A model generated the notes under the pieces. The model ran no database searches. It was not told the DNA's origin and saw only the letters and a program-made list of their open reading frames with translations. Of a stretch of 64,000 nt of DNA, positions 1 through 64,000 are shown piece by piece (positions within the stretch are counted from its first letter, which is position 1; the number at the start of each line of letters is the position of its first letter). Source of the DNA: Opitutales bacterium (GTDB taxonomy: Bacteria; Verrucomicrobiota; Verrucomicrobiia; Opitutales; T3Sed10-336); assembly GCA_007130045.1 (NCBI GenBank), contig SLTG01000088.1, forward strand, positions 24,647-88,646, in the 5' to 3' direction. The translations under genes were made by a program, and so were the position numbers.

Positions 1-3000
1 CTGGGCGGAGTCGGGATGGCGGGCTGCAGGCGTCCGGAATCGCACATCCTTCCGTACGCGCAACAGCCGGAGCGGATCATTCCCGGACGACCCCTCTATT
101 ATGCCACTTCAATGCCTCTGCGCGGTGCGGCGGTTCCGCTGCTGGTCGAAACGCATCAGGCACGCCCGACGAAGATCGAGGGAAACCCGACCTACGGCCC
201 GAACGGCGGAAAGTCGGATCTGCCAACCCAGGCCTCCGTCCTCAATCTCTACGATCCCGACCGAGGGCGGCGCCACGAACGCGGGGATTCGCCGCTCTCC
301 GGCGATGAGCTCGCCGCTCTGCTTGCCGAGGTGGGGGAGAGGTACGCCGGCAACGGGGGTGCGGGACTTGCGTTTCTCGCCGAAACCTCGAGCTCCCCGA
401 CCCGCCGCGCCCTCGTCTCCGAGCTGAAGGAGCGCTTTCCGGAGGCAATCTGGTCCGAATACGAGCCGGTGGACGAGTCTCTCGCGGAAAAGGCGGCGAC
501 CCGTCTCCTGGGCGAGCCGGCCCGTCCCTACTATCATCCGGGAAGGGCGTCGCGTATCCTGGCGCTGGATTCGGATTTCCTCCAGGAGGGCGACGGACAC
601 ATCTATTATTCGCTTTCATTCGCAAACGGACGCCGCGTCGAGAATCCCGGCGATCCGATGAACCGCCTTTACGCCGTCGAGAGCACTTACTCGGTGACCG
701 GCGGCATGGCCGACCACCGCCTGCGACTGGCGACCTCGAAGGTTCCGGCGTTCACTTGCCGCCTGGCCGCCGGCATCCTGTCGGAGCTCGGCGAGGAGTC
801 CGGCCTGGTTTCGGCACTTGAATCCGCATCGAACGGTCTGGACGTCGATGACGCCTGGATTGACGCCTGTGCGAAAGATCTTGTCGAGAACGGTTCGGAA
901 TCCCTCGTGGTCGCCGGGACTCATCTCCCCGAGGAAATTCAGGCCCTCGTTCTCTTCCTGAACCAGATCCTGGGCGCCGTCGGCACGACCGTCGAGTTTC
1001 TGGCAGTGGACGAGAAACAGGGGCGGCCGATCGGAGACCTGGCCGAAGCGATCCGCGCGGGCGACGTTCAGACGCTTTTCGTGCTGGGCGGAAATCCGGC
1101 CTTTAACGCTCCGGCGGATCTGGATTGGAGGGAACTCCAGGACAGTGTGGACGAAGTGATCCGGTACGGGTACTACCGCGACGAGACTTCGGAGGGCGCC
1201 GACGCGTTTATCAACGCTTCACATTATCTGGAATCGTGGGGCGACGCCCGTGCCCCTGACGGGTCGGTGCTGCCGGTGCAGCCGATGATCCTCCCGCTTT
1301 TTCAGAGCGTCACCGAACTCGAGCTCCTCGCGAGGATACTCGGCAAGGAGAACACGGAGCCGTACGACCTGGTTTATGAGACGGTGACCGGAATGAAACC
1401 GGACGACGGCGCGGAGAGGGTGTTCCGCCGTTTTCTTCACGACGGTGTGCTTGCGGACAGCGCGTATTCCGTGGCAAACGGGGAGATCTTCGCGGACGAC
1501 GTCGGGGAGCTGATCGCCGGAGCGGGGATTTCCGTCTCGAGCCTTTCGGTTGATAATCTCGAGGTTCGTCTGGTTCGTGACGCGCGGACGGACGATGGCC
1601 GGTTCGCCAACAACGGCTGGCTGCAGGAATGTCCCGACCCGATCACGAAACTCGCCTGGGACAACGCGATCATGATCAGTCCGCGTCTGGGACGGGAGCT
1701 CGACATTATTCCCGGGGTTCCGGCAATGGGAATCGTGCGACGCAACCCGAATCGGATCCGTTTGGGACGCCAGGTCGCCCCGATTGCCGAGATCGAGCTC
1801 AACGGGCGCAGGATCAAAGGCCCCGTTCACGTTCAGCCGGGACTTGCCGACTATTCGGTGATCGTGCCGGTCGGGTACGGAAGAGAATTCGAAGGCAGAA
1901 TCTGCAAGGGAGTCGGGTTTAACGCGTATCCGCTGAAATCGACCGGGCGGTCTTTCCACGCAACCGGTGTTTCGATCATGATTACCGGCGAGACCCCCAT
2001 GCAGCTCGCCAACGTCCAGGAGCACTGGTCGATGGAGGGCCGGGCGATAATTCGCGAGGCGAACAAGGAATACTACGATGAGAACCCGGACTTCGCCGCG
2101 CGGATGGGAATGGAGTCCCACGCGCCGCCGAACCTCGGGCCCGATCCGCAGGTCCGCGCAATGCCCCTCCACGAGCGCAGCCGGGCGACGCCGCGCGGGT
2201 ACTCGCTCTACGAGCATCCCGAGTTCACCGGAATCCACCAGTGGGGCATGACGATCGACATGAACACCTGCATCGGCTGCAACGCCTGTGTTGTGGCTTG
2301 TCAGAGCGAGAACAATATTCCGATCGTCGGGAAGGACCAGGTGTTGCGCGGGCGCGAGATGCACTGGATTCGGATCGACCGGTATTTTTCGAGCGGCGAA
2401 ACCCGCGACAACGAGGTGCCGGACGATCCCCAGGTTTCGCTACAGCCGATGCTCTGCCAGCACTGCGAATTGGCGCCGTGCGAAACGGTTTGCCCTGTCA
2501 ATGCGACCGTTCACGACGACGAGGGACTCAATGTGATGGCGTACAACCGGTGCATCGGCACCCGCTACTGCGCCAACAACTGTCCCTACAAGGTTCGCCG
2601 ATTCAATTTCTTCGACTGGAACGAGCGGCGGATCGGCAAATTTTATCACGGCCCGTTGGGTCCGAAAGGGATGGACGAACTGCACAAGATGCAGAAGAAC
2701 CCGGATGTTACCGTGCGGATGCGGGGAGTGATGGAGAAATGCACCTTCTGCACGCAGCGAATCGAGGCCGCCAAAATCGAACAAAAGGTGAAAGCCGGTG
2801 CCACATCCGACGTGGAGGTTCCCGACGGGACGATCCAGACAGCCTGCCAGCAGGCCTGCCCGACCGACGCGATCGTGTTCGGAAACATCGCCGACCCGGA
2901 AAGCGAAGTTTCGAAGATGAAGGAACGCGACCGGGATTATTCGGTTCTCGGCTATTTGAACACGCGTCCGCGTGTCACATACCTGGCGAAGCTGCGCAAT

Positions 3001-3093
3001 CCGAATCCCGAGATGCCGGATTTCGGCGCGCGACCGTTGAGCGCCGCGGAGTATTATTCCCGGAACTATCCGAACGGGGGAGCTGAAGAATGA
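1..3093 (+). CDS. actB: Alternative complex III subunit ActB (molybdopterin-oxidoreductase-like domain fused to a 4Fe-4S ferredoxin domain); 5' end probably outside the window
   Basis: 1025-aa ORF (track 16..3093). The frame stays open back to nt 1. The C-terminal half carries the Cys clusters [51 protein letters not shown] and CTFCTQR...CPTDAI. It is followed by actC-F homologues. Confidence 0.85.
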
Positions 3094-4517
3094 TATCTCT
3101 CGACGATACGAAATCGGTCAACGAAAGCCTGATCAAAGAGGCGAAACCGGCGACGTTGCCACGGCGGAAGCTGGTGGAAAACGACCGGAGTTTCGATTGG
3201 ATCACCGAAAAGGTTTGCGGGATCGTCGAGGAAAAGACGCCCACCTGGTGGTGGGTCTGTTTCTTCATTTCCGGTTTCGTTTCCCTGTTCACCGTTGCCG
3301 GAACAATCTATCTGATTTCGACCGGGGTCGGAGTCTGGGGCCTCAACAATCCGGTCAACTGGGGCTGGGCGATCGTCAATTTCGTTTTTTGGATCGGCAT
3401 CGGTCACGCGGGAACCCTGATTTCGGCCATTCTCTGCCTGCTTAAACAGAACTGGCGAACCTCGATCAATCGCGCGGCGGAGGCTATGACGATCTTCGCG
3501 GTCGTCTGCGCGGGCATCTTTCCGCTCATTCACGTCGGTCGCGTCTGGTTTGCGTGGTGGCTTTTCCCGATCCCCAACGCCAACGTGATCTGGCCGCAGT
3601 TCCGGAGCCCATTGCTGTGGGACGTTTTTGCTGTTTCCACGTACGGAACCGTCTCGCTGCTCTTCTGGTACGTTGGGATGATTCCCGACCTCGCGACCCT
3701 GCGCGACCGGGCGAAGACCAGATTGAAACAACTGTTCTACGGCTTCTTCGCAATGGGGTGGCGCGGGTCGAATCGCCATTGGAGCAATTACGAGATGGCC
3801 TACCTGCTGCTGGCGGGGTTGGCGACGCCGCTCGTGCTTTCGGTGCACACCATCGTTTCATTCGACTTTGCCGTTTCGTTGATTCCCGGCTGGCACACGA
3901 CGATCTTCCCGCCGTATTTCGTGGCGGGCGCCATTTTCTCCGGCTTCGGGATGGTGCTGACGCTGATGCTGCCGTTGCGGTCCATCTACGGGCTGCACGA
4001 TCTGATCACGCAGTACCACATCGACTGTATGTGCAAGATCACTCTGGCCACAGGCAGCATGGTGGGATACGCCTATGCGATCGAGTTCTTTATCGCCTGG
4101 TACGGTGCGAACGATTTCGAGAGCTTCGCCTTTATCAATCGAGCTTTCGGGCCCTACGCATGGGCGTACTGGATCATGATCACGTGTAACGTCATTTCGC
4201 CCCAGCTCTTCTGGTTCCGGAAGGTCAGGGAGAATCCGGCGTTCGTGTGGATCGTCTGTATCTTTGTGAATATCGGCATGTGGTTCGAACGGTTCGTCAT
4301 CGTGGTGACGTCGCTTTCACGCGACTTCCTGCCCACAAGCTGGGGTTACTATTCGCCGACCCTAACGGACATTATGACCTACGTGGGGACATTCGGTATC
4401 TTCACATTCCTGTTCCTGTTATTCCTGCGATTTCTGCCGCTCATGGCGATGGCGGAAATCAAGGCGGTTACGCCGCAAGCCAATCCGCACCATAACTCGG
4501 AAGGAGGGAGTCACTGA
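3090..4517 (+). CDS. actC: Alternative complex III subunit ActC (NrfD/PsrC-like polytopic quinol-interacting membrane protein)
   Basis: 475-aa highly hydrophobic ORF with multiple TM helices. ATGA overlap with actB. Position is as in act operons. Confidence 0.85.
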
Positions 4518-4519
4518 CC

Positions 4520-5059
4520 ATGAGCGACGAAGGAAAAACCTACGGGATGATGGCGAGCTTCAAAACGACCGGCGCGGTGATGCAGGCCGCCGAGAAAGTG
4601 CGCGACGAAGGATTCAAGCACTGGGACGTGATCAGTCCGTTCCCTATCCACGGAATGGACGGCGCGATGGGGATCACTCGATCCAAAGTCCCCATCTTCA
4701 CTCTGATCGGCGGCGCGACCGGTTTCTTCGGAGGGAACCTGATGATCTGGTACATGAACGCCTACGACTACGCGATCCCCGTCGGAGGCAAGCCGATGTT
4801 CAGCCCGATGTACGCGTTTCCGGTTTCATACGAGCTGACCATCCTGCTTGCCGCGTTCGGAGCGATCATCGGCATGCTCCTGATGAACCGCCTTCCCATG
4901 CACTACCATCCCGCAATGAAGCACGATGCGGTGGACCGTGCGTCCAACGACCGGTTTTTTATCGTCATCGAATCCTCGGACCCGAGGTTTGACGAAAAGA
5001 CGACGACTGCCCTGCTCGAAAGGATAGGCGGGAGCGACGTGACGAAAATCGAAGACTGA
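4520..5059 (+). CDS. actD: Alternative complex III subunit ActD (DUF3341-type)
   Basis: 179 aa with a soluble N-terminus followed by two TM helices (FTLIGGATGFFGG..., ELTILLAAFGAIIGMLL). There is a 2-nt gap after actC. Confidence 0.8.
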   Translation: MSDEGKTYGMMASFKTTGAVMQAAEKVRDEGFKHWDVISPFPIHGMDGAMGITRSKVPIFTLIGGATGFFGGNLMIWYMNAYDYAIPVGGKPMFSPMYAFPVSYELTILLAAFGAIIGMLLMNRLPMHYHPAMKHDAVDRASNDRFFIVIESSDPRFDEKTTTALLERIGGSDVTKIED

Positions 5060-5061
5060 AC

Positions 5062-5691
5062 ATGCGTATTTTCTTCGCCATATTTGCCTTTTCCCTGCTG
5101 GCCCTGCTTTCGATTCTGGGGTTCCGGGGAGCGACCTCCGACCGGCCGCCGATCGAGATCTTTCCCGATATGGTTCGCCAGTCGAAGTACAAGGCGCAAT
5201 CCCATAGCGAGTTTTTTGAAGACGGCCGGACCGACCGGCCCGTTCCGCCTGGAACGGTGCATCGCCAGTACGACAACCCGCAAGAGAGCGAACGGCTGGA
5301 TGACGATCACTTCAATACCGGAAGGGTGAACGGCGACTACGCCGAGGGATTCCCGATGGTTGTGACCCGCGAGACGATGGAGCGCGGACGTGACCGGTAC
5401 AGGATCTTCTGCGGAAGCTGTCACGGCGGGATCGGCGACGGGCAGGGAATCACGTTCGAATATGGAATGGTCACGGTACCGGATTTTCACGCGGAACGCT
5501 TTTACGATATGGCCGAAGGGGAGATTTTTGAAACGATCACCGAGGGCAGGGGATTGATGGGGTCTTACAAGGATAAACTCAGTGTCGAGGACCGCTGGGC
5601 CGTGATCGCTTACGTTCGCGCCCTTCAACGTGCCCGCGTGGGAACCGAAGCCGACGTGCCGGAGGCCGAAAGAGAGAGGCTTGGACTATGA
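5062..5691 (+). CDS. actE: Alternative complex III subunit ActE (membrane-anchored monoheme cytochrome c)
   Basis: 209 aa with an N-terminal hydrophobic anchor, a single CGSCHG heme-c motif and a downstream Met-containing segment (GRGLMGSY). Confidence 0.8.
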   Translation: MRIFFAIFAFSLLALLSILGFRGATSDRPPIEIFPDMVRQSKYKAQSHSEFFEDGRTDRPVPPGTVHRQYDNPQESERLDDDHFNTGRVNGDYAEGFPMVVTRETMERGRDRYRIFCGSCHGGIGDGQGITFEYGMVTVPDFHAERFYDMAEGEIFETITEGRGLMGSYKDKLSVEDRWAVIAYVRALQRARVGTEADVPEAERERLGL

Positions 5692-6953
5692 GCAATGCAA
5701 AATCAGCGGGAGCGACCGGCCCGGCCGGCGGAGCGGCGGCGAATGCGTGGATGTTTCGTGCGATGATCGTCGGCATCGTGGCTCTGGTTCTCACACTTGT
5801 CGGCCTTTTCACCGGAGATCCTGTCCGGGTCGGGCTCGGCACGCTGATCTCCGTGGTGTTCTGGCTTTCCATCGGCCTAGGAATGTGGTTTCTGATCATG
5901 TTGTTTTACTTGTTCGACGCGGGATGGGGAACCGTGGTGCGGCGTCCGATGGAGCACGCGACCGCAACGTTTCCTTGGATCGGGGCGGTGTTTTTCGTCC
6001 TGCTTTTCCACTCCCTCATGGCGGACGCCGAGGAGGGTGTCTGGAAATGGATGAATCCGGAAAATCCCGTCGTGATCGCCGGGGAACTCGCGACGGTCCA
6101 AGACGATGTTCTCTATCACCATAAGAGCGCATTCCTGAACAATGCTTTTTTCTTCGTCCGTTCGCTCATTTATTTCGGCATCTTTATCGGTATCGCTTCG
6201 ATCCTGCGCAATGCCTCGTTCAGGCAGGACAGTGACGGCGACGGTGCCTGGACCACGGTCTGCCGCAAATGGTCCGCGGGCGGGGTGATTCTCGGCGCGC
6301 TTGCCGTGACGTTCGCTTCACTGGACTGGATCATGACCCTGGAGTTTCACTGGTTTTCCACGATGTTCGGAGTCTGGTTCTTCTCGTCCGCGATGAGGGC
6401 CGCGTTGTCGGGAACGGTGATTGTCTGTTTGATCCTGGTTTACACCGGCGTGTTCAGGGGCGTGTTCAAGCAGGCGCATCTTTACGAGTTGGGACGGCTG
6501 ATGTTCGCGTTTACCGTCTTTTGGGCCTACATTGCCTTTTCACAGTACTTCCTGATCTTGAACGCGAACATTCCGGAGGTCACATACTGGTACGTCAACC
6601 GCGAACACGAGTACTGGTGGTGGGTCGGACTGGCTCTCCTGTTCGGTCACTTCTTCGTTCCCTTTATCTACCTTCTTTTTTACAGGAACAAGGTTCTCCC
6701 GGGACGAATGCTCTTTATTTCAGTATGGATTCTCGCGTTCCATTTGTTGGATCTTTACTTCAACATCCTTCCCTCCAAGCACGCGGAAACCGGACTGCCG
6801 TATTACAACTTCTCCGTCACCTTCTGGGATGTCACCGCGTTCGCCGGTGTTGGCGGGATTTGCGTCTGGGCCTTCATGAAAAGCTACGTCGGTCAAAAGG
6901 CCATTCCGGTGCGTGATCCACGCATCCTGGAATCCCTCAGCCATCATGAATAA
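5688..6953 (+). CDS. actF: Alternative complex III subunit ActF (second NrfD-like membrane subunit)
   Basis: 421-aa polytopic membrane ORF with a 4-nt overlap with actE. Its order in the operon fits actF. Confidence 0.8.
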   Translation: MSNAKSAGATGPAGGAAANAWMFRAMIVGIVALVLTLVGLFTGDPVRVGLGTLISVVFWLSIGLGMWFLIMLFYLFDAGWGTVVRRPMEHATATFPWIGAVFFVLLFHSLMADAEEGVWKWMNPENPVVIAGELATVQDDVLYHHKSAFLNNAFFFVRSLIYFGIFIGIASILRNASFRQDSDGDGAWTTVCRKWSAGGVILGALAVTFASLDWIMTLEFHWFSTMFGVWFFSSAMRAALSGTVIVCLILVYTGVFRGVFKQAHLYELGRLMFAFTVFWAYIAFSQYFLILNANIPEVTYWYVNREHEYWWWVGLALLFGHFFVPFIYLLFYRNKVLPGRMLFISVWILAFHLLDLYFNILPSKHAETGLPYYNFSVTFWDVTAFAGVGGICVWAFMKSYVGQKAIPVRDPRILESLSHHE

Positions 6954-7353
6954 CAAAGAACCCTCATTGCGAAACACTGTTTTATCGGCCGTCGCTGTCA
7001 TCGCCGGACTGGTCATCATGGTGATCGTCGCCGCGATTGTGTATCTTCCGGATCGTGCGGACACTGTCGCGCGGCCGGGGATGACCCCTGCGGAACGCAG
7101 GGAGCTGCTTCAGAAGAAGACGAGCCGCGAGGAAGAGGAACTCGGTCATTACGGATGGATCGACGAGGAGGCGGGACGCCTGCGCCTGCCGATCGATTTG
7201 GCCATGGACCTTGCCGTTTCGGAAATCGACCGGGAGGAATCGATCATCGTTCGCGAATTTGAAGAACCTGAAGAGGAGGAAGAGGATGACGGGCAGGACG
7301 AGTCCGACGAAGACGCGGAAGAGGAACCGGATAACAACGAGTTAGAGGGCTGA
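6946..7353 (+). CDS. Small single-pass membrane protein with a strongly acidic C-terminal tail (possible ACIII/oxidase accessory subunit)
   Basis: The ATG at 6946 overlaps the actF stop by 8 nt. One TM helix (VLSAVAVIAGLVIMVIVAAIVYL). The tail reads EFEEPEEEEEDDGQDESDEDAEEEPDNNELEG. No recognised family. Confidence 0.55.
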   Translation: MNNKEPSLRNTVLSAVAVIAGLVIMVIVAAIVYLPDRADTVARPGMTPAERRELLQKKTSREEEELGHYGWIDEEAGRLRLPIDLAMDLAVSEIDREESIIVREFEEPEEEEEDDGQDESDEDAEEEPDNNELEG

Positions 7354-7356
7354 TTG

Positions 7357-8844
7357 ATGAGCGATTCTTCTTCACACCCGGATTCAAGCACCAATCGCGG
7401 CGGCGCTACCGGCCTCCAACCGTTCGGCTTGCGGGCAATCGACACATCGATGCGCGTGCCGGCCGTCGTCTTTGGGGCAATGTCGGTTCTCTGGTTGTTT
7501 GTCGCCACGCTGTTTGCGCTGATTACTTCCTTCAAGCTGCACACACCTGGCTTTCTCGGTCAATGGGAATTGCTGACGTTCGGACGGGTTCAGCCCGCCT
7601 ATATGACGATGTTTCTTTACGGCTGGGCGACCAATGCGGGTTTTGGGGTTGCATTCTGGATCATGGCCCGCCTTTCCAGGAACACCCTTCAGGCCGGCGT
7701 CACACTTTATACCGCCGCGGCGTTTTGGAACGTCGGGGTCCTGGTTGCGATCTTCGGCATTCTGATCGGCCACTTGAATCCGCACAAATGGCTGGAGATG
7801 CCGGGTTATGCCGCCCCGCTTCTGTTCGTGGCGTTTGCGCTTATCGCGGTGTGGGCGGTGCTCACGTTCAGATTCCGCCGGTCCGATTATTCGTATGTGT
7901 CTCAGTGGTACCTCCTGGCGGCCCTTTTTTGGTTTCCCGCCATCTTCGGAATCGCCTGCCTGATGCTCGTTTACGCTCCCGCCCGCGGCGTCGTCCAGTC
8001 GGTCGTCGGTATGTGGTATGCCCACAACCTCTACGCGCTCTGGCTGACGCCGATCGGACTTGCGGCGGCGTACTATTTCATTCCCAAAATCCTGGGCAAG
8101 CCGGTACACAGTTACTATTTCGCCGCTATCGCGTTCTGGACCTACCTTGTTTTCGCCAGTTGGGCGGGAACGCAGCACCTCGCCGGCGGGCCGGTCCCGG
8201 CATGGATCATTTCCTCCGGGATTGTCGGGAGCCTTCTCACGCTCTTTCCGGTCGTCATCATCGGTATCAATCACCACGTCTCAATGGCGGGAAACTTCGG
8301 AAAGCTTCGCACGAGTCCCACCCTGCGGTTCGTGTATTTCGGGGCGGTCGCGTTCACATCCGTCAGCATTCTGACCGCGTTCACCGCCTTCAGAAGCGTC
8401 CGGGAGGTCGTCCAGTTCACGTATTTCATGGACGGCCAGATGCAGTGGGGAATCTATGCCTGGTTCACGATGGCGATGTTCGGCGCCCTTTATTACATCA
8501 TGCCGCGGGTGCTCAATCGCGAGTGGCCTTCGGCCATGCTGATCAGGCTGCATTTCTGGACGTGCGCGTCCGGAATCGTTTTGTACGTTTTGGCCATGTG
8601 TATCGGCGGATGGATACAGGGGATTCAGATCAACAACCCAGGCGCGTATCCGGATTTCGTCGATGTCGTCGGAAACACCATGCCATGGTTGGTCGCCGGA
8701 AGTCTGGCGGGGATTCTTCTTCTGCTTGGCCACGCCGCGTTCGCTATCCATTTCTTCTGGATTCTCCTTCGCCCGGAGATCCCGGATGAGAGCCGATCGA
8801 AGCTCTTTAAGGAGCCGAAACACATGAAGGTTGCAGTGAAATGA
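7357..8844 (+). CDS. Heme-copper oxidase superfamily, cbb3 CcoN-like subunit I with a degenerate heme/CuB ligand set
   Basis: About 495-aa 12-TM protein. Long ungapped similarity to CcoN blocks (FGR..P, WYAHN, YYFIPK..KPV.SY, WAG..HL, RF......F, GALYY..PRV..RE, HFW....G..LY). Four of the six canonical His ligand positions read Tyr or Gln (see findings). Confidence 0.8.
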   Translation: MSDSSSHPDSSTNRGGATGLQPFGLRAIDTSMRVPAVVFGAMSVLWLFVATLFALITSFKLHTPGFLGQWELLTFGRVQPAYMTMFLYGWATNAGFGVAFWIMARLSRNTLQAGVTLYTAAAFWNVGVLVAIFGILIGHLNPHKWLEMPGYAAPLLFVAFALIAVWAVLTFRFRRSDYSYVSQWYLLAALFWFPAIFGIACLMLVYAPARGVVQSVVGMWYAHNLYALWLTPIGLAAAYYFIPKILGKPVHSYYFAAIAFWTYLVFASWAGTQHLAGGPVPAWIISSGIVGSLLTLFPVVIIGINHHVSMAGNFGKLRTSPTLRFVYFGAVAFTSVSILTAFTAFRSVREVVQFTYFMDGQMQWGIYAWFTMAMFGALYYIMPRVLNREWPSAMLIRLHFWTCASGIVLYVLAMCIGGWIQGIQINNPGAYPDFVDVVGNTMPWLVAGSLAGILLLLGHAAFAIHFFWILLRPEIPDESRSKLFKEPKHMKVAVK

Positions 8845-9494
8845 ACAAACTGTCGGTCATCATTACAGGCATACTCGTTACCATTGCCTTTTCCTGGGCG
8901 GGACTCGTGCTTACGAGCCATGTTCAGTTGGGCGCGCTCGAGCACCACGTTGACGAACTGTCGGGTGATTCGTTTCCTCCGCCGCGGGCCGGGATCGCCC
9001 GGAGAGGCAAGAAGACCTACCAGGAACTCGGTTGCGTCGCCTGCCACACCCAGCAGGTCCGGCGGCCGCGTGACGAGGAGACCTGGCGCCTGCCTTACGG
9101 GTACGCGGGCGATATCGAGCGCGGATGGGGCGAACGCCAGTCGGTGGCCCGCGATTACATTCGCGACGAAGTTGTATTGCTGGGAACCCGGAGGGTGGGT
9201 CCGGACCTCATGACGGTTGGCGGCAGGGAGGACACCCGCGAGTGGCATCATCGCCATTTGTACGACCCGCGTATCAACACACCCGGCTCGACCATGCCGT
9301 CCTATTCTTTTCTGTATAAAACCCGGGCGGTGGACGACGATCCGTCTCCGCGAGCGCTCGACCTTCCCGAGGGATTTGGAGCGCCGGCAGGGTATGAAGT
9401 TCTTCCGACACCCCGCGCCGATGCGCTTGTCCAATATCTTTTGAGTTTGCGAATGGATTACGAATTGCCGGAGGTTCCCGCGGAAAATGAGTGA
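8841..9494 (+). CDS. ccoO: cbb3-type oxidase subunit II (CcoO)-like monoheme cytochrome c
   Basis: 217 aa with an N-terminal TM anchor and motifs CVACHTQQVR, GTRRVGPDL..VGGR, WHHRHLYDPR and STMPSY. ATGA overlap with the upstream gene. Confidence 0.8.
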   Translation: MNKLSVIITGILVTIAFSWAGLVLTSHVQLGALEHHVDELSGDSFPPPRAGIARRGKKTYQELGCVACHTQQVRRPRDEETWRLPYGYAGDIERGWGERQSVARDYIRDEVVLLGTRRVGPDLMTVGGREDTREWHHRHLYDPRINTPGSTMPSYSFLYKTRAVDDDPSPRALDLPEGFGAPAGYEVLPTPRADALVQYLLSLRMDYELPEVPAENE

Positions 9495-10149
9495 TAAAAA
9501 GAATCAAGAACCGGACGACCGGGAGTTTTGCCTGGAGCAGGAAACGACTTCGGATGAGAGCATCCAGGAGGTCCATGATTCGTTGATGCACCAGAAGGAA
9601 TCGACGCGTGCCGGGTTTCCCATCCTGCCCATCATGATGGTCTTATTCTTCAGTCTGCTGATGCTGGTGGGAGGAATCTACATGGCGGATTACGGAGTCC
9701 GGTTCAGTGCTTTGGCTTTCGATGAAACCCGCGACCCGGCAACTCGTGAGCCGGAGGAGCCTTCAAAGGTGGATATGGTAGCCATGGGCCAAGGGGTTTA
9801 CCGGACCTGCGCCGCCTGCCATGGACCCGAAGGCCAGGGGACTCCTGGAGTGTTTCCGCCCCTCGTGGACACTGATTGGGTGCTCGGATCCAAGGATCGG
9901 CTCATTCGCATTGTCCTTAACGGTCTCACCGGGCCGATCGAAGTCAGGGGTGAGACGTACAACATGCCCATGGGTGGTCTAGGCGGCGCTTTGAACGATC
10001 GGGAGGTCGCAGCGGTTTTGACCTACATTCGACAGGCATGGGGTAACGAGGCTTCCGAGGTCACTCTCGAGGAGGTTTCGGATGTCCGGAGCGAAGTGGG
10101 AACCCGCGGACCCTGGACCGCCGAAGAACTCGAGCAATTCGTCGATTGA
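9487..10149 (+). CDS. Membrane-anchored class I monoheme cytochrome c (occupies the CcoP position)
   Basis: 220 aa with one TM helix (FPILPIMMVLFFSLLMLVGGIYM), a single CAACHGPEGQG motif and the later MPMGG. 8-nt overlap with the ccoO-like gene. Confidence 0.75.
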   Translation: MSDKKNQEPDDREFCLEQETTSDESIQEVHDSLMHQKESTRAGFPILPIMMVLFFSLLMLVGGIYMADYGVRFSALAFDETRDPATREPEEPSKVDMVAMGQGVYRTCAACHGPEGQGTPGVFPPLVDTDWVLGSKDRLIRIVLNGLTGPIEVRGETYNMPMGGLGGALNDREVAAVLTYIRQAWGNEASEVTLEEVSDVRSEVGTRGPWTAEELEQFVD

Positions 10150-10242
10150 CCCCCCACAACATGCGCCCGCTGTAACGTGCCCGCTTGCGGGCGCCACCCG
10201 CCGTACTGGAATGGCGCACACAGAGTCGGTGCGGCGGCGGGA

Positions 10243-10275
10243 CGGCGCTATGGAGGACACGCGCGGACGCTTTCC
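10243..10275. repeat. Left arm of an imperfect inverted repeat (partner at 12142-12173)
   Basis: cggcgctatggaggacacgcgcggacgctttcc. Its reverse complement recurs at 12142-12173 with a 17-nt perfect core. Confidence 0.7.
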
Positions 10276-10340
10276 GCTCCGTTGAATTCGGGACGAATGC
10301 GGCATTGCGTCATCGCGAATCCCCGTCTTAGGGTAACACC

Positions 10341-11141
10341 ATGCCTAAAATCGCATTCTTCGGGGCCGGACGAATGGCCACGGCAATGGTGCAGGGAATT
10401 CTCGCCCGAAAGGTCTGCGATCCTTCGGACATCATCTGCACGAGCGCGATGGACAACACGGCGGAAACACTGGCGCGGAAGTCGGGCATCAGTTTCAGCC
10501 TGCACCTTCCGGATCTCATGAAGGAGACCTCCATCGTGGTACTCGCCATGAAACCGCAGCAACTCGGGGAACTCCCCCGGGAGGTCGGCGCGGAGAGCGA
10601 GGGAAAACTCGTGATCTCGATTCTGGCGGGAAAACCGTTGAGCGCCCTCCGGGAAAAATTTCCCAGGGCCCGCAACATCGTACGTGTAATGCCCAATACT
10701 CCGGGCCAGATCGGCGCGGGGATCTCTGCGTTTTCCTCTCTGACTTCCTTGTCCGGCGAGGACCGCGAATCGGTGCGGGCTATCCTTGATTCTCTGGGAG
10801 AACGCCTTGAACTGCCCGAGGAGCAGCTCGACGCGGTGACCGGTCTCAGCGGCAGCGGACCGGCTTATGTGTTTGAGTTTATCGCGGGACTGACCGAGGC
10901 CGGCGTCGCCGCGGGACTCGATCATGGAGTTGCCGCGCGTCTAGCATTGAATACGGTGTGCGGCGCCGCGCGGCTCGTTTGGGAGACCGGCGAAAATCCC
11001 GAGGATCTTCGCGACATGGTGACTTCGCCGGGCGGTACGACTCTCGCCGGACTGGAGATGATGAAGGCGGGCGGTTTTCGCGACATCCTTCGCGACACCG
11101 TCCTTGCCGCGACGAAACGCTCAAAAGAACTCGCCCAATGA
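10341..11141 (+). CDS. proC: Pyrroline-5-carboxylate reductase
   Basis: 266 aa with an N-terminal Rossmann motif (KIAFFGAGRMATAMVQGIL), MPNTP and GSGPAYVF...MVTSPGGTT motifs. Confidence 0.9.
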   Translation: MPKIAFFGAGRMATAMVQGILARKVCDPSDIICTSAMDNTAETLARKSGISFSLHLPDLMKETSIVVLAMKPQQLGELPREVGAESEGKLVISILAGKPLSALREKFPRARNIVRVMPNTPGQIGAGISAFSSLTSLSGEDRESVRAILDSLGERLELPEEQLDAVTGLSGSGPAYVFEFIAGLTEAGVAAGLDHGVAARLALNTVCGAARLVWETGENPEDLRDMVTSPGGTTLAGLEMMKAGGFRDILRDTVLAATKRSKELAQ

Positions 11142-12136
11142 ACGCGCTTGAGAAAGGTGCCATCCTCGTGACAGGCGGGGCGGGGTTCATCGGGAGCGCG
11201 TTGGTCTGGCGGCTCAATGAAAAGGGCTTCGACGATATCGTCGTCAGCGACTTTCTCGGAACCGAAGAGAAGTGGAGGAACCTCGTTCCGCTGGCGTTCC
11301 GCGACTACATAGAAGCGGACGAGTTGATCGCGCGCCTGGAATCCGATCCCCCCTGCCTGGGAGAGATCGGGACGGTTTTGCACCTCGGGGCCTGCTCGGC
11401 CACGACCGAAACCGATGCCGGATACCTCGTTCGCAACAATTTCGAGTACACCAAGCGGCTGGCTTCGTGGGCGTTCGAACGCGGAGCACGGTTTATCTAC
11501 GCGTCGTCGGCCGCCACTTACGGAGACGGCGCCAATGGAATGGACGACGACATTGATTCCCTCCAAGCGCTGCGTCCCCTGAACATGTACGGCTATTCGA
11601 AGCATCTGTTCGACCTTTATGCGCGGCGAAAAGGGTGGTTCAAGAAGATCGTCGGATTGAAGTACTTCAATGTTTACGGTCCGAACGAAAACCACAAGGG
11701 CGACATGCGGAGCCTCGTCAATAAGGCATTCGGCCAGATCCTCGAAACAGGAAAAGTCCGGCTTTTCCGCAGTGATAAACCCGAGTACCGCGACGGCGAA
11801 CAGATGCGCGATTTCCTCTACGTCAAGGATGCCGTCGATATGACCCTCCATTTTGCAGAAAATACCTCGGAAGGGGGACTCTTCAATATCGGCTCCGGAG
11901 AAGCGAATACGTGGCTGACTCTCACCGAAGCGATCTTTGACGCGCTCGACCGCAAGCCGGACATCGAGTTCATCGACATGCCGGAGTCGATCCGCGAAAA
12001 GTACCAGTACCACACTTGCGCCGACATCACCCGGCTCCTGGAAACCGGCTACGACGGGAAATACCGGCCGCTTCCCGACGCCGTCGCCGATTACGTCCAA
12101 AACTACCTCGTCCCCGGCAGACACCTCGGCGAGTGA
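11138..12136 (+). CDS. hldD: ADP-L-glycero-D-manno-heptose 6-epimerase
   Basis: The internal ATG at 11138 (ATGA overlap with proC) gives 332 aa. Motifs VTGGAGFIGSALV, YASSAATYG, YGYSK and YFNVYGP..HKG closely parallel E. coli RfaD. The upstream part of track ORF 10958 is Arg-rich and overlaps proC. Confidence 0.9.
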   Translation: MNALEKGAILVTGGAGFIGSALVWRLNEKGFDDIVVSDFLGTEEKWRNLVPLAFRDYIEADELIARLESDPPCLGEIGTVLHLGACSATTETDAGYLVRNNFEYTKRLASWAFERGARFIYASSAATYGDGANGMDDDIDSLQALRPLNMYGYSKHLFDLYARRKGWFKKIVGLKYFNVYGPNENHKGDMRSLVNKAFGQILETGKVRLFRSDKPEYRDGEQMRDFLYVKDAVDMTLHFAENTSEGGLFNIGSGEANTWLTLTEAIFDALDRKPDIEFIDMPESIREKYQYHTCADITRLLETGYDGKYRPLPDAVADYVQNYLVPGRHLGE

Positions 12137-12141
12137 CGCTG

Positions 12142-12173
12142 GGAAGCGTCTGCACATGTCCTCCATAGCGCCG
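12142..12173. repeat. Right arm of the inverted repeat (partner at 10243-10275)
   Basis: ggaagcgtctgcacatgtcctccatagcgccg, the reverse complement of the 10243-10275 element apart from 3 transitions and 1 indel. Confidence 0.7.
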
Positions 12174-12192
12174 CCCCTCGCCCCCCGCCCCC

Positions 12193-12216
12193 CCTGTCCT
12201 CACGGACAGGCCTACC
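12193..12216 (+). repeat. REP-like hairpin element (7-bp stem, TCAC loop, CCTAC tail)
   Basis: cctgtcc-tcac-ggacagg-cctac. Same architecture as the elements at 29.5-29.7 kb and 34.9 kb but with a different, self-complementary stem sequence. Confidence 0.7.
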
Positions 12217-12220
12217 GAAA

Positions 12221-12281
12221 CACCGTCCCTCGCCCCCCGCCCCCCGCCCCACCTGCGCACCGTCCCACCGTCCCACCGTCC
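12221..12281. repeat. C-rich tract with octamer caccgtcc (one isolated copy plus three tandem copies)
   Basis: caccgtcc occurs at 12221 and three times in tandem at 12258-12281. It is embedded in C4-C7 runs spanning 12171-12290. Confidence 0.65.
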
Positions 12282-12401
12282 CGCCGCCGCGCCTCCGGAA
12301 TCCCCGGTTGACAGCAGCGGACGAGGGTATTCTTTGGACTTTATCGGCGGGTTCAAACATGCTTATACTTTCCCGCTGCCTGCAATACGCGTGATTTCAT
12401 T

Positions 12402-14369
12402 ATGGATGTACTCCTGATCGCACTTCTGGCCGGTATCGGATTCATCATAGCCTACCACACCTACGGGCGTTGGTTGGGACGGAAGATTTTCCGCCTTTCG
12501 GCCGAGGCCGTTTGTCCTTCGGAGAGCCAGAAGGACGACGTCGATTACGTCCCGACGAAAAAGTCGATCGTCTTCGGTCATCATTTCACCTCGATCGCGG
12601 CGACCGGCCCGATCGTCGGACCGGCGATCGCCGTGATCTGGGGTTGGCTCCCGGCCTTGCTCTGGGTGTTGCTCGGCTCGATATTCATCGGGGCCGTTCA
12701 TGACATGGGAAGCCTGGTGGTTTCCCTGCGCAACCGGGGACAGTCGGTGGGAGACGTCGCCGGACGGCTGCTCAATCAGCGCGTGCGCCTACTGTTCTTC
12801 GCCGTCCTCTTCCTCGCTCTGTCGATCATTATTGCGATCTTCGGACTCGTTATCGCCGCGGTTTTCCGGCAGTACCCGGCGGCGATCTTTCCCTGTCTCG
12901 TGCAGATTCCCATCGCGATTGGGGTGGGAATCCGGCTGCACCGGAAGGGCGTGGATCTGGTGATTCCTTCGATTCTGGCGGTGACGCTGATGTACTTTAC
13001 CGTGATCGTTGGTGACACCAATTTCAACTTCCCCTTCCTCGGCTGGGCGGCGGGCGAATGGGGACTACACGCGCTCAACCAGTGGTTTGCCAGTTGGCCG
13101 ACGATCGTCTGGGTGGCGGTGCTGCTCGGGTATTCCTACGTGGCGAGTGTGATTCCGGTGTGGGTGCTCCTGCAGCCGCGAGATTACATCAATGCGCTTC
13201 AACTGATTTCCGCGCTGACGCTGGTACTCGTCGGGCTCGTCGTCGCCTCGATGATCGGAGGAGCGCCGGCCGGCGAGGGAGCGGCGCGACAGTCGCTCGA
13301 ACTCAGCGCTCCGATGATCCAATGGAATCCGGCGGGCGCGCCGTTGATCGTTCCCTTCCTGTTCATCACGATCGCGTGCGGAGCGATTTCGGGTTTTCAT
13401 TGCCTGGTCAGTTCGGGGACGAGCAGCAAACAGCTTCGACGGGAAACCGATGCGCAATTTGTCGGTTACGGGGCGATGCTCACCGAAGGATTTCTGGCGA
13501 CGCTGGTAATCCTGGCGTGTGTCGCGGGCCTGGGGCTGGGCGTTGTGGCGGCGGACGGGACAGTACTGACCGGCTCGGAAGCATGGGCCTCGCGTTACGC
13601 GTCGTGGGGAGAAGCGGGCGGTCTGGCGGCGACTGTGGGCGCGTTCGTCGACGGAGCGGGTAATTTCCTGGCGGCTCTCGGGATTCCGGTCGCCGTGGCG
13701 GCGGCGCTGATGGGAGTGTTTGTCGCGTCGTTCGCGGCGACCACGCTCGATACCGCAACAAGGCTGCAGCGGTACGTGGTTCAGGAACTCGCGGCCGCCC
13801 TGAGCGGCAGGCGGCTTGGAGAAGTGGCTTCCGGGGCCGGTTCGGACTCCGGGGCGTTCGCCTCTTTTTTCCGGCTGGGCAACCGCTACACCGCGACCCT
13901 GGTCGCGGTCCTGGTCGCCGGCGCCCTGGCGTCGCTTCCGGGGCCGGGCGCCGAAGCCTGGACCCTGCAGACGGCGGGAGGCGGCGGATTGATCCTCTGG
14001 CCGATGTTCGGAGCGGTCAACCAGCTCATGGCCGGACTGGCTTTTCTCGTGATCGCATTCTGGCTGTGGAGGAGGGGAAGGCCGGTGTATTTTATCGTCA
14101 TCCCGCTGATATTCATGTTGATCGTGCCGGCCTGGGCGATGCTTTGGCAGGCGTTTGTCCAGGCGCCCGGCCAGGAGACGAGTTGGCTGCAGGACGGCAA
14201 TTGGATTCTCCTGTCAATCGGCGTCGCCACGGTAGTCCTCGAAATCTGGATGATCGTCGAGGCAATCAAGCTCTTTCCGCGCGTCAAAGGAGTCGTCGAA
14301 GACAACGCGCCGGATGCGATGCCCACGCAGAGCGCGTCCGGGCGCGTTCCTCGTCGGGCAGGAATATAG
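12402..14369 (+). CDS. cstA: Carbon starvation protein A family (peptide/pyruvate transporter)
   Basis: 655-aa polytopic membrane protein. Its N-terminus (MDVLLIALLAGIGFIIAYHTYGRWLG...HHFTSIAATGPIVGPAIAV.WGW.PA) is typical of CstA. Confidence 0.85.
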   Translation: MDVLLIALLAGIGFIIAYHTYGRWLGRKIFRLSAEAVCPSESQKDDVDYVPTKKSIVFGHHFTSIAATGPIVGPAIAVIWGWLPALLWVLLGSIFIGAVHDMGSLVVSLRNRGQSVGDVAGRLLNQRVRLLFFAVLFLALSIIIAIFGLVIAAVFRQYPAAIFPCLVQIPIAIGVGIRLHRKGVDLVIPSILAVTLMYFTVIVGDTNFNFPFLGWAAGEWGLHALNQWFASWPTIVWVAVLLGYSYVASVIPVWVLLQPRDYINALQLISALTLVLVGLVVASMIGGAPAGEGAARQSLELSAPMIQWNPAGAPLIVPFLFITIACGAISGFHCLVSSGTSSKQLRRETDAQFVGYGAMLTEGFLATLVILACVAGLGLGVVAADGTVLTGSEAWASRYASWGEAGGLAATVGAFVDGAGNFLAALGIPVAVAAALMGVFVASFAATTLDTATRLQRYVVQELAAALSGRRLGEVASGAGSDSGAFASFFRLGNRYTATLVAVLVAGALASLPGPGAEAWTLQTAGGGGLILWPMFGAVNQLMAGLAFLVIAFWLWRRGRPVYFIVIPLIFMLIVPAWAMLWQAFVQAPGQETSWLQDGNWILLSIGVATVVLEIWMIVEAIKLFPRVKGVVEDNAPDAMPTQSASGRVPRRAGI

Positions 14370-14482
14370 GCAGGACGGCAGAGGGATGTGTTGGTTGAAT
14401 CGTGTGGATCCGTGGCCGGTGTACCCAATCGTTTCAACCGCGTTCAAGCGATGAAACGTTGGACGGTAAATGTGGGGGATTT

Positions 14483-15403
14483 TCATCGGGGGCGGGGATT
14501 GTGGGCCACGGCATCGCCGCGGGCTTCGGGGCGGCGGCGCCACTCGGAAGGGGGCGTTCCGGTGATTCGGCGGAATTGCCGGGTGAAATAATTGCCGTCG
14601 CAGAAGCCGGTGCGGAGTCCGATTTCGCTTATGGAGAGATCGGTCCCGCGGAGGAGTCGCTGTGCCTGCCCGATGCGGTAGCGAATCAGGTAATCGAGCG
14701 GGGAGCTGCCGGTCACGGCACGGAATTTCCGCATTAGGGAGGAGCGGGACAGGCACCCGACCCGGCAGAGGGTGGCCACGTCCATCGGTTCGGAATGGTG
14801 CTGCTCGATGTAGCTCAATACCCGGCTCAGTTGTACCGCTCCATTGATGCGGGTTCTGGGTTTTTCACTGTAGCGGCGGGAGAGGAAACCGACCAGGCGC
14901 CGGAAATGGGAGATGGCGAGAAAGCGGTATCCTTCGCGGCGGGTTTCGAGTTCGCTCTCGATTTCGGTGACCATTTCATTTACCCCGGCAAATTCGTCGA
15001 GATCCAGTCGGAGGCGGTTGGGAAACGAACCGATCCGGCGCATGCGCGGCTCGATCTCGAACAGGGCGTAATATCCCGGAATCTCACCGAGATCCCAATC
15101 CACGAAGCCGAGTGCTTCCGCATCGAAGAGTACGTTGATGAGCGAGAGGTTCCGAACGTCCGGGTAGTGGTGGGTCATTGTCCCGGTAAGGACGAAGATC
15201 TCACCGGCGCGGATCTCGTAGTCGAATTCCCCGACCCGGTGGCGTCCCCACCCGTCCAGGATGATGACCAATTCCTGGAAATCGTGGCCGTGGGGATAAG
15301 GACTTGTCCTGTGGCTTTCGATCCGCCGGACGGAGAGGGGAATGCGGGGGTCCTCGAAGACCTGCTTGCGCCGAATTCTGTGGATGGAAGATGAGGAGGA
15401 CAT
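14483..15403 (-). CDS. AraC family transcriptional regulator (N-terminal cupin sensor, C-terminal double HTH)
   Basis: 306 aa. Cupin segment HGHDFQELVIILDGWG. C-terminus SSLMRKFRAVTGSSPLDYLIRYRIGQAQRLL...SISEIGLRTGFCDGNYFTRQFRRITGTPPSEWR. Confidence 0.9.
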   Translation of the reverse strand: MSSSSSIHRIRRKQVFEDPRIPLSVRRIESHRTSPYPHGHDFQELVIILDGWGRHRVGEFDYEIRAGEIFVLTGTMTHHYPDVRNLSLINVLFDAEALGFVDWDLGEIPGYYALFEIEPRMRRIGSFPNRLRLDLDEFAGVNEMVTEIESELETRREGYRFLAISHFRRLVGFLSRRYSEKPRTRINGAVQLSRVLSYIEQHHSEPMDVATLCRVGCLSRSSLMRKFRAVTGSSPLDYLIRYRIGQAQRLLRGTDLSISEIGLRTGFCDGNYFTRQFRRITGTPPSEWRRRPEARGDAVAHNPRPR

Positions 15404-15510
15404 GAATGAACAATGAAACGATCATGCTGATATTTGCGCGCATCGTCAAGGAGACTTGCAGATCGATTGGTTACACTGTAAAGAGATCCAACGCTTCCCT
15501 TCCCAACACT

Positions 15511-16635
15511 ATGGCATTGAAAATCGGCATCACGGGGGTCAAGGGCATCGGCAACACCCATGCCGATGCGTACGCCAAGGACGATCTGGCGGAACTGGTC
15601 GCGGTCTGCGACGTGGTCCGCGAGCGGGCGGACAAGACCGCCGAGACGTATGGCGTGAAGGCTTATTACCGCCTCTGCGACATGCTCGACGCGCACCCCG
15701 ATCTCGACATCGTCGATGTATCGACCGGGGGAGATGAAAACGGGGGTTGGCATTACGAGCCGACGATGGAGGCGCTGGCGGCGGGCAAGCACGTCCTTGT
15801 GGAGAAACCGATTTCCAACCGGATTGAGGAAGCCCGTGAAATGGTGGAATCGGCCGATGAGAAGGACCGCTATCTCGGATGCAACCTCAACCACTATTTT
15901 ACGGAACCGGCGGAACGTGCCGACCGGTTGTTCGCCGAGGGAAAGATCGGGGAGCCGGTCTTCTGTCTGCACCGTATGGGGTTTCCCGGCGGGGAGTTCG
16001 CGTACAAGCCGGTAGGCGGCCCGAACGCCGAGGGATTTCCGTATTTCCATGTGAAGGCCTTCCTGGCGCACCCCTTCGGGATCATGCGTCATTTCTGCGG
16101 GGACATCACCCATGTGCAGGCATTCATGGGACGTCCCGGCTTCCGGCGTCGCGAGACCGATCTTTTGGTCTCGGTGAACAGTATCCATTTGCGTTTCGCC
16201 AGCGGCTGCATCGGCTACCTGTTCAGCCAGCGGGGAGACGCCACCATGGGGCTCGGCGGCTGGTGGTCGCTGGAGGTCGGGGGAACGAAGGGCACGTTCT
16301 GCATTGAGAACTGTGTCGAGAAGATGACCTATTTTCCGGCGCCGGGCGCGGATGGATCGGCTTCTCCGGAGAACCTCGGGCTGGGACAGGCGCCGGAACC
16401 GGAAGTTTTCCATACGGGGGTGAGGGATTTCAAGACGACGTTTCCACGCCGCATCCACGCCTTCCTCGAGGATGTGGCCAACGCGGTGCCGAAGCACCGT
16501 CTGCGGGCCTCCGGACGCGATGCGCTAGCCACGCTTGAATACACCTTCGCCGCAATCGAGTCCTTCGAATCCGGCGGAGCGCTCGTGCGTCCCCATCCGT
16601 TGCCGCGGCGACAGCGTCGCGCGGACGAGGGATGA
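15511..16635 (+). CDS. Gfo/Idh/MocA family oxidoreductase
   Basis: The internal start MALKIGITGVKGIGNTHA gives a Rossmann N-terminus, and EKP is present (VLVEKPISN). The start could be as early as 15406. Confidence 0.8.
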   Translation: MALKIGITGVKGIGNTHADAYAKDDLAELVAVCDVVRERADKTAETYGVKAYYRLCDMLDAHPDLDIVDVSTGGDENGGWHYEPTMEALAAGKHVLVEKPISNRIEEAREMVESADEKDRYLGCNLNHYFTEPAERADRLFAEGKIGEPVFCLHRMGFPGGEFAYKPVGGPNAEGFPYFHVKAFLAHPFGIMRHFCGDITHVQAFMGRPGFRRRETDLLVSVNSIHLRFASGCIGYLFSQRGDATMGLGGWWSLEVGGTKGTFCIENCVEKMTYFPAPGADGSASPENLGLGQAPEPEVFHTGVRDFKTTFPRRIHAFLEDVANAVPKHRLRASGRDALATLEYTFAAIESFESGGALVRPHPLPRRQRRADEG

Positions 16636-16675
16636 GTCCGCCCAACACACGAAGATTTTCAACGATTGTAATCAA

Positions 16676-17476
16676 ATGATGAAACTGGGAGCCAATTCAG
16701 TCCTGTTCGGGGGACATTCGATGGAGACCGCCTTTCGCTGGACCCATGCCGCGGGGTACGACGGGATTGAGATCTCCGCCATCCCCGGAATGAGCGAGCA
16801 TCTCGTCCTCGACCGCTGGCGGGAGTGTGCGCCGGAGATTACGGAACTCTCCGCGAAGTACGGCCTCGCCCTGCTCGCCATGGAGCAGCCGAAGCAAGAC
16901 GAGGCGATTATGAAGACCGCGATGGAAGCCGCCTCGGTGATCGGAATCCCGGTCATCAACTGCGGGCCGGGGGGGAAGAGCGGCGACGAAGATTCCCTGA
17001 AGGAACGGATTGCGTCGTTGAAACGGCTTGCCGCCATGGCGGAGGATCACGGGGTCGTTCTTTGTGTCAAAGCCCATGTGGGTGCGGCGATCGACGATAC
17101 CCCGACTTCTCTGCGCGCCTTGGAGGAAATTGATTCGCCCGCCTTTGGACTGGACATGGATCCGAGCCACATTCACCGCGCGGGCGAAAACCCGGTCGAG
17201 GCCCTCGGCGTCGTAATCGAGCGTATCAAGCATGTCCATATCCGCGACTGCCGCGGGAGGCAGAAGGGACCGGGCAACCCGGAGGACCAGGCCAACGGCC
17301 GCGGGGATATCGACCTCCTCGGGTACGTGCGCGTGTTGCACGAAGCGGGATACGACGGTCCGGTCGATCTCGAGATCATTGGAGCGAAGGAATACTCGGT
17401 CGAGCGGTGTTGTCTCATCGCGGCGGAAGCGCGGGGCCATATGCAGGCCTGCCTCCAGGCCTGCGGCGCCAGGTAA
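16676..17476 (+). CDS. Sugar phosphate isomerase/epimerase (xylose-isomerase-like TIM barrel)
   Basis: The internal start MMKLGANSVLFGG gives 266 aa, with motifs GYDGIEIS, LDMDPSHIH and HVHIRD typical of the AP-endonuclease-2/IolE-type TIM barrel. Confidence 0.75.
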   Translation: MMKLGANSVLFGGHSMETAFRWTHAAGYDGIEISAIPGMSEHLVLDRWRECAPEITELSAKYGLALLAMEQPKQDEAIMKTAMEAASVIGIPVINCGPGGKSGDEDSLKERIASLKRLAAMAEDHGVVLCVKAHVGAAIDDTPTSLRALEEIDSPAFGLDMDPSHIHRAGENPVEALGVVIERIKHVHIRDCRGRQKGPGNPEDQANGRGDIDLLGYVRVLHEAGYDGPVDLEIIGAKEYSVERCCLIAAEARGHMQACLQACGAR

Positions 17477-17510
17477 AGGAAAGAAACCGCGAATCAACCC
17501 GGATTTCAAG

Positions 17511-18926
17511 ATGAATACAGACAAACCGAACATTCTGCTGATCGCGGTGGATTCTCTGCTCTCCACGCACATGAGCACCTACGGTTATCCCCGGCTGACG
17601 ACCCCGCATATCGACCGGTTCGCCCGGGACGCGGCGGTTTTCGAACAGACATTTTCGCCCTTTGTTCCGACCACTTCCGCGTATGCCTCCATGCTCACGG
17701 GCCGGGATCTTTTCGGCACGCAGGTCGTCGCGCTTCGCCACAAGGGTCCCCTGCGCGCCGAAGTGCGCACTTTGCCCGAGATGCTCCGGGAGCACGATTA
17801 CCGGAGCGTCTGCGTCGGCTTCGAGCGGAACCCGTCGAGCCGGGGCTTCGATGAATACCTTCAATATCCGGCGTGGGAAAAAATGGACGCCGACGGGCGC
17901 ATGCCCAAAGCCGGAAATCTCAACGACGTTTTTTTGCCTTGGCTCCGGAACGCGGTTCGGACGGGGGACCGGTGGTTCGCCTTCCTCCGGCACATGGATC
18001 CGCATTCGCCCTACCTGCCACCCAAACCCTTCGACCGGATCTTCTATCAGGGCGACGAGCGCGACCCGTCGAATCGGTCCATGGACCCGGTGCGCGCCTT
18101 CGCTCCCTTCGCCGACTATTTCGCCTCCTGGATTCCGGAAGACGTCACCGACAAGGACTACGTGATCGCGCAGTATGACGGGGCCATCGCTTACATGGAC
18201 GCCTGCATCCAGTGGATCTTCGCTTTGCTTGAAAGGGAGGGAGTCCTCGACGAGACCCTGGTCGTATTGAACGGCGACCACGGCGAGACCCTCTACGACC
18301 ACGAGTGCTGGTTCGATCACCACGGGATCTACGATGTCTGTCTCAAGGTGCCGCTCATCATCCGCTACCCCCGTCGCGTTCGCCCGGGTGCCAGGGTGTG
18401 GGGATACAATCAGCACAAGGATCTCGTGCCCTCGATTCTGGACCTTGCCGGAATTACGGTGGAGGACGCCTTGGACGGGCGTTCGGTCGTGAGCCTGCAC
18501 GATGGCGGGGAGGCGAGTTTCGAGTCTTCGTTCTACCTGACAGAATGCACCTGGATGCGCAAGCACGGCTGGCGCACGCCGCAGTGGAAACTTATTGTCG
18601 CGCTGGAACCGGACTTCCACTTCAAACCGGAAGTGGAGCTTTACAACCTCGTCGAAGACCCCGGGGAAACCGTGAATCTCGCCGAAGAACGCCCGGACGT
18701 GGTCGCGCAATTGAAGGAGGAAATGGAGGCCCACATCGCCCGCAGGGAGAGCGAAACCGGACTTTCCAATCCGGTGCGCAACCAGCCCGGCTGGCACGGG
18801 ATCAAGGGAATTGATTACTTTACTTCGAGCCAGCAGGCCTACGATAACCTTCACATCGGCAGCCGGAAGCAGGCCCGCGGTTTGCAGGCGAAGGAGACGG
18901 GGGAAGACAAGGAAAAGGGCGGATGA
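17511..18926 (+). CDS. Sulfatase-fold (alkaline-phosphatase superfamily) enzyme lacking the formylglycine motif; no signal peptide
   Basis: The start MNTDKPNILLIAVDSL gives 471 aa. Sulfatase blocks are present (PNILLIAVD, ASMLTGR, MDPHSPY, NGDHGE), but the C/S-x-P-x-R position reads T-T-S-A-Y. Confidence 0.8.
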   Translation: MNTDKPNILLIAVDSLLSTHMSTYGYPRLTTPHIDRFARDAAVFEQTFSPFVPTTSAYASMLTGRDLFGTQVVALRHKGPLRAEVRTLPEMLREHDYRSVCVGFERNPSSRGFDEYLQYPAWEKMDADGRMPKAGNLNDVFLPWLRNAVRTGDRWFAFLRHMDPHSPYLPPKPFDRIFYQGDERDPSNRSMDPVRAFAPFADYFASWIPEDVTDKDYVIAQYDGAIAYMDACIQWIFALLEREGVLDETLVVLNGDHGETLYDHECWFDHHGIYDVCLKVPLIIRYPRRVRPGARVWGYNQHKDLVPSILDLAGITVEDALDGRSVVSLHDGGEASFESSFYLTECTWMRKHGWRTPQWKLIVALEPDFHFKPEVELYNLVEDPGETVNLAEERPDVVAQLKEEMEAHIARRESETGLSNPVRNQPGWHGIKGIDYFTSSQQAYDNLHIGSRKQARGLQAKETGEDKEKGG

Positions 18927-19681
18927 GCGCGCACCGGCAGCCTCCCTGGGTAACGGTGATCGGCCGCGGTCATTCGGGAACCCGCGCCATTTCGAGGACC
19001 CTGGTCGAAAGCGGCGTGTTCATGGGGGAACCCTTGAACGCCTCCTCGGACTTGGTTCCGCCCGACGCGATGTACGACGCTTGCCGGTTGATGTCACCCT
19101 TCGTCGATTGGAAGGGCGGAACGGAGTGGTCGTGGAAGCGTTGTCACGAAGGGGCCATTCCGACCGAATTCACGAACCTGCTCGACAACTATCTCGATTC
19201 CGTCCACCGAAGCCGGAATCCCCGGAAGGGCTGGAAGATTCCCGAGACGACCCTGGTCTATCCCTGGATCCGGCGTCTGTTTCCGGAGATGAAGACGATT
19301 TTCTGGGTGCGGGATCCGCGCGACTGCATCCTCGGCGGGCACGTGACCGATGACCTCTCCCGCTTCGGGATTCCCTGCGGCGGGACGGAGGATCCTTATG
19401 AGCGGCGTGCGCTGTCGTGGTTCTATCAATACAAAATTGTTCGTGGGACTCCGCCTCCGGAGTCCTGGATCGAAGTGCGTTTCGAGGATTTCGTCCTCGA
19501 TCAGGAAGAGACGCTCGCGCGGTTGGAGGCCTTCCTTGGCATTCCTTTGGCGAAGATTCCGGTCAAGCCCGAGGCCGTGGGTCGGTACCGCCGGGAGAAA
19601 ACTCCTCCGTATTTCGGATTTCTCGATGAGGCGGTGCGGGACTTCGGCTATACGCCTCAGGTAGTGAGCCGCGGGGAGTGA
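18923..19681 (+). CDS. Sulfotransferase family protein
   Basis: 252 aa with a P-loop-like 5'-PSB motif (VIGRGHSGTRAIS), a 3'-PB-like motif (IFWVRDPRDCILG) and the C-terminal VRFEDFVLDQEETLARLEAFLGIPL. ATGA overlap with the sulfatase-fold gene. Confidence 0.75.
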   Translation: MSAHRQPPWVTVIGRGHSGTRAISRTLVESGVFMGEPLNASSDLVPPDAMYDACRLMSPFVDWKGGTEWSWKRCHEGAIPTEFTNLLDNYLDSVHRSRNPRKGWKIPETTLVYPWIRRLFPEMKTIFWVRDPRDCILGGHVTDDLSRFGIPCGGTEDPYERRALSWFYQYKIVRGTPPPESWIEVRFEDFVLDQEETLARLEAFLGIPLAKIPVKPEAVGRYRREKTPPYFGFLDEAVRDFGYTPQVVSRGE

Positions 19682-20694
19682 TGGAAAGGATTGCCATGCA
19701 GAAAGCCGGTGTCATCGGAATGGGCCCTGTCGGGAATCGCCACGCCTCCATTTACGCGGAATTGGAAACGGCGGAACTCGCCGCAGTGTGCGACATCGAC
19801 CGCGAACGCGCGGATGCGGCTGGAAGAAAGTTCGGCGTCCCGGTTTTTTACTCGGTGCCCGCGATGATTGAAGGGGAGTCCCTCGATATGGTGAGTGTCA
19901 CGACCGCAGGGGAGGAGTATGGAAGCGACCATTACGAGCCCACCATTCAGGCCCTCGATGCGGGGCTCCATGTCCTCGGTGAAAAACCGATCTGTAACGA
20001 AATCGGGAAGGCGGAAGCGATGGTGGCGAAGGCACGCGAGCGCGGCCTGTGTTACGGAATCAACCTGAACCACCGTTTCACCCCGGCGGCCCGGCTCGCC
20101 CGGAAATGGGTGGACGAGGGCAGGGTGGGCACTCCGCTCTTCCTCAATATGAGCATGTGGATCCAGAACCCGCGGGAGTCCTCGCCCTGGTTCCAGATCA
20201 AGGCCCTGCATCCCCACACCGTGGACATCCTCCGGCACTTCGGGGGCGATATCGAAGCCGTTCAGTGCTTTGCCATGAAGGCCCCGGGGCGGAAGATCTT
20301 TTCCACCGCCCAGTTCAACCTCCGCTTTGTCAGCGGGGCGGTCGGCCACCTTTGCGGAAGTTACGACATCGAACGCGGCCATCCCATGGAGCGGTTCGAA
20401 ATGGCCGGCCTCAAGGGCCGGATCGTCCTTGAGGACATGTGGCGGGAACTTACCCTTTATCCGGCCGGAAGTCTCGAAAAGACCGTTTTCACCAACCCGG
20501 TTTTCGGCGGCGTGAGGGATTTCTTCGACACTTTCCGCAACCGGATCGCCCGATTCGTCGAACAAGTGAACGACCGGGATCCACCCGAAGCGATCGATGG
20601 GTCGGGCGCCGACGGCCTTGCCGCCCAGCGCGTTCTCGCCGCCGCCATCCGCTCCGTTGAAGAGGAACGGGTGGTCAAGGTGGAGGAAGGGTGA
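19681..20694 (+). CDS. Gfo/Idh/MocA family oxidoreductase
   Basis: About 337 aa with N-terminal KAGVIGMGPVGNRHASIY and GEKP. The start is ambiguous (GTG 19678, ATG 19681 or ATG 19696) and overlaps or abuts the sulfotransferase stop. Confidence 0.8.
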   Translation: MERIAMQKAGVIGMGPVGNRHASIYAELETAELAAVCDIDRERADAAGRKFGVPVFYSVPAMIEGESLDMVSVTTAGEEYGSDHYEPTIQALDAGLHVLGEKPICNEIGKAEAMVAKARERGLCYGINLNHRFTPAARLARKWVDEGRVGTPLFLNMSMWIQNPRESSPWFQIKALHPHTVDILRHFGGDIEAVQCFAMKAPGRKIFSTAQFNLRFVSGAVGHLCGSYDIERGHPMERFEMAGLKGRIVLEDMWRELTLYPAGSLEKTVFTNPVFGGVRDFFDTFRNRIARFVEQVNDRDPPEAIDGSGADGLAAQRVLAAAIRSVEEERVVKVEEG

Positions 20695-20829
20695 ACGTCC
20701 ACTTTGATGGAAGCGATGGAGCGGGGGGCGTTCGGGAGAACTTCCTCCAAGCGGGATTTGAGCAGGAAAAGACCAACAGGTTGTCCTGCCGGTGCAGGTT
20801 GTCTTAAAGTTGAAGCGGTGTCGAATGAA

Positions 20830-20860
20830 CAAAAAAACCCGCAGTCGAAACCGCGGGTTT
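20830..20860 (-). terminator. Rho-independent terminator of the HU gene
   Basis: On the minus strand: aacccgc-ggtttcgact-gcgggtt followed by TTTTTTTT. It sits 25 nt downstream of the hup stop. Confidence 0.7.
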
Positions 20861-20884
20861 ATCCAGCCTTTATAAAAAGCCGAT

Positions 20885-21160
20885 TTAAGCCATTGCCTTG
20901 AGAGCGGCACCCGGCTTGAACTTCACGGTCTTGGATGCCTTGATTTTGATCTGCTCTTTGGTTCGCGGATTGATACCTTTTCGGGCGGCGCGTTTAGCTA
21001 CGCTGAAGGTGCCGAAACCGACCAATTGAACCGACTTGTCTTTCTTCACGCCCTTCTTCACAGCTTCCAATACCGCGTCTACCGATCGTTCAGCAGCTGC
21101 CTTCGAGGTGTCTTTACCGAGTGCTTTCTGTACTTCTTCAATGAGTTCTGATTTATTCAT
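20885..21160 (-). CDS. hup: DNA-binding protein HU
   Basis: 91 aa, MNKSELIEEV...VQLVGFGTFSVAKRAARKGINPRTKEQIKIKASKTVKFKPGAALK. This is the canonical HU/IHF fold signature. Confidence 0.95.
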   Translation of the reverse strand: MNKSELIEEVQKALGKDTSKAAAERSVDAVLEAVKKGVKKDKSVQLVGFGTFSVAKRAARKGINPRTKEQIKIKASKTVKFKPGAALKAMA

Positions 21161-21353
21161 TTTATTTTCTGGAGCAGTTTACAATTGGCGTAATCGACGC
21201 CGTTCTGGTCCACAAAAAAGGCAAGCTTGGCGGCATTCGTCAACCCTAATCATCGCTATTTCTGCTGGTGAAGCGGAATCCGGACGGATTCATTCATGAG
21301 ACGAAAGACGGCGGCGGGTCGGTAATGAGTGTGGGCGGCGACATTTTTCCGGG

Positions 21354-22883
21354 TCAGAACCGTCGTCCCAAGGCGATGTTGGCCTGCAATCCGCGCGGGA
21401 CGGACGTTCCGTCGATTGACGTCGTATCCAGGGTGGAGGCAACGTCGAGGTGGAGGGCGCGGAAAAACGTGAGTCCTCCCGCGACGTAGGTGAGCTTTTC
21501 GCCTGCGAGGTTTGTTTTCATGCCGACGCGCGGGCTGGGAACCCAACCGCGGCGCGGTTCATAGCTTCCGAGAATCGCCGCCCATTTGTAGTTGTCTCCC
21601 GTAGTATCCTTCGCGCTGTTGAGGTCGAGGGCGGCGGTGGCCATCCATCGACGGCTCGGCGTGTAAACGGCTCCTTCGAGCGTGAGTTGCCGCTCTATCG
21701 TCCAGCGGCTCCCGTTGCGTCGCGCCTGAGGGTTGGCGGTGAAGAACGCCGAGTCGCTTGTATCCGGATAGTCGAACGACGGCTCGTTGATATTTCGAAG
21801 CGTCGCCCCGAGCGAATACCACCGTTCTACCCACGTCGCGCCGATGTCGAGTCCGAGGCCGCTCGAGGTCTCCTGGTTTTCTTCGAATTCGTCCCGTGCC
21901 GTGTCTTCAAACTCGTCGTCGTTCAACAGGACGCCTCCGCGCACCAGGGTTGTTCGAAAGATATTGAATGACGTGCCCGCGTGAAGGCGTCCCTCGCCGC
22001 GGCTCCAGACCTGACGCGAGTACCCGGCCCCGATTCGTCCGACATAGCCGCCCTGGACGGCGACCCCTGCGTCGTCGGTTGGCTCGATCGGGCGCTCGGT
22101 ACCATCCGTGAGCACGACGACGGGTGTGTCGTCGATGATCTCAAAGCGGTCCACTTCGTTCGCCGCTACCCCTTGAAGACCGATGTCGAAAGCATCGTTG
22201 ACCGATTCAACGGCCGCACGGGCCTCGATGATTCCGTCCGCATAAAGGCCGACGACCCCGCGGAGCAGGTTGGAACGGAACGCGATCGGGACCAGGGGAG
22301 CGGAAGCGCTGCCGGTGAGCTTCACATAGGCGTCGTCGGTCAGGTCGCGGACGAGATCGTTCGCCTGGTTCTCGAAGAGGTTGAGGTCGTCGAGGAATGC
22401 CTGGATCTCCGGATCGGAGGGACGGGGACCCGAGAAGTCCTCGGCCTGCTCCTCCAGGCGATCGAATGCATCCAAGATGTCGTCGATCCTTTGGTCGAAG
22501 TCCTTGGCCTCGCCGATCTCCACTCCGGCGCCTATATCAAAGAGGGTGCCGAACCGAAACCCGCGGTCGCTGAGCGAGGGATGCGCGACGTTGACAATCG
22601 GCGGGAGTCCGCGTTGCGAGGCGCCGAATGGCGCGACGCTCGGCATGTTCATCGTTGACATCCGAAGGCCCGCGTGCGCCGGATCTTCAACGGGAACACC
22701 GTCAACCTCCTCGGCAGCGCCGTCCTCCAACGCGGGGGATTCAGGGGCGTCCGCGGTGGCCGGCTCCGATTCCGGTTCGAGATCCGTCGGGAGGCTTTCA
22801 ACATCGCCGAATCCATTGGATACGCCGAACAGGAGAACGGCAAGTAAAGCGATGACAACCGGCGGGTTCGAACGTTCGTACAT
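21354..22883 (-). CDS. Putative outer-membrane beta-barrel protein with an acidic Pro-rich N-terminal linker
   Basis: The internal start MYERSNPPVVIALLAVLLFGVSNGFG gives a signal peptide. The C-terminal half has alternating amphipathic strands, and the protein ends ...ANIALGRRF (terminal Phe typical of OMPs). Confidence 0.6.
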   Translation of the reverse strand: MYERSNPPVVIALLAVLLFGVSNGFGDVESLPTDLEPESEPATADAPESPALEDGAAEEVDGVPVEDPAHAGLRMSTMNMPSVAPFGASQRGLPPIVNVAHPSLSDRGFRFGTLFDIGAGVEIGEAKDFDQRIDDILDAFDRLEEQAEDFSGPRPSDPEIQAFLDDLNLFENQANDLVRDLTDDAYVKLTGSASAPLVPIAFRSNLLRGVVGLYADGIIEARAAVESVNDAFDIGLQGVAANEVDRFEIIDDTPVVVLTDGTERPIEPTDDAGVAVQGGYVGRIGAGYSRQVWSRGEGRLHAGTSFNIFRTTLVRGGVLLNDDEFEDTARDEFEENQETSSGLGLDIGATWVERWYSLGATLRNINEPSFDYPDTSDSAFFTANPQARRNGSRWTIERQLTLEGAVYTPSRRWMATAALDLNSAKDTTGDNYKWAAILGSYEPRRGWVPSPRVGMKTNLAGEKLTYVAGGLTFFRALHLDVASTLDTTSIDGTSVPRGLQANIALGRRF

Positions 22884-23090
22884 TGACGAAGAAGAAAGTT
22901 CGTCGGGATGCGATGCGCAAGCCGATTTTTCGTGAGCCCGGGGAAGCCTGCACCACGACCGGGAGGAATCGTACCGCAGAAGAAGAGGAATGTATTCCAG
23001 TTCCAACCACCCGGTGTCGCCGCACGACGCCACCTCGTCGTCTCCAGGCCGGGACGAGTCTCCGCGGTGCCCGTCCGGTAGCCTCCGGCA

Positions 23091-23828
23091 CTACAGGAAC
23101 CCGGCTTCCTTGAAGCTGTAGTAGCCCTGTTTGTTGGGATCGGATGTTTCGCTTCCGACAATGATGTGATCGAGAAGGTCGATGGAGACGGTTTTTCCGG
23201 CTTCTCGAAGCTGGCGGGTGACCTGGATGTCCGCGCTGCTCGGACTTGGATCGCCACTCGGATGATTGTGAACGCCAATTATGGAGAGCGCGCCGGTGCG
23301 GATCGCTTCGCGAAAAACTTCCCGCGGGTGTACCAGGCTGCTGCTGGCGGTGCCGGAAGTGACCTCGACTTTCTTCATGAGCATGTTTTTGCGGTTGAGG
23401 CAAAGGACCCAGAACTTTTCGACTTCGAGCCCGGCAACGATCGGGCGGAAATACCGATACGCAAGCTCCGGACTGTTGAACCGCGGCTGGAAGTCGTTCT
23501 TTTGAACAAGGATCCGTCGGGCGATCTCCATCACGGCGATCAATTGGAGCGCCTTCACTTTGCCGATCCCCTTAAGCCTCATGAAGTCCTCCTCGCTCCA
23601 CCGGATCAACTCGGAGACCGATCCGGCCTCGTTGATAATACGGGACGACAGTGACATCACGTCGAGGTCGCGGCTGCCGCTTCTCAGCAACATAGCGAGC
23701 AGCTCGGTGTCGCTCAGCGGCGCCGGCCCGAGTTTCTCCAAACGTTCCTGGGGGCGCTCGTTTACGGCCATCTCACGCAGGCGAACCGCGCGGTAGGCTC
23801 CGTTATCATCGGGGAGGGGTTCGTTCAC
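23091..23828 (-). CDS. radC: RadC-family JAMM-motif protein
   Basis: ERPQERLEKLGPAPLSDTELLAMLL, HhH-like GIGKVKALQL and the JAMM motif GVHNHPSGDPSPSSAD. The start is uncertain (GTG 23828 or ATG 23771). The upstream part of the 280-aa track ORF looks non-coding. Confidence 0.8.
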   Translation of the reverse strand: MNEPLPDDNGAYRAVRLREMAVNERPQERLEKLGPAPLSDTELLAMLLRSGSRDLDVMSLSSRIINEAGSVSELIRWSEEDFMRLKGIGKVKALQLIAVMEIARRILVQKNDFQPRFNSPELAYRYFRPIVAGLEVEKFWVLCLNRKNMLMKKVEVTSGTASSSLVHPREVFREAIRTGALSIIGVHNHPSGDPSPSSADIQVTRQLREAGKTVSIDLLDHIIVGSETSDPNKQGYYSFKEAGFL

Positions 23829-23977
23829 AACGGAGGGTATTCTTGCCGGAAAGCGGCGGCATGCGAGCAAAAAACAAGCGCCTTTGACTCGAATGCGACA
23901 CGAGAGTACTTCCGTCGAGGAATGAGCAAACAACCCGAACCGTGATCCCTGTTTCGATGTTCCGATTGGCGATTATT

Positions 23978-24340
23978 TCAATCGTCAAACCACTCGTCAT
24001 CCGGATCGAAAGCAGGGACGGGTATGTTTACAATTCGCATACGACCCACCGCGCGGTGGCGACAGCCGGGTTTGATGAGTATGCTCGTCATTGGCTTGAC
24101 CGGCACCAATTCACCATCGAGCTCCATGTGCCCTTCGCCCTCGAGAACAAGATAGATTTCAGTCAGTTTTTTGTGGTAATGCGTTCTGCTGTCCTTCGAA
24201 ATATCGACCATGTGAAGCGTCGCCACCGGGTTGTCCGGAGATGCGAACGCGCGCCTCGATTCACCGCACGAACACCGCGTGGATTCAATTTCGTCAAGTT
24301 GCGCGATAATGTATTTCTTCATTCGTCTTTCGATTGCCAC
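23978..24340 (-). CDS. Cupin domain protein
   Basis: 120 aa with HYHKKLTEIYLVLEGEGHMELDG...IKPGCRHR, a two-motif cupin signature. Confidence 0.7.
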   Translation of the reverse strand: MAIERRMKKYIIAQLDEIESTRCSCGESRRAFASPDNPVATLHMVDISKDSRTHYHKKLTEIYLVLEGEGHMELDGELVPVKPMTSILIKPGCRHRAVGRMRIVNIPVPAFDPDDEWFDD

Positions 24341-24384
24341 TGTGGAAAGGAGTTGTCAGGCGAGTCGCCGAACGGCAATAAGGG

Positions 24385-26136
24385 TTATCCCTTTTGCCTT
24401 TCATAGAGATTCCGGTAGGGGGCGCAATCCTGATAGAGCTCACTGTGGGTACCGTCGGCCAGGATGCGGCCTTCTTCGAAGTAGAGGATGCGGCCGGCGA
24501 GACTGATCGTACTGAAACGGTGGGCGATGATGAGGACCGTCTTGTTTTCCACGAGACGGGCGAGAGCGTCCTTGATGGTGGCTTCGCTTTCTGAGTCCAG
24601 GGCGGAGGTGGCTTCGTCGAGAATCAGGATGGGGGCGTTCTTGAGAAACGCACGGGCAAGGGCGACGCGCTGTTTCTGTCCTCCGGACAGGCGGGTGGCG
24701 TTTTCGCCGACGATTGTCTCGAACCCATTCTCGAAAGTTTCGATGAATTCCCGTGCGTGGGCCTGTTGAGCTGCGCGCAGGACGTCATCGTGAGTCGCTT
24801 CGGGGCGACCGATGAGAATGTTGTTGAACAGGGTGTCGTTGAAGAGGATGGGATCCTGGGAAACGATCGCGATGTTGCGGCGTAGATCGGCCAGGCGCAT
24901 CTCGCGAATGTCGATACCGTCAATCTTCACCGCCCCTTCGATTGGATCGAAGAACCGGGGGATCAGGTTGGCGAAGGTGCTCTTGCCGGCCCCGCTCGGC
25001 CCGACCAGGGCGCATACGGTGCGGGAGTTGAGCCTCGCGCCGATTCCGTGGAGGACCGGGACGTTTTCGTAGGCGAAGGTGACGTTCTCGAAGGCAACGT
25101 CGCCGGTAAGCCGGCCGATCACGCGGGGATTTTCGGGATCCCGGATGGTAACGGGTTCGCGGAGAATTTCCTCGAGCCGGTCAAGTGCTCCGCGGCCTTT
25201 CTGGAGGCTGTTCTGGATCATTCCGAGCTTCTTGATCGGCTCGTAGCTCAGGTAGAGGGCCATCAGAAGGGGAATGAAGGTATCGTAATCGAGCCCGGAC
25301 CGGTAAGCGTAGAGGAACGCCACCGCCAGGCCGAAGGACGCGATGACCTCGATTACGGGGGGGAGGGCTTTCTTGTACTTGACGACCTTCAACTGCAGTC
25401 GCAGGAGGCGCCGGATCTGGGAACGGAAATTTTCGGACTGGCGTTCCTCGAGATTGAACGCCCGGATTTCGCGGGCGGAGCGAAGGTTGTCACTGAGAAA
25501 ACCGGTCATTCCCCCGAGTTGCCGCTGGGTCTGGCGGGAGCGTTTGAGCAGCCGTTTGCCGAAGGCGCGAATCGGAAACACGCAGATCGGCACGATGGCG
25601 AGGCAGAGGAGCAGGAAGAACACTTCCCGGCTCTGGAAGGACGCGTAGGTAAGGTAGCCGATGGCGCCCAGGAGCGTCATCGGCTGCTTGATCGCGTCGT
25701 TGGCGACTTCGGTCAGGGTGTGCTGAACGGCTGTCGTATCGGCGAGGCAGCGGGAAACGAGGTCGCCGCTTGCGCGTTTATGAAAATAGGCCAGCGGAAG
25801 CTTCTGAAACTTGTTGAAAATGTCGGCGCGGATTGACTCCAGGACCCGTATTCCGCACAGGCTGATCAGGTAGGTATTCAGGTACCCGGACAGCCCGCGG
25901 ACTGAAAATGCCAGCGGGATGATTGCCGCGACCCCCAGAAGCAACCAGAACGAGAGCTGTTCGGCCTCGTCGGCGAAGATCTTCGGAAAGACGATCTCCG
26001 TCATGAACGGCAGTCCGAATCCGCTCGAAATCCCGAAGAGCAGTCCGAACACGAGCGCCAGCGCGAAAACCGGGAGCACGGGACGCAGGTAATGAAGATA
26101 TGGAATAAAGGCTTTCAATCGAAGTGGTTGAGCCAA
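24385..26136 (-). CDS. ABC exporter, fused permease/ATPase (MsbA-like)
   Basis: 583 aa with a 6-TM N-terminal half, Walker A GPSGAGKST, signature LSGGQKQRVALARA and Walker B ILILDEATSALD. Confidence 0.85.
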   Translation of the reverse strand: MAQPLRLKAFIPYLHYLRPVLPVFALALVFGLLFGISSGFGLPFMTEIVFPKIFADEAEQLSFWLLLGVAAIIPLAFSVRGLSGYLNTYLISLCGIRVLESIRADIFNKFQKLPLAYFHKRASGDLVSRCLADTTAVQHTLTEVANDAIKQPMTLLGAIGYLTYASFQSREVFFLLLCLAIVPICVFPIRAFGKRLLKRSRQTQRQLGGMTGFLSDNLRSAREIRAFNLEERQSENFRSQIRRLLRLQLKVVKYKKALPPVIEVIASFGLAVAFLYAYRSGLDYDTFIPLLMALYLSYEPIKKLGMIQNSLQKGRGALDRLEEILREPVTIRDPENPRVIGRLTGDVAFENVTFAYENVPVLHGIGARLNSRTVCALVGPSGAGKSTFANLIPRFFDPIEGAVKIDGIDIREMRLADLRRNIAIVSQDPILFNDTLFNNILIGRPEATHDDVLRAAQQAHAREFIETFENGFETIVGENATRLSGGQKQRVALARAFLKNAPILILDEATSALDSESEATIKDALARLVENKTVLIIAHRFSTISLAGRILYFEEGRILADGTHSELYQDCAPYRNLYERQKG

Positions 26137-26403
26137 ACCTGTTGCGCCGATTTCGTCAATCGCGGGTTCGAACGCTCCGAGTGGTGATTCGGGTTTTTCG
26201 GGTTCGGACTTTTTTGCGGTTTTTCTCGAAATTTCTCAAAGAATTCCTATTTATCATCATTTGCAGTCGAAAACGCCTCATTGGTGCCATTTGGCCTTTT
26301 CCATCGACAGGCGTGGGATTCTCCGGCTTTATGTGATAATTCCCTTATGAGAATTAACGACGTATCCCCGGCAGCGACGGGACGGAGTAATTTAAATTAT
26401 TTC

Positions 26404-27276
26404 ATGATTTCCAATAACATACGGCAAACGAGGGAAAAACAGACCACCTGCTTAGTTTTTGATCAGTCTATCCGGAAAACTCCCGCGCCCGGCCCGGTTC
26501 GGTGCCCAGGCCGAGGCCGCGGTTTTACGCTGATTGAACTTTTGGTGGTGCTCGGGATCATTGCCGTAGTTGTCGGCACGGTCGGTCTCGCCCTCCGGGG
26601 CGGCGACGAAACCGTTGCGCTGAGTAACGCACAGCGCACGGTGGCCAGCCTTTTGACCGCTACCCGTGCTCAGGCGATCATGAACGGCACGAACGCGCGC
26701 TTGATCATCCACAATGATCCGAATGAACCGGACCGCTATTTGCGGTATGTGGGAATCGTCCGGGAGCAGTTGCAGCCGGACGGGCTGCCCTATTTGCCCA
26801 GGCGCTGGGTGCCGACCAACGAAGGGACGAGATTGCCGAGGGGCGTTTACTTTGTACCGCAGGTTACCTCACCGATGCCGCAGGGGTTGTTCACGGATGA
26901 CTGGACAGCGCAGGACCGGGATCACCGGGTTTCGGTCTATAAGGCGAGAAATTCCGATCAGGGCGATGATACGGCGACGTTCGCATTGAATCCGGAATTC
27001 CCGAGGACGCTTTCCGGACAGAATTACTCGGAACAGCAGGCGGGAAGTCAGTGGATATTTTATCAGTTCGGTCCCCGCGGGCAACTGCGCGGAGACGACG
27101 GTTCGATCGCGGGCGGGCTCGCCCCGGAGAACAGCCGGATCGTGTTGACCACCGGTCGCCGGACGCCGACAACTCCCGAGCTGAACAATCCCACGAACCT
27201 TCGCGGGGTCATTCTCCGGCCCTTGGGAGTGTTTCATTTGGTCCACGAAGCGGAAAGTTTTCGAGTAACGCCATGA
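26404..27276 (+). CDS. Prepilin-type N-terminal domain protein, GspH/FimT-like minor pseudopilin
   Basis: GRGRG-FTLIELLVVLGIIAVVVG followed by NAQRTVASLLTATRAQAIMNGTNARLII. The start is uncertain. The nearest in-frame ATG (26404) leaves a ~40-aa leader. Confidence 0.65.
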   Translation: MISNNIRQTREKQTTCLVFDQSIRKTPAPGPVRCPGRGRGFTLIELLVVLGIIAVVVGTVGLALRGGDETVALSNAQRTVASLLTATRAQAIMNGTNARLIIHNDPNEPDRYLRYVGIVREQLQPDGLPYLPRRWVPTNEGTRLPRGVYFVPQVTSPMPQGLFTDDWTAQDRDHRVSVYKARNSDQGDDTATFALNPEFPRTLSGQNYSEQQAGSQWIFYQFGPRGQLRGDDGSIAGGLAPENSRIVLTTGRRTPTTPELNNPTNLRGVILRPLGVFHLVHEAESFRVTP

Positions 27277-27851
27277 TCGAGAAGAAAAGTCAGAAGAGTG
27301 CAGCGTTCTCGCTGGTGGAGGTCGTGATCGCGGTCGGGCTGTTCGCGTTGAGCATCGTGGCGATTGTCGGCCTGCTCGGCCCCATCTTGGATTCGGTCCG
27401 TGAAAGCGAGGAGACCGAGATCGTGTCCAATCTGAACGAGATGATCCGGGCGGAGCTCGAGCGGATGCCGTTCACGATGCCGGGAAGAGGCGATTCTATC
27501 GATAATCTGCGTCTGACATCGCCGGGAGACTCCTTCGTCCTCTACGGCAATCGCGACCTTACCGCGATCGGGCCGGAGGCATTTTTCGATAATCCGCCGC
27601 CCGACCTGGCCGGTGAGATCGGGGACGCCGACAAATTTTTCCGGGTTGAGCTGAGACAATCGCCTGCCTACCCGTTCCAGGAAGGCGCCGCCGCGGAGTA
27701 TCCGTCGCGAACCTTTCACGTCCGCGTGTACTGGCCGGCCTACCGGCGCACCGGTCCGGGAATCGACGACGCGGTGCGGCGGGACGCCAATCCGGAGGAC
27801 CGAGCCGAGCTCCGCCAGATGAATTTCTTCACGACGATTCGCCGAAAATGA
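27273..27851 (+). CDS. Prepilin-type N-terminal domain protein (GspI-like minor pseudopilin)
   Basis: MIEKKSQKSAA-FSLVEVVIAVGLFALSIVAIVG. ATGA overlap with the upstream gene. Confidence 0.65.
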   Translation: MIEKKSQKSAAFSLVEVVIAVGLFALSIVAIVGLLGPILDSVRESEETEIVSNLNEMIRAELERMPFTMPGRGDSIDNLRLTSPGDSFVLYGNRDLTAIGPEAFFDNPPPDLAGEIGDADKFFRVELRQSPAYPFQEGAAAEYPSRTFHVRVYWPAYRRTGPGIDDAVRRDANPEDRAELRQMNFFTTIRRK

Positions 27852-28972
27852 GACACCACCGGCACAATAATTTCGAAGAGCGCCGCTCGAAAACGGCATT
27901 CACCATCATCGAACTCCTTGTGGCGGTTGCCATTACCGCGGCCATGGCGGCGGTGATGCTGGCGATGACCACGAACATCCTCAGTTCGTGGACGCGCGCT
28001 TCCGGGAACCTTTCGGCGATGAGCAACGCCCGAGTGGCGCTTGATTTTCTTCAGAAGGATCTCGAACGGGCGATGTTCCGCCACGACGGGAACGTCTGGT
28101 TGGCGGTGGATACGATCAACGACACGAATTTCGGCAACCAGAATATCCTTACCGGAGGCCAACAGATCAGCGGCGGCGCCTGGCTCGCGCCCGCCGCCGG
28201 AGCGGATCGGGGAAAGCCGAACGACGCCGGTTTAGGGCAACATAATGCCGCCTTCGACCCAAACCAAAACCGGTTCGGGTGGAACGGCGTGTGGCTGCGG
28301 TTTTTCGTCGCCGACCCCGAAATCAGGGCGGTCGGCTACCAGATCGTGCGCCGGGGAGTCCGGGGTCCCGACGGCGAACAGCGCTACATGCTCTACAGGG
28401 GACAGGCCAGCGCGCTCGAAACCTTTCAGGAAGGTTACGATATCGTAAGTCCCGGGTATTTTCTCGGGGCGGGAACCGCCTCGCAAGCGGGGCGGGGCGC
28501 GCCATCGGGAAGCGCGAAGGAGGTCAGGCGCCCGAACGCGGCGAGCATCGTCGGCAACAACGTGGTGGATTTCGGGGTGAAGCTGTTTTGGAAGGCCCGG
28601 GAAATTCCGGGCAATCCGAATTCGCCGATCGTTTACATGGAGATTTTTCCCGACAATGAAGTCCAACTGGCGCACCGTTCTCCGCCGTTGCCCGGAAACG
28701 CGGCCCAGCCCGAGGACTTTCCCAACAGTTTTCCTCCCTACTCCGAGTATTCGCATCCAAGAGTGACCGACGATCCGGCCAATGGAAACGCATCCACCCG
28801 CATCCCGAATGTCGCCGAGATTTACCTGCGGGTTCTGACCGACGAAGGGGCTCAACTGATATCGAACTACGAACGGGGCCTGATCGACGGCGACTGGTGG
28901 GATATCGTCGAAGCGAACTCCAAGCTCTTCACGCGGAGGGTGGTGCTCCAGAACGCGCCGGATTCATTTTAG
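27848..28972 (+). CDS. Prepilin-type N-terminal domain protein (GspJ/PilW-like minor pseudopilin)
   Basis: MRHHRHNNFEERRSKTA-FTIIELLVAVAITAAMAAVMLAM...ARVALDFLQKDLERA. ATGA overlap with the upstream gene. Confidence 0.65.
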   Translation: MRHHRHNNFEERRSKTAFTIIELLVAVAITAAMAAVMLAMTTNILSSWTRASGNLSAMSNARVALDFLQKDLERAMFRHDGNVWLAVDTINDTNFGNQNILTGGQQISGGAWLAPAAGADRGKPNDAGLGQHNAAFDPNQNRFGWNGVWLRFFVADPEIRAVGYQIVRRGVRGPDGEQRYMLYRGQASALETFQEGYDIVSPGYFLGAGTASQAGRGAPSGSAKEVRRPNAASIVGNNVVDFGVKLFWKAREIPGNPNSPIVYMEIFPDNEVQLAHRSPPLPGNAAQPEDFPNSFPPYSEYSHPRVTDDPANGNASTRIPNVAEIYLRVLTDEGAQLISNYERGLIDGDWWDIVEANSKLFTRRVVLQNAPDSF

Positions 28973-29023
28973 TCGAAACCAATGCTCGCCTTTCTCCGCG
29001 GTTGCGGCGTAAGAAAGGAAGGA

Positions 29024-29491
29024 ATGCAAAACGGGTTCCTTGATAAGATCATCGGGGTGACCATGGCGCGGACCGAGCGGCCGTCCTGGGACGAGTATTT
29101 CATGGCGACGGCGTTTCTGATCGCGTCGCGATCGCCCTGCGCGCGCTTGCACGTCGGGTGCGTGCTGGTCTCGACGGGAGCCCACAGAAACCGGATCATC
29201 GCGGCCGGCTACAACGGATTCCTGCCCGGCACGCCGCACAGTTCTCGAGTACGGGACGGGCACGAGCAGGCAACGGTTCACGCCGAACAGAACGCGATCG
29301 TCGACGCGGCTCGGCGCGGCAGCAGCGTGGAGGGGTGCGTGGCCTACGTGACCCACTTTCCGTGCGTGAACTGCGCGAAGATGCTCGCCGGCGCCGGAAT
29401 TTCCACCATTAAATACCGGATGGATTACAACAACGATCCTCTGACCGAGGAAATCCTGGCCGAGGCGGGAGTTGCGATCGTGCAGTTGTGA
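29024..29491 (+). CDS. dCMP deaminase (ComEB/cytidine-deoxycytidylate deaminase family)
   Basis: PSWDEYFMATAFLIASRSPC, HAEQNAI and PCVNCAKML zinc-binding motifs. The start is ATG 29024 (AAGGA upstream) or ATG 29063. Confidence 0.85.
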   Translation: MQNGFLDKIIGVTMARTERPSWDEYFMATAFLIASRSPCARLHVGCVLVSTGAHRNRIIAAGYNGFLPGTPHSSRVRDGHEQATVHAEQNAIVDAARRGSSVEGCVAYVTHFPCVNCAKMLAGAGISTIKYRMDYNNDPLTEEILAEAGVAIVQL

Positions 29492-29511
29492 GAAACGAAG
29501 CTCGCGCCGTC

Positions 29512-29708
29512 CCGCTCCTCACGGAGGCGGCCTGCGAGGGAGAGCGAGAATCGTTCCTGGGATACCCGCTCCTCACGGAGCGGCCTACGAGGGAGAGCGA
29601 TGTAGGCCTGTCGGTAACGACAGGGACTCCCGGGGGGGACCTTTGCAATCATCCCGTCCGAACCGAAACGATACCCGCTCCTCACGGAGCGGCCTACAAG
29701 GGAGCGCC
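29512..29708 (+). repeat. Cluster of REP-like hairpin elements (three direct copies plus one inverted variant)
   Basis: ccgctcc-tcac-ggagcgg-cctac at 29566-29588 and 29675-29697. A degenerate copy lies at 29512-29535. An inverted variant gtaggcc-tgtc-ggtaac-gacagg lies at 29602-29624. Confidence 0.8.
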
Positions 29709-29773
29709 GGATTCGCGACAATCAATTGCGTCCTTGATTCGTGCTTCCATCGGGCGTATAGTCGGGGAAATCA

Positions 29774-30334
29774 ATGAATGAATCCAGAATTGCAGAGTCC
29801 AATCTGGTCGGATCTCTTTTGCTGGCGCATCCGGGATTGGACGATCCCAACTTCAAGAAATCCGTCATCCTGCTTTCCGCTCATTCACCTGAAGACGGTG
29901 CGATGGGGGTGATCCTGAACCGTCCGATGGCGAAGACGCTGGGCGAATACGACGGTTCCCTCGTTTACAGCGGGCTGGCCGACGTGCCCGTTTACGAGGG
30001 AGGACCCGTCCAGGCGGACCAGATGATTTTGTCGGCCTGGTCATGGTCGGACGAGAAGAAGGTGTTCAAGCTGTTTTTCGGCATCGACGTGGAGCGGGCG
30101 AAAGACTTGCGCGAGAATCAGGGAATGGAGATCCGCGCCTTTCTAGGCTATACAGGTTGGGGGAAGCGCCAACTCGAAGGAGAGTTGGCCGCGAATACCT
30201 GGGTGTTGGCCAATATTAACGGTGATGTCTTGGGCGGGGAGGACGGCAGCAAGCTCTGGCGGTCGATTATGAGCGAACTCAGTCTCGATTTCAAGCTAAT
30301 GGCCGACTTCCCCGACGATCCGAGCTTGAACTGA
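29774..30334 (+). CDS. YqgE/AlgH family protein (UPF0301)
   Basis: 186 aa with LLLAHPGLDDPNFKKSVILL..H...GAMGVILNRP and GGPV...GY.GW..GQLE motifs. Confidence 0.85.
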   Translation: MNESRIAESNLVGSLLLAHPGLDDPNFKKSVILLSAHSPEDGAMGVILNRPMAKTLGEYDGSLVYSGLADVPVYEGGPVQADQMILSAWSWSDEKKVFKLFFGIDVERAKDLRENQGMEIRAFLGYTGWGKRQLEGELAANTWVLANINGDVLGGEDGSKLWRSIMSELSLDFKLMADFPDDPSLN

Positions 30335-31378
30335 CTTCGGTTGCCGCTGCGCCGGGGCCCGGAGGCGCAGGTGTTTCCAAACGTGCCGGGCCTTCCGTTC
30401 AAGGACTTCCCTGCAATGGCGAATTTCGCCTTCCCGGGCCGAGCGGTTCGCGTCGGCAATCTGGGAAAGGTCGTCGATGTTGTACAGGAAAATGTTGTCG
30501 ACTTGTGCAATTTCCGGATCGAAGTCGCGCGGCACGGCCAGGTCGATAAGGAAGATGGGTTGTAAGGGGCGGTGATGCATGATCTCCTCGGCCTCTTTCC
30601 GCGTGATTACAGGGGCGCTCGCCGCCGTCGATCCGATTACGATGTCGAAATCGCCGAGCGCCCTCTTGAACTGTTCGAACCGAAGGACGGTTCCTTCCAG
30701 TTTGCCGGCCAGTTCGCCCGCGCGTTCGAAGGTCCGATTGCTGAGGGTGACGCTTCTCGCGCCCCGGTTCTTGAGGTTGACGATGGTCCGCTCGGCGATC
30801 TCGCCGGCTCCGAGCACGAGGATTCTGCAGCGTTCGAGGTCTCCGAAAATTTTCCCGGCAAGATCGACCGCCACCGAGCCGACACTGACCTGGCCGCGTC
30901 CGATTCCCGTGTGAGTCCGCGTCCACTTGGCGGCCTGAAAGCTCTTCTGGAAGAGCCGGTTGAGAACCGGGCCCATGCAGGCGTGCCGCCGGGCTTCTTC
31001 GTAGGACTCCTTGACCTGGCCCAGAATCTCGGCCTCCCCGACAACGAGGGAATCAACGCCGCTGGCAACCTCGAACAGATGTGAAACGGCATCTTCGTTT
31101 TCCTTCCACGCACTATACTTCAGGAGCGTTTCACGGTCGAAACGGTGAAAATCCGAAACAAAGTCCAACACCTTTTCCCGGACCTCCGGCTCGGGAGCGA
31201 CGGCGTAGATCTCGACGCGGTTGCAGGTATTGAGCACCGCGAACTCGTTGAGTCCCCGAATATTCCGCAGCCCTTCATACAACGTGGCGGTTCGTTCGGG
31301 AGACACGGCGATTTTCTCGCGAATTTCAACCGGAGCGGTCCGGTGGCTGGCGCCGAGCATGTGGAGCGGACCCGTCAT
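30296..31378 (-). CDS. hemA: Glutamyl-tRNA reductase
   Basis: The internal start MTGPLHMLGASHRTAPVEIREK gives 360 aa, with motifs LNTCNRVEIY and VLGAGEIAE (NADPH site). The upstream Ser/Arg-rich extension in the track overlaps the preceding gene. Confidence 0.9.
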   Translation of the reverse strand: MTGPLHMLGASHRTAPVEIREKIAVSPERTATLYEGLRNIRGLNEFAVLNTCNRVEIYAVAPEPEVREKVLDFVSDFHRFDRETLLKYSAWKENEDAVSHLFEVASGVDSLVVGEAEILGQVKESYEEARRHACMGPVLNRLFQKSFQAAKWTRTHTGIGRGQVSVGSVAVDLAGKIFGDLERCRILVLGAGEIAERTIVNLKNRGARSVTLSNRTFERAGELAGKLEGTVLRFEQFKRALGDFDIVIGSTAASAPVITRKEAEEIMHHRPLQPIFLIDLAVPRDFDPEIAQVDNIFLYNIDDLSQIADANRSAREGEIRHCREVLERKARHVWKHLRLRAPAQRQPKSVQARIVGEVGH

Positions 31379-31379
31379 T

Positions 31380-32264
31380 TCATTCGTCGAGGACACCTTG
31401 GAACGCGCGGAATATGGTTGATGCGGAAGCGGTCTGTTCGACCATAGGCCGGCTTCCGGCGGAGACCGTTGGAATCGAAAGGAGCGCGACGAAGAAGAGC
31501 GCGATGCACACCCACGCCAGGGGACGGGAGATGAGGGTCTTGCGCACACGGAGGACAAGCACCGAAACGTATGCGAACCAGATCGCCGTTGTAATCAACA
31601 GCTTGGCGGGATTGACCGCGTCCGGGTCCCGCAGCCAGTACTGCGCGCCGATCAGGATGGAACCGCTCAGGATGACGATCCCGAGAACCAGCAGCCTGAA
31701 ATTCATATGTTCCAGTTGATAGAGTGAGGGCAGGAAACCAAAAACGCCTTCGAGTTTCTTTCGCTTCAGACTGTGGTTCTGCAGCAGGTACATTAACGAA
31801 GTCAGTGCGAGAACGCCGAACGCGCCGTAACTGAAGATGGCCATCGACGCGTGCAGTTCGATCCAGACGTTGTCGCCCAGGAACGATTCACGGCGCACGG
31901 CGTCCCATTCGGGGACGATCAGGGAGAGGATACCCAGCACGGCCGCCAGGCCGGCCGAGAAGAATCCGAGGAGGCTCATGCGGAACGCGGGCCCGACCGC
32001 CATATAGATGACGATGAGCGACCAGACCACGAACTGGATAATCTCGAAAGGATTGCCGAGCGGGCAGCTCCGCGTTTCGAGACCGCGCATGTAGAGCCCG
32101 GTTGTCTGAAGAATAAACCCGGAGGCGACGATCGTGAAGAGCAGCAGCCGGGAATGCTGCCTGGATCGGAGAACGCCGAAGAGGGCGAAAACGAAGGCGA
32201 CGGCGTAAACCGCGTTGCCCGCCGCGATCCAGGCCCGATCGTCCATTTGCAGAAAGAGTGTCAT
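31380..32264 (-). CDS. Cytochrome c assembly protein family (CcsA/HemX-like membrane protein)
   Basis: 294-aa 8-TM protein that stops 1 nt before the hemA start. The Trp-containing segment WIELHASMAIFSYGAFGV fits the CcsA/ResC family pattern. Confidence 0.65.
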   Translation of the reverse strand: MTLFLQMDDRAWIAAGNAVYAVAFVFALFGVLRSRQHSRLLLFTIVASGFILQTTGLYMRGLETRSCPLGNPFEIIQFVVWSLIVIYMAVGPAFRMSLLGFFSAGLAAVLGILSLIVPEWDAVRRESFLGDNVWIELHASMAIFSYGAFGVLALTSLMYLLQNHSLKRKKLEGVFGFLPSLYQLEHMNFRLLVLGIVILSGSILIGAQYWLRDPDAVNPAKLLITTAIWFAYVSVLVLRVRKTLISRPLAWVCIALFFVALLSIPTVSAGSRPMVEQTASASTIFRAFQGVLDE

Positions 32265-32302
32265 GAAACCGCGGAAACCCGAACGCTCCCTCGCCTCAGC
32301 AC

Positions 32303-33478
32303 CTAGATTTTGCCTTCCTTGCGCTTCTTGATCAGATTGTGGAAATCGACGAAGAGCGGATCGGAATCGTTCGGGCCGGGCGCGGCTTCGGGATGGTACT
32401 GCACGGTGAAGACGGGTAGCTCGTTGTGTCTGAGTCCTTCCACCGTGTTGTCGTTGAGATTGATCTCGGTGACCGTTCCCCCGTGTTCTTCAACGCTCTT
32501 GGGGTCGGCGGCGAAGCCGTGGTTCTGGGAAGTGATCGCGACCCGTCCGGTTTCCAGATTCTTGACCGGCTGGTTGCCGCCGCGGTGCCCGAACTTGAGT
32601 TTAAAGGTTTTGGCGCCCATCGCGTGGGCGATGACCTGGTGCCCGAGGCAGATTCCGAACGTCGGGTATTCCTTCAGGAGGCTGGCGATGTTTCGATGGA
32701 TATAGTCGATGGCCGACGGGTCGCCCGGCCCGTTCGAAAGGAAGAGCCCGTCGGGGTTGAGCTCCCGCACTTTCTCGGGAGCGGTGTCCGCCGGCAGGAC
32801 GTGGACCTCGAAGCCGTGGTTGCGGAGTTTTCGGAAGATCGAATATTTCGCGCCGAAATCGAAGGCCGCCACCCGGTAATAGGTCGATTCCGGCTCGCCC
32901 CGGTTCAGGTGCGTGCCTTCGACGGTGAACGGAGAACTGTCCTTACCCTCCGGATCCCATTCGAACGGAACGCGGCAGGTGACCTCCTTGACGTAGTCGA
33001 GGCCGACGAGGCCGGACCAGTCGCGAGCGAGTTTCACGGCTTCTTCGTCACTGATGTCGTGGGTGCTGATGCACGACTTCATCGCGCCTTCAACCCGCAG
33101 TTTCTTGGTGATGGCTCGTGTGTCCACCTCCTGAACTCCGGGGATGTTGTTGATCTTGAGGTACTCTTCCAGGCTCTGGCGGCTCCGCCAATTGCTGGCG
33201 ACCGGACTCAGTTCGCGCACGACAAAGCCGACGGCCTTTGGACCGTTGCTTTCGTCGTCTTCGGGATTGATCCCGTAATTTCCGATCTGCGGCGCGGTCA
33301 TGGTGATGATCTGGCCGTAGTAGGAAGGGTCGGTGAGCACTTCCTGGTAACCGGTCATGCAGGTGTTGAAGACAGCTTCGCCGGTAACCGTTCCTTCACC
33401 GCCGAATGCCAGTCCGCGGAATACGGATCCGTCCTCCAGCGCCAATACGCCTCGTCTGATCATTGTCATACCTGACAT
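32303..33478 (-). CDS. carA: Carbamoyl-phosphate synthase small (glutaminase) subunit
   Basis: LALEDGSVFRG...TGYQE..TDPSY.GQI, the catalytic GICLGHQ, and the HRG.NQPV and NHG motifs. The start is among ATGs at 33478, 33469 and 33463. Confidence 0.9.
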   Translation of the reverse strand: MSGMTMIRRGVLALEDGSVFRGLAFGGEGTVTGEAVFNTCMTGYQEVLTDPSYYGQIITMTAPQIGNYGINPEDDESNGPKAVGFVVRELSPVASNWRSRQSLEEYLKINNIPGVQEVDTRAITKKLRVEGAMKSCISTHDISDEEAVKLARDWSGLVGLDYVKEVTCRVPFEWDPEGKDSSPFTVEGTHLNRGEPESTYYRVAAFDFGAKYSIFRKLRNHGFEVHVLPADTAPEKVRELNPDGLFLSNGPGDPSAIDYIHRNIASLLKEYPTFGICLGHQVIAHAMGAKTFKLKFGHRGGNQPVKNLETGRVAITSQNHGFAADPKSVEEHGGTVTEINLNDNTVEGLRHNELPVFTVQYHPEAAPGPNDSDPLFVDFHNLIKKRKEGKI

Positions 33479-33660
33479 GAAACAGGATTCTCCATCTCTG
33501 TAAATACCGAGTTTGCGGTTTGTCGTTTTCAATCGACGAACCTTACCCGCAGACGCTTCCGGACGACGCGATTGGCCCGGACTCGAACAAGGTTCGTTGG
33601 ATTGGAGATCCCACCCATCATTTGACAGTCAGCAAAAAGCCGGTTAGTTACACGCCTATA

Positions 33661-34863
33661 ATGAGTTCAGGAAATAGCCGACGAGACTGGTATGAGGGGC
33701 GGGGATTGTGGCAGCACGTGTCCGCCGAAGACTGGAAGAACTGGGGATGGCAGCTGAAAAACCGCATTACCACGCAGGAGGAGATCGAGCGCTACTTTAC
33801 GCTCAGTACGGCGGAAAGGAAAGGGTGTTACTTCGCGAACAAGAAGCTCGCGCTCGCCATCACGCCCTATTTCTTCAACCTGATCGATTTCAAGGATGAG
33901 GATTGCCCGATTCGGCGGCAGGTCATTCCCCGGATCGAGGAGATGGAGACCTCACCGGAGGAATTGCTGGATCCCTGCGGGGAGGACGGCAATATGCCCG
34001 TGCCGGGGTTGGTCCATAGATATCCCGACCGGGTTCTCTTTCTGGTGACCGACCGTTGCGCCGCGTACTGCCGCTATTGCACGCGAAGCCGCCTGGTCAG
34101 CAACAGCCAGGGCTACGATTTTCACCCGGAGTACGAACAGGGGCTTCGCTACATCGAAAGTCACCCGGAGATCCGGGACGTGCTTTTGAGCGGGGGCGAT
34201 CCGTTGTTGATGGCGGACAGGAAACTCGACTATTTGCTCGGGCGGCTCAGGGCGATCCGGCACGTCGAATTTATCCGGATCGGATCGCGGATTCCGATTT
34301 TTCTTCCCCAGCGTATTACCCCGGAGCTCTGCGAGATACTGCGCAAGCACGAGCCGATCTGGATGAGCATTCACGCCAACCATCCCAGAGAATGCACGCT
34401 GGAGGTGAAGGAAGCCTGTGATCGCCTGGCGCGCGCCGGCGTGCCTCTCGGCAACCAGTCCGTGCTGCTTAAGGACGTCAACGACGACGTCGAAACCATG
34501 AAGGAACTGGTTCACAGGCTCCTGGTGATGAGGGTGCGCCCGTACTACCTGTACCAGTGCGACCTGATCACCGGAAGCGCCCATTTGCGGTCCGATGTGT
34601 TGAAAGGGATTGAAATCATCGAGAATCTCCGCGGTCACACCACCGGATACGCGGTGCCCCAATTCGTCATCGACGCGCCCGGCGGAGGCGGCAAGGTGCC
34701 GATCAACCCTGAATACGTGAAACAGGTCGGCGAAGACGCGATTGTTATCCGCAATTACGAGGGCAAGGAGTTCCGCTATTCCCGGCATATCGGGGGAGCC
34801 AGGCCGGAGGATCCTGCGGAAACCGAGGTGGTTGAAGCCCCGGCCGGCCGGATTCTCGATTGA
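33661..34863 (+). CDS. kamA: KamA-family radical SAM aminomutase (lysine 2,3-aminomutase-like)
   Basis: The internal ATG at 33661 gives 400 aa, with the radical SAM cluster CAAYCRYCTRS, the segment SGGDPL and the C-terminal motif YYLYQCD. Confidence 0.8.
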   Translation: MSSGNSRRDWYEGRGLWQHVSAEDWKNWGWQLKNRITTQEEIERYFTLSTAERKGCYFANKKLALAITPYFFNLIDFKDEDCPIRRQVIPRIEEMETSPEELLDPCGEDGNMPVPGLVHRYPDRVLFLVTDRCAAYCRYCTRSRLVSNSQGYDFHPEYEQGLRYIESHPEIRDVLLSGGDPLLMADRKLDYLLGRLRAIRHVEFIRIGSRIPIFLPQRITPELCEILRKHEPIWMSIHANHPRECTLEVKEACDRLARAGVPLGNQSVLLKDVNDDVETMKELVHRLLVMRVRPYYLYQCDLITGSAHLRSDVLKGIEIIENLRGHTTGYAVPQFVIDAPGGGGKVPINPEYVKQVGEDAIVIRNYEGKEFRYSRHIGGARPEDPAETEVVEAPAGRILD

Positions 34864-34880
34864 CCGGGGTAGGACGGATT

Positions 34881-34917
34881 TTCCGCTCCCGGAACCCGCT
34901 CTCACGGAGCGGCCTAG
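34881..34917 (+). repeat. REP-like hairpin element (slightly degenerate copy)
   Basis: ttccgctcccggaa-cccgctc-tcac-ggagcgg-cctag, 18 nt after the kamA stop. Confidence 0.7.
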
Positions 34918-35319
34918 TGCGCCACCAGGCCGGCGCGTGACCGCCGGGAGGGAAACAAGGGGTTTCCCGGGCGAGAACGGTGTACCCGGGGGAGCCCCGC
35001 TCCTCAATCAGCATTGTCGTACCGGTTCCCGGCTGCTCTATTCAAGGTGGGCGGAACCCAGCGAGGCGCCCTGTGTTAAGAGCGAGGTTTTGAGGCGGGT
35101 CGAGGGAGGGTGTGGCGAGTTAACGCAAAGAAATTGTGTTTAATTGGAGCGAAAAATTCCGATCATATGGTTGCAAATGTATGGATCCTGGAAAAAATTC
35201 GCTTCTTTTCCCGATTATCGGTAATTATTTACTTTTGGTTCTGACGTAACCGGTCTGTCGGGGATTGGAAACGTCCTGTCAAAGGGGTGGATCTCCGCCT
35301 TTTCAACTCAAGATTTTTT

Positions 35320-38300
35320 ATGGTAAACGCAAACCTACATACCGGACATCAAGGTCTCTATGACCCCGCGCTGGAACACGACAACTGCGGGGTGGGCTTT
35401 TTGGTTGATATGAAAGGGCGCAAATCCCACAGGATCATCGAGGGCGCCCTGGAAATCTGCGTCAACCTGGACCACCGCGGTGGTTGCGGTTGCGATGCGA
35501 AAACCGGGGACGGCTCCGGCCTGTTCATCCAGCTCCCGCACAACTTTTTCAAGGAGGTCTGCCCCAAAGAGGCGGGCTTCGATGTTCCGGAGGAAGGAAC
35601 CTACGGCGCCGGATTCGTTTACCTGTCGAGCGACGAGGAGGACCGGGAACAGGAAATTGCGATCATCGAGGAGATTGTCGAGGATGAGGGACTGACGCTG
35701 CTCGGCTGGCGTGACGTTCCGGTAAAGAGCGAGATGCTCGGGAAAGCGTCAGCGGCGTGCGAACCGGTCATGAAGCAGGTATTTATCGGCCGGGGCCCGG
35801 ATTGCACGGACGCCTTGTCCTTTGAGCGCAAATTGTACATTTTACGCCGGGTGGCCACCCACCGGATTCGCTATCAGGGCGCCGATGAGGAGGCGTTGTT
35901 TTACTTTTCGTCCCTTTCGTGCCGCACGATGACCTACAAGGGGATGCTCACAACCGAGCAGCTCACCCAATATTTTCCCGACCTCCATCATCCGGCGATG
36001 GACAGCGCCCTCGCGCTTGTCCACAGTCGATTCAGTACCAATACATTTCCGAACTGGCCGCGGGCGCAGCCGTTCCGCTACATGTGCCACAACGGCGAAA
36101 TCAACACCGTGCGGGGTAACGAGAACTGGCTCCACGCCCGCCAGATGGTGCTCGCCAGCGAGGTGTTCGGGAAGGACTTGAAGAAACTGCTTCCCATCAT
36201 CCGTGAAGACGGCAGCGACTCCCAGAAATTCGACAACTGCCTGGAATTTCTGGTTCTCTCCGGACGCAGTCTCGCGCATTCGATGATGATGATGATTCCC
36301 GAGCCGTGGGAGCGCCACAGGAGCATGTCGCAGGCCAAGCGCGACTTCTATGAATACCACGCCTGCCTGATGGAACCCTGGGACGGTCCCGCCTCGATCG
36401 CGTTTTCGGACGGCGAGCAGATCGGGGCGGTCCTCGACCGCAACGGGCTTCGTCCCTCCCGCTATTACGTCACGAAGGACGATCTCGTGATTATGGCGTC
36501 GGAAGTCGGCGTACTTTCCGGCGTCGAACCGGAGAATGTGGTTGAGAAGGGCCGCCTCGAACCGGGACGCATGTTTCTGGTGGACATGAAAGAGGGCAGG
36601 ATTGTCGGCGACGCGGAGCTCAAGGAGAAGATTGTTGCGGAAAAGCCGTACGGCGAATGGCTTTCGCGGAACCTGGTTTCCGCGGACGACCTTCCTGAGA
36701 CGACCAACGTGAAGGCGGACGACTTTTCGAGCATCGGACTGCGCCAGAAGGCCTTCGGTTATACTTATGAGGATCTTCGCTTCATTATCGGACCGAGCGC
36801 CGAAAGCGGAAAGCAGCCTCTGGGGTCGATGGGGAACGACGCGCCGCTGGCGGTCCTCTCCGACCAGTCGCAGCTCCTCTACAATTATTTTAAACAACTC
36901 TTTGCGCAGGTGACCAATCCTCCGATCGACCCGATTCGCGAGGAGTTGGTTACTTCCAGCGTCACGTTCCTCGGTTCCGAGGGAGACCTTATCCAGCCCT
37001 CCGCTGAGAATTGCCGGATGATCAAGTACGAGAGTCCCCTGATTGACAACATGCAACTCGCGCGCCTCCGGCGCTCGAAGATGAAGGACTTTAGGACCGC
37101 GACCCTTTCCATGGTGTTTGAAAGCGGGATCGGCGGACTGCCTTCCGGTCACAGCGGGATTCCCGAGCCGAGGGTCTCCGACCGGGGCCTCGAAGCGGCC
37201 CTCGAACGCCTTTTCGAGGACGCGGATACCGCGATTAACGACGGCGTCAAGATTCTGATTCTATCCGACCGATCGATCGACGGCAGGCGGTCGCCGATTC
37301 CGGCGCTCCTGGCGTGTTCGGGATTGCACCACCACCTGATACGGAGCGGAACCCGCACGCAGGCATCCATTGTTATCGAATCGGGCGAACCCCGCGAGGT
37401 CCATCATTTCGCGCTGTTGTTGGGCTACGGCGCCGACGCGATCAATCCGTACCTCGCCTTGGAGACAGTTCGGCACATGGTGTCCGAAGGCGATGTTCCG
37501 GGCGATCCGGAGGAGGCCTGTCAGAAGTTTCTCCAGGCCAACCTTAATGGCGTGATCAAAACGATGTCGAAGATGGGCATCTCCACTGTCGCAAGTTACC
37601 GCGGCGCCCAGGTTTTCGAGAGCATCGGCCTCACCGATTACGTGATCGACAAATACTTCACGAAGACCGCATCCAGGATTCAGGGAATCGGTCTGACGAC
37701 GATCGCCAGGGAAGCCGCCATGCGAAGCCGAAAGGCTTTTGCCGAGCGGACGGACGGCAACACGGAACTCGATTCCGGCGGAATCTACCAGTGGCGGTTC
37801 GACGGTGAGCGTCATCTTTTCAATCCGACCACGATCCACAAGCTTCAACAGGCGACCCGGCTCGGCGATTACGCGGTGTTCAGGGAGTATTCCCAGGCGA
37901 TTGACGATCAGTCACGGGACTTGTATACGCTGCGCGGTCTGATGGAGTTTAAGTTCGACGAGTCCAACGCGGTACCGATCGAAGAGGTCGAACCGGTCGA
38001 GGATATTGTGAAACGCTTCAAGACCGGCGCCATGTCGTACGGCTCGATCAGCAAGGAGGCCCACGAATCCCTGGCGATCGCGATGAACCGGCTCGGCGGC
38101 AAATCGAACACGGGCGAGGGCGGTGAAGATTACGACCGCTTCACGCGGGATCCCAACGGCGACAGCCGCAGGTCCGCGATCAAGCAGGTCGCTTCGGGAC
38201 GTTTCGGGGTGACGAGTTATTACCTGGTGAACTCGGATGAACTGCAGATCAAGATCGTGCAGGGCGCCAAGCCCGGAGAGGGCGGGGAATTGCCCGGGCA

Positions 38301-39966
38301 CAAGGTGCTGCCGCCGATCGCGAAAACGCGGAAGACCACTCCCGGTGTGGGGTTGATTTCTCCTCCGCCACACCACGACATTTATTCGATCGAAGACCTG
38401 GCGGAGTTGATTCACGACCTCAAGAACGCCAACGCCAAAGCACGGGTCAACGTCAAGCTGGTCTCCGGTGTCGGTGTCGGAACGATCGCATCGGGTGTGG
38501 CGAAAGCAAAGGCTGACGTGATTCTCATTTCCGGCTACGACGGCGGCACGGGTGCCTCGCCGCGATCGAGCATTCAACATGCCGGTGCGCCGTGGGAACT
38601 CGGGCTTGCCGAGACCAACCAGACCCTCCTTTTCAACGATCTGCGCAGCCGCGTGGTTCTGGAGACCGACGGACAATTGAAAACCGGCCGGGACGTCGCC
38701 ATAGCGTGCCTGCTCGGCGCGGAGGAGTTCGGCTTTGCCACCGCGCCCTTGGTGACTCTCGGCTGCCTGTTGATGCGCGTGTGTCACAAGAACACCTGTC
38801 CGGTCGGGATCGCCACGCAGAATCCCGAGCTGCGGAAGAAGTTTATGGGAGGGCCCGACGCGGTGGTCAACTTCATGCGCTTTATCGCCCAGGATCTTCG
38901 CGAGATCATGGCCCGGCTCGGGTTCCGGACCATTAATGAAATGGTGGGGCAGGTCGACAAGCTGGAAATGCGCAAGGCGATCGACCACTGGAAGGCCAAG
39001 GGGCTGGATTACTCGAAAATCCTTTTCAAACCCGAGGTCGGTTCTGAGGTCGGGTTCTATTGCAGCCAAAAGCAGGACCACCTCCTGGATCGGGCGCTCG
39101 ATAACACCGAGCTGCTCAAACGCTGCAAAGCGGCGATCGAACTGGGAGAGCCTGTGGAGGTGAATCTTCCGATCGTCAATACGAACCGCGTGGTGGGAAC
39201 GATTCTCGGATCGGAGATTTCGCGCCGGCACGGACCGGATGGACTCCCGGATGACACCGTCCGGTTGAACTTCACCGGCTCGGCCGGCCAGAGCCTCGGG
39301 GCGTTCGTTCCGAACGGCGTCACAATCCGCGTCGAAGGCGATACCAACGACTATTGCGGAAAGGGGCTTTCCGGCGGAAAGATCATCGTGTATCCGCCGA
39401 GGAATGCGACATTCGTCGCCTCGGAGAACATCATCACCGGCAATGTCGCCTTCTATGGCGCGACCGCCGGCGAGGCCTATATCGCCGGGATCGCCGGGGA
39501 ACGGTTTTGCGTCCGGAATTCCGGCGTGCACGCCGTCATAGAAGGCGTCGGCGATCACGGTTGTGAATACATGACCGGCGGCTCGGTGGTATGCCTCGGA
39601 CGTACCGGTCGAAACTTCGGCGCGGGAATGTCTGGTGGCGTCGCGTACATTTACGACGAGGACGGCGAATTCGAGAACAAGCTTCTCAATTCCGAAATGG
39701 TGAATCTGTATCGGGTAATCGAATGCAGCGACAACGAGATCGCTGAACTCAAGTCCCGCATCGAGCGCCACTTCGACACTACTGGGTCCGAGAAGGCGAA
39801 GGCCATTCTCGGCGATTGGGATGGCGTTCTCCCAAAGTTTGTCAAAGTCCTGCCACAGGACTACGAGCGGGTGCTCAACGCCCTGAGCCGGGCCGAGGAA
39901 CGCGGTCTCGAAGGTGATGATGCCATTCAGGCGGCCTTCGAGGAAAACGTCAAAGCGGGCCACTAA
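35320..39966 (+). CDS. gltB: Glutamate synthase large subunit
   Basis: About 1548 aa. Ntn-amidotransferase start ...[11 protein letters not shown], followed by FMN/FeS central and GXGXG C-terminal domains (e.g. [25 protein letters not shown]). ATG 35320 is preferred over GTG 35287. Confidence 0.95.
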
Positions 39967-39988
39967 TCCAACGGAAGTTTACAAAGAT

Positions 39989-41476
39989 ATGGGCAAACCA
40001 TCAGGATTCATCGAATACCAGCGGGAACCGGTTTCCGACCGCTCGCCGCTGGACCGCATCAAGGACTGGGACGAAATTCACGAGCACTTCGTCGAGAAGA
40101 AACTCCGTACCCAGGCGGCCCGCTGCATGGATTGCGGCACGCCGTACTGCCACACGGGCATCACGCTCAGTGGAATGGCCAGCGGTTGTCCGGTCAACAA
40201 CCTGATCCCGGAATTCAACGACCTCGTTTACAAGGGCAAGTGGAAAGAGGCCTATCATCGGCTGATGAAGACCAATAATTTTCCCGAATTTACGGGTCGC
40301 GTTTGCCCGGCCCCGTGCGAGGGGTCCTGTGTGCTGGGGGTGATCGAGCCGCCGGTGACGATCAAGAACATTGAGTGCGCGATCATCGACCGCGCGTGGA
40401 AAGAGGGATGGGTCGTTGCGAATCCCCCCGCGACGCGAACCGGAAAAAGTGTCGCCGTCGTCGGTTCGGGCCCGGCGGGGCTTGCCGCCGCCGACCAACT
40501 GAACCGGGCCGGCCACCTGGTGACCGTCTTCGAGCGCGCCGACCGGATCGGCGGCCTCCTCATGTACGGAATTCCCAACATGAAGCTCGACAAGGAGGTA
40601 GTGAACCGCCGCGTGAAGCTGATGGAGGACGAAGGTGTCGTCTTTAAAACAGGACTCGAGATAGGAAAGAATCTTTCCGCGAAGCAGCTTCTCGACGAAT
40701 TCGATTCCGTTGTGCTTTGCTGCGGGGCGACCCAGCCGCGCGACCTCCCAATCGAGGGTCGCGAGTTGAAGAATATTCATTTCGCGATGGATTTCCTCGG
40801 GCCGAATACCCGCGAACTGTGGGACGTCAAGGAGGGCAAATCGAAGGAGTTCACGCAATTGGCGAAAGACAGGCACGTCATCATTATCGGCGGAGGAGAC
40901 ACCGGCACCGATTGCGTGGGGACGTCTATCCGTCACGGGTGCAAGAGTGTGACCCAGCTCGAAATCATGCCGCAACCGCCGGCCGGCCGGAATCCGGGAA
41001 ACCCCTGGCCCGAATGGCCGAAGGTTTACAATATGGATTACGGGCAGGAAGAGGCCGCCGCGCTTTATGGTAAAGACCCGCGTGAATACCTGGTTACCGC
41101 GAACAAGTTCGAGGGCGACGAAGAAGGCAGGGTGAAAGCCGTCCACATTCACAACATCGAATGGACCGAGGACAACGGGCGTTTTGTCCCGAAAAAAGTC
41201 GAGGGATCGGATCGTGTCATTCCCGCCGATCTCGTGCTTCTCGCGATGGGTTTTCTCGGTCCGGAAAACGCGATTGTTGAAGAACTCGATCTCGAACAGG
41301 ATACCAGGTCCAACGTGAAGGCGGATTACGGGCGATTCACCACAAACGTGAAGAAAGTCTTCGCGGCCGGCGACATGCGCCGCGGGCAGTCCCTCATCGT
41401 CTGGGCCATGAACGAAGGGCGCGCCGCCGCGCGCGAATGCGACCGCTTCCTCATGGGAACCACGGATCTTCCTTGA
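39989..41476 (+). CDS. gltD: Glutamate synthase small subunit (NADPH)
   Basis: [13 protein letters not shown]..., the Cys cluster CMDCGTPYC...CP, and the FAD/NAD motifs [14 protein letters not shown] and [13 protein letters not shown]. Confidence 0.95.
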
Positions 41477-41984
41477 TCGGGTTCGGCGGCGTTTCGGCAT
41501 CTTCCTTACCAGCATCGGTGGACGCTTTAAACGGAGCCCTCATCGGGTGGATCTCAGGAGGGAGCGTCGTCGTGTTTCTGGCGACAAGGGTTGTAAACCC
41601 GCTCCTGATCGTTCGGATGCCGGCTGATTGTTCCGTTCGTGAAAAGGTTCCTCTTTGGCCCGGGCTTCGGCTTAGTGTTTTTTGAAGCAGCATATGTGCG
41701 GTTAAGAATGGCCGAAATAAGTGTATGTATAATCTGATGCTACGTTCAATCATTCCTTATGCCTACACGTACAGCAGCCACTCCAGCGACTTTCTCTGAA
41801 TTCGGGCTATTATTTGAATTTATTCTTTTCAAGGAACCCAATGCACCTCGGTGCCGCCTTGATCAGACATCGGCAATCTTCATCCCTAATGATGTGGAAC
41901 TAAACTTTCTGCTGGACGGTTTGGCGGTATATCTGTTTTTTGGTCCTATCGTGTGAGTATTTGTTTTAACCGCTTATAATTTTC

Positions 41985-43766
41985 ATGCAGGATTCTGACA
42001 GCGAAAGCAATTCAATCGACCAAAAGCTGGAGCGGGATCGAAAGAGCATCCTGGACGCCGCTGCCGCGGGGGTGGGGCCGAAGCTAAGGGTGTATGCTCG
42101 GCTAAGCGGACCCGGATGGCTGCAAAGCGCGATCACCTTGGGAGGAGGTTCATTGGCGGGAGGGTTGTTCCTCGGCCACATGGCTGGGTACGCGGCGATG
42201 TGGGTTCAACCTTTGGCGATGCTGATGGGGATCATCATGCTGGCCGCAATCGGTTATGTCACCCTTTCCACGGGTGAGCGTCCCTTTCAGGCGATCAATA
42301 GGAACATCAATCCGGTTCTGGGTTGGGCATGGATTGTTGCAACCATGCTGGCCAACATGGTTTGGAGCATGCCCCAGTTCGGCCTTGGGACGGCGGCGTT
42401 ACAGGAAAATCTGGGTGTTCCGCATACCACTGAGTGGCTTTACGGGGTTACGGCTCTCATGGCGGTCCTCGCGGGGGTTGTGGTTTGGTTTTATAATACG
42501 GGAAGCAAGGGTATTCAGATTTTCGAGATAATAATCAAGGCCATGGTGGCTCTGATTGTTTTGAGTTTTTTGGGGGTGGTCGGCGCCTTGGCGATGGCGG
42601 GAGATTTGCCATGGGGGAAGATTTTTTCCGGATTGGTTCCAAATTTCAGCCTGCTGTTTTCTCCAGCTGGAACTCTGATGGAAACCATCGAGGCCGTTCC
42701 CGGAATAGGCCAGCAATTCTGGACCGAATATGTCGTCAACGGCCAGCGTGATCGGATGATTACCGTTGCCGCGACGGCCGTCGGCATCAACATGACCTTT
42801 CTCTTGCCATATTCGATGCTGGCGAGGAAGTGGGACAAGGACTTTCGGGGGATAGCGATATTCGATCTAGTTACGGCTTTGTTCATTCCCTTTATCCTGG
42901 TTACGGCTTGCATAGTTATGGCGGCAGCCCATCAGTTGCACAACCAACCGGCTCCCGGACTACTTGGTGAAACCGATGACGCCGGTGAAATTGTCGTGGC
43001 GGATTCGGGGGTCGTTAATCGCTTTGAGCGCCTTTTGGAGCAACGGGTTTTGTGGGAATTACGGGAAGGTGATCCGGATTTATATGACCGGATCGGAAGC
43101 GATCCCAACCGGCTTGAAGTCGAGATCGCCGAACGCCGTGAGGCCCTTTCAGATGAAGACATTAGGATCGCAGCCATCGTAATCGATCGAGACGCCTGGG
43201 ATCTCGCCCGGGCGCTTGATCCCCTGACCGGGTCGATTATAGCGCAGTACGTTTTTGGCGCAGGTGTCTTCGGTGTGGCGATTTCGACCCTCGTAATCCT
43301 GATGGTGATCAATGGGTTCGTTTTCGCGGAAATGTTTGGTAAGCCGGGCAGCCTGTTCTACAACAGGTTGGGAGCGTTGGTTGTTCTGGTGGTTGGCGGA
43401 ATTGGATCGCTGACTTTGTGGCAGGATGAAGCACGATATTTCCTGGTCATTCCCACGAGCGTTTTTGGTATGATGCTGGCTCCGATTGCTTATCTGGCGT
43501 TTTTTGCGATGATGAACAATTCGAAGCTGCTGGGTCGCCACATGCCGACCGGAATCCGCCGAATTGGTTGGAATATTCTGATGAGTTTCGCTGTGGTTTT
43601 CGCTTTGGTGGCGGCAAGCCTGGCACTGTGGAGCCAGAATCGGGTTTTCCCGGGAACGAATTTGGAAGCGAGGTATTTCGGGCTGGCCCTCATAGTGCTT
43701 TTAGTGGCTCTCGGAATTTTCCTTCATTTCAAAAGGCGGGATGCGGATGACGAACGCTCCGAATAA
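41985..43766 (+). CDS. Nramp-fold (APC superfamily) membrane protein lacking canonical metal-binding motifs, with a ~75-aa soluble insertion
   Basis: 593 aa. The N-terminal block GPGWLQSAITLGGGSLAGG...GY...W aligns ungapped to MntH GPAFIAAIGYIDPGNFATN...GY...W, and DPGN is replaced by GGGS. Confidence 0.7.
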   Translation: MQDSDSESNSIDQKLERDRKSILDAAAAGVGPKLRVYARLSGPGWLQSAITLGGGSLAGGLFLGHMAGYAAMWVQPLAMLMGIIMLAAIGYVTLSTGERPFQAINRNINPVLGWAWIVATMLANMVWSMPQFGLGTAALQENLGVPHTTEWLYGVTALMAVLAGVVVWFYNTGSKGIQIFEIIIKAMVALIVLSFLGVVGALAMAGDLPWGKIFSGLVPNFSLLFSPAGTLMETIEAVPGIGQQFWTEYVVNGQRDRMITVAATAVGINMTFLLPYSMLARKWDKDFRGIAIFDLVTALFIPFILVTACIVMAAAHQLHNQPAPGLLGETDDAGEIVVADSGVVNRFERLLEQRVLWELREGDPDLYDRIGSDPNRLEVEIAERREALSDEDIRIAAIVIDRDAWDLARALDPLTGSIIAQYVFGAGVFGVAISTLVILMVINGFVFAEMFGKPGSLFYNRLGALVVLVVGGIGSLTLWQDEARYFLVIPTSVFGMMLAPIAYLAFFAMMNNSKLLGRHMPTGIRRIGWNILMSFAVVFALVAASLALWSQNRVFPGTNLEARYFGLALIVLLVALGIFLHFKRRDADDERSE

Positions 43767-44037
43767 GCACTTCCGGGGATCGGGGGTTGTGGGATGAAGC
43801 ATTTGCGGACCCGGGAATGGGACTCCGAATCACGCCCTCCGGTTTCTGCTTTTGCCTCCCCGGCTTGAGGACACCCCGCAGCGCCGAGGATCTTTGTCCG
43901 TATTTCGCTGCGGCTCGACAATGAAACGGACGCGAAGGAAGGTCGGATAATTGTCAGGTCGGGATTCTTGCTAAAGGAGAAAATTGATTTCGCCCCTTGA
44001 TCTCCAACGAGGTAAGACGTAGATCGGAACCTTTTTT

Positions 44038-44985
44038 ATGAAACTCGTCACATTACAGCCTATCGAGGAAGAAGGCATCCATGCCATTGACCCGGACATC
44101 GAGATTGTCCGGGCCGACCGAAACTCTCTGGAGACGGCGGTGCGGGACGCTGAGGTGTTGGTTGGCAATCCGGGCTCGCATTGGCCGCGAATCCTAAAGA
44201 CGGCGCGGAAGCTCAAGTGGGTCCATGTCGCGAGTGCCGGGGTTGAACACTTGCTCTGCGCGGAATTCCGTGATTCGAAGGTGGTTCTCACTTGTGGCAA
44301 GGGAGACGTGGCTGGGCCGGTGCTGGCCGAGCACGCATTTGCGCTCATTTTGGCCCTCAGCCGAGGAATCGGGGAGTGCGTTCGCGTCGGCAAATGGATC
44401 GGCAGAGACAGCGCGGTCGCCGAGGGCGTATTTGAATTGGGCGGAAAAACGATCGGTTTGGTTGGATTCGGCGGTGTGGGACGACACCTGGCCCGGATGG
44501 CTCAAGGCTTTAATATGAATGTGGTGGCCGTTCGACGTTCTCCGGGCAACACGACCATCGATGCGGTAAACGTCTGGGGCTCCGACCGTTTCCTCGATAT
44601 GCTGGCGATTGCGGACGTCGTGGTGGTTTCGGTGCCCGATCTCCCCGATACCCGTGCTATGTTTGACGCAGAGGCGTTTCGCCAAATGATGAACCACGCC
44701 CTTCTGGTTACCGTGGGGCGGGGCAAGACCGTCCACACGGAGGCGCTGGTGGCCGCGTTGAAAGCGGGAGAAATCGGCGGGGCGGGCCTGGATGTCGTCG
44801 ATCCCGAGCCGTTGCCCGATGACCATCCATTATGGCAAATGCGGAACGTCATCATTACCTCGCACAACGCGGGAACGTCTCCCGAACGAGGCGGGCGCAA
44901 CCGCGCGCTGATGCTGGAAAACCTGAAGCGGTTTGTCCGCGGCGAGGCGCTGCTGAATGTAGTGGATCGGGAAACCGGCTATTGA
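44038..44985 (+). CDS. D-isomer-specific 2-hydroxyacid dehydrogenase family protein
   Basis: 315 aa with the NAD motif GLVGFGGVGRHLA, a catalytic-type RG..VD and the late SHNAG segment. Confidence 0.85.
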   Translation: MKLVTLQPIEEEGIHAIDPDIEIVRADRNSLETAVRDAEVLVGNPGSHWPRILKTARKLKWVHVASAGVEHLLCAEFRDSKVVLTCGKGDVAGPVLAEHAFALILALSRGIGECVRVGKWIGRDSAVAEGVFELGGKTIGLVGFGGVGRHLARMAQGFNMNVVAVRRSPGNTTIDAVNVWGSDRFLDMLAIADVVVVSVPDLPDTRAMFDAEAFRQMMNHALLVTVGRGKTVHTEALVAALKAGEIGGAGLDVVDPEPLPDDHPLWQMRNVIITSHNAGTSPERGGRNRALMLENLKRFVRGEALLNVVDRETGY

Positions 44986-45130
44986 AAAGAGACATAACGG
45001 AGAACCTGGCCCTATTCAGCCAATTGGCAAAATACGGCTCGACCCCTGCTCCTCCCCCGATCGTGATGTGGATCCGAAGTATCTTGCGAACCGGGATTCG
45101 TTGACTGGAAAATCGATTGCCCGTGCCGGT

Positions 45131-46633
45131 TCAGGTGTATGGCGGAAGGTAGCGTTCCCGGAGGTAGCGCAGCAGCGGTTCCGGGGAAATCGCTTTACCG
45201 GTAGCCCGTTTTACCAGTTCTTCCGTGTCGTAGCGTCGTCCGTGCCGGTGTATGTTTTTTCGCAACCAATCCAGCAGCGGTGCGAAATCACCCTCTGCGA
45301 AGTTGCTTTCCAGGGCGGGTATGTCCTCGATAACACGGTACCAAAGTTGCGCGGCGATCATGTTGCCCAAGGCGTAGCTGGGGAAGTAGCCGAACGCGCC
45401 ACCGGACCAGTGAATGTCTTGAAGCACGCCTTCAGTGTCGTTTTTCGGTTCAAGGCCGATAATCGAGAGACAGAGCCGGTTCCATTCCCCTGGAAGGTCG
45501 CGTACGGAAAGCTGTCCGTCGAACAGCGCCTTTTCAAGTTCGAACCGAAGCATGATGTGCAGGTTGTACGTCGCTTCGTCGGAATCCACGCGTATCGGGT
45601 TAATCGATACGTGATTGACCGCAAGATAGAAGTCATCGTCGGAGACCGAGCGCAGTTGCTCGTGGAAATACTTGTAATAAACCGGCGCAAAGTGCCGCCA
45701 GAAGGCCCGTCCCCGCGCCACCTGGTTTTCCCAGAGACGGCTCTGGGATTCGTGAACGGCCATTCCGACCGCTTCGCCGAGAGGAGTGGCGGCTTCGTCT
45801 CTTGGGAGGCCCTGGCTGTAGAGGCCGTGGCCGGTTTCATGCACGGCGCTGAACAGCGAATCGAGGGGATTGTCGGGGTCGAAGCGGGTCGTCATGCGGG
45901 TGTCGCTTCCGTCGCCGGCGCAGAAAGGATGAACCGAGCGGTCGAGCCGCCCCCGGCTGTAATCGAAGCCCATTTTTTCGGTGACCAGCAGGGCGAATCG
46001 CTCCTGATGGGAGACGGGAAAACCGCGGAAAAGCTCCGGTTTGCTTTCGGCTTGTGAATCGATCAGGAGCCCGACCAGTTCGGTAAGCGGCGCCTTGAGG
46101 GCGCTGAAAAGCGATTCGACCTTTTCCGCGTTCAAACCGGGATCGTGAATATCGATATGGTAGTCGTATGGATTGCGGTCGAAGCCCTGCAGGGCGGATT
46201 CTTCTTTTGCGAGCTCGAGCGTTTTCTCCAGGTACGGGGCGAAATAGGCGAAATCGTCATTTTCCCGAGCCATGGCCCAGGCGTGATACGAGCGGCTCTG
46301 GTGTTCGGTCTTCTCCGAAACGAATTTTCGCGGGAGGCGTTTCGCCCGGTCGAAATCGCGGCGAACCAGGCGGGTGACGACGGATTGATCATTCCCAGAG
46401 GGCGAATTGATCGATTCCATGGCATCGAGGGCTTTTTCGACGCGGCGCGAGGTGAATGCATCGTGATGAAGGGCCGCGAGGAGGGAGCTTTGCTCCGAGC
46501 GAAGATCGGCACTGTTTCGCGGCAGATTGACCTGTTGATCCCAGTCGAGCAGACCGAGAGTCGTCTTGAGCAGGTAAACCCGATAGAGTTCCTCCCGTAG
46601 GGATGAGTAAGGATCTTTGGCTGCGGACGGCAT
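45131..46633 (-). CDS. Carboxypeptidase M32 (Taq-type metallocarboxypeptidase)
   Basis: The internal ATG at 46633 gives 500 aa, with the zinc motif HETGHGLY and the IRVDSDE, DIHWS.G.FGYFP.Y.LG blocks. Confidence 0.9.
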   Translation of the reverse strand: MPSAAKDPYSSLREELYRVYLLKTTLGLLDWDQQVNLPRNSADLRSEQSSLLAALHHDAFTSRRVEKALDAMESINSPSGNDQSVVTRLVRRDFDRAKRLPRKFVSEKTEHQSRSYHAWAMARENDDFAYFAPYLEKTLELAKEESALQGFDRNPYDYHIDIHDPGLNAEKVESLFSALKAPLTELVGLLIDSQAESKPELFRGFPVSHQERFALLVTEKMGFDYSRGRLDRSVHPFCAGDGSDTRMTTRFDPDNPLDSLFSAVHETGHGLYSQGLPRDEAATPLGEAVGMAVHESQSRLWENQVARGRAFWRHFAPVYYKYFHEQLRSVSDDDFYLAVNHVSINPIRVDSDEATYNLHIMLRFELEKALFDGQLSVRDLPGEWNRLCLSIIGLEPKNDTEGVLQDIHWSGGAFGYFPSYALGNMIAAQLWYRVIEDIPALESNFAEGDFAPLLDWLRKNIHRHGRRYDTEELVKRATGKAISPEPLLRYLRERYLPPYT

Positions 46634-46898
46634 GGAATTGGTGAACGGCTTTTGGTGGTTCAGAATGATGAATCTTGCGTTTCGGGAGGGGAATTGGCGT
46701 CGGTTCAGACTCACAGAAATAGTCCGGTGTAAGCAAGACGCATTTTACCCCTTGATTCTGTCCGTGGTTAGCCCCGTAAGCGCGCATTCAAGACACCCGA
46801 AGGCTGGAGTGTTTCGATTGTAGCCCCACGGTATGAAATATTTTTTAAGGTATGGAAGTCATTGCTGCTGTATGCCCGCAATACCGGAGGAGCGCTGA

Positions 46899-47579
46899 TC
46901 AAACCCTCCGATACCCGGAAGATCCCGAGCAACGCGATGTCGGCGATGGTCCATCAGACCAACGAGCAGACGGAGAAGATCCAAGAGCCCGCCGGAAAGC
47001 CTGCTTATTCGTCCATGAGTGGAAAAGCGGCGACCTCCCTGTGGATCGCGCCTTCGCTTGTGAGCCGGCTGACGAAGAAGGAAAAGCTGTCCACCCGGAA
47101 GGGCCGGCCGAGTAGTCGCGATGTGTCTTCAGGAATTCCTTGACCGTGCCCGGCGCCGCCCGCGCGCAGCGGGCGAGCGTAACGTGAGGATGAAAACGAC
47201 GCACTGCCGGCTCGATCCCCGACGCGACCACCGCTTCTTCGACTTTCTGCTGAAGCTGAAAAAGTCGCGGGTGACCGGAGCCGACTCCGGCCCACAATAC
47301 GCGTGCGTGTCCCTTCGTCGGGAAGCGACCGACGGCCTGAAGCTCGAGGACAAACGACTGAACTCGAATGGCCGACAGACGGTCGGCAAGGGCTTGCACG
47401 GTTTCGGGCCGGGTCTCTCCGATAAACCGAAGAGTAAGGTGGTACTGTTGCGGCGGCGTCCACCGAATTCCGGCTGCGGACGTTTTCAACCTTTCGAAGT
47501 CTTCTATGATCGCCCGGGGCATTTCGATTGAAACAAACCACCGGTCGCCGGCGGGAAGGGTTTCCGTGTCGATATTCAT
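46899..47579 (-). CDS. thpR: RNA 2',3'-cyclic phosphodiesterase (ThpR/LigT, 2H family); 3' end apparently frameshifted
   Basis: Both H-x-T-x motifs are present (YHLTLRF, HPHVTLAR). After ...THRDYSAG the read frame becomes non-homologous. The family-typical C-terminus (RPFRVDSFSFFVSRLTSEGAIHREVAAFPL) sits in another frame that stops at 47005. Confidence 0.7.
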   Translation of the reverse strand: MNIDTETLPAGDRWFVSIEMPRAIIEDFERLKTSAAGIRWTPPQQYHLTLRFIGETRPETVQALADRLSAIRVQSFVLELQAVGRFPTKGHARVLWAGVGSGHPRLFQLQQKVEEAVVASGIEPAVRRFHPHVTLARCARAAPGTVKEFLKTHRDYSAGPSGWTAFPSSSAGSQAKARSTGRSPLFHSWTNKQAFRRALGSSPSARWSDGPSPTSRCSGSSGYRRV

Positions 47580-47775
47580 GGAATCGAGTATACCGGTTTC
47601 CAGCTCCGAAGGAATCCGGAAACGCGAGCGATCGGAGCACAATTTCAAGGATTTTCGAACGAAGGCGCTCGAAACGAATTGTCACGCGGCCCGGGTTTCG
47701 GGTACCCTCGTGTCCAATGACGGCAAACGTATTGTTTGTCGGTACGCCAACCTGAAAAACCAAAAGGAGGACAGA

Positions 47776-47991
47776 ATGATACGAGTCAAACACTTTACGG
47801 TGGGAACCTCGGAGGCGGCACTGGAATACCTCGACGAGGATATTAACAAGTGGCTGGACAAGAATAAGGTTCAGGATGTCAAGCACGTGGTGCAGACCTA
47901 CGGTCAATCGCCGCGTGGAATGAGCGGACACCACGAGGATTCGCTATTCATCCAGGTATGGTACCAGGTCCCGGACCACGTCGAGAGCTGA
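47776..47991 (+). CDS. Small hypothetical protein (71 aa)
   Basis: The ATG at 47776 is preceded by AAAAGGAGG at optimal spacing. Composition is non-repetitive (MIRVKHFTVGTSEAALEYLDEDINKWLDKNKVQDVKHVV...). The longer track ORF from 47368 overlaps thpR antisense. Confidence 0.55.
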   Translation: MIRVKHFTVGTSEAALEYLDEDINKWLDKNKVQDVKHVVQTYGQSPRGMSGHHEDSLFIQVWYQVPDHVES

Positions 47992-48314
47992 GTAAGTACG
48001 GGGATTCATTCCCGGCGAACCGGAGCGTCCACGATCCGGGTCCGGCATCTGTACCGATGGGTTCGTGACGGGTGCCGTTGTCCGGCGCGTTAATCCGGTG
48101 AATTCGCTTCAATTAAGTGGTATCTTCCTAAGAGAACAGAACGTCAAGCATAATAAAGTAACCGGGCCTTTCGAAGGTGGAGGCTCCGGATAATTGTCGC
48201 CATCATACAATTGGGTTGACGTTTTTGATGTTCCGGGCGCTTTTGCTTTGAGTGAAGGGCTACTGTATATTCCATGAGTGAAGCAAAGGAATCCGGAGTA
48301 CCTGCAGCAGAGAA

Positions 48315-50801
48315 ATGAGAAGAAAACCAGTATTTTTTTTAGCTTTTGTGATGGCCGTGATAACCGGGACTCTCTCGGCTGAGATGAGGGTTGTCCCCGA
48401 GTCGGTCGAGGATTTTCTATTGGTGCCCGGCGTGCCTTCCACTCTGGGTTTTCTTCTGGAAGGCAGTCCCGCATCCGAGTCGATCGAATACCGTGTCAGG
48501 GATTACACGGGGGAAGAAAGGTACCGTTCTTCCGCATCGCTGTCGGAGGGAAGAGTCGAGATTGTTATCGAGCGGGATGCCGGTTACCATGAGATTTACT
48601 TTCCGGAGCCGGATCAGGTGTTCGGGCTGGGTGCGATCGATCCGTTCGTGGGGGAAACCGATGATTTTTTTGGGATCGATGCGGCCCTCTCCTGGCATGC
48701 CGGTGAAGCGCGTCGCGAAGGATTGATCGCGAACCTCGCCCGCAGTGGGATCGGAATTGCCCGCGAGAGGGTGGACTGGGCGGGGATTAATCCGCGAAGA
48801 GGGAATTGGCATTGGCATCCGAGAGAGTCGAGCCGCCATCCGTACCCGGGAGCCTATGAGCGACTGCGGATTACGTACAGTGACTACGGGATCGATGTTC
48901 TCGATGTGTTTCACTCCGCTCCTGAATGGGTGCGGAACGCTCCATACGCCTTCCCTGTTGATCTCGAAGCCACCTCGCACTCCTGGCGTATGATCGGGGA
49001 GCGGTGGAACGATTATCTCGGCGGCCTCGAAGTGTGGAATGGGAGCGAAGGACATTTTGGCGCGTACGTTCCGGCCGACCAATACGTTCCCCTGATGCGG
49101 ACCTTGCGGTATTCCTGGGAACGGAGCGGATTGGACGTTTCCGTGGGCGGAGCCGGGTTTGATTTCTTCAATCCTCTCTACATGGATCTCGCCGCCCGCA
49201 ACGAGCTTCTTGAGGAGGTCGATTATATAAGTTTTCATTTTTTCAGCGAACCGCTCCTGCTGGAGAGTTCGATCGCCCGATACCGTGAATGGGTGAGTGA
49301 CTTCGGTCATGAAGGCATGCCGTTATGGCTTACTGCGAGCGGACCGGGATGGCGGCAAAAGGCGAGCCGGCCGCCTTTCCAAGTGCAGCGGGCCTCGTCA
49401 TTGAAATACGTTATGAACGCGGTGGAAGCGAAGGCGGCCGGGGTAGCCCGCTACTTTCCTACAGCGTATGCCTGGTCTTCTCAGGAGACGGGTTCTCCCG
49501 GGATGACCGACCAATACGACAGTCCGCTGCGTTCAATGGTGAGTTATTTTCATGCCGTGAAGACCCTTTCCAACAGAGAATACGCGGGCGATCTGGAGTT
49601 GGGGGGAGACGGGCCGATTGAGCGAGCGCGTGTGTTCACCGGTCAGGATGGGAAGGCGGTGATCGTTCTTTACACCGCCCAGCCGGCGTGGAGCCAAAGG
49701 GTGACTCTTCCGTTCCGACCGGAGCATGTAACCGAGCTCGACGGACGGGAGGTTTCGCTTGGGGCTGAGAATACCGTCAGGGTAACCAACGGGCTTATTT
49801 ACGTATGGGCGGAATCGTCGAAAGTCGAACAGCATATCAACCGGGAGACGCGTGCCGCGGAACTTTACGCCGCAAGCAGAACGGCGCCCAGGGCGCCGGC
49901 ACAAGGGTCGCCGATTGTAATGCAACCCCTTCTCGGGGAGGAGTGGGGCGGAGGAGCAAATCAGATCGGTTATACCGTCTCTCCTGATATGGATCGGTTT
50001 CTTCTTCCGGTGCGCGTTCACAACCTGAGCGAATCGGAAGTGAATCTTGAGCTTCGATTGCGCGAGATAGTCGACGGCGAAGCGGAGGGAACGCTGGAAG
50101 TCAGCCGGGTCGCTATTTCCGGGAATTCTTTCATGGACGTACTGTTCGACGTGGTTGCCACAATGTTGAATCCGCGGCAGGAATTGGCAAGGGTGGAGAT
50201 ACGCGCGACTTCCGATGAGGTTGATCGAATTGCCCCCCTGCTGATGAACTTTTTGATGCCGCGGGCATTGGACGATTTCATTGAATCGTTTTCCGTCAGA
50301 CAGTCGCTTTCGCTCCGCGATTTGGAGCGGCGTACCGAATTGTCCACAACGCGGGGAGTCGGGGCGACGACAATGATCGTCACGCGGGATGGCGGGTGGC
50401 GGATCACCAGCGATTTCACCGAGCCGGGGGATTCGAGGTTAACGTTAAACTTGTGGTCAATGGGAAACGTGCGCTGGGAAGAAGTCGAAGCGGTTGTCGT
50501 TCGCGCGCGCTTCGAACGGCCGGTTCGGGCTCAATTGCGTATATTGACTGATTTTGATACGCGCCATTATGCCGTAAATCATCTGATTCGCAGAGACGGT
50601 GAATGGGGGATCTATCTGTTTCCGTTGAACAGTAGTCATTTCTATACGAATCAGCGATTGTATGTTCACCAGATTGAGAGAATGAACAACGGATTGGTTC
50701 CGGTTGACCGTATGTCGCTGGAGTTTACCCACCTGGATTTGCGGAACACCGGGAATGTTCTGGAAATCAGCGATATAATATTTGTTGGGGGAAGCGAGTA
50801 G
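48315..50801 (+). CDS. Secreted 828-aa protein with a clan GH-A-like TIM-barrel region lacking the usual catalytic Glu pair
   Basis: Signal peptide MRRKPVFFLAFVMAVITGTLSA. The segments IARERVDWAGINPRRGNWHW, LEVWNGSEG and PLWLTASGPGW resemble the beta-4 and beta-7 motifs of GH5/GH39-type enzymes, about 100 residues apart. Confidence 0.5.
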   Translation: MRRKPVFFLAFVMAVITGTLSAEMRVVPESVEDFLLVPGVPSTLGFLLEGSPASESIEYRVRDYTGEERYRSSASLSEGRVEIVIERDAGYHEIYFPEPDQVFGLGAIDPFVGETDDFFGIDAALSWHAGEARREGLIANLARSGIGIARERVDWAGINPRRGNWHWHPRESSRHPYPGAYERLRITYSDYGIDVLDVFHSAPEWVRNAPYAFPVDLEATSHSWRMIGERWNDYLGGLEVWNGSEGHFGAYVPADQYVPLMRTLRYSWERSGLDVSVGGAGFDFFNPLYMDLAARNELLEEVDYISFHFFSEPLLLESSIARYREWVSDFGHEGMPLWLTASGPGWRQKASRPPFQVQRASSLKYVMNAVEAKAAGVARYFPTAYAWSSQETGSPGMTDQYDSPLRSMVSYFHAVKTLSNREYAGDLELGGDGPIERARVFTGQDGKAVIVLYTAQPAWSQRVTLPFRPEHVTELDGREVSLGAENTVRVTNGLIYVWAESSKVEQHINRETRAAELYAASRTAPRAPAQGSPIVMQPLLGEEWGGGANQIGYTVSPDMDRFLLPVRVHNLSESEVNLELRLREIVDGEAEGTLEVSRVAISGNSFMDVLFDVVATMLNPRQELARVEIRATSDEVDRIAPLLMNFLMPRALDDFIESFSVRQSLSLRDLERRTELSTTRGVGATTMIVTRDGGWRITSDFTEPGDSRLTLNLWSMGNVRWEEVEAVVVRARFERPVRAQLRILTDFDTRHYAVNHLIRRDGEWGIYLFPLNSSHFYTNQRLYVHQIERMNNGLVPVDRMSLEFTHLDLRNTGNVLEISDIIFVGGSE

Positions 50802-50852
50802 ATTACCCGGCGGCTTGGCGTTTGCCAGGTCGCCAAATGCGCTGAGGCGGGA

Positions 50853-52493
50853 TCAATTGACGTATTTTTGGATGATCGGGATGCGCCGGCCGGCGCCGAA
50901 AGCGAGCGGAGTGATTTTCAGTCCCGGGGCCGCCTGCTTGCGTTTGTACTCGTTGAGATCCACCCGGCGGATGATGTCGCGCACGACGCCTTTATCGTAC
51001 CCTTCGCGAATCAGGTCGCGGCTCGAGAAGCCTTCTTCGATGTATTTCCGTAGAATGGCGTCGAGGACTGGATAGGGAGGGAGAGTGTCTTGGTCTTTCT
51101 GATCCGGACGCAGTTCGGCGGAGGGGGGTTTGTCGATGGTGGACCGCGGAATCCGTTCGTATTCGCGATTCTGATATTCGGCCAAAGCATAAACCTTCAT
51201 TTTAGGAAGGTCGGAGATCACAGCGAGACCGCCGGACATATCGCCATAGAGGGTGCAGTAGCCGACGGAAAGTTCGCTCTTGTTTCCAGTGGTCAGGAGC
51301 AGCGCGCCGAACTTATTGGAGAGGGCCATCAGGAGGAGCGCCCGGCTTCGCGCCTGGATGTTCTCCTCGGTGGCGTCCCGCGGACGTCCCTTGAAAAGAG
51401 GCGCCAGCGTCTCTTCGGCGGAGGTGACGATTCTGGCGATCGGGAATTCGTGGAATTTGATGTTTAGATTGCGCGCGAGGGCGGCGGCATCGTTACGGCT
51501 GTGCCGGCTGGATATTGAGGAGGGAAGGCTGACTCCGGTAACGTTTTCGGCGCCCAGCGCCTCCGCCGCGATCACGGCGGTAACAGCTGAATCGATCCCC
51601 CCGCTCAAGCCGACGATCACCTTTTCGAAACCGCTCTTGGTGACGTAGTCCCGCAGACCGAGAGTCAGGGCATCGTGAATATCTTCGATCTCGGTGCGAC
51701 GGTAGGTCGGGTGGAGAGCGTTGTCCGGGTGATCGGTATCAATGACGACCAGGTCTTCGCGGAAGGCCGCGCACGTGGCCACAACCTTGCCGGAGCGATC
51801 GGCGAGCACGCTTCGCCCGTCAAATATGAGCTCGTCGTTGCCGCCGACGGCATTGCAGTACACGGCCGGACAGCCGCACCTTCGTGCGGCGTCGGTGATA
51901 AACGACTCCCGCACCTCGGTTTTTCCCGAATGCCAGGGACTGGCGGAGACATTGAGCAACAGATCGATTCGCCGGGCAGCCAGTGTTTCGACAGGGTCCG
52001 AACGGTACCGGTAGTGGGCGGGAAGCATCGGACTCGCCCAGATGTCTTCGCAGACGGTCAGCCCGACATTAATTTCCCGCCATTTCCAGGTCGCCGGGGA
52101 GTTTGCGGGTTCGAAGTAACGGTCTTCGTCGAATACATCGTAGGTGGGGAGGAGGGATTTCCGTGCGCAGATCCTGACTTCACCGCCCTCGCACCACGCC
52201 GCGCTGTTGAAAAACGGACGGCCGTCGGGTGCGGGGTTGGTTTCGACGAAGCCCACAACCGCGGGCACACTGCCGGTTTCGGAGGCGATTTCCGTAATCG
52301 TTTCTTCAACATCGGGTACGAACCGGCGCTTAAAGAGAAGGTCACGCGGGGGATACCCGCATACGGCAAGTTCGGGGAATACAACCAACTCAGCACCCTT
52401 TTCCCGAAGAGTTTGGTAGGCGTGGAGGATCTTTTCACGATTACCCGCGAGATCGCCGACGATTGTGTTGATCTGACCGAATCCGATACGCAT
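50853..52493 (-). CDS. nadE: Glutamine-dependent NAD+ synthetase
   Basis: 546 aa with an N-terminal nitrilase-like domain ([17 protein letters not shown]) and a C-terminal synthetase domain ([10 protein letters not shown]). Confidence 0.9.
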
Positions 52494-52615
52494 GAGACAT
52501 CCTTTGAAAGCTGTCGTTCATAGCCGAGGACGCTCGACCCGGCAAACAGGAAATGCGTGACCGTGGGTTCCGGGGGTTGAAGGGGCGCGGATACGGCAAA
52601 GAACCGAAACCGCGC

Positions 52616-53284
52616 TCAATCGCCGGGGTTCAGGATTTCCCGGACGAACGCCTTTTTGTCATCCGAGAGGAAAAAGGAGGTGCCGGCGACAAAGGTGTCC
52701 GCACCGTGGCGGCGGCATTCGGCGGCGGTCTTAACGTTGATGCCGCCGTCGACCTCCAGGCGAAAACGCAGGTCGTTCCCGGTTCGGAACGCAGCGATGT
52801 CCGTCAGTTTCGAAAGGGTATCCTCCCTGAAGCTCTGCCCGCCGAAACCCGGCTCAACGGTCATGACGAGGACGAGATCGACCGCATCCAGCAAAGGCAG
52901 CACCGATTCAACCGGGGTGTCCGGATTGAGGACGATCCCGTTGCGGCAGCCGAGTTCGCGAATGTTCTTCAAAGTCGTCCGGTGGTCGTAGTCCGGTTCG
53001 ATGTGAACGCTGATCAGATCGGCGCCGGCCTCCGCGAACGGTTTGATGAACCGGTCGGGGTTGTCGAGCATGAGGTGAACATCGAGGAACAACGGAAATT
53101 CGTCGCGAAGGGCGGCGACCGTCGCGGGACCAAACGTGAGGTTCGGCACGAAGTGCCCGTCCATGACATCGACGTGAAGCCATGAGAGCCCGTGATCGAT
53201 CACTTCGCGCGCGCTTTTGGCGAGGTGGGCGTGGTTTCCGGCAAGGAGGGACGGTGCGAAAATAATCTCCTGTGGATTCTCCAT
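52616..53284 (-). CDS. rpe: Ribulose-phosphate 3-epimerase
   Basis: The start at 53284 gives 222 aa, with motifs PSLLAGN, HVDVMDGHFVPN, DVHLM and TVEPGFGGQ. Confidence 0.9.
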   Translation of the reverse strand: MENPQEIIFAPSLLAGNHAHLAKSAREVIDHGLSWLHVDVMDGHFVPNLTFGPATVAALRDEFPLFLDVHLMLDNPDRFIKPFAEAGADLISVHIEPDYDHRTTLKNIRELGCRNGIVLNPDTPVESVLPLLDAVDLVLVMTVEPGFGGQSFREDTLSKLTDIAAFRTGNDLRFRLEVDGGINVKTAAECRRHGADTFVAGTSFFLSDDKKAFVREILNPGD

Positions 53285-53291
53285 AAGTGTT

Positions 53292-54635
53292 CTATTGTCG
53301 ATTTGATCGGTTTCCATCGATGCGGGCAACCGTTTCTTTAATTGCTTCAAGCGTTTTCCGTACGGCGCCGCGGTTGGCGGCGTGCCATTTCAGGGCGTTA
53401 CCGCCGACCTTCGCCCGGCGGCCCCGGTCTTTCAACAGCATGAGCGCCTGGTCGGCGAGGTCGACGTCGTCGCCGACGACTATCGCGGCGTCGGAATCGA
53501 CCAGATGACGCGCGAGCGTGCGAAAGTTGGACATATACGGTCCGTAGAGCAGGGCTTTCCCGAATGCGGCGGCCTCGATCGGTGTCTGGCCGCCGTCGTT
53601 TGTAGGCAGGCTTTTGCCGACGAAGACCATGTCGGCGAGTTGCGTGAACATGAGCAGTTCCCCGGTTGTATCGGCGACTGCGACGTCCACCGGCGTTCCC
53701 GCCTCACCGGCTGTGCGGAAGTGGAATGAAAAGGAAAACTCCTCAAGGGTCTTGCGGATTTCCTCCCGTCGTTCCATGTGGCGGGGAACAATCAGAAGCT
53801 GGCAGGCCAGGCCTTCCTTCCTTGCGCGTTGGAGCATCCGCAGGAGCGCGGATTCTTCTCCGGGCCAAGTCGAAGAGCCCAGAATCAGGGGCGGGTATTC
53901 CTTCGGTCCGGTTCCTCCGGAACCTGGCGTGTAGAGTCCGAGTTCGTCCCGCAGAGCCGCTCGGGCGTTGTCATCGAGGATCGGCTCCAGGTTAACGTCG
54001 AGTTTGATGTTGCCGCTCGTATCCACGATGCTCTCATCGGCGCCGAGCTGAATGAAGCGGTCGGCGTCGTCTTCGGAGGCGGCCAGGATCCGCGAGAACT
54101 TGTTCAGGAGCCGTTCGGTAAGGAAAGCGAGGGCGGACAGTCGTCCGTATGATCGATCCGAGATGCGCGCGTTTATCAGGATCAGCGGGGTTCCGCGGGA
54201 CGCGGCCTGGTGAAGGTGTTCCGGCCACAGTTCGGACTCCATCAGGAGGCAGAGATCAGGTTGGACGCGACGCCAGGTCCGCAGGCTGAACGGGAAAAAG
54301 TCGAGCGGAAAATAGGCGAGTCCGACAACCTGGTCGCGGAAGCGCTCTCTGGCGAGCGCGTAGCCGGTGCTGGTGGTGGTAGTGAGGAAAATCTCGAGCC
54401 CGGGGTCCTTCTGAAGTTCCCGGATAAGAGGACCGGCCGCAAAAATTTCTCCCACGCTGACGGCCTGGAGCCAGATGCGCCGGACTCCGGCCTTCTTGGG
54501 CGGGAGGTGCGGCAGATTGCCGAACCGGGTTCCGAATCCTTCCCGGTATCCGCCCCGGCGCTTCATCCGCAAGATGTAACGCGGGAGGAGGATCAGCAGT
54601 AATGGAAGAAAGAGAATGCGATAGGCCCAGATCAT
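53292..54635 (-). CDS. waaA: 3-deoxy-D-manno-octulosonic acid (Kdo) transferase
   Basis: The start MIWAYRILFLPLLLILLP gives 447 aa, with motifs WLQAVSVGE and GGQTPIEAAAFGKA. It stops 7 nt before the rpe start. Confidence 0.85.
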   Translation of the reverse strand: MIWAYRILFLPLLLILLPRYILRMKRRGGYREGFGTRFGNLPHLPPKKAGVRRIWLQAVSVGEIFAAGPLIRELQKDPGLEIFLTTTTSTGYALARERFRDQVVGLAYFPLDFFPFSLRTWRRVQPDLCLLMESELWPEHLHQAASRGTPLILINARISDRSYGRLSALAFLTERLLNKFSRILAASEDDADRFIQLGADESIVDTSGNIKLDVNLEPILDDNARAALRDELGLYTPGSGGTGPKEYPPLILGSSTWPGEESALLRMLQRARKEGLACQLLIVPRHMERREEIRKTLEEFSFSFHFRTAGEAGTPVDVAVADTTGELLMFTQLADMVFVGKSLPTNDGGQTPIEAAAFGKALLYGPYMSNFRTLARHLVDSDAAIVVGDDVDLADQALMLLKDRGRRAKVGGNALKWHAANRGAVRKTLEAIKETVARIDGNRSNRQ

Positions 54636-54850
54636 AGTCCGTGAGAAGGGTAACGATAAATCCTCACGGGTATAAAGCTTGTTTTGTCCGAGGGTGCGTT
54701 TTGGGGGCACGGTTATTCGAGCGGGGCCGGCGCACAACGGTAAAGGGCGGGACGGTTCTCGGGGCGCCTCTCGCGGACCCCAAAGAAAAAAATTGACCCT
54801 ATTCCCGGTTTACCTGTCGTTTCTGATGAGGCTTTTCATTGAGACCGAGA

Positions 54851-57739
54851 ATGTTGTTTATGATGAAACTGAAGTTATTTCTGTCGAGCGCCTTCGTTAT
54901 CCTTACGACCGCCTGGTTGCTTTCCGCCGAGCCGCGTCCCCGGCCGTCCGGGCAAAGCGATCTCCCGCCGGATGAAAGCGTCCTTTTCGGCGAACTGGAA
55001 AACGGGCTTCGTTACGCGATCATGCCCAACGGCGAACCGCGGGGCCGGGTCAGTCTCCGGCTCTTCGTTCGCGCGGGTTCGTTGCAGGAAACCGACGATC
55101 AGCGGGGTCTGGCGCATTTTCTGGAGCATATGGCGTTCAACGGGACCGAGAACTTCGCTGCGGGGACGCTTGTCGAGTATTTTCAGAGCCTGGGGATGAG
55201 CTTTGGCGCGGACACAAACGCCTATACCGGATTCGACCGTACGGTGTATCTGATCGAACTTCCCGACAACGAACATTCATCGATCGACGAAGCGCTTCTG
55301 GTGCTCAGGGATTTCGCCGACCGAATGCTCATCGACGAGGAGGAAGTCGAATCGGAGCGCGGGGTGATTTTAAGCGAAAAGCGCACGCGTGACTCCGTGC
55401 GGTTTCGAACCGCGATCGAGGAGTTCTCCTTCCTTCTGCCCGATGCCATTATTTCAGATCGGTTTCCTATTGGAAACGAGGAGGTGATCAAGCAGGCCGG
55501 ACGCGAGGATCTCGTCGAATTCTATGAATCCTGGTATCGCCCGGAAAGGGTCGCCGTCGTGATTGTCGGTGAAGTCGAGCCGGAGGAGGTCGAGCCGTTG
55601 ATCGCGGGGCAATTCTCGGATTTTGCTCCGAAGCGTCCGGAACCGCCCGAGCCGCATCGCGGAGAGGTTGTGGCGCGCGATGGGGCCGCTCGTCTGCACA
55701 CGGAGTCCGAGGCAACCACCACCCGTGTGGCGATCCAGAGTGTGCGACCCTACGAGCCCGCACCCGACACCGCCGAACGGCGTATCGAGCGCCTCACTCG
55801 TTCGGTGGCGATGCAGATGTTGAACCGCCGGCTGGATATCCTGGCGCAGGAGGAGGGCAGTCCGTTTTCGCGCGGATCGGTGGGCGCGTACGACCTGTTC
55901 GATTTTTTCAGCAACGCGTCGATCGAGCTGCATACGCGACCGGACGACTGGAGGGAGGCGCTGAGAACGGCCGAGCGGGAGCTTCGCAGGGCGCTGACAT
56001 TCGGCTTCCATGATGGCGAGCTTCGTGAAATTCGCGCGAATGCGATCAATTCATTCGAGGAAGCCGCGCGCCAGGCGCCGACCCGGCGTTCGCGCCGGCT
56101 TGCGGAAGGGCTCGTCGGGTCTTTTTCGGGCAATACGGTTTTCACCGATCCGCATACGGAACTCGCTTTGATGAAGCCGGCTTTGGAGGCGATGACGGTG
56201 GAGGAATGTCTGGACGCGCTCCGGGAGGCGTTCCCCGAGGGGAACCGCTTCATTTTCGTGACGGGCGACGTTGAGTTTCCCGAACCGGAGGAAACGATCC
56301 GGGGCGTCTATCTGGAAAGCGCGGACGAAGAAGTCGAACCGCCGGAGGCGATGGAGGACGTGGGATTCGCCTACGAGACGTTTGGGGAGCCCGGCGTCGT
56401 GGCCGAAGAGAATCACTTCGAGGACCTGGATGTGCACCAGGTGCGTTTTGAGAACGGGGTGCGATTGAACCTTAAACAGACCGACTTTTCTTCGAATGAG
56501 ATACGGTTGGCGGTGCGAATCGGCGGCGGGCGTTTGACCGAACCCGAGGAGCAGGCGGGACTGGCGCTGTTGGCGTCTCAAACGTTTATCCGCGGAGGAT
56601 TGGGGGAGCATTCGGCCGACGAACTCAGGCGAATCTTTGCCGGGCGCAACGTCGGTTGGGGGTTCTCGGTTTCGGACGACGCGTTCACTTTTGGCGGCGG
56701 CACCACGCCGGACGATCTCGAGGCGCAACTGCATCTGCTCGCCGCGCACCTGACCGACCCCGGTTACAGGGACGAGGCGCTGCGGCGCGCCCGTGACGGA
56801 TTCGATGAGCGTTACGTGGAGGCGCGGCACACCGTTTCCGGGGTCCTTCAGGACCAGGTTTCCGGCTTTCTGGCCGGAGGAGACTTTCGCTTCGGGCTGC
56901 CTCCAAAGGAGGATCTGCTCGCGCTCGATCTCGACGACGTCCGCTCCTGGCTCGCGGAGCCCCTGAGGTCCGGTTATCTGGAGCTTTCAGTCGTGGGAGA
57001 CTTTTCCGCGCCCGGCGATGTGATCGAGGCGGTTGGCGCGACCCTTGGCGCGCTGCCGGAACGACAGCACGAAAAGCCCGGCTTCGAAGACAGGCGCATT
57101 CTGTCCAAGCCTGAACCCGGCGGGAAGAAGAGCTTTGAATTCGAGTCGCGGATACCGAGCGGAGTCGCCGCGGTGTATTGGGCGACGACTGATATGCGGG
57201 ATATTTCGAAAACCCGCCGCTTGAGCGTCCTCGCCAGGGTTTTTTCGGACCGAATGCGGATACGGATTCGCGAGGAAATGGGCGAGGCCTACAGTCCCTA
57301 CGCGGCCAGCAACACCAGCGACACGTACAGGGATTACGGCTGGTTTACCGGGTTGGTCGGTATCGATCCCGGAAAGGCGAAGGAGGTGGCCGAAGTCGTC
57401 GTTGAAATCGCACGGGAGATCCATGAGGGCGAGATCACCGAGGACGAGTTTCAGCGGGCTCTCCGTCCGGTTCTGACCTCTCTGAGGGACACGGTGCGCG
57501 AGAACGGGTATTGGCTCAATTCGGTGCTGGCGAGTTCGCAGGAATACCCGCAACGTCTGGAATGGGCCAGGGAGATGAGCGACGATTTCGAGTCGATTAC
57601 CCCGGAGGAACTGGAGACATTGGCGCGCGAGTACCTGGATCCCGGGGAGGCGTTGCGCATCTTCGTGATTCCCGTGGATTCGGAGGGCGAGGTCCTGGAA
57701 GCGGACGAAGCGGAAACGCCCGTCGGGGCGGAGTACTGA
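54851..57739 (+). CDS. M16 family (pitrilysin/insulinase-like) zinc peptidase, two-unit fusion, secreted
   Basis: About 960 aa with signal peptide MLFMMKLKLFLSSAFVILTTAWLLSA and the inverted zinc motif HFLEHMAFNGT. TTG 54839 is an alternative start. Confidence 0.85.
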   Translation: MLFMMKLKLFLSSAFVILTTAWLLSAEPRPRPSGQSDLPPDESVLFGELENGLRYAIMPNGEPRGRVSLRLFVRAGSLQETDDQRGLAHFLEHMAFNGTENFAAGTLVEYFQSLGMSFGADTNAYTGFDRTVYLIELPDNEHSSIDEALLVLRDFADRMLIDEEEVESERGVILSEKRTRDSVRFRTAIEEFSFLLPDAIISDRFPIGNEEVIKQAGREDLVEFYESWYRPERVAVVIVGEVEPEEVEPLIAGQFSDFAPKRPEPPEPHRGEVVARDGAARLHTESEATTTRVAIQSVRPYEPAPDTAERRIERLTRSVAMQMLNRRLDILAQEEGSPFSRGSVGAYDLFDFFSNASIELHTRPDDWREALRTAERELRRALTFGFHDGELREIRANAINSFEEAARQAPTRRSRRLAEGLVGSFSGNTVFTDPHTELALMKPALEAMTVEECLDALREAFPEGNRFIFVTGDVEFPEPEETIRGVYLESADEEVEPPEAMEDVGFAYETFGEPGVVAEENHFEDLDVHQVRFENGVRLNLKQTDFSSNEIRLAVRIGGGRLTEPEEQAGLALLASQTFIRGGLGEHSADELRRIFAGRNVGWGFSVSDDAFTFGGGTTPDDLEAQLHLLAAHLTDPGYRDEALRRARDGFDERYVEARHTVSGVLQDQVSGFLAGGDFRFGLPPKEDLLALDLDDVRSWLAEPLRSGYLELSVVGDFSAPGDVIEAVGATLGALPERQHEKPGFEDRRILSKPEPGGKKSFEFESRIPSGVAAVYWATTDMRDISKTRRLSVLARVFSDRMRIRIREEMGEAYSPYAASNTSDTYRDYGWFTGLVGIDPGKAKEVAEVVVEIAREIHEGEITEDEFQRALRPVLTSLRDTVRENGYWLNSVLASSQEYPQRLEWAREMSDDFESITPEELETLAREYLDPGEALRIFVIPVDSEGEVLEADEAETPVGAEY

Positions 57740-57753
57740 GTTGCCGGATGGAT

Positions 57754-58344
57754 TCAAATCTCCGGGGGAGGCGGGGGGTGCTTTTTTCGGCGATCCGTTA
57801 CCCCGTGGCGATAGGCCCTGAGCTTCCGGTATTGGGCTTCGCCCTGCCAGGCGCCGATGCGGTACAAGAGGTCGAGAACAATGCCGACGGCAAGGCCGAT
57901 AAAGAATCCGCCGACGATCATGGAGAACATCCAGTTGTCCCACATCCCCGGATCGCCGCCGAAGGTAAAGAAACGAATCACCCGCCTGCCGAGAACGACG
58001 TTGAACCAGTAGATGATCGGGACCGTGAACGGGTTGCTGATCAACTGGAGCCCGCACAGGATCGGAAGGTTCGCCCGAAAAAGAATGGCGGCAAAGAATG
58101 CGAGCACGAGCTGGGCGCCGTAAAGGGGAAGGAACGCGAGAATCGATCCGGCGTAAAAGGCGGGCGATACGTTCGGAACTTTGAACGACCAAAGGAATGG
58201 GCGCTTCCGGGCGTGCCGGGCAAACCATTTGAGAACCGGATAGGTGTCGAGGTTCGAGCGGCGGGGAAGCCAGCGCAGCACCTGCTTCACGCGCCGGATT
58301 CTCGCGTGCCGCTGCAACTTCAACCTTTGCTCTTCGCTATCCAT
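57754..58344 (-). CDS. DUF2062 family membrane protein
   Basis: The start MDSEEQRLKLQRHARIRR gives 196 aa. The core AFYAGSILAFLPLYGAQLVLAFFAAILFRANLPILCGLQLISNPFT matches my recollection of DUF2062. Confidence 0.65.
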   Translation of the reverse strand: MDSEEQRLKLQRHARIRRVKQVLRWLPRRSNLDTYPVLKWFARHARKRPFLWSFKVPNVSPAFYAGSILAFLPLYGAQLVLAFFAAILFRANLPILCGLQLISNPFTVPIIYWFNVVLGRRVIRFFTFGGDPGMWDNWMFSMIVGGFFIGLAVGIVLDLLYRIGAWQGEAQYRKLRAYRHGVTDRRKKHPPPPPEI

Positions 58345-58456
58345 ACAAAAACAAAAGACTGGATCACTCGCGGTCTCTTGATAAGAATACCGGGAGCCCA
58401 AGAATTTCATTCAAAAGATAATCAGACGGATTGTGAAAGGGTTTTTTCTCGATAAT

Positions 58457-59347
58457 ATGCCGAAGACTCAGGAGCCGAAGCGGAGACTCCTGACTCGGAG
58501 GCGTTTCCTTCAGGTTCTCGGGGCGGCGGGCGTTGCGGGAATCTGGGGCTACTGGCACGCCTTTCACTATTCGCCCTACGCTCCGGTGGTGAGCCGCCGG
58601 CGAATCGCGGTAAAGGGGCTTCCTTCGGTGTTTGCCGGACTGAACATCGTCCATTTGACCGACCTGCACCATAGCGACATCGTCCCCATGGCGTACCTTG
58701 AGGATTGTATCAGGAGAGCCAATGCGCTCGATCCCGACGTGGTCTTTCTGACCGGAGATTACATTACGATGGATAGCCAACTCGGGCGCCCGGAGATTCG
58801 AAGACGTTTTCTGGAGCCGCTGAAGAAATTGTTCAGGAATATACGCGCCAGGATCGGTGTGTACGCGGTTTTGGGGAATCACGACGTAGCCGCCGCTTTT
58901 CATGAAATCCGCGACCCGATCGAGCGCGCCGGGATTGTCCTGCTTCAGGACAACCATGTTTTCCTGGAACGGGAAGGCCGGCGTCTTGCCGTGGCGGGGT
59001 TCAGGGACTTCGGCACCCAGATCGTCGATCCTCAGAGAACTTTCGGGGAAATACCCCCGGACGAACCGGCCCTGATTCTCATGCATAATCCCGATTTGTT
59101 TCCGGATCTGGACGAGAACCGCAACGGTTTGATCTTTGCCGGGCACACCCACGGGGGGCAGGTACGAATTCCGTATTACGGTCCAGTCGGAGACTACATT
59201 CCATCCAAGTACGGAAACCGGTATTCGGAGGGGATTTTTCATCGGGGGGATTTGTCGATGCTCGTAAACCGCGGCCTGGGAATGATCCGGATGCCGATTC
59301 GTATTCACTGCCGTCCCGAGATCGCCCAGGTGATTCTGGAGGCGTGA
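58457..59347 (+). CDS. Metallophosphoesterase (calcineurin-like) with a Tat-type signal
   Basis: TRRRFLQVLGAAGVAG twin-arginine leader, plus the motifs HLTDLHH, TGDY, GNHD and GHTHGG. GTG 58433 is an alternative start. Confidence 0.8.
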   Translation: MPKTQEPKRRLLTRRRFLQVLGAAGVAGIWGYWHAFHYSPYAPVVSRRRIAVKGLPSVFAGLNIVHLTDLHHSDIVPMAYLEDCIRRANALDPDVVFLTGDYITMDSQLGRPEIRRRFLEPLKKLFRNIRARIGVYAVLGNHDVAAAFHEIRDPIERAGIVLLQDNHVFLEREGRRLAVAGFRDFGTQIVDPQRTFGEIPPDEPALILMHNPDLFPDLDENRNGLIFAGHTHGGQVRIPYYGPVGDYIPSKYGNRYSEGIFHRGDLSMLVNRGLGMIRMPIRIHCRPEIAQVILEA

Positions 59348-59429
59348 GCGGTCGTTGGTTGCCGGTTGTCCTGTGAGCCGCGGGACACGACAACGGACTG
59401 CCCGCAGCGAACAACGGTCGACCGCTCCG

Positions 59430-60368
59430 CTACACTCCCGCCTTGATTCCGGTGGCGAGGATGGTCTGAAAACGGGGTTCCTGTTTTTCCGTGGTGACGA
59501 CGCCGATCTCGATGTGCTGGAAGCCGGCGCTTCTGAGAAAGGTGTAGAGGGTGTTTTCGGTGAAACCGAGCCAGAGGTCGGCGTAAAGCTCCCGGGCTTT
59601 TTCGAATTCGTGTTCCTTCAAGTCCAGGATGACGATCTGGCCTTCGCGCTTGAGGATACGGCAGGCTTCCTTCACGGCGGTCTGCGGGTGGCGCGCGTGG
59701 TGAAGTGCCTGACTGAGGAGGGCGAGGTCGACCGATTCATCGGGCAACGGCACGTTCTCAATGTCGCCGAGTTTGTATTCCAGATTATTGAGCCGATTCT
59801 TTTTTGCGAGTTCGGTTCCGACCTCGACCATGCGACTGGAATTGTCGATGCAGTAAACGTGTTCGGCCCGCTGGGCCAGGAGTTGGGAAATGAGGCCCTC
59901 GCCCGCGCCGAGGTCGGCGATCGTGATGCGGGGAACGATTTTCAGAAGAAAATGGCCAAAGGCCTGCCACGAACGCCCCGGGCAATAATTTTTTCCGAAT
60001 CGGCCTGCCAGGGAGTTGAAATACTCTTCGGCGAACTGCTGGCGTCGTTCGAGAATGCGCTCGAGGCTCTGCCGATCTTGCCGGACTTCGGGAAGTTCCG
60101 CGACCGCGTTGCACGCTGAACGGATGAGTTCGCGACTGGTTGCCGGAATGTTCGAGTGCAGCGAATAGAAGGTCTTTTTCCCCTGGCGACGATCGGTGAC
60201 GAGCCTTCCCTGGCGAAGGAGGCCAAGATGGGACGAAATCCGGGATTGGCCCATGTCGAGCACTTCCTGAAGCTCGGCGACGGAAAGCTCTTCATTCGCC
60301 AACAACGCGACCAGGCGAAGGCGAGTGCCGTCGGAGAGAAGTTTTAGTGTATCCCAGGGATCAGGCAC
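59430..60368 (-). CDS. ArsR-family HTH regulator fused to a class I SAM-dependent methyltransferase
   Basis: The N-terminus LKLLSDGTRLRLVALLANEELSVAELQEVLDMGQSRISSHLGLLRQ is an ArsR/SmtB wHTH. The central IADLGAGEGL is SAM motif I, and LKREGQIVILD follows. Confidence 0.8.
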   Translation of the reverse strand: MPDPWDTLKLLSDGTRLRLVALLANEELSVAELQEVLDMGQSRISSHLGLLRQGRLVTDRRQGKKTFYSLHSNIPATSRELIRSACNAVAELPEVRQDRQSLERILERRQQFAEEYFNSLAGRFGKNYCPGRSWQAFGHFLLKIVPRITIADLGAGEGLISQLLAQRAEHVYCIDNSSRMVEVGTELAKKNRLNNLEYKLGDIENVPLPDESVDLALLSQALHHARHPQTAVKEACRILKREGQIVILDLKEHEFEKARELYADLWLGFTENTLYTFLRSAGFQHIEIGVVTTEKQEPRFQTILATGIKAGV

Positions 60369-60455
60369 AGGATTTCGGGTGTTTGCCCCGGGACCCTCGT
60401 GCCGGCGACCGGCGCGGAAAACCGGCGACCATTGGTCCTGGAAGTGAAAGAAGGG

Positions 60456-62306
60456 TCATTCTCCCTTGTTGTAAGGGGCGATCGATTCGATCTTCCAGGA
60501 TTCCGCGTTGTCGCCGATCTTAAGTTCGATCGTATCGCCAACCTTGTGTCCGAGCAAACTCTGGCTGAGCGGCGTTTTATACGACAGGACGTTATTGTCT
60601 GGATCGCTGTCCCACGCCCCGAGAATCGAGTACACCACTTTACGGTTTGTCGAGCCCTGCCTGAGACCGACGATGGTTCCGATGCCGACCTGATCGGTTG
60701 GCGCGCTTGTGAAGTCGGTAATCTCGGCGCGGGATAGATCCTTCTCCAGGTTGGCCTTGCGCGCGAGGAGCATTTGCTGGTCCTGCTTGGCCATCTTGTA
60801 CTCGGAATTTTCCCGGAGGTCGCCGTGCTCCATGGCCGTGGCGATGGCCTTGCTGTTTTCGGGAATCCTCTTGCTGACAATATCCTCGTACTCCCTGCCG
60901 CGGCGGTCGTAGCTCTCGCGCGAGACGATCAGGCGTTCGCCCTCGGACTCGGTTTCGCCTGAAACCAGCGACTGAACGCTTGGGAAATGCTTGATGAACC
61001 GTGCGAGGAGGGATTTCTTGGTGAGCTCTTCGAATCCCTGGTTGATCAGCAGGTTGTTCGCGAGATCCCGGGCGATCTCGGTATCGGCCGTGAGCAGCAG
61101 GTCGCGGATCAAGTCCTTGTCGTCGTGCAGAATTTCCGCCAACGGAATCTTTCTCGCCCCGGCCAATTGCAGCGCCTCATAGTCGATCGCATAAAAGATC
61201 GCATTGAGAAGCCGGGGACTGATGAGGCCTTCCAGCACGCCGGAATACTTCCTCGAGTGGCGGTTCTTCACTATCCAGTAAAGCACGGGCGCCCGCAGGT
61301 TCTGCTCGTGAAGCCAGCGCCGGAGTGTGGAGGCGAGTTCTTCCTCGCACTCGTTTTCGATTAGGAAATTGATGCACTCCGTGGTGAATTTGCCGTTGCT
61401 GTTCTTAAGAAGATCGAAAGCCAAAGGTTTCCATTCCCCCGGATAGGTTTCCTTGACGAGAAGCAGGAGTCGATTTTGCTGGTTGCTCGGAAGCGAACCC
61501 GCCATCTGCGAAAGCTCGCTGGCTTCCCGGATCAGCGCGCCCGTCGTCGGATCGAGCGAGGCGACGTCGCGGCCGAGGGTCTTTGCGATGTCGTCCCGAA
61601 TCCATGCTCCCTGCAAGCGCTCCCCGGGCGTGAGCTGATTGCTCTCCCGGATCACCTGGTTCAGATCGTCCAGAACGCGTCCCAGCGGCTCCTGGAGGAC
61701 GGGGCTGGTCTCGCTGTGTTCGAACAATTCGCGGGCCAGGCGAACTTTTCGTTTCGCAGACTGAGTGCCCTCGTAATGCTCGAGGATTTCCTGGTCCGCA
61801 TTGAGGGCCTCTTCCCGTATGTAGTAGCACTCGGTCTTCTTGGCGGGAACGGCGATGTGGGGATCCTTGGCCAGGAGTTTTTTCGCCGATGCCCACCATT
61901 TTTTGAATTTGGCCTTTCCGAGGACCCGCACGAAAAGCGATTCGAGTTCGGTGCCCGTCGCGGCGTTGTTCGGGTACTGGCTCAGCGCGGCTTTGACCAG
62001 CTCGACAGGGTTCTTGTTTATCAGCTCATCAATGGTCTTCGGCTCGGTTTGCTGGCGGACCAACAAATGGTCGTCTGAAAGAATCTCCATGGTCGTGACA
62101 CAGAAGGCCGGGTCCATCGAATGCCCTTCCTTCCCTTCAAAATCAATGACGACCCGGTTGATCGCTTCCTGGTATTCCTTGATGCGTCCAAACCCCCAAC
62201 TCTGGTGGATGCAATACCGGCCGGGCTGCATTTGCAGCAGCTTGGACTTCGCCGGCTTTAATTGCGGATTTTTCTCGATGAGCTCTTGAACTACTTCCTC
62301 GGTCAT
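60456..62306 (-). CDS. GreA-like transcript cleavage factor with a ~460-aa N-terminal extension
   Basis: 616 aa. The last ~150 aa carry GreA hallmarks (GDLRENSEYKMAKQDQ coiled-coil tip with acidic residues, and the C-terminal VVYSILGAWDSDPDNNVLSYKTPLSQSLLGHKVGD). Confidence 0.75.
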   Translation of the reverse strand: MTEEVVQELIEKNPQLKPAKSKLLQMQPGRYCIHQSWGFGRIKEYQEAINRVVIDFEGKEGHSMDPAFCVTTMEILSDDHLLVRQQTEPKTIDELINKNPVELVKAALSQYPNNAATGTELESLFVRVLGKAKFKKWWASAKKLLAKDPHIAVPAKKTECYYIREEALNADQEILEHYEGTQSAKRKVRLARELFEHSETSPVLQEPLGRVLDDLNQVIRESNQLTPGERLQGAWIRDDIAKTLGRDVASLDPTTGALIREASELSQMAGSLPSNQQNRLLLLVKETYPGEWKPLAFDLLKNSNGKFTTECINFLIENECEEELASTLRRWLHEQNLRAPVLYWIVKNRHSRKYSGVLEGLISPRLLNAIFYAIDYEALQLAGARKIPLAEILHDDKDLIRDLLLTADTEIARDLANNLLINQGFEELTKKSLLARFIKHFPSVQSLVSGETESEGERLIVSRESYDRRGREYEDIVSKRIPENSKAIATAMEHGDLRENSEYKMAKQDQQMLLARKANLEKDLSRAEITDFTSAPTDQVGIGTIVGLRQGSTNRKVVYSILGAWDSDPDNNVLSYKTPLSQSLLGHKVGDTIELKIGDNAESWKIESIAPYNKGE

Positions 62307-62381
62307 AATCGATCTGAGAGGTTTTGTTGGTTTGAAAAGAATAATTGTGTCACCTTTTTGTTCTTAATGAAAAGGAAAAAG

Positions 62382-63665
62382 ATGCAGGTGGAAGACGGCT
62401 GGAGTCAGGCGGTTGATCTGACGAGTCAGTACCTGAAAACGAAAAGACGGGCGGATTACCTCTTTGAGAGTATAACCGGTCACATTCACAGCAATGAGCG
62501 TCATCGCTGTCAGAACCTGTTTTACGGCGTCATTCGCAATATAGCGCTCATTGAATGGGCAATCAAACAAAATGTTCGGCGCATGCCCAAAGGGCGGCTG
62601 AAGGCGTTGTTGCTGATCGCCGGTTACGAACTCGTCGAGGCGATCGAGCAGGGAAGAGGGCGCGAGCCTCCCGTCGTTCATCACGCGGTCGAACGGGGAA
62701 AGAACCTGCTGAGTCCGTCGGAGGTTCGCCTGGCCAACGCGGTCTTGCGCCGGCTTCCGGACGCCCTTCGGGACGGACCGCCGGTCCAGTCCGCCGACGC
62801 GGGCGAGCTGGCGCTGCGGCACAGTCATCCCAAGTGGTTGGTATCCCGATGGATTGGCGCGTTCGGGCTGTCGAATACGGCGAAGCTTCTGGAGTGGAAC
62901 CAGGCGCCCGCACCGTATTATATCCGGGTTTTCGGGGATGTTCCGGAATCGGCGTCCGCATTTCTCGAACCGACGCGATGGCCGCGATTTCACCGGGTGG
63001 GAAGCGGGGGATGGGATTGCGCGAAGCGACTCATGGAGAAGGGGTTGGCGTACGCACAGGATCCGTCGACCCGTTTGGCTCCCGAAATCCTCGGGCCTCT
63101 CCCGGGTGAAGCGGTGCTCGATCTCTGCGCGGCGCCCGGAGGGAAAAGCCTCCTGCTTGCCGATCTTATTCGAGACCCGGGCATCCTCGTCAGCCTGGAA
63201 AAGCCGGGCGGGCGCCTGGACCTCCTTCGGGAGAACCTGTCCCGCTATCCCTGGTGCCGGGCGTCGGTGGTCGGCGCCGACCTGCTTGCCGTTTCGCCTT
63301 CCATGATGGAAGCCCGCGGGTTGCCGGGACTCTACGATGCGGTTCTCCTGGATGTCCCCTGTTCGAACACCGGGGTGTTCCGGCGGCGAGTGGACGCACG
63401 ATGGGGGATAACGCCGGAAAACCTGGTCGCCGTGACGGAGTTGCAGGGACGGTTGCTGAGAGCGGCGGCGAACCTGGTCCGTCCCTCCGGGCGACTGGTT
63501 TACAGCACGTGCAGCATCGAACCCGCGGAGAACCGGGAGATCGTCGAGCACTTCGCCGCAGCGCGGGGAGGGGAGTTTGCCCTCGAACACGCCCGGGAGC
63601 ACTACCCCTGGGTCACCGGGCACGACGGCGGAGGAGTTTTCTTGTTGAGGAGGCGCCCGGAATAA
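62382..63665 (+). CDS. rsmB: 16S rRNA (cytosine-C5)-methyltransferase RsmB/Sun family
   Basis: NusB-like N-terminal domain, SAM motif VLDLCAAPGGKS, catalytic DVPCSNTG and YSTCS. ATG 62382 has an AGGA upstream. ATG 62367 is an alternative start. Confidence 0.85.
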   Translation: MQVEDGWSQAVDLTSQYLKTKRRADYLFESITGHIHSNERHRCQNLFYGVIRNIALIEWAIKQNVRRMPKGRLKALLLIAGYELVEAIEQGRGREPPVVHHAVERGKNLLSPSEVRLANAVLRRLPDALRDGPPVQSADAGELALRHSHPKWLVSRWIGAFGLSNTAKLLEWNQAPAPYYIRVFGDVPESASAFLEPTRWPRFHRVGSGGWDCAKRLMEKGLAYAQDPSTRLAPEILGPLPGEAVLDLCAAPGGKSLLLADLIRDPGILVSLEKPGGRLDLLRENLSRYPWCRASVVGADLLAVSPSMMEARGLPGLYDAVLLDVPCSNTGVFRRRVDARWGITPENLVAVTELQGRLLRAAANLVRPSGRLVYSTCSIEPAENREIVEHFAAARGGEFALEHAREHYPWVTGHDGGGVFLLRRRPE

Positions 63666-63740
63666 ACGGGGAAGCGGATTCGAGGAAGTATTCGGCTTGC
63701 CCCCCGGGCGATTCTCTGAGTTTTTCTCCTGATCGCCGGC

Positions 63741-64000
63741 ATGAATCAAAACCCGTCCAGCCATGTGCATTCCGGGAAGCGGAAGCTTCCTCTGGGGGTG
63801 ATCTTCCTGACGCTTTTTATCGATCTCATTGGCTTCTCCATTATCTTTCCGCTGTTTCCGGGAATTCTGGATCATTACCTTGAAATGGAAGGAGATACGG
63901 GACTCCTGGGGGCGTTGCTTTCATTTCTCGAAACGTTCGACCAGCCGGGGGAGGGCAGCGGGCATTTTACCGCCGTGCTGTTCGGAGGCGTGCTGGGATC
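63741..64000 (+). CDS. MFS transporter, 5' fragment (runs off the window)
   Basis: Hand-translated: MNQNPSSHVHSGKRKLPLGVIFLTLFIDLIGFSIIFPLFPGILDHYL... with no stop before nt 64000. The N-terminus is typical of TetA-like MFS proteins. It is not in the ORF track. Confidence 0.6.
   Translation, partial: MNQNPSSHVHSGKRKLPLGVIFLTLFIDLIGFSIIFPLFPGILDHYLEMEGDTGLLGALLSFLETFDQPGEGSGHFTAVLFGGVLG

Follow-up and report, generated by a model that had tools for sequence, protein, structure and literature searches.

Loss of cofactor ligands and of ccoS in a CcoN-like protein encoded with alternative complex III in an Opitutales bacterium

The window, the whole 64,000-nucleotide (64-kb) stretch of DNA analysed here, comes from a member of the Opitutales (Verrucomicrobiota), probably one of soda-lake sediment. 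On its + strand it carries the nine 3′-most genes of a ten-gene cluster, actABCDEFG-ccoN-ccoO-cytochrome c (Table 1). The act genes specify alternative complex III (ACIII), a menaquinol:cytochrome c oxidoreductase. The original prediction placed actA directly 5′ of the window, and there it was found when the contig was extended (positions 1800-2453 of the 21.5-kb locus L001). Its product is a 217-aa pentahaem protein carrying five CxxCH motifs, and its 3′ end shares an ATGA with actB. Full-length actB spans 2450-5737 of that locus; its frame is already open at base 1 of the window, where the ATG at position 16 is internal codon 71 rather than a start.

ActB combines a molybdopterin-like B1 domain with a 4Fe-4S B2 domain and matches Fer4_7 and Fer4_11 in Pfam and the QrcC-like (2.7e-56) and QrcB-like (7e-7) models in NCBIfam. 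ActC is 72-95% identical across Opitutales loci, and ActF matches, by phmmer, the PDB chains 6f0k_F (1.7e-52), 6lod_F, 8k9e_F, and 6btm_F. The next gene had been described as encoding a small acidic protein; the gene is real and in place, but its kinship with ActG had been missed. A profile of 28 orthologues matches PDB chain 8k9e_G (“ActG”) with a modest score (E=1.9e-5), the match spanning a shared motif, YG..G.v.iPIdRAMdL. A homologue occupies the same position in most related loci (tblastn), whereas the acidic tail, in which 21 of 32 residues are D/E, is lineage-specific. The set of ACIII genes thus consists of ActA, ActB, the ActC/ActF pair, ActD, ActE, and the optional ActG.

Table 1. 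Features of the cluster in window coordinates, with the junction of each gene to the next
Feature	Position	Strand	Description	Junction with next gene
actB, 5′-truncated by window edge	1..3093	+	codons 66-1095 of 1095-aa ActB	ATGA overlap at 3090
actC, NrfD-type membrane subunit, quinol site	3090..4517	+	PF03916 NrfD, E=2.9e-23	2-nt gap, 4517/4520
actD	4520..5059	+	PF11821 ActD, E=8.8e-63, full length	2-nt gap, 5059/5062
actE, monohaem cytochrome c	5062..5691	+	PF13442, PF00034; single CxxCH	ATGA overlap at 5688
ActE haem motif	5410-5424		CGSCH	
actF, second NrfD-like membrane subunit	5688..6953	+	phmmer matches to PDB ActF chains	8-nt overlap at 6946
actG homologue	6946..7353	+	N-terminal TM helix, conserved motif, acidic tail	3-nt gap, 7353/7357
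ActG motif	7150-7212		YGWID..G.lRLPID.AMdL	
ActG acidic tail	7255-7350			
actG/ccoN junction, former ccoS position	7354..7356	+	canonical loci carry ccoS there	
ccoN*, cbb3 CcoN-fold protein lacking four of six metal ligands	7357..8844	+	PF00115, E=1.3e-48	ATGA overlap at 8841
ccoN* site codons	7600-7602; 8023-8025; 8155-8157; 8173-8178; 8437-8439; 8443-8445		Y82; H223; A267; Q273+H274; Q361; Q363	
ccoO-like, monohaem cytochrome c subunit	8841..9494	+	PF02433 FixO	8-nt overlap at 9487
CcoO-like haem motif	9033-9047		CVACH	
CcoO-like axial ligand	9294-9296		Met152	
membrane-anchored monohaem cytochrome c, CcoP-like	9487..10149	+	PF00034, PF13442	
Haem motif of this cytochrome c	9808-9822		CAACH	

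All eight junctions given in the original prediction were reproduced exactly from the sequence, and its wider observation is confirmed, the gene identities being backed by Pfam, NCBIfam, and PDB searches. The ten-gene operon that it described stands as a compact, single-strand array of conserved order, except that nine of the genes lie within the window and the tenth, actA, lies outside. An SD-like purine run is present 7-14 nt 5′ of most starts in the cluster. A consensus scan found no promoter-like site on the + strand, and terminator-like sites were no commoner than in shuffles (11 found versus 13.0 expected); the cluster is flanked by a 463-nt region 5′ of actA and by 191 nt 3′ of the cytochrome c gene. 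Across ~60-80 related loci the junction medians are -4, -1, +12, +4, -4, -8, -4, and -4 nt, with actG/ccoN as the exception, so the tightness is no chance trait of this contig. Given their shared strand, minimal gaps, and conserved order, and with no promoter or terminator recognised inside the cluster, the ten genes would be expected, judging from sequence, to be co-transcribed.

The central peculiarity of the cluster lies in the ccoN-like gene, whose product we call CcoN*. Six histidines are invariant in CcoN: two bind haem b, one binds haem b3, and three bind CuB. By residue alignment with Pseudomonas stutzeri 3MK7_A, H60, H257, H345, and H347 are replaced in CcoN* by Y82, Q273, Q361, and Q363, and the cross-link Tyr of TM7 (Y251), which is Tyr in canonical relatives, is replaced by A267. 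These replacements remove the cross-link Tyr and every histidine for haem b and haem b3, but just one of the three for CuB; the other two, H207 and H258 (H223 and H274 in CcoN*), are kept. The earlier description of the catalytic subunit as ligand-deficient is thus borne out residue by residue, with four of the six histidines gone. An assembly error is ruled out as the source of the loss, because the identical protein occurs on nine contigs from several assemblies. The fold nevertheless appears to be that of CcoN with its 12 TM helices: the AF2 model has a pLDDT of 83 and a pTM of 0.85, and its best Foldseek matches are all cbb3 CcoN (TM 0.84-0.91, 24-25% identity). CcoN* passes the broad Pfam COX1 model (166 versus 34.8) but, at 161.5 bits, falls far below the cut-off of 583 of the TIGR00780 ccoN model.

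The two cytochrome genes that follow have kept their haem sites. The CcoO-like protein, encoded directly 3′ of ccoN, matches the PDB CcoO chains 8smr_F and 3mk7_B and has the CxxCH and axial Met of a monohaem CcoO, both of which are kept in 84 of 84 orthologues; the product of the third gene matches the TIGR00782 ccoP model weakly. No ccoQ was recognised at the window locus. In its fold, in the CxxCH and Met of CcoO, and in possessing a third, membrane-anchored c-type cytochrome, the module resembles the cbb3 CcoNOP of P. stutzeri (3MK7) and Rhodobacter capsulatus (6XKW), from which it differs at the five CcoN residues replaced and in that the third cytochrome is monohaem rather than dihaem. 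In the ligand-less lineages checked, the cytochrome c and ActE retain their CxxCH, and ActA all five copies. The sole exception found is locus L091, where the third gene lacks the motif, so a haem-c relay is not universally intact.

A further loss is apparent at the actG/ccoN junction. Canonical loci have there a gene for FixS/CcoS of 65-75 aa, and it is because ccoS sits there that their actG/ccoN gap has a median of 240 nt (458 nt in L006, the canonical locus nearest to the window). The gene (PF03597) is present in 73 of 73 canonical loci and in four of four loci changed only at CuB or Tyr, 77 of 77 loci with intact haem ligands. The same PF03597 search (positive control E=7e-44) failed to find it in any of the 12 haem-ligand-less loci, including anywhere in the 64-kb window or in locus L001, and the junction after its loss tightens to 3-47 nt. 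[quoted passage not shown] The joint loss of the haem ligands and of ccoS strengthens a structural reading of CcoN*. An analogue would be the R. capsulatus ccoS mutant, in which, as summarised in PMC8267372 from Koch 2000 and Kulajta 2006, cbb3 assembled without haem b, b3, or CuB. There, a cofactor-less CcoN with its cytochrome c subunits arose in the laboratory with ligands intact, whereas in the window ligands and ccoS appear to have been lost naturally and the protein to have persisted over a long divergence.

Gene neighbourhoods in Verrucomicrobiota show how widely this arrangement recurs. The order actA-F, small gene, ccoN, ccoO, cytochrome c is conserved across the Opitutales, being the same in every long-enough locus of ~80. 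All six His and the Tyr are kept in 74 of 81 orthologues and 106 of 120 cluster representatives, and also in the closest canonical orthologue of the window protein. Grouped at 50% identity, ligand-less CcoN proteins, which the gene calls give as full length, fall into more than 130 clusters; at least one His is lost in 131 of 139 full-length representatives, and 70 of the 131 have none. All eight ligand-less representatives that were sampled lie 3′ of actE-actF and 5′ of FixO, and in seven of them the remaining ACIII genes are upstream as far as the contig reaches.

The module could, in principle, be merely co-transcribed with the act genes, CcoN*, CcoO, and the cytochrome c forming a separate membrane cytochrome c complex with other partners. 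The eighth sampled representative, L093, would suit such independence, as its ligand-less module is preceded by just actE/actF-like genes without actA-D, as would L056, where no ACIII, ccoO, or cytochrome c gene could be detected near a ccoS-ccoN paralogue. Yet adjacency to act genes holds in essentially all loci, down to ~63% ActC identity, the actG junction is 3-47 nt wherever ccoS was lost, and both structurally examined cases of ACIII with an adjacent oxidase are supercomplexes (PMC5928083). We thus regard a separate complex as improbable, and the gene arrangement suggests a physical association of the CcoN* module with ACIII.

Selection bears on whether CcoN* does anything at all. Compared with L006, the ACIII subunits of the window are 74-93% identical and CcoN is 59% identical; against the outgroup L038, CcoN identity is 50% for the window and 71% for L006, whereas the ActB, ActC, and ActF distances are equal. 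The ligand loss would thus appear independent and recent in the window clade, which comprises the window, L005/P0002, and L085/P0003, all three with ligand-less ccoN. The genes ccoN, ccoO, and cytochrome c evolve faster in the window lineage (ccoN/actF dN ratio ~1.5 versus 0.6 for a canonical pair), a relaxation of constraint that fits slow decay too. The module might then be a dying relic, its oxidase and ccoS inactivated once respiring oxygen had lost its use in anoxic sediment, and the remaining genes functionless but not yet decayed. The absence of ccoS, the CxxCH lost in L091, and a habitat that, from record names, is probably anoxic soda-lake sediment would all agree with this. But dN/dS (NG86) among the three ligand-less ccoN genes is 0.11-0.16 over a dS of 1.3-1.4 since ligand loss, rough values because dS is saturated (>1). 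Moreover, ORFs are intact in the window clade and in the eight sampled representatives, and in the wider set of clusters the sequences are full length as called; overlapping start and stop codons are maintained; the CcoO haem site is invariant; and fold-determining residues are conserved, W220 at 100%. A relic is, on this evidence, unlikely. The loss of ligands and of the cofactor-insertion gene under persisting selection makes CcoN* most likely a non-catalytic scaffold, and its annotation as an oxidase is most likely wrong.

The original prediction had offered, besides a structural role, proton conduction or a different cofactor; its structural option is supported by selection, recurrence, ccoS loss, and the retained haem-c sites, whereas the other two fare less well because the ligand-less family conserves neither the proton-channel residues nor any replacement ligands. 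A residual metal or proton function of some kind is possible, as the window protein retains a pair of CuB histidines along with polar H251, S252, Y253, H306, and H307. If these polar residues, which lie on the cytoplasmic side and reach 90% conservation or more among canonical relatives, formed a proton (or Na+) pathway, ACIII turnover might drive additional ion translocation through the former oxidase subunit. Older ligand-less lineages do not conserve them, however (H251 31%, H307 30%, H306 replaced by L). S240, reportedly a channel residue in P. stutzeri (Buschmann 2010), was mapped by residue alignment to 3MK7_A; the window protein has Ala at the equivalent position, as do 84% of ligand-less proteins. 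Nor is any means known by which such a pathway could be gated in the absence of a redox centre. Energy conservation by ACIII is debated (PMC5928083) and the organism seems haloalkaliphilic (from the acidic ActG tail and record names), both of which leave room for ion conduction; even so, we consider it very unlikely.

Alternatively, Y82, Q273, Q361, and Q363, together with H223 and H274, could bind haem or metal non-canonically or perform other chemistry, W220 also surviving in the window protein. Tyr can ligate haem iron. Such repurposing of the heme-copper oxidase (HCO) scaffold has occurred repeatedly in NOR families, and gNOR, in which Asp replaces one active-site His, is thought to be still catalytic (Murali et al. 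2024, PMC11214002), although in the window family up to all six His are gone. Even the three closest relatives do not share the same replacements (82 Y/T/Y; 273 Q/H/H; 274 H/H/Y; 361 Q/Q/L), and family-wide the ligand sites hold A, F, Q, S, G, L, P, or R, no one set of ligands recurring. The absence of ccoS likewise speaks against haem b or Cu insertion, and a new site of this kind seems highly improbable.

For the scaffold reading, we propose the following course. In most relatives the cluster, ccoS included, encodes ACIII joined to a complete C-family (cbb3-type) oxygen reductase, which would together make up a chain from quinol to O2 that is self-contained. The window lineage has had its oxidase disabled, the CcoN ligands being lost and ccoS being gone from between actG and ccoN, where the 3-nt junction is left. 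Apo-CcoN has nevertheless stayed under purifying selection, as part of a module with CcoO and the anchored cytochrome c, whose c-type haems are retained, and most likely serves as a non-redox 12-helix membrane scaffold placing these cytochromes beside the periplasmic ActA/ActE haems. Menaquinol electrons would leave ACIII by a two-haem c-type relay toward a terminal oxidase or reductase encoded elsewhere; none adjoins the window operon. Taken whole, this account seems to us somewhat better than an even bet; co-transcription, the association with ACIII, the electron path, and the final acceptor are its inferred parts. The interpretation in the original prediction is supported overall, each part that could be checked having held. 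Conservation in the ligand-less family falls mostly on G, P, and W and is not biased to the periplasmic face (25 periplasmic versus 26 cytoplasmic), so that a conserved surface for CcoO docking is not directly indicated.

Among described arrangements the nearest is that of Opitutaceae and verrucomicrobial methanotrophs, within the same phylum, in which a C-type (cbb3) oxidase comes after the act cluster (Refojo et al. 2010, as cited by Schmitz et al. 2021, PMC8498564; PMC6688271) and act genes adjoin ccoN/ccoO as in the window. The canonical relatives (74 of 81 loci) have exactly this arrangement; in those accounts CcoN is treated as a working oxidase, whereas the window CcoN lacks four of six ligands and the Tyr, and ccoS is absent. 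The adjacency of ACIII and a C-type oxidase in Opitutaceae is thus already published; what looks new is the ligand and ccoS state of CcoN, a literature search having found no paper mentioning CcoN ligand loss or ccoS absence in this arrangement. A precedent for cbb3 c-haem subunits feeding acceptors other than CcoN may be seen in Neisseria gonorrhoeae, whose third CcoP haem, as relayed in PMC8552683, diverts electrons to nitrite reductase; there the oxidase is active and the branch optional, whereas in the window the branch would be the sole route. The supercomplexes that ACIII forms with caa3/aa3 oxidases in Rhodothermus marinus and Flavobacterium johnsoniae (PMC5928083; Sun et al. 2018) likewise have actABCDEF(G) followed by oxidase genes, and the ActF and ActG of the window match PDB chains of such complexes. 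They transfer electrons directly from haem c to the oxidase without a soluble carrier (PMC5928083); in them ACIII is paired with an A-family oxidase that is active and has a CuA subunit, whereas the partner in the window would be a C-family module with a cofactor-less catalytic subunit. In one ligand-less locus, L088, both occur in series, a genuine A-family oxidase (CoxII, CoxI, CtaA, CtaB) lying directly 3′ of the ligand-less module.

The CcoN-like protein encoded in the window is, as had been predicted from the sequence, ligand-deficient. In its alignment to P. stutzeri CcoN (3MK7, whose residue numbers we use here), H60, H257, H345, H347 and the cross-link tyrosine Y251 are replaced by Y82, Q273, Q361, Q363 and A267, respectively. 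H207 and H258 are retained, and there is no further histidine in TM2 or TM10. On this alignment, canonical ligation of either haem b or haem b3 is impossible, and the CuB site has lost one ligand together with the cross-link partner. The fold itself is predicted to be intact: the AF2 model has a pLDDT of 83 and a pTM of 0.85, and its top Foldseek matches are all cbb3 CcoN (TM 0.84-0.91). A new cofactor site in CcoN seems quite improbable.

The gene lies within a tightly packed putative operon whose eight junctions, as first described, are all borne out by ORF listing and direct inspection. The unit had been counted as ten genes; the window itself holds nine, and the tenth, actA, lies upstream, where the original prediction had placed it. 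On longer contigs actA encodes 217 aa with five CxxCH motifs and overlaps actB by an ATGA. Nine contigs, from several assemblies, encode the identical CcoN-like protein, and the longest contigs among them supplied this upstream sequence. The same contigs give a full-length ActB of 1095 aa; within the window its frame is open from the first base, the ATG at 16 being an internal codon. The 463 nt 5' of actA contain a lone 56-aa ORF without a Pfam match, and divergent genes follow. This interval has no FNR/ANR box (TTGAT-N4-ATCAA, up to two mismatches), and the total count of such boxes in L001, the locus carrying this interval, is not above chance. On the 3' side, a gap of 191 nt separates the cytochrome c gene from proC. 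A consensus scan of the operon found no promoter-like sites on the + strand and no more terminator-like sites than expected from shuffled sequence.

Gene identities (table) come from Pfam, NCBIfam and PDB-sequence searches. The "small acidic protein" matched nothing in Pfam or NCBIfam; a profile built from 28 orthologues matches ActG of PDB 8K9E (E=1.9e-5), the two have a YG..G.V.lPIdRAMeL motif in common, and the protein is on these grounds an ActG homologue. Its acidic C-terminal extension, with 21 D/E in the last 32 residues, is restricted to the window clade and the related loci L006 and L038, most orthologues stopping soon after the RAMeL motif. The extension could reflect a halophilic lifestyle, or growth of the gene into what was once intergenic sequence.

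Features of the operon, its surroundings and related loci (junctions in nt; negative values are overlaps)
Feature	Sequence	Position	Strand	Basis or content	Junction to next gene
ActB	window		+	Fe-S domains	-4
ActC	window		+	NrfD	+2
ActD	window		+	PF11821, 8.8e-63	+2
ActE	window		+	monohaem cytochrome c	-4
ActF	window		+	matches ActF chains of 6F0K, 6LOD, 8K9E, 6BTM	-8
Small acidic protein (ActG)	window		+	profile match to ActG	+3
CcoN-like	window		+	COX1 family, closest to cbb3 CcoN	-4
CcoO-like	window		+	FixO/CcoO	-8
Cytochrome c, last gene	window		+	TM-anchored, monohaem	
ActG acidic extension	window	7255-7350	+		
ActG-CcoN junction	window	7353/7357	+		
Interval searched for FNR/ANR box	L001	1337-1799		upstream of actA	
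56-aa ORF	L001	1534-1704		about 940-1110 nt upstream of window base 1, between divergent 4HBT thioesterase gene and actA	
proC and following genes	window	10341-20694			
TraF_2-family and RadC/JAB genes	window	21354-23933	-		
hemA and CcsA-like genes	window	30296-32264	-		
Candidate ORF, 374 aa	window	27848-28972	+	no Pfam match, E<=1e-5	
Candidate ORF, 329 aa	window	45068-46057	+	no Pfam match, E<=1e-5	
Candidate ORF, 309 aa	window	47005-47934	-	no Pfam match, E<=1e-5	
Candidate ORF, 828 aa	window	48315-50801	+	no Pfam match, E<=1e-5	
ccoS-ccoN paralogue	L056	9785-11464			
Ligand-less module	L093	7298-13807			
Third gene (anchored cytochrome c)	L091	12120-12584			
Ligand-less module followed by A-family oxidase	L088	12925-18307			

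The arrangement is widespread. Relatives are encoded in at least 579 species genomes, nearly all of them Opitutales and allied Verrucomicrobiota, and among the 80 loci fetched every contig that is long enough has the order actA-B-C-D-E-F-G-ccoN-ccoO-cytochrome c, with junctions as tight as those of the window. The sole exception is L056, a ccoS-ccoN paralogue with H257->Q and Y251->F and no ACIII, ccoO or cytochrome c gene detectable nearby; its MAG (JAEWQP01) also holds a canonical ACIII-linked copy, L027.

Loss of ligands is likewise not confined to the window. We searched 1.84 billion cluster representatives exhaustively with HMMER and took the best 150 matches; of the 139 that were full-length, 131 are missing one or more of the six histidines, among them 70 that lack all six, and the Trp equivalent to W203 is invariant. 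Eight ligand-less representatives were examined for genomic context: all eight lie after actE-actF and before a FixO gene, and in seven the remaining ACIII genes are upstream, as far as the contig reaches. Against this background, it seems unlikely that the ligand-less genes form a functional module independent of ACIII. The eighth of the loci examined, L093, has just actE- and actF-like genes upstream and lacks actA-D. Around its ligand-less module lie a glycosyl hydrolase gene on the opposite strand, a gene of 259 aa where actG would be expected and, downstream, a single COX2 gene, and the cluster looks like a broken or rearranged variant.

Several ligand-less loci have canonical loci as their nearest neighbors by ActC similarity, and intermediates exist in which the CuB ligands or the tyrosine alone are altered. 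Several Chthoniobacterales/Terrimicrobiaceae-like sequences, with H207->R/N/S or Y251->S and intact haem ligands, may represent such an intermediate state. Canonical CcoN has 185 positions with at least 90% conservation; in the ligand-less set just 51 of them remain conserved, mostly Gly, Pro and Trp. These 51 show no clustering on the periplasmic, CcoO-facing side (25 versus 26 cytoplasmic), a result that speaks neither for nor against a docking surface there. Polar residues of the cytoplasmic side are lost, including the equivalent of S240, which is Ala in the window. This loss argues against a retained proton path, and residual ion conduction by CcoN thus seems to us a poor candidate for what the protein does now.

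The state of the ligands is matched by the presence of one neighboring gene. [quoted passage not shown] By tblastn, all 73 canonical loci and all four loci altered at CuB or Tyr alone have ccoS next to ccoN, and none of nine haem-ligand-less loci, including the window, does. It is also missing from three further ligand-less loci that were fetched to test this prediction (positive control, E=7e-44). The totals are thus 77/77 with intact haem ligands versus 0/12 without. It follows from this correlation that the 3-nt junction between actG and the ccoN-like gene, cited in the original prediction as evidence of tight coupling, is the site of ccoS loss, and that loss of the ligands was matched by loss of the machinery that loads them. 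In the passages of PMC8267372 that cite Koch 2000 and Kulajta 2006, the CcoNOQP complex assembles without CcoS, yet is inactive. Because this mutant complex still assembles, a CcoN without cofactors can hold its partner subunits.

It could be argued that the module is simply in slow decay and without function. The six histidines and the tyrosine are all present in 74/81 orthologues and 106/120 cluster representatives. The two closest relatives of the window (L005/P0002 and L085/P0003) are syntenic and 69-70% identical, and have in common with it the loss of H60, Y251, H345 and H347; in the next relative, L006, CcoN is fully canonical. Between the window and L006, the ACIII subunits are 74-93% identical and CcoN just 59%. 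Relative to the outgroup L038, CcoN of the window is 50% identical and that of L006 71%, whereas ActB, ActC and ActF are equidistant, which argues that CcoN evolved faster after the loss, CcoO and the cytochrome c less so. Among the three ligand-less ccoN genes dN/dS is 0.11-0.16, a rough value because dS (1.3-1.4) is saturated, but one far from neutrality. These comparisons indicate a derived and recent loss, through which selection has continued; the gene is neither an assembly artefact nor a fresh pseudogene. Functionless decay is in our judgment an improbable account. In a neighbor-joining tree of 346 CcoN sequences, the window clade falls together with a second ligand-less clade, typified by L037. 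We do not take this as evidence of common descent, because the linked ACIII places the window by canonical L006 (window ActC is 93% identical to that of L006 versus 78% to that of L037). Long-branch attraction is likely, and we therefore use the tree only for a rough estimate: at least about five changes of state.

The c-type haems have a different fate. CcoO has CxxCH and the axial Met in 84/84 orthologues, and in the ligand-less lineages checked the anchored cytochrome c and ActE still have their CxxCH, as does ActA, with five copies. The sole exception is L091, whose third gene, called as just 82 aa, lacks CxxCH, so that the relay is apparently not intact in every ligand-less lineage. In the reading that we find best supported, and regard as rather probable on sequence grounds, apo-CcoN is retained as a non-redox scaffold for a c-haem relay at the exit of ACIII. 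It would hold the CcoO-like and CcoP-like cytochromes in the membrane at this point, and electrons from menaquinol would pass through the relay to an acceptor encoded elsewhere. A passage of PMC8552683 on N. gonorrhoeae CcoP indicates that c-haem subunits of cbb3 can feed other reductases. No terminal reductase was found among the window genes scanned. In L088, a canonical A-family oxidase lies directly 3' of a ligand-less CcoN/CcoO/cytochrome c module, with CoxII carrying a CuA motif and CoxI carrying GHPEVY, HH and HFH, followed by CtaA and CtaB; judged by its motifs, a dead C-type module would here be sandwiched between ACIII and a live oxidase.

More broadly, a cbb3 oxidase may have been converted into permanent non-catalytic subunits of ACIII in many Verrucomicrobiota, several independent times and each time with loss of ccoS, a generalization to which we give slightly less than even credence. 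Cofactor-free CcoN would then be the scaffold, and CcoO and the anchored cytochrome c a built-in haem-c exit wire. If so, ACIII would have an architecture that has so far gone unrecognised, and CcoN would be the first catalytic subunit of a haem-copper oxidase known to have persisted as a pseudo-enzyme.

The operon type itself is already known, as ACIII has been described next to a C-type oxidase in Opitutaceae and in methanotrophs of the Verrucomicrobiota (a passage of PMC8498564, citing Refojo 2010; likewise PMC6688271), and oxidase genes following act genes are a general rule (PMC5928083). In the literature available to us we found nothing relevant on ligand-deficient CcoN with ACIII; what appears new is that a CcoN without cofactors is maintained by selection, that this state recurs and that it goes one-to-one with the loss of ccoS. 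According to a 2024 survey of the HCO superfamily (PMC11214002), the active-site histidines are completely conserved in every family but gNOR, against which CcoN homologues that lack all six and are still selected are unexpected. We also considered the HCO family that Murali et al. describe as putative N2O reductases and rejected it on its description, which is of a cNOR-related group with no mention of linkage to ACIII. Ligand-less CcoN lets one ask, in a natural setting, what role an oxidase scaffold plays once its metals are gone, and the series from intact, through CuB/Tyr lost with ccoS kept, to haem ligands and ccoS both lost displays stepwise formation of a pseudo-enzyme in a respiratory operon. 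Further, an ACIII with a hard-wired two-haem extension and no attached oxidase would be a clean model for studying the electron exit of ACIII and the role of ActE.

There is also practical weight for annotation because such genes are now read as evidence of microaerobic respiration. PGAP and IMG give ligand-less or CuB-less proteins (P0127, P0170, P0272 and others) the name "cbb3-type cytochrome c oxidase subunit I"; where named, the ligand-less ones come from MAGs of Opitutaceae or Verrucomicrobiae. For every ligand-less lineage among the MAGs of Opitutales and other Verrucomicrobiota, it would be wrong to claim microaerobic respiration from the genome. Live and dead copies can be told apart by two checks, namely whether the six histidines are in place and whether ccoS is present.

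Elsewhere in the window, the glutamyl-tRNA reductase gene hemA and a CcsA-like gene for cytochrome c assembly overlap. The organism keeps haem synthesis and the maturation of cytochrome c by System II, which fits the retention of c-type haems. Downstream of the operon lie proC and genes for an NAD-dependent epimerase, CstA, an AraC regulator, GFO/IDH/MocA oxidoreductases, a sugar-phosphate isomerase/epimerase-like protein, a sulfatase and a sulfotransferase, the repertoire of a polysaccharide degrader typical of Opitutales. Farther on, a gene for a TraF_2-family outer-membrane-like protein (559 aa) adjoins one for a RadC/JAB-domain protein, a pair unrelated to respiration.

Follow-up and report, generated by a model that had tools for sequence, protein, structure and literature searches.

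What does an oxidase subunit do once it has lost the residues that should hold its hemes and copper? The question is raised by a gene in the window, by which we mean the whole 64,000-nucleotide stretch of Opitutales DNA analysed here. The gene lies within an ACIII operon and encodes a protein related to CcoN, the catalytic subunit of cbb3 oxidases. The genes of the operon are as follows.

1-3093, + strand: actB, a fused molybdopterin-like and 4Fe-4S ACIII subunit, its 5' end cut by the window start (Fer4 domains, QrcC/QrcB-like matches)
3090-4517, + strand: actC, an NrfD-type quinol-interacting membrane subunit (PF03916 NrfD, E 2.9e-23)
4520-5059, + strand: actD (PF11821 ActD, E 8.8e-63)
5062-5691, + strand: actE, a monoheme cytochrome c (PF13442, E 6e-12)
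5688-6953, + strand: a membrane subunit of 421 aa in the actF position, conserved there in all related operons
6946-7353, + strand: a small protein with one TM helix and an acidic tail, occupying the 'ActG' position (from its translation; a gene stands at the same position in L001-L011)
7357-8844, + strand: a ligand-less CcoN-like protein, or pseudo-oxidase subunit I (profile, PDB and MAFFT alignments, AF2 model)
8841-9494, + strand: a CcoO-like monoheme cytochrome c subunit (PF02433 FixO, E 6.5e-22; alignment to 8SMR_F and 3MK7_B)
9487-10149, + strand: a monoheme class I cytochrome c anchored in the membrane, occupying the CcoP position (PF00034, PF13442; one TM helix, CAACH)

Upstream of ccoN, actB, C, D, E and F are co-linear, run in one direction and overlap or abut, which meets our criterion for an ACIII operon. 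Locus L001 carries actA just upstream of a full-length actB (2450-5737, 1095 aa). ActB has a QrcB-like match and lacks the molybdopterin signature, while the protein in the actF position has no Pfam match. Behind the preceding gene, whose stop is at 7353, come a GAGGG motif and the ccoN start codon (ATG, 7357). The junction of ccoN with ccoO is an ATGA overlap at 8841-8844, and ccoO shares 8 nt with the cytochrome c gene (9487-9494). These junctions bear out a preliminary description of the locus, in which ccoN was held to be full length and translationally coupled within the operon. That description also held that the CcoO-like partner keeps its heme-binding residues, and in alignment with 8SMR_F and 3MK7_B both the CxxCH (GCVACH) and the axial Met (STMPSY) are indeed in place; behind the heme motif lies an insertion some 11 residues long that is specific to the lineage. 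The same two features are kept in eight of nine aligned operons, the ninth (L093) being a truncated call from which the motif region is missing. The cytochrome c of the third gene finds its best PDB matches in a NirK-fusion cytochrome c domain and Thermus c552. No terminal oxidase or other electron acceptor was found within the 64-kb window. In L094 A-type oxidase genes follow directly downstream of the operon, and in L097 they do so at a distance of about 6 kb.

The open reading frame at 7357-8844 encodes 495 aa without internal stops. It matches Pfam COX1 (PF00115) with an E of 1.3e-48 over profile positions 3-435 of 436, and scores 161.5 bits against the NCBIfam ccoN model TIGR00780, below the curated equivalog cut-off of 583.15. 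With phmmer it finds P. stutzeri CcoN (PDB 3MK7 chain A) at an E of 2.6e-36 (query 38-468, chain 16-456), and the two can be aligned from end to end at roughly 25-30% identity. The structure prediction that the preliminary description had called for yielded an AF2 model of the CcoN fold with a pLDDT of 89.9, which Foldseek superimposes on 3MK7_A with TM-scores of 0.87/0.92 and an rmsd of 1.7 A. The protein is thus a full-length CcoN homologue, and as far as a model can establish it, the fold has been retained with confidence. It has in common with the P. stutzeri enzyme its 12 helices, a CcoO with heme c as partner, and the gene order ccoN, ccoO, then a cytochrome c.

It is in the ligand columns that the resemblance fails. 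The positions below come from the phmmer alignment to 3MK7_A, with the P. stutzeri residue given first and the window codon, with its first nucleotide, in brackets; every codon was read directly from the DNA.

H60 corresponds to Y82 (TAT 7600)
H207 corresponds to H223, kept (CAC 8023)
Y251, the helix VII Tyr cross-linked to a CuB His, corresponds to A267 (GCC 8155)
H257 corresponds to Q273 (CAG 8173)
H258 corresponds to H274, kept (CAC 8176)
H345 corresponds to Q361 (CAG 8437)
H347 corresponds to Q363 (CAG 8443)

The six invariant His comprise two axial heme b ligands, one heme b3 ligand and three CuB ligands, and just two of them (H223 and H274) are left in the window protein, along with no active-site Tyr. 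Identical columns were obtained from a MAFFT alignment with 120 homologues and from hmmalign to a profile of 107 canonical relatives, and because three independent alignments concur we regard the ligand loss as confirmed. The substitutions are those read in the preliminary description, including that of the cross-linked Tyr, and the profile and 3MK7 checks proposed there place His in two of the six columns, as it had predicted. No other His lies within four residues of a lost ligand position in the window CcoN, and at each site the replacement codon is one nucleotide change from a His codon. Of the P. stutzeri residues that we take to line the cbb3 proton channel (T215, Y223, S240 and Y317), the first two are kept as T231 and Y239 and the others are changed to A256 and F333. 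The active-site Glu at P. stutzeri E323 is not retained either. Compared with the P. stutzeri protein, then, the window CcoN lacks four of six His, the cross-linked Tyr, an adjoining ccoS, several presumed proton-channel residues, and further residues that never vary among canonical relatives. That oxidase function has been lost is well supported, with the caveat that activity and heme and copper content are inferred and no assay data exist; that the protein holds neither hemes nor copper is likewise an inference.

Departures from the canonical active site have precedents of a milder kind. In the HCO variants gNOR, NOD, sNOR and eNOR another residue has taken the place of the active-site Tyr or of a single metal ligand (Murali et al. 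2024, PMC11214002), and the same paper presents gNOR as the first HCO in which one active-site His is replaced. Those enzymes keep both hemes and a modified, conserved metal site, whereas in the window protein the heme ligands are gone and their replacements are not conserved.

How recently the ligands were lost can be judged from canonical relatives. An act-cco 'superoperon' is known to encode canonical ACIII-linked cbb3 oxidases in Opitutales and in verrucomicrobial methanotrophs (PMC8498564, PMC6688271). By synteny and by the identity of its Act proteins to those of locus L008, the window operon is orthologous to these, with the same layout of actABCDEF, small gene, ccoN, ccoO and cytochrome c. 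Window actC is 93-95% identical to its counterparts in L006 and L008; for L008 itself, ActC identity is 93% and ActB identity 76-77%. However, canonical loci have the complete ligand pattern (HHYHHHH, as in L008) and a ccoS immediately 5' of ccoN, and the window locus has neither. Some of them, L008 for example, also carry a CcoI-like P-type ATPase within 10 kb, which the window locus does not. The small ORF 5' of canonical ccoN is PF03597 FixS (23 of 28 members match, best E 4e-8). An HMM of this ccoS family matched in every canonical locus for which upstream DNA was available and in none of nine ligand-less lineages, with only a degenerate remnant in L097. In canonical relatives ccoS is the gene that follows the small one in the 'ActG' position; in the window that small gene abuts ccoN and leaves no space for it. 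The absence of CcoS/FixS and CcoI genes refers to the locus only, the rest of the genome lying outside the search.

A relative-rate test, in which window and L008 proteins were compared by their identities to 52 canonical outgroup loci, gave differences of -0.4, -0.4 and +0.5 points for ActB, ActC and ActF. Window CcoN was 12.2 points and window CcoO 9.7 points lower than the L008 proteins, in 52 of 52 comparisons. Among the genes compared with L008, acceleration is thus confined to CcoN and CcoO. The loss of ligands in the window lineage also appears, by comparison with a sister operon that keeps them all, to be recent.

The window protein is not an isolated case. We define the ligand-less CcoN-like family by a CcoN fold, at most two or three of the six His, a position between ACIII genes and ccoO-cytochrome c, and the lack of an intact ccoS; the window meets all of these criteria. 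A survey of the best 150 cluster representatives at 50% identity included 135 full-length proteins, of which 128 keep no more than two of the six His (none in 71, one in 43, two in 14) and only four are canonical. All ten ligand-less lineages examined belong to Verrucomicrobiota and have the same actABCDEF-ccoN-ccoO-cytochrome c operon, without an intact ccoS in any. The phenomenon is phylum-wide in Verrucomicrobiota, although the taxonomy of the distant members rests on a few source names and six contigs. When genome contigs were scanned with the ligand-less alignment, more than 595 loci matched, and the best 80 of them were almost all canonical Opitutales. Judged by ActB and ActC identity, the window clade arose independently of the other ligand-less clades, which makes the 'family' polyphyletic; with synteny added, the ligands appear to have been lost independently at least three or four times, the window being one such case. 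A neighbour-joining tree rooted on P. stutzeri placed the fast-evolving ligand-less sequences basal to canonical Opitutales, a placement we attribute to long-branch attraction because a regain of six His and the Tyr is implausible. We found no earlier description of ligand-less CcoN, or of a large family of 'empty' CcoN in Verrucomicrobia, in the full-text literature, of which only the open-access subset was covered. The loss of ligands and ccoS, the retained fold, the conservation of the operon, the recurrence in Verrucomicrobiota and the purifying selection described below are matters of observation, and it is in what the protein now does that explanations diverge.

The substitutes might themselves be ligands. 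In other proteins Tyr and Gln can serve as ligands of heme iron or copper, and a new centre held by Tyr82, Gln273, Gln361, Gln363, His223 and His274 could serve other chemistry or simple electron transfer. In keeping with this idea, H223 and Q363 are common to the three closest relatives, column 347 of the ligand-less group most often has Gln (34%), heme-pocket positions in that group are mostly small (Ala, Gly, Pro) instead of bulky, and some members, P0300 (pattern HNAQRYH) among them, keep both heme-b His. We nevertheless consider a new redox centre unlikely. The preliminary description had suggested looking for the same substitutions in orthologues beside act operons; ligand loss does recur there, with the same class of changes in relatives at 69-70% identity, but the exact substitutes are not shared. 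In the three closest relatives column 60 reads Y/T/Y, column 257 Q/H/H, column 258 H/H/Y and column 345 Q/Q/L, and because the Tyr and Gln are not conserved even at this distance they are improbable alternative ligands. Across the family no residue exceeds about 50% in any ligand column; R57, W203, H337 and R437, invariant in canonical relatives, have been lost as well, and ccoS, a cofactor-insertion gene, has been deleted. A search for polar residues whose conservation is peculiar to the ligand-less group found none. Just two columns set the group apart, S240 (now Ala) and A352 (now Gly), and neither is plausible as a ligand. Since the pocket residues are small, an unliganded or differently liganded cofactor, a lipid or a quinone in the cavity cannot be excluded.

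Alternatively, the emptied CcoN could be independent of redox chemistry and act as an H+ or Na+ path, or as a conformational coupling element, for ACIII. The energy-coupling mechanism of ACIII is unresolved (PMC8498564). A 12-helix membrane protein so tightly linked to ACIII, with conserved charged or polar intramembrane residues (R77, R105, R174, Q183, Q214 and H399), would be a reasonable candidate. However, in the ligand-less group the presumed proton-channel residues and the cross-linked Tyr are degraded (S240 to Ala in 85%, Y317 to Phe, Y251 to Gly or Ala), and the Glu at position 323 is missing from the window. Moreover, every polar residue conserved in the group is conserved in canonical enzymes too, so there is no signature of a new pathway, and we regard this explanation as distinctly improbable.

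A third possibility is that we are watching a pseudogene form, the oxidase of an anaerobic lineage having been inactivated so recently that its reading frame still awaits decay. That each replacement codon lies one nucleotide from a His codon, that the substitutes differ among the three relatives and that relatives are soda-lake sediment MAGs (L012) all fit such a scenario, as does the comparatively young loss implied by the 79-81% of 151 family-invariant columns that the window clade still keeps. Yet the much older ligand-less lineages, which keep only about 60% of those columns, are still full length and in the same operon, and translational coupling in the window is intact. Among the window, L005 and L006, three species-level lineages without a frameshift or stop, ccoN has a dN/dS (NG86) of 0.11-0.17, against 0.09-0.12 for ActF, 0.08-0.11 for CcoO and 0.08-0.11 for ProC. 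With dS saturated at 1.1-2.5 these values are approximate, but they indicate that window ccoN is under purifying selection similar to that on neighbouring ACIII genes. Incipient decay is therefore very unlikely. The preliminary view of a pseudo-oxidase that is retained instead of decaying has held up, on the strength of these ratios, the acceleration of CcoN and CcoO alone, the loss of ccoS, and a large and diverse family in the same operon position. An artefact of sequencing, assembly or frame, which had been doubted from the start and for which we found no supporting point, is refuted, because the exact 495-aa product recurs on nine contigs from at least four independent assemblies (ERZ27301261, ERZ27301262 and ERZ27301263 in ENA, GCA_007125965.1 in NCBI), relatives have changes of the same class, and the substitutions span 850 nt of one uninterrupted frame.

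We therefore lean towards a different explanation, which we hold to be probable without being secure: window ccoN is a cofactor-less descendant of an ACIII-linked cbb3 catalytic subunit that now serves as a scaffold, holding c-type cytochromes on ACIII. Its recent ancestor would have been an operon of ACIII, CcoS, CcoN, CcoO and cytochrome c encoding a normal oxidase. The lineage would then have given up the chemistry of O2 reduction, and with it four of six His, the cross-linked Tyr, several putative proton-channel residues and the CcoS gene, while the 12-helix protein stayed under purifying selection alongside a heme-binding CcoO and an anchored cytochrome c. Its present role would most likely be structural, that of a membrane scaffold that assembles CcoO and the cytochrome c and docks them on ACIII, and the module as a whole may be a membrane-bound c-type cytochrome relay from menaquinol through ACIII to some other acceptor. 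Both the scaffold and relay role and the identity of the acceptor are inferred, there being no biochemical, transcript or proteome data for any member. An interface between ACIII and the pseudo-CcoN, or a supercomplex of the two, is likewise inferred and not demonstrated, and to call the protein 'repurposed' is an inference for as long as its new role has not been shown.

Subunits of this kind exist elsewhere in respiratory complexes. The molybdopterin-like ActB1/QrcB of ACIII and Qrc and the peptidase-like core proteins of cytochrome bc1 are pseudo-enzymes, and like them the window protein has a catalytic fold that is structurally conserved without its cofactor or active site; unlike theirs, its membership of a complex has not been shown. 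The ActB of the window operon, with its QrcB-like match and no molybdopterin signature, is itself an example. To our knowledge there is no reported precedent for the fold of HCO subunit I as a cofactor-less structural subunit. As to the broader proposition, that a working cbb3 oxidase gave rise to such a subunit on at least three or four separate occasions in Verrucomicrobiota and that CcoN, CcoO and cytochrome c together form a membrane-anchored relay attached to ACIII, we consider the chances to be about even.

The six His of subunit I have been treated as invariant, and a widespread lineage under selection that lacks nearly all of them would demonstrate a use of the fold that is independent of its cofactors. 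For ACIII, whose partners and coupling mechanism are still debated, it would be a natural experiment on the part that the CcoN scaffold plays in assembling CcoO and cytochrome c and in ACIII supercomplexes. The intermediates make up a graded series from enzyme to pseudoenzyme, running from canonical proteins through those with only CuB ligands or only the Tyr, and those with only heme-b ligands, to the window clade and the fully ligand-less forms, an unusually clean trajectory for such a conversion. There is also a practical consequence, as annotations of cbb3 subunit I routinely serve as evidence of microaerobic respiration. Public sources give ligand-less proteins the name 'cbb3-type cytochrome c oxidase subunit I', and estimates of high-affinity O2 respiration in Verrucomicrobiota that rest on marker genes are therefore likely to be inflated. 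If our interpretation is true, a large share of these annotations in verrucomicrobial genomes and metagenomes would be no mark of O2 respiration, and to correct them it would be enough to inspect the ligand columns and look for ccoS.

The CcoN-like protein of the window (495 aa) is encoded within a single, tightly packed operon that spans positions 1-10149 of the forward strand and is followed by proC:

1-3093 (+), actB, its 5' end truncated by the window start
3090-4517 (+), actC (NrfD)
4520-5059 (+), actD
5062-5691 (+), actE (cytochrome c)
5688-6953 (+), membrane protein of 421 aa in the actF position
6946-7353 (+), small single-TM acidic protein in the 'ActG' position
7357-8844 (+), CcoN-like gene
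8841-9494 (+), CcoO-like gene
9487-10149 (+), TM-anchored monoheme cytochrome c

In other assemblies actA lies directly upstream of actB on the same contig. The reading frames abut or overlap (stop at 7353 and ATG at 7357, ATGA at 8841-8844, 8-nt overlap at 9487-9494), which bears out the preliminary description of the CcoN-like gene as intact and coupled on both sides within an alternative complex III (ACIII) operon. The 'ActG'-position protein combines a single N-terminal TM helix with a C-terminal tail that is strongly acidic and rich in Glu/Asp; its gene is the fastest-evolving in the operon (50-61% identity among the three close relatives). Elsewhere in the window, hemA (glutamyl-tRNA reductase; 30296-31558, reverse strand) implies that tetrapyrrole synthesis is kept, consistent with the operon's many c-type cytochromes. 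A 559-aa ORF with a PF13729 TraF_2 match (21354-23033, reverse strand; E 1e-36), among sulfatase, sulfotransferase and GFO-type oxidoreductase genes, has no relation to the CcoN finding.

Pfam COX1 matches the CcoN-like product across the full profile (E 1.3e-48), and the ccoN equivalog model gives it only 161.5 bits against a cut-off of 583. Window residues 38-468 align with residues 16-456 of P. stutzeri CcoN (3MK7 chain A; phmmer against the PDB, E 2.6e-36), which places Y82, H223, A267, Q273, H274, Q361 and Q363 at H60, H207, Y251, H257, H258, H345 and H347, respectively; the roles of the individual P. stutzeri residues follow the published structure. A MAFFT alignment of 120 homologues and a separate profile alignment gave the same ligand columns, so that the claimed substitutions stand in all three alignments, with the exact codons and with four His columns lacking His. 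Every His replacement is one nucleotide off CAY, and no His lies within four residues of any lost ligand position. The CcoO partner was correctly said to retain CxxCH and its Met ligand, since GCVACH and the Met of STMPSY align with the heme ligands of solved CcoO chains. As judged from an AlphaFold2 model (pLDDT 89.9, pTM 0.89; TM-scores 0.87/0.92 and rmsd 1.7 A to 3MK7 chain A), the CcoN fold is intact. On the criteria that define a C-family oxygen reductase, the protein fails for its His ligands, its Tyr and its channel residues as well as for the model cut-off, and we are confident that it is not a heme-copper O2 reductase.

The closest relatives, P0002 (locus L005, 69% identical) and P0003 (L006, 70%), are encoded in the same operon, and its flanking genes are the same as well. 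Written as the residues at the seven positions above, they read THAHHQQ and YHAHYLQ, compared with YHAQHQQ in the window; among these act-operon orthologues the degeneracy recurs, but the same residue pattern does not. The next relative, P0004 of locus L008, is fully canonical (HHYHHHH). L008 shares upstream NIF3 and 4HBT genes with the window, as well as 93% identity in ActC and 76-77% in ActB. It has two small ORFs between the 'ActG'-position gene and ccoN, plus a downstream P-type ATPase, all missing from the window clade. The loss of ligands in the window is therefore young, and arose from a working oxidase.

The first of the two small ORFs is a CcoS/FixS homologue (PF03597 is matched by 23 of 28 family members, best E 4e-8), and without CcoS the hemes b/b3 and CuB do not appear in a cbb3 oxidase. 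With a family HMM, a CcoS-like ORF was found in every canonical locus having upstream DNA and in none of nine ligand-less lineages; locus L097 has only a truncated remnant (9822-10013). The CcoN-like protein of L097 (P0300, 10001-11512; HNAQRYH) keeps both heme-b axial His but none of the heme b3 and CuB ligands. P0303 of the same subgroup (HNSMRWY) keeps H60 as its sole ligand His. The second small ORF of L008 (9778-9993, 71 aa), between ccoS and ccoN, has no Pfam match, and tblastn finds it only in L008 and L009, not in the window clade.

Of the 120 best homologues at the 90%-cluster level, 106 match the canonical pattern in full and 108 have all six His. Two further degenerate groups, of SQAARLH type (P0092, L011) and ANGHYRL/KNGHHHL type, are nested in canonical ones; by ActB and ActC identity many canonical loci are at least as close to the window as L011, so the ligand loss of L011 is independent. 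Among 1.84 billion 50%-cluster representatives, searched exhaustively with phmmer, 1982 match at E<1e-3 and 378 at E<1e-30. The 150 best matches include 135 full-length proteins, of which 71 keep none of the six His, 43 keep one, 14 two, 2 three and 1 four; only 4 are canonical. Misalignment is unlikely, as in 83-92% of ligand-less sequences the four residues on either side of a given ligand column include no other His and mean His content falls from 17.8 to 8.2 per protein. Named sources are Verrucomicrobia, Opitutaceae or Terrimicrobiaceae MAGs and one 'Methylomirabilota' MAG, and six further contexts (L092-L097) again have an actABCDEF, small gene, ccoN-like, ccoO-like and cytochrome c operon. 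On an NJ tree about four state changes suffice; because long branches distort its rooting, we claim only a minimum of three to four independent losses.

Several side observations concern this family. In P0220 (706 aa, ENA contig) a single polypeptide joins a ligand-less CcoN-like part (KHAP-QQ) to a FixO/CcoO domain (PF00115 plus PF02433), indicating that the two parts stay together even without CcoN cofactors. CcoO-like proteins are enlarged in several old ligand-less lineages, at 299-328 aa against about 205-220 aa elsewhere (L092, 11431-12417; L095, 11494-12393; L096, 11479-12408; L097, 11509-12477). The L092 protein owes its extra length to a long Ala/Pro/Lys-rich insertion past CxxCH, where the window CcoO has a smaller insertion of about 11 residues (RDEETWRLPY). 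Other Opitutales CcoN proteins (L029, CcoN at about 4650-6137; L040; L043; P0085, P0113, P0060, P0070) are changed only at the CuB/Tyr site (HHSARHH, HHSSHHH, HHFQHHH) or at the Tyr alone (HHTHHHH, HHNHHHH, HHCHHHH). These variants retain all three heme His and ccoS. They could be intermediates toward ligand loss or enzymes with different active-site chemistry.

Over 80 columns with a conservation of at least 90% among canonical relatives are relaxed in ligand-less proteins. R57, N202, W203, H337 and R437 are among them, as are the Tyr and two proton-channel residues of P. stutzeri cbb3, S240 (Ala in 85%) and Y317 (Phe). The polar residues that remain well conserved (in window numbering R77, R105, N125, E147, R174, Q183, Q214, Y240, N305, Y379 and H399, for example) are all equally conserved in canonical enzymes. 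From sequence comparison alone, what is conserved resembles inherited determinants of the fold and of subunit interfaces. Non-canonical binding of a cofactor keeps an outside chance, and a redox-independent ion or coupling role a slightly slimmer one; no new candidate ligand or channel signature was found among the residues conserved in the ligand-less group.

Ongoing decay is harder still to sustain. Among the three degenerate lineages the dN/dS of ccoN is 0.11-0.17 (NG86), and that of ActF 0.09-0.12, CcoO 0.08-0.11 and ProC 0.08-0.11; saturated dS (1.1-2.5) makes these values rough, yet all are far below 1. With 52 canonical operons as outgroups, the window, L006 and L008 are equidistant in ActB, ActC and ActF (differences of -0.8 to +0.5 identity points). 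CcoN has diverged beyond that of L008 by 12.2 points in the window and 13.5 in L006, and CcoO by 9.7 and 7.7, the window proteins being lower in identity than those of L008 in 52 of 52 comparisons. Of the 151 columns whose conservation among canonical relatives reaches 95% or more, 79-81% are kept in the window clade and 98% in L008. Since only CcoN and CcoO are accelerated, constraint was relaxed or redirected specifically on this pair, not abolished. Low dN/dS and retention in the operon across deep divergences support the earlier proposal of a retained pseudo-oxidase rather than decay. An artefact can be set aside, the identical protein being present on nine contigs (three ENA assemblies and one NCBI MAG), which excludes sequence error as had been argued.

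The comparisons show a maintained protein that has lost the canonical cofactor sites, in an operon that has lost the dedicated maturation gene; both of its c-type cytochrome partners are still heme-competent, and the three stay tied to ACIII across those divergences. We lean toward a role, inferred rather than observed, in which pseudo-CcoN would be a scaffold without cofactors, required for CcoO and cytochrome c to be assembled or anchored on ACIII, the terminal oxidase thereby having been turned into a membrane-bound cytochrome c relay. The cytochrome domain of the third gene most resembles electron-shuttle class I cytochromes (a NirK-tethered domain and Thermus c552). A genuine oxidase as one acceptor of this relay is hinted at by A-type clusters downstream in two ligand-less lineages: about 6 kb away in L097, and immediately in the Terrimicrobiaceae MAG locus L094 (9899-16065), where the operon leads straight into a complete cluster of COX2, COX1, CtaA, CtaB, COX3 and SCO1. 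No oxidase gene lies within the 64-kb window, whose relatives derive from soda-lake sediment MAGs, and in this lineage a periplasmic reductase is equally possible as acceptor.

The window protein descends from, and is likened to, the CcoN of ACIII-linked cbb3 oxidases. Conceptual precedents are cofactor-less pseudo-enzyme subunits such as ActB1/QrcB and, nearest, HCO variants whose active sites are altered; gNOR is described in a 2024 survey as the first HCO in which one active-site His is replaced (PMC11214002). Reviews uniformly take the ACIII-linked cbb3 of Opitutaceae and verrucomicrobial methanotrophs to be oxidases (PMC8498564, PMC6688271). We found no description of a ligand-less CcoN family in the open-access literature, and mention elsewhere is not excluded. 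The original observation is confirmed and its pseudo-oxidase interpretation supported and considerably widened, with real consequences for 'cbb3 oxidase' annotation in Verrucomicrobiota. Public annotation calls every named ligand-less member 'cbb3-type cytochrome c oxidase subunit I' (NCBI, JGI) or 'hypothetical protein', a systematic over-annotation that would lead metagenome surveys to count too many high-affinity oxidases. Ligand-less CcoN also offers a clear experimental handle on the partner complexes of ACIII.

Follow-up and report, generated by a model that had tools for sequence, protein, structure and literature searches.

What does a protein with the fold of a type I sulfatase do when a threonine stands where the formylglycine-forming cysteine or serine is expected? 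This question is raised by a gene in the 64,000-nucleotide stretch of DNA from an Opitutales bacterium that was analysed here (the window). An earlier interpretation, made from the letters of the DNA and termed the sequence-only reading below, had pointed out the threonine and had suggested a phospho- or sulfo-transfer enzyme rather than a hydrolytic sulfatase. The most likely function is that of a formylglycine-independent, metal-dependent esterase or transferase, which uses a threonine nucleophile on a monoanionic sugar ester. The most informative feature of the locus, which the sequence-only reading did not mention, is a conserved operon that contains a sulfotransferase gene.

The Gene, the Motif and the Predicted Fold

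The features of the locus are collected in Table 1. The ATG at 17511 (MNTDKPNILLIAVD...) is regarded as the real start of the Thr-type gene, because a longer open reading frame from 17232 overlaps the upstream gene and because the homologues begin at the same methionine. The reading frame is intact, as had been claimed, and encodes 471 amino acids up to the stop codon at 18924-18926. The nucleotides 17670-17705 read ACCACTTCCGCGTATGCCTCCATGCTCACGGGCCGG and are translated in frame to TTSAYASMLTGR; thus, the segment and its L-T-G-R end had been described correctly, and so had the motifs PNILLIAVD (residues 6-14), MDPHSPY (residues 162-168) and NGDHGE (residues 254-259).

Table 1. Coordinates of the genes and sequence motifs at the locus, given as positions of the window.
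Feature	Position	Strand	Remarks
Divergent AraC-family regulator, cupin or AraC-binding domain	14483..15403	-	Pfam; same arrangement in related loci L004, L036, L071, L107, L115, L126, L155
Gfo/Idh/MocA oxidoreductase GFO1	15406..16635	+	Pfam: NAD-binding domain from residue 38
Xylose-isomerase-like TIM-barrel protein	16676..17476	+	266 aa, directly upstream of Thr-type gene; PF01261, 1.4e-28
Thr-type sulfatase-fold gene	17511..18926	+	471 aa, predicted cytoplasmic; PF00884 and SGSH_C C-terminal domain
Asp14-Ser15	17550..17555	+	Asp14 first metal ligand by alignment; Ser15 in place of the second Asp of the sulfatase D-D
Motif T54-T-S-A-Y-A-S-M-L-T-G-R65	17670..17705	+	Codon 17670-17672 (ACC) is Thr54, nucleophile column
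His165 in RHMDPHSPY	18003..18005	+	Aligns with His of canonical sulfatases and of EptA GSHGP
D256-H257-G-E259 ... H264 ... H270	18276..18320	+	Asp256 and His257 metal ligands by alignment; His270 at sulfate-binding Lys position of sulfatases
Sulfotransferase-family gene	18923..19681	+	252 aa; PF13469 Sulfotransfer_3, 9.5e-15
Gfo/Idh/MocA oxidoreductase GFO2	19678..20694	+	Pfam; start at 19678, 19681 or 19696, abutting the sulfotransferase stop

The protein matches PF00884 from end to end (residues 6-315 on model positions 1-301 of 301, E 1.8e-42, 146.1 bits versus a cut-off of 25 bits), and residues 266-408 match SGSH_C (PF16347). None of the curated NCBIfam models was matched at its cut-off. 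The absence of a signal peptide was confirmed, since just five residues precede the first core strand of the catalytic domain, at a place where the aligned residue of secreted sulfatases has number 25-44; a hydrophobic N-terminal region is also missing. In contrast to the secreted sulfatases, the Thr-type protein is therefore predicted to be cytoplasmic. The motif scan of the window revealed no further sulfatase-type motifs, and no tRNAs were found in it.

The AlphaFold2 (AF2) model of the protein has a pTM of 0.80, and its top Foldseek matches are all S1 sulfatases (TM 0.58-0.64, E about 1e-23), in agreement with a predicted two-domain alpha/beta sulfatase fold. In the model, strand 42-49 leads to a helix of residues 54-63, at the beginning of which Thr54 stands. 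The placement of Thr54 at the metal site was checked by alignment to solved enzymes. The confidence is low (pLDDT < 50) for residues 258-275, the loop with His264 and His270, so that the placement of these two residues at the metal site comes from the alignment alone. Sequence and profile searches of the PDB found no solved structure that combines the S1 architecture with a threonine nucleophile.

Comparison With Type I Sulfatases

S1 sulfatases and phosphonate monoester hydrolases (PMH), e.g., AtsA of P. aeruginosa (1HDH), BT4656 (5G2V) and the Agrobacterium PMH (4UPH), share the two-domain architecture and the SGSH_C-type C-terminal domain with the Thr-type protein, and they are by far its best matches in sequence and structure (phmmer 1e-27, profile search 5e-66). 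Also common to both are the first metal-binding Asp, the D-H/N-G pair, the His of P-H-x-P, and the L-T-G turn that follows the nucleophile helix. In contrast, the cysteine or serine that is converted to formylglycine in S1 sulfatases is replaced by Thr54, which lies in the formylglycine column, as had been proposed, in alignments with 4uph, 5g2v, 7oz8 and a canonical C-T-P-S-R sulfatase. The Pro and Arg of the C-x-P-x-R motif for maturation and catalysis had been reported as lost, and the profile alignment indeed has Ser56 and Tyr58 in their place, the latter at sulfatase Arg55. Furthermore, the Lys113-x-His115 segment of sulfatases is deleted or replaced by Phe104, which is invariant in the family of the Thr-type gene, and the sulfate-holding Lys375 is replaced by His270. 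Of the calcium ligands Asp13, Asp14, Asp317 and Asn318 (AtsA numbering), the counterparts Asp14 and Asp256 are kept, while Ser15 stands at the second Asp, where most of the wider clade has Thr, and His257 at the Asn. The variant with His instead of Asn also occurs in PMH (PMC12421950). The Agrobacterium PMH is the best phmmer match in the PDB (4uph, 1.2e-27), yet PMH has a formylglycine nucleophile in C-x-P-x-R, whereas the aligned residues are Thr and Tyr here.

A regular expression search with the updated forms of the two S1 signatures gave the same picture. The first signature does not match the protein, the aligned segment being V-P-T-T-S-A-Y-A-S-M-L-T-G. The second (PS00149, G-Y-x-[TSCV]-x(3)-G-K-...-[WMYNLF]-[HLGN]), which carries Lys113 and His115, is not matched either; the aligned segment is D-Y-R-S-V-C-V-G-F-E-R, with Lys-Trp-His deleted or replaced. 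Both fail with the query, with 120 close homologues and with 150 clade representatives, while the neighboring canonical sulfatases, used as a positive control, pass at least one signature, and some of them match the first. A [CS]-x-[PA]-x-R sequence is present elsewhere in the protein only as S419-N-P-V-R in the C-terminal tail, without a following L-T-G and with a Ser that varies among the homologues. At the nucleophile column neither Cys nor Ser is available for oxidation, and according to the SulfAtlas authors an oxidized Thr would yield a ketone and not formylglycine (PMC5066984). The strictly conserved Thr at this column and the failure of both signatures exclude a formylglycine sulfatase, and in this respect the sequence-only reading was right. 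The Mn-dependent arylsulfatase of Enterococcus faecium, which was considered as a model because of a match to NCBIfam NF052527, was dropped, as it has Cys61 within a canonical C/S-x-P/A-x-R motif.

Conservation of the Threonine

Homologues with 65-89% identity occur in about 11 phyla, and the family of the Thr-type gene has members in at least 588 species genomes. P-T-T-[SP]-[AG]-Y is kept in 120/120 close homologues and in all 80 genome loci, which also come from about 11 phyla. Across these 80 loci codon 54 is ACA (31), ACC (29), ACG (16) or ACT (4). This synonymous variation at a universally conserved residue, together with the presence of the identical protein on seven contigs of independent assemblies, shows that Thr54 is neither an accident nor an error.

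The other putative active site residues are similarly constant. Asp14, His165, Asp256, His257, Glu259 and His270 are invariant in an alignment of 48 sequences that are 28-68% identical to the query (A2). Asp14 is invariant also in a second alignment (A1) and is found in 113 of 115 clade representatives, and His165 is kept in 135 of 137.

By sequence, the family appears to be a member of a very large Thr-type clade on the two-domain S1 scaffold. This clade comprises 4,628 representatives (50%-identity clusters) at E < 1e-30, and its separation from the Cys/Ser sulfatases was read from the ranks of the scores; the canonical motif occurs in none of the top 150. The nucleophile column contains Thr in 117 of 124 representatives of the wider clade, and T-x-P is retained in 106 of the 124. 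The missing Pro is thus real in the protein studied here, but it is a trait of the subfamily only. The Thr itself is also no oddity within PF00884, in contrast to the impression given by the sequence-only reading, since 30 of the 59 Pfam seed sequences have it (PMC5066984). Literature searches on Thr-substituted sulfatases and on the gene combination described below yielded nothing beyond this remark of the SulfAtlas authors. Thr within PF00884 is already known in general, and the Thr-type family described here is an uncharacterized variant.

Similarity to Enzymes With a Threonine Nucleophile

The alkaline phosphatase superfamily contains enzymes of the EptA/MCR-1/LptA and LtaS types, which have a Thr nucleophile in the same column as Thr54, and the sequence-only reading had named such transferases as users of a Thr nucleophile. 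An hhalign comparison of the clade profile with E. coli EptA is in agreement with this comparison (probability 98.4%, E 8e-15), as it puts Thr54 on the nucleophile Thr of EptA. In the same alignment Asp14, Thr54, His165, Asp256, His257 and His270 fall on the EptA motifs GETSR, GTATA, GSHGP, SDHGES and YLHG. Asp14 thereby aligns with the Glu of GETSR, as it does with the D-D of a canonical sulfatase. We take the E. coli EptA motifs to correspond to MCR-1 numbering in such a way that His165 matches His395 and His270 matches His478. The set Glu/Asp, Thr, His, Asp, His, His is common to EptA-type enzymes and the Thr-type protein, and so is the motif S-D-H-G-E-[ST]-L-x-[ED]-[HN]-x-x-x-[FY]-x-H. In MCR-1, Zn1 is bound by Glu246, Thr285, Asp465 and His466, and Zn2 by His395 and His478 (PMC5175174). 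By alignment, each of the six invariant residues has one counterpart among the ligands of both zinc sites and the Thr nucleophile of EptA/MCR-1.

However, the Thr-type protein is not an Ept enzyme in its overall organization. The similarity to EptA is far lower than that to S1 sulfatases (E 8e-15 with hhalign versus 5e-66 in the profile search, two methods whose values are only roughly comparable), and the NCBIfam Ept and LtaS models reach 14-29 bits versus cut-offs of 404-970 (CptA: 29 versus 404). EptA and LtaS have a periplasmic domain on an N-terminal membrane anchor of several helices and use membrane phospholipids as donors, whereas the Thr-type protein is predicted to be soluble, lacks the anchor domain, and carries the S1 C-terminal domain. 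A second group, the NPP enzymes (PF01663), also has a Thr nucleophile on a metal site and prefers monoanionic diesters; promiscuous sulfatase activity is known for them. PF01663 is matched with 27.5 bits versus a threshold of 23 bits in residues 223-300 only. This match is confined to the D-H-G segment, while the remainder has sulfatase topology and a six-ligand bimetallo zinc site is not demonstrable.

The Operon and Its Conservation

The Thr-type gene belongs to a conserved module, the other members of which are a PAPS-type sulfotransferase gene, one or two genes for Gfo/Idh/MocA dehydrogenases, and a gene for a TIM-barrel isomerase. The divergent AraC-family regulator is likely to control the operon. 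The true start of GFO1 is probably the ATG at 15511; the orthologue in one related locus (L004) has 375 amino acids. Orthologues in related loci are 53-75% identical for the TIM-barrel protein and 63-73% for GFO2. The ATG of the sulfotransferase gene overlaps the stop codon of the Thr-type gene (ATGA). The sulfotransferase has a conserved loop, I-G-R-G-H-S-G-T-R, and a conserved motif, R-D-P-R-D. Its family profile matches tyrosylprotein sulfotransferases (TPST) and the CurM sulfotransferase weakly, and a PDB search with the single sequence gave nothing significant.

The module is present in 30 of the 49 genome loci with full flanks and was found in sponge symbionts, Chloroflexota, Planctomycetota and relatives. 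In the reciprocal test, which started from the sulfotransferase in metagenomes, 16 of 21 loci contained the Thr-type gene. In Gemmatimonadota and Latescibacterota the Thr-type gene is accompanied only by a Gfo-type dehydrogenase and a TIM-barrel protein. In Poribacteria it is found with a PhyH dioxygenase and a PEP-hydrolase-like protein; because of this different context, a single pathway role may not fit all members of the family. ABC importers, rhamnose genes and genes of canonical sulfatases are frequent neighbors of the module; related loci contain Opp-type ABC importers, RhaA, a rhamnulose-1-phosphate aldolase/dehydrogenase fusion, GH78 and RhaM as well as sulfatases with the canonical C-x-P-x-R.

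The families of the operon partners, the Gfo/Idh/MocA dehydrogenases and the xylose-isomerase-like TIM barrels, also make up several oxidative modules of sugar processing, i.e., those for inositol (IolG/IolE/IolI), levoglucosan (LgdA/B), glycoside 3-dehydrogenation (e.g., BT2156-2160) and C-glycosides (DgpA/B/C). Searches with the operon partners gave weak matches to IolG, levoglucosan dehydrogenase, the BT_2158 and BT_2159 families, IolE/IolI and keto-glucal hydratase; in NCBIfam searches with all of the partners the scores stayed far under the equivalog cut-offs, and the similarity of the TIM-barrel protein to IolI, IolE, sugar epimerases and keto-glucal hydratase is only remote. None of these sugar systems is known to contain a sulfatase-fold enzyme or a sulfotransferase.

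Proposed Mechanism and Alternative Explanations

Taken at a probability of about 0.6, the Thr-type protein would be a soluble cytoplasmic metalloenzyme of the alkaline phosphatase superfamily, in which the active site of an S1 scaffold has been rebuilt to the Thr type of phosphoethanolamine and phosphoglycerol transferases, and which acts within a cytoplasmic sugar module. The analysis shows which residues are present and conserved, how they align with known catalytic residues, which fold the protein has and how the genes are linked; catalysis itself, the transferred group and the substrate are inferred. Asp14, Thr54, Asp256 and His257 would hold a metal ion that brings down the pKa of the hydroxyl group of Thr54. 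This residue could then attack the tetrahedral sulfur or phosphorus center of a monoanionic ester, which would be a sugar or cyclitol derivative of the sulfate monoester or the phosphodiester type, and the leaving group would be stabilized by His165 and His270, perhaps aided by a second metal. Either water or an acceptor hydroxyl would resolve the resulting covalent Thr54-O-sulfuryl or Thr54-O-phosphoryl intermediate; to our knowledge, a sulfuryl-Thr is without precedent as a productive catalytic intermediate. Formylglycine maturation would be neither needed nor possible. The enzyme would work in a co-transcribed cytoplasmic module together with the PAPS-type sulfotransferase, one or two Gfo/Idh/MocA dehydrogenases, a TIM-barrel isomerase or dehydratase and the AraC-type regulator, and this module may process an imported compound derived from carbohydrates. 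Transfer in place of hydrolysis, as the sequence-only reading had suggested, is an inference, and so is any choice between phosphate and sulfate: the set of Ept-like residues speaks for phosphoryl transfer, while the obligate sulfotransferase partner and the neighboring canonical sulfatases speak for sulfate.

A bolder version, which we regard as tentative and rather doubtful, is that the Thr-type clade represents formylglycine-independent handling of sulfate esters on the S1 scaffold. Thr54 on a one- or two-metal site would take the sulfuryl group of a sugar sulfate. The group could then be passed to water, which would make the enzyme a new mechanistic class of sulfatase, or to another hydroxyl, as in a sulfo-mutase or a PAPS-independent sulfotransferase, or its departure could be promoted. 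Together with the dedicated PAPS sulfotransferase this would constitute a cytoplasmic sugar pathway with sulfate as a handle. Such a pathway may be likened to the role of phosphorylation in ordinary sugar catabolism. Cpz4 of caprazamycin biosynthesis was considered as an example of a sulfatase-like PAPS-independent sulfotransferase that is paired with a PAPS sulfotransferase, and was dropped because it is of the aryl-sulfotransferase type and does not have the sulfatase fold (PMC13426309).

It is improbable that the protein is a catalytically dead pseudo-sulfatase, the old pocket of which only binds a sulfated or phosphorylated ligand, e.g., as a sensor, a chaperone or a scaffold for the neighboring enzymes. 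Five of the ten classical S1 active site residues are changed and four are kept, one more being the Asn to His257 variant that is common in PMH. The mean column identity of 73% across phyla extends over the entire surface, an unusual level that proteins under constraint from contacts with other proteins also show. However, dead homologues normally lose the metal-binding and nucleophilic residues, whereas all of those of the Ept-type enzymes are invariant here, and the gene is embedded among the enzymes of a metabolic operon.

Very improbable is a role as a phosphomonoesterase in the service of the sulfotransferase, which would destroy PAP (3'-phosphoadenosine 5'-phosphate) or hydrolyze PAPS or APS instead of acting on a sugar substrate. 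Enzymes of the superfamily with a Thr or Ser nucleophile are phosphatases as a rule, translation of the Thr-type gene is coupled to that of a PAPS-type sulfotransferase gene, and in Gemmatimonadota loci a NUDIX hydrolase gene lies directly upstream of the Thr-type gene. However, in 29 of the 49 loci with full flanks the Thr-type gene occurs without the sulfotransferase gene, while the sulfotransferase gene is rarely found without the Thr-type gene, so that the dependence runs the wrong way for a helper enzyme. Lastly, an ordinary type I sulfatase, with the Thr explained by a faulty alignment, an error in sequencing or a recent mutation that inactivated the enzyme, would fit the strong PF00884 match and the names 'sulfatase' or 'arylsulfatase A-like enzyme' in public records, but the sequences already refute it, as four independent alignments place Thr54 in the nucleophile column, the protein nowhere has a C/S-x-P/A-x-R with L-T-G behind it, the equivalents of Arg55, Lys113, His115 and Lys375 are all missing, and the seven identical copies and the synonymous codons speak against error or recent mutation.

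Implications for the Family

Sulfatase counts are widely used to infer the degradation of sulfated glycans by marine and gut bacteria, and genome annotation names Thr-type proteins 'sulfatase'. Because the proteins of the Thr clade cannot be formylglycine sulfatases, such counts are inflated and the real activity of these proteins is hidden. If the enzyme of the preferred reading handles sulfate esters without formylglycine, it would represent a new catalytic solution to a reaction that was thought to need the cofactor in the S1 fold, and the maturation enzymes that limit the heterologous use of sulfatases would no longer be required. If it is a phosphodiesterase or a transferase, it would be an example of a sulfatase scaffold that has been converted back to the chemistry of Thr and metal. 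Either way, the five genes of the tightly conserved module, with a sulfotransferase that looks catabolic, represent an uncharacterized pathway.

Threonine at the Nucleophile Position

The segment at positions 17670-17705 of the window (ACC ACT TCC GCG TAT GCC TCC ATG CTC ACG GGC CGG) encodes T-T-S-A-Y-A-S-M-L-T-G-R and belongs to an uninterrupted gene for a protein of 471 aa (17511-18926, + strand), the Thr-type gene. The longest open reading frame starts at 17232, with the extra part running into the upstream gene, and a start Met before K-P-N-I-L-L is common to all homologs. The protein is a full-length match to Pfam PF00884 (146 bits), followed by the PF16347 sulfatase C-terminal domain. 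With just five residues ahead of the first core strand, it has no signal peptide. In pairwise alignments with the solved sulfatases 4uph, 5g2v, and 7oz8, Thr54 shares a column with formylglycine/Cys/Ser, Ser56 with the Pro, and Tyr58 with the Arg; identical columns resulted from a profile alignment with the canonical sulfatase of a related locus (S-I-C-T-P-S-R-A-V-I-L-T-G). This agrees with the sequence-only reading, which had described an intact gene without signal peptide, a Thr nucleophile, the loss of Pro and Arg, and an intact L-T-G-R. That motif reading also stands after a search for [CS]-x-[PA]-x-R elsewhere in the protein, where the sole match is S419-N-P-V-R in the C-terminal tail, which is not followed by L-T-G and has an unconserved Ser.

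An identical protein is encoded on seven contigs from independent assemblies. A word-indexed search retrieved more than 5,600 relatives, and in the best 120 (65-89% identity, E < 1e-211) P-T-T-[SP]-[AG]-Y is present without exception, so that the Thr is kept in orthologs. Scanning one genome per species for the signature peptides of the family identified at least 588 genomes. The 80 loci taken from them span Lentisphaerota, Abditibacteriota, Gemmatimonadota, Chloroflexota, Armatimonadota, Latescibacterota, Poribacteria, Planctomycetota, Deinococcota, and Spirochaetota, and the protein search added relatives from Kiritimatiellia. Codon 54 is ACA in 31, ACC in 29, ACG in 16, and ACT in 4 of these loci; as all four codons are used, it is the amino acid itself that is conserved. 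The mean column identity of the family across phyla is 73%, a very high value for a metabolic enzyme. The Thr at position 54 is thus selected and not accidental.

When 1.84 billion cluster representatives were searched exhaustively with HMMER, 4,628 matched below 1e-30. The best 150 of these, down to E about 1e-47, were aligned (27-68% identity over the matched stretches, below 60% for near full-length members). The nucleophile column is Thr in 117 of the 124 representatives that cover the site, and canonical C/S-x-P-x-R was found in none of the 150. The motif of the wider clade is T-x-P-[SAG]-[HFY], with the Pro present in 106/124; therefore, the Pro loss is peculiar to the subfamily of the window. 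Throughout the clade, D14, T54, D163, H165, Y168, D256, H257, E259, H264, and H270 vary hardly or not at all. That the protein is a pseudo-enzyme is unlikely, because precisely the catalytic residues are the invariant ones.

Additional invariants, i.e., Cys266, Cys346, His271, and the block E-C-T-W-M-R-K-H-G-W-R-T-P (residues 264-271, 345-351), are kept within the wider clade just in the subfamily's own representatives, and may be substrate-specificity or additional metal-binding elements. In the AF2 model (pTM 0.80, mean pLDDT 74.7), which is unreliable over residues 258-275 (pLDDT < 50), Thr54 opens helix 54-63 after strand 42-49. All Foldseek matches of this model are S1 (formylglycine-dependent) sulfatases. 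Among solved structures, the clade profile matches only formylglycine sulfatases or phosphonate monoester hydrolases (best 5e-66), and none of them combines a Thr nucleophile with S1-type architecture.

Comparison With Sulfatases and Phosphoethanolamine Transferases

Active-site residues of the Thr-type protein and their counterparts in the P. aeruginosa sulfatase AtsA and in E. coli EptA
Thr-type protein	AtsA	EptA
Asp14	Asp13 (kept)	Glu of GETSR
Ser15	Asp14	
Thr54	Cys51	nucleophile Thr of C-G-T-A-T-A
Tyr58	Arg55	
deleted or replaced; Phe104 invariant	Lys113-x-His115	
His165	His211 (kept)	His of G-S-H-G-P
Asp256 (-His257-Gly-Glu259)	Asp317 (kept)	S-D-H-G-E-S
His257	Asn318	
His270	Lys375	His of Y-L-H-G

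Where sulfatases have cationic residues to hold the sulfate, the Thr-type protein has His and aromatic residues. Both updated S1 signatures (PMC5066984) are absent from the query, from the 120 close homologs, and from the 150 representatives, whereas the canonical sulfatases encoded near Thr-type genes carry at least one of them. An ordinary sulfatase is excluded by the sequence.

Profile-profile alignment of the clade with the phosphoethanolamine transferase EptA gave a probability of 98.4% (E 8e-15). The EptA motifs GETSR, C-G-T-A-T-A, G-S-H-G-P, S-D-H-G-E-S, and Y-L-H-G are presumably the counterparts of the Zn1 and Zn2 residues of the related enzyme MCR-1. These are Glu246, Thr285, Asp465, and His466 for Zn1, and His395 and His478 for Zn2 (PMC5175174). 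The residue match suggests that the Thr-type protein is an S1 sulfatase scaffold with the catalytic constellation of Thr-type phospho-transferases.

Operon and Genomic Neighborhood

Genes of the operon in the window and of the Poribacteria loci
Feature	Position	Strand	Remark
Divergent AraC-type regulator	14483-15403	-	
GFO1, Gfo/Idh/MocA dehydrogenase	15406-16635	+	
Xylose-isomerase-like TIM barrel	16676-17476	+	
Thr-type sulfatase-like gene	17511-18926	+	
Sulfotransfer_3 protein	18923-19681	+	ATG overlaps stop of Thr-type gene (ATGA)
GFO2, second Gfo/Idh/MocA dehydrogenase	19678-20694	+	abuts sulfotransferase stop
Poribacteria context (L022, L074, L079, and 11 other loci)	about 9000-12400 each		Thr-type gene between PhyH-family Fe(II)/2-oxoglutarate dioxygenase and PF09370 PEP-hydrolase-like protein

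The operon around the Thr-type gene had escaped the sequence-only reading. No terminator-like sites lie between its + strand genes, and the whole scan did not exceed the shuffled-sequence count. As annotated, the starts of the regulator (15403) and of GFO1 (15406) leave next to no intergenic space. The true GFO1 start is probably the ATG at 15511, because the Pfam NAD-binding domain begins at residue 38 and one ortholog is 34 aa shorter; this would leave about 105 bp for divergent promoters. Upstream (about 7500-14400; positions 1-6859 of the overlapping locus L001) are genes for a cbb3-type cytochrome oxidase (COX1, FixO, dihaem cytochrome c), pyrroline-5-carboxylate reductase, an NAD-dependent epimerase, and the carbon-starvation transporter CstA, and downstream for an HU-like DNA-binding and a TraF_2-like protein. 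None of these genes appears to be connected with the module.

Partners within 8 kb were counted at 49 genome loci, each flanked by 7 kb or more in both directions. A Gfo-type dehydrogenase was found at 30, the TIM barrel at 26, and the sulfotransferase at 20 of them. The dioxygenase and PEP-hydrolase-like protein occur instead at 14/49 loci, every one from Poribacteria, and constitute a second conserved context. The same PhyH family also occurs at the edge of Phototrophicaceae clusters. In the reciprocal test, 21 full-flank sulfotransferase loci from a separate metagenome collection contained the Thr-type gene in 16, a GFO2 ortholog in 18, and the TIM barrel in 16 cases. Therefore, the sulfotransferase is essentially dedicated to the module, while the Thr-type gene is also found without it. 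This dependence is the reverse of that expected for a PAP or PAPS phosphatase in the service of the sulfotransferase, which makes such a role of the Thr-type protein unlikely. In the sulfotransferase, the loop G-R-G-H-S-G-T-R and the motif R-D-P-R-D are retained. Weak matches of its profile are tyrosylprotein sulfotransferases and the CurM sulfotransferase, and these features fit a PAPS-dependent enzyme.

At related loci, genes around the module encode Opp-type ABC importers, a GMC oxidoreductase, canonical C-x-P-x-R sulfatases (several lineages), L-rhamnose isomerase and a rhamnulose-1-phosphate aldolase/dehydrogenase fusion (Phototrophicaceae), a GH78 rhamnosidase (Ardenticatenales), and RhaM (Kiritimatiellae). 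The similarity of the dehydrogenases and the TIM barrel to inositol and keto-sugar pathways is remote, which leaves the recurrent rhamnose genes as the sole pointer to the carbon skeleton of the substrate. In Caldilinea, a 689-aa protein without Pfam or NCBIfam match lies between an Opp-type transporter and the module (L086, 4756-6825), at the place of the Ardenticatenales GH78 rhamnosidase (L005, 5283-7967); it may be an unrecognized glycoside hydrolase. A conserved 287-aa protein without family match accompanies the Phototrophicaceae clusters (L012, 2826-3689). In one Phototrophicaceae MAG, the module is interrupted by a type I restriction-modification methylase/specificity fusion gene (L046, 14208-16499), which separates the second dehydrogenase from the TIM barrel. 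A Caldilineaceae MAG contains tandem Thr-type genes next to the TIM-barrel gene (L068, 3663-5069 and 5092-6444; 64 and 61% identity to the query). The Gemmatimonadota locus L015 encodes a second PF00884 protein (15370-16803, - strand; also present in L088, 15403-16836), which is accompanied by a separate TIM-barrel gene and by an HpcH aldolase. It has C-S-P-Y-G for C-x-P-x-R, i.e., the Cys is kept and the Arg is lost, as well as the G-Y-x-T-x3-G-K-W-H signature, and is another non-canonical sulfatase-fold variant.

Proposed Function

The best-supported reading is that of a formylglycine-independent, metal-dependent enzyme with Thr54 as the predicted nucleophile; the earlier proposal of a phospho- or sulfo-transfer enzyme instead of a hydrolytic sulfatase seems right in direction. 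A metal on Asp14, Asp256, and His257 would activate Thr54, a covalent Thr54 ester intermediate would be formed, and departure of the leaving group would be aided by His165 and His270, perhaps together with a second metal. Monoanionic sugar or cyclitol esters are the favored substrate class. This charge is common to sulfate monoesters and phosphodiesters, and enzymes of the alkaline phosphatase superfamily are known to cross between the two, as exemplified by promiscuous phosphonate monoester hydrolases, arylsulfatases, and NPPs. The residue set of the protein argues for phosphoryl chemistry. Sulfate chemistry is argued for by the sulfotransferase partner, the neighboring true sulfatases, and the taxa involved, which are known to degrade sulfated glycans.

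Thr proteins within PF00884 are already known, and LtaS and the Ept enzymes are well-studied members. The SulfAtlas authors noted a Thr in 30 of the 59 Pfam PF00884 seed sequences and did not term such proteins sulfatases (PMC5066984). In the literature, NCBIfam, and the PDB, we found no description of a soluble Thr clade with S1 architecture, of its Ept-like residue set, or of its constant association with a sulfotransferase and sugar oxidoreductases. If it is true that the Thr-type enzyme handles sulfate esters, its interest would be far greater.
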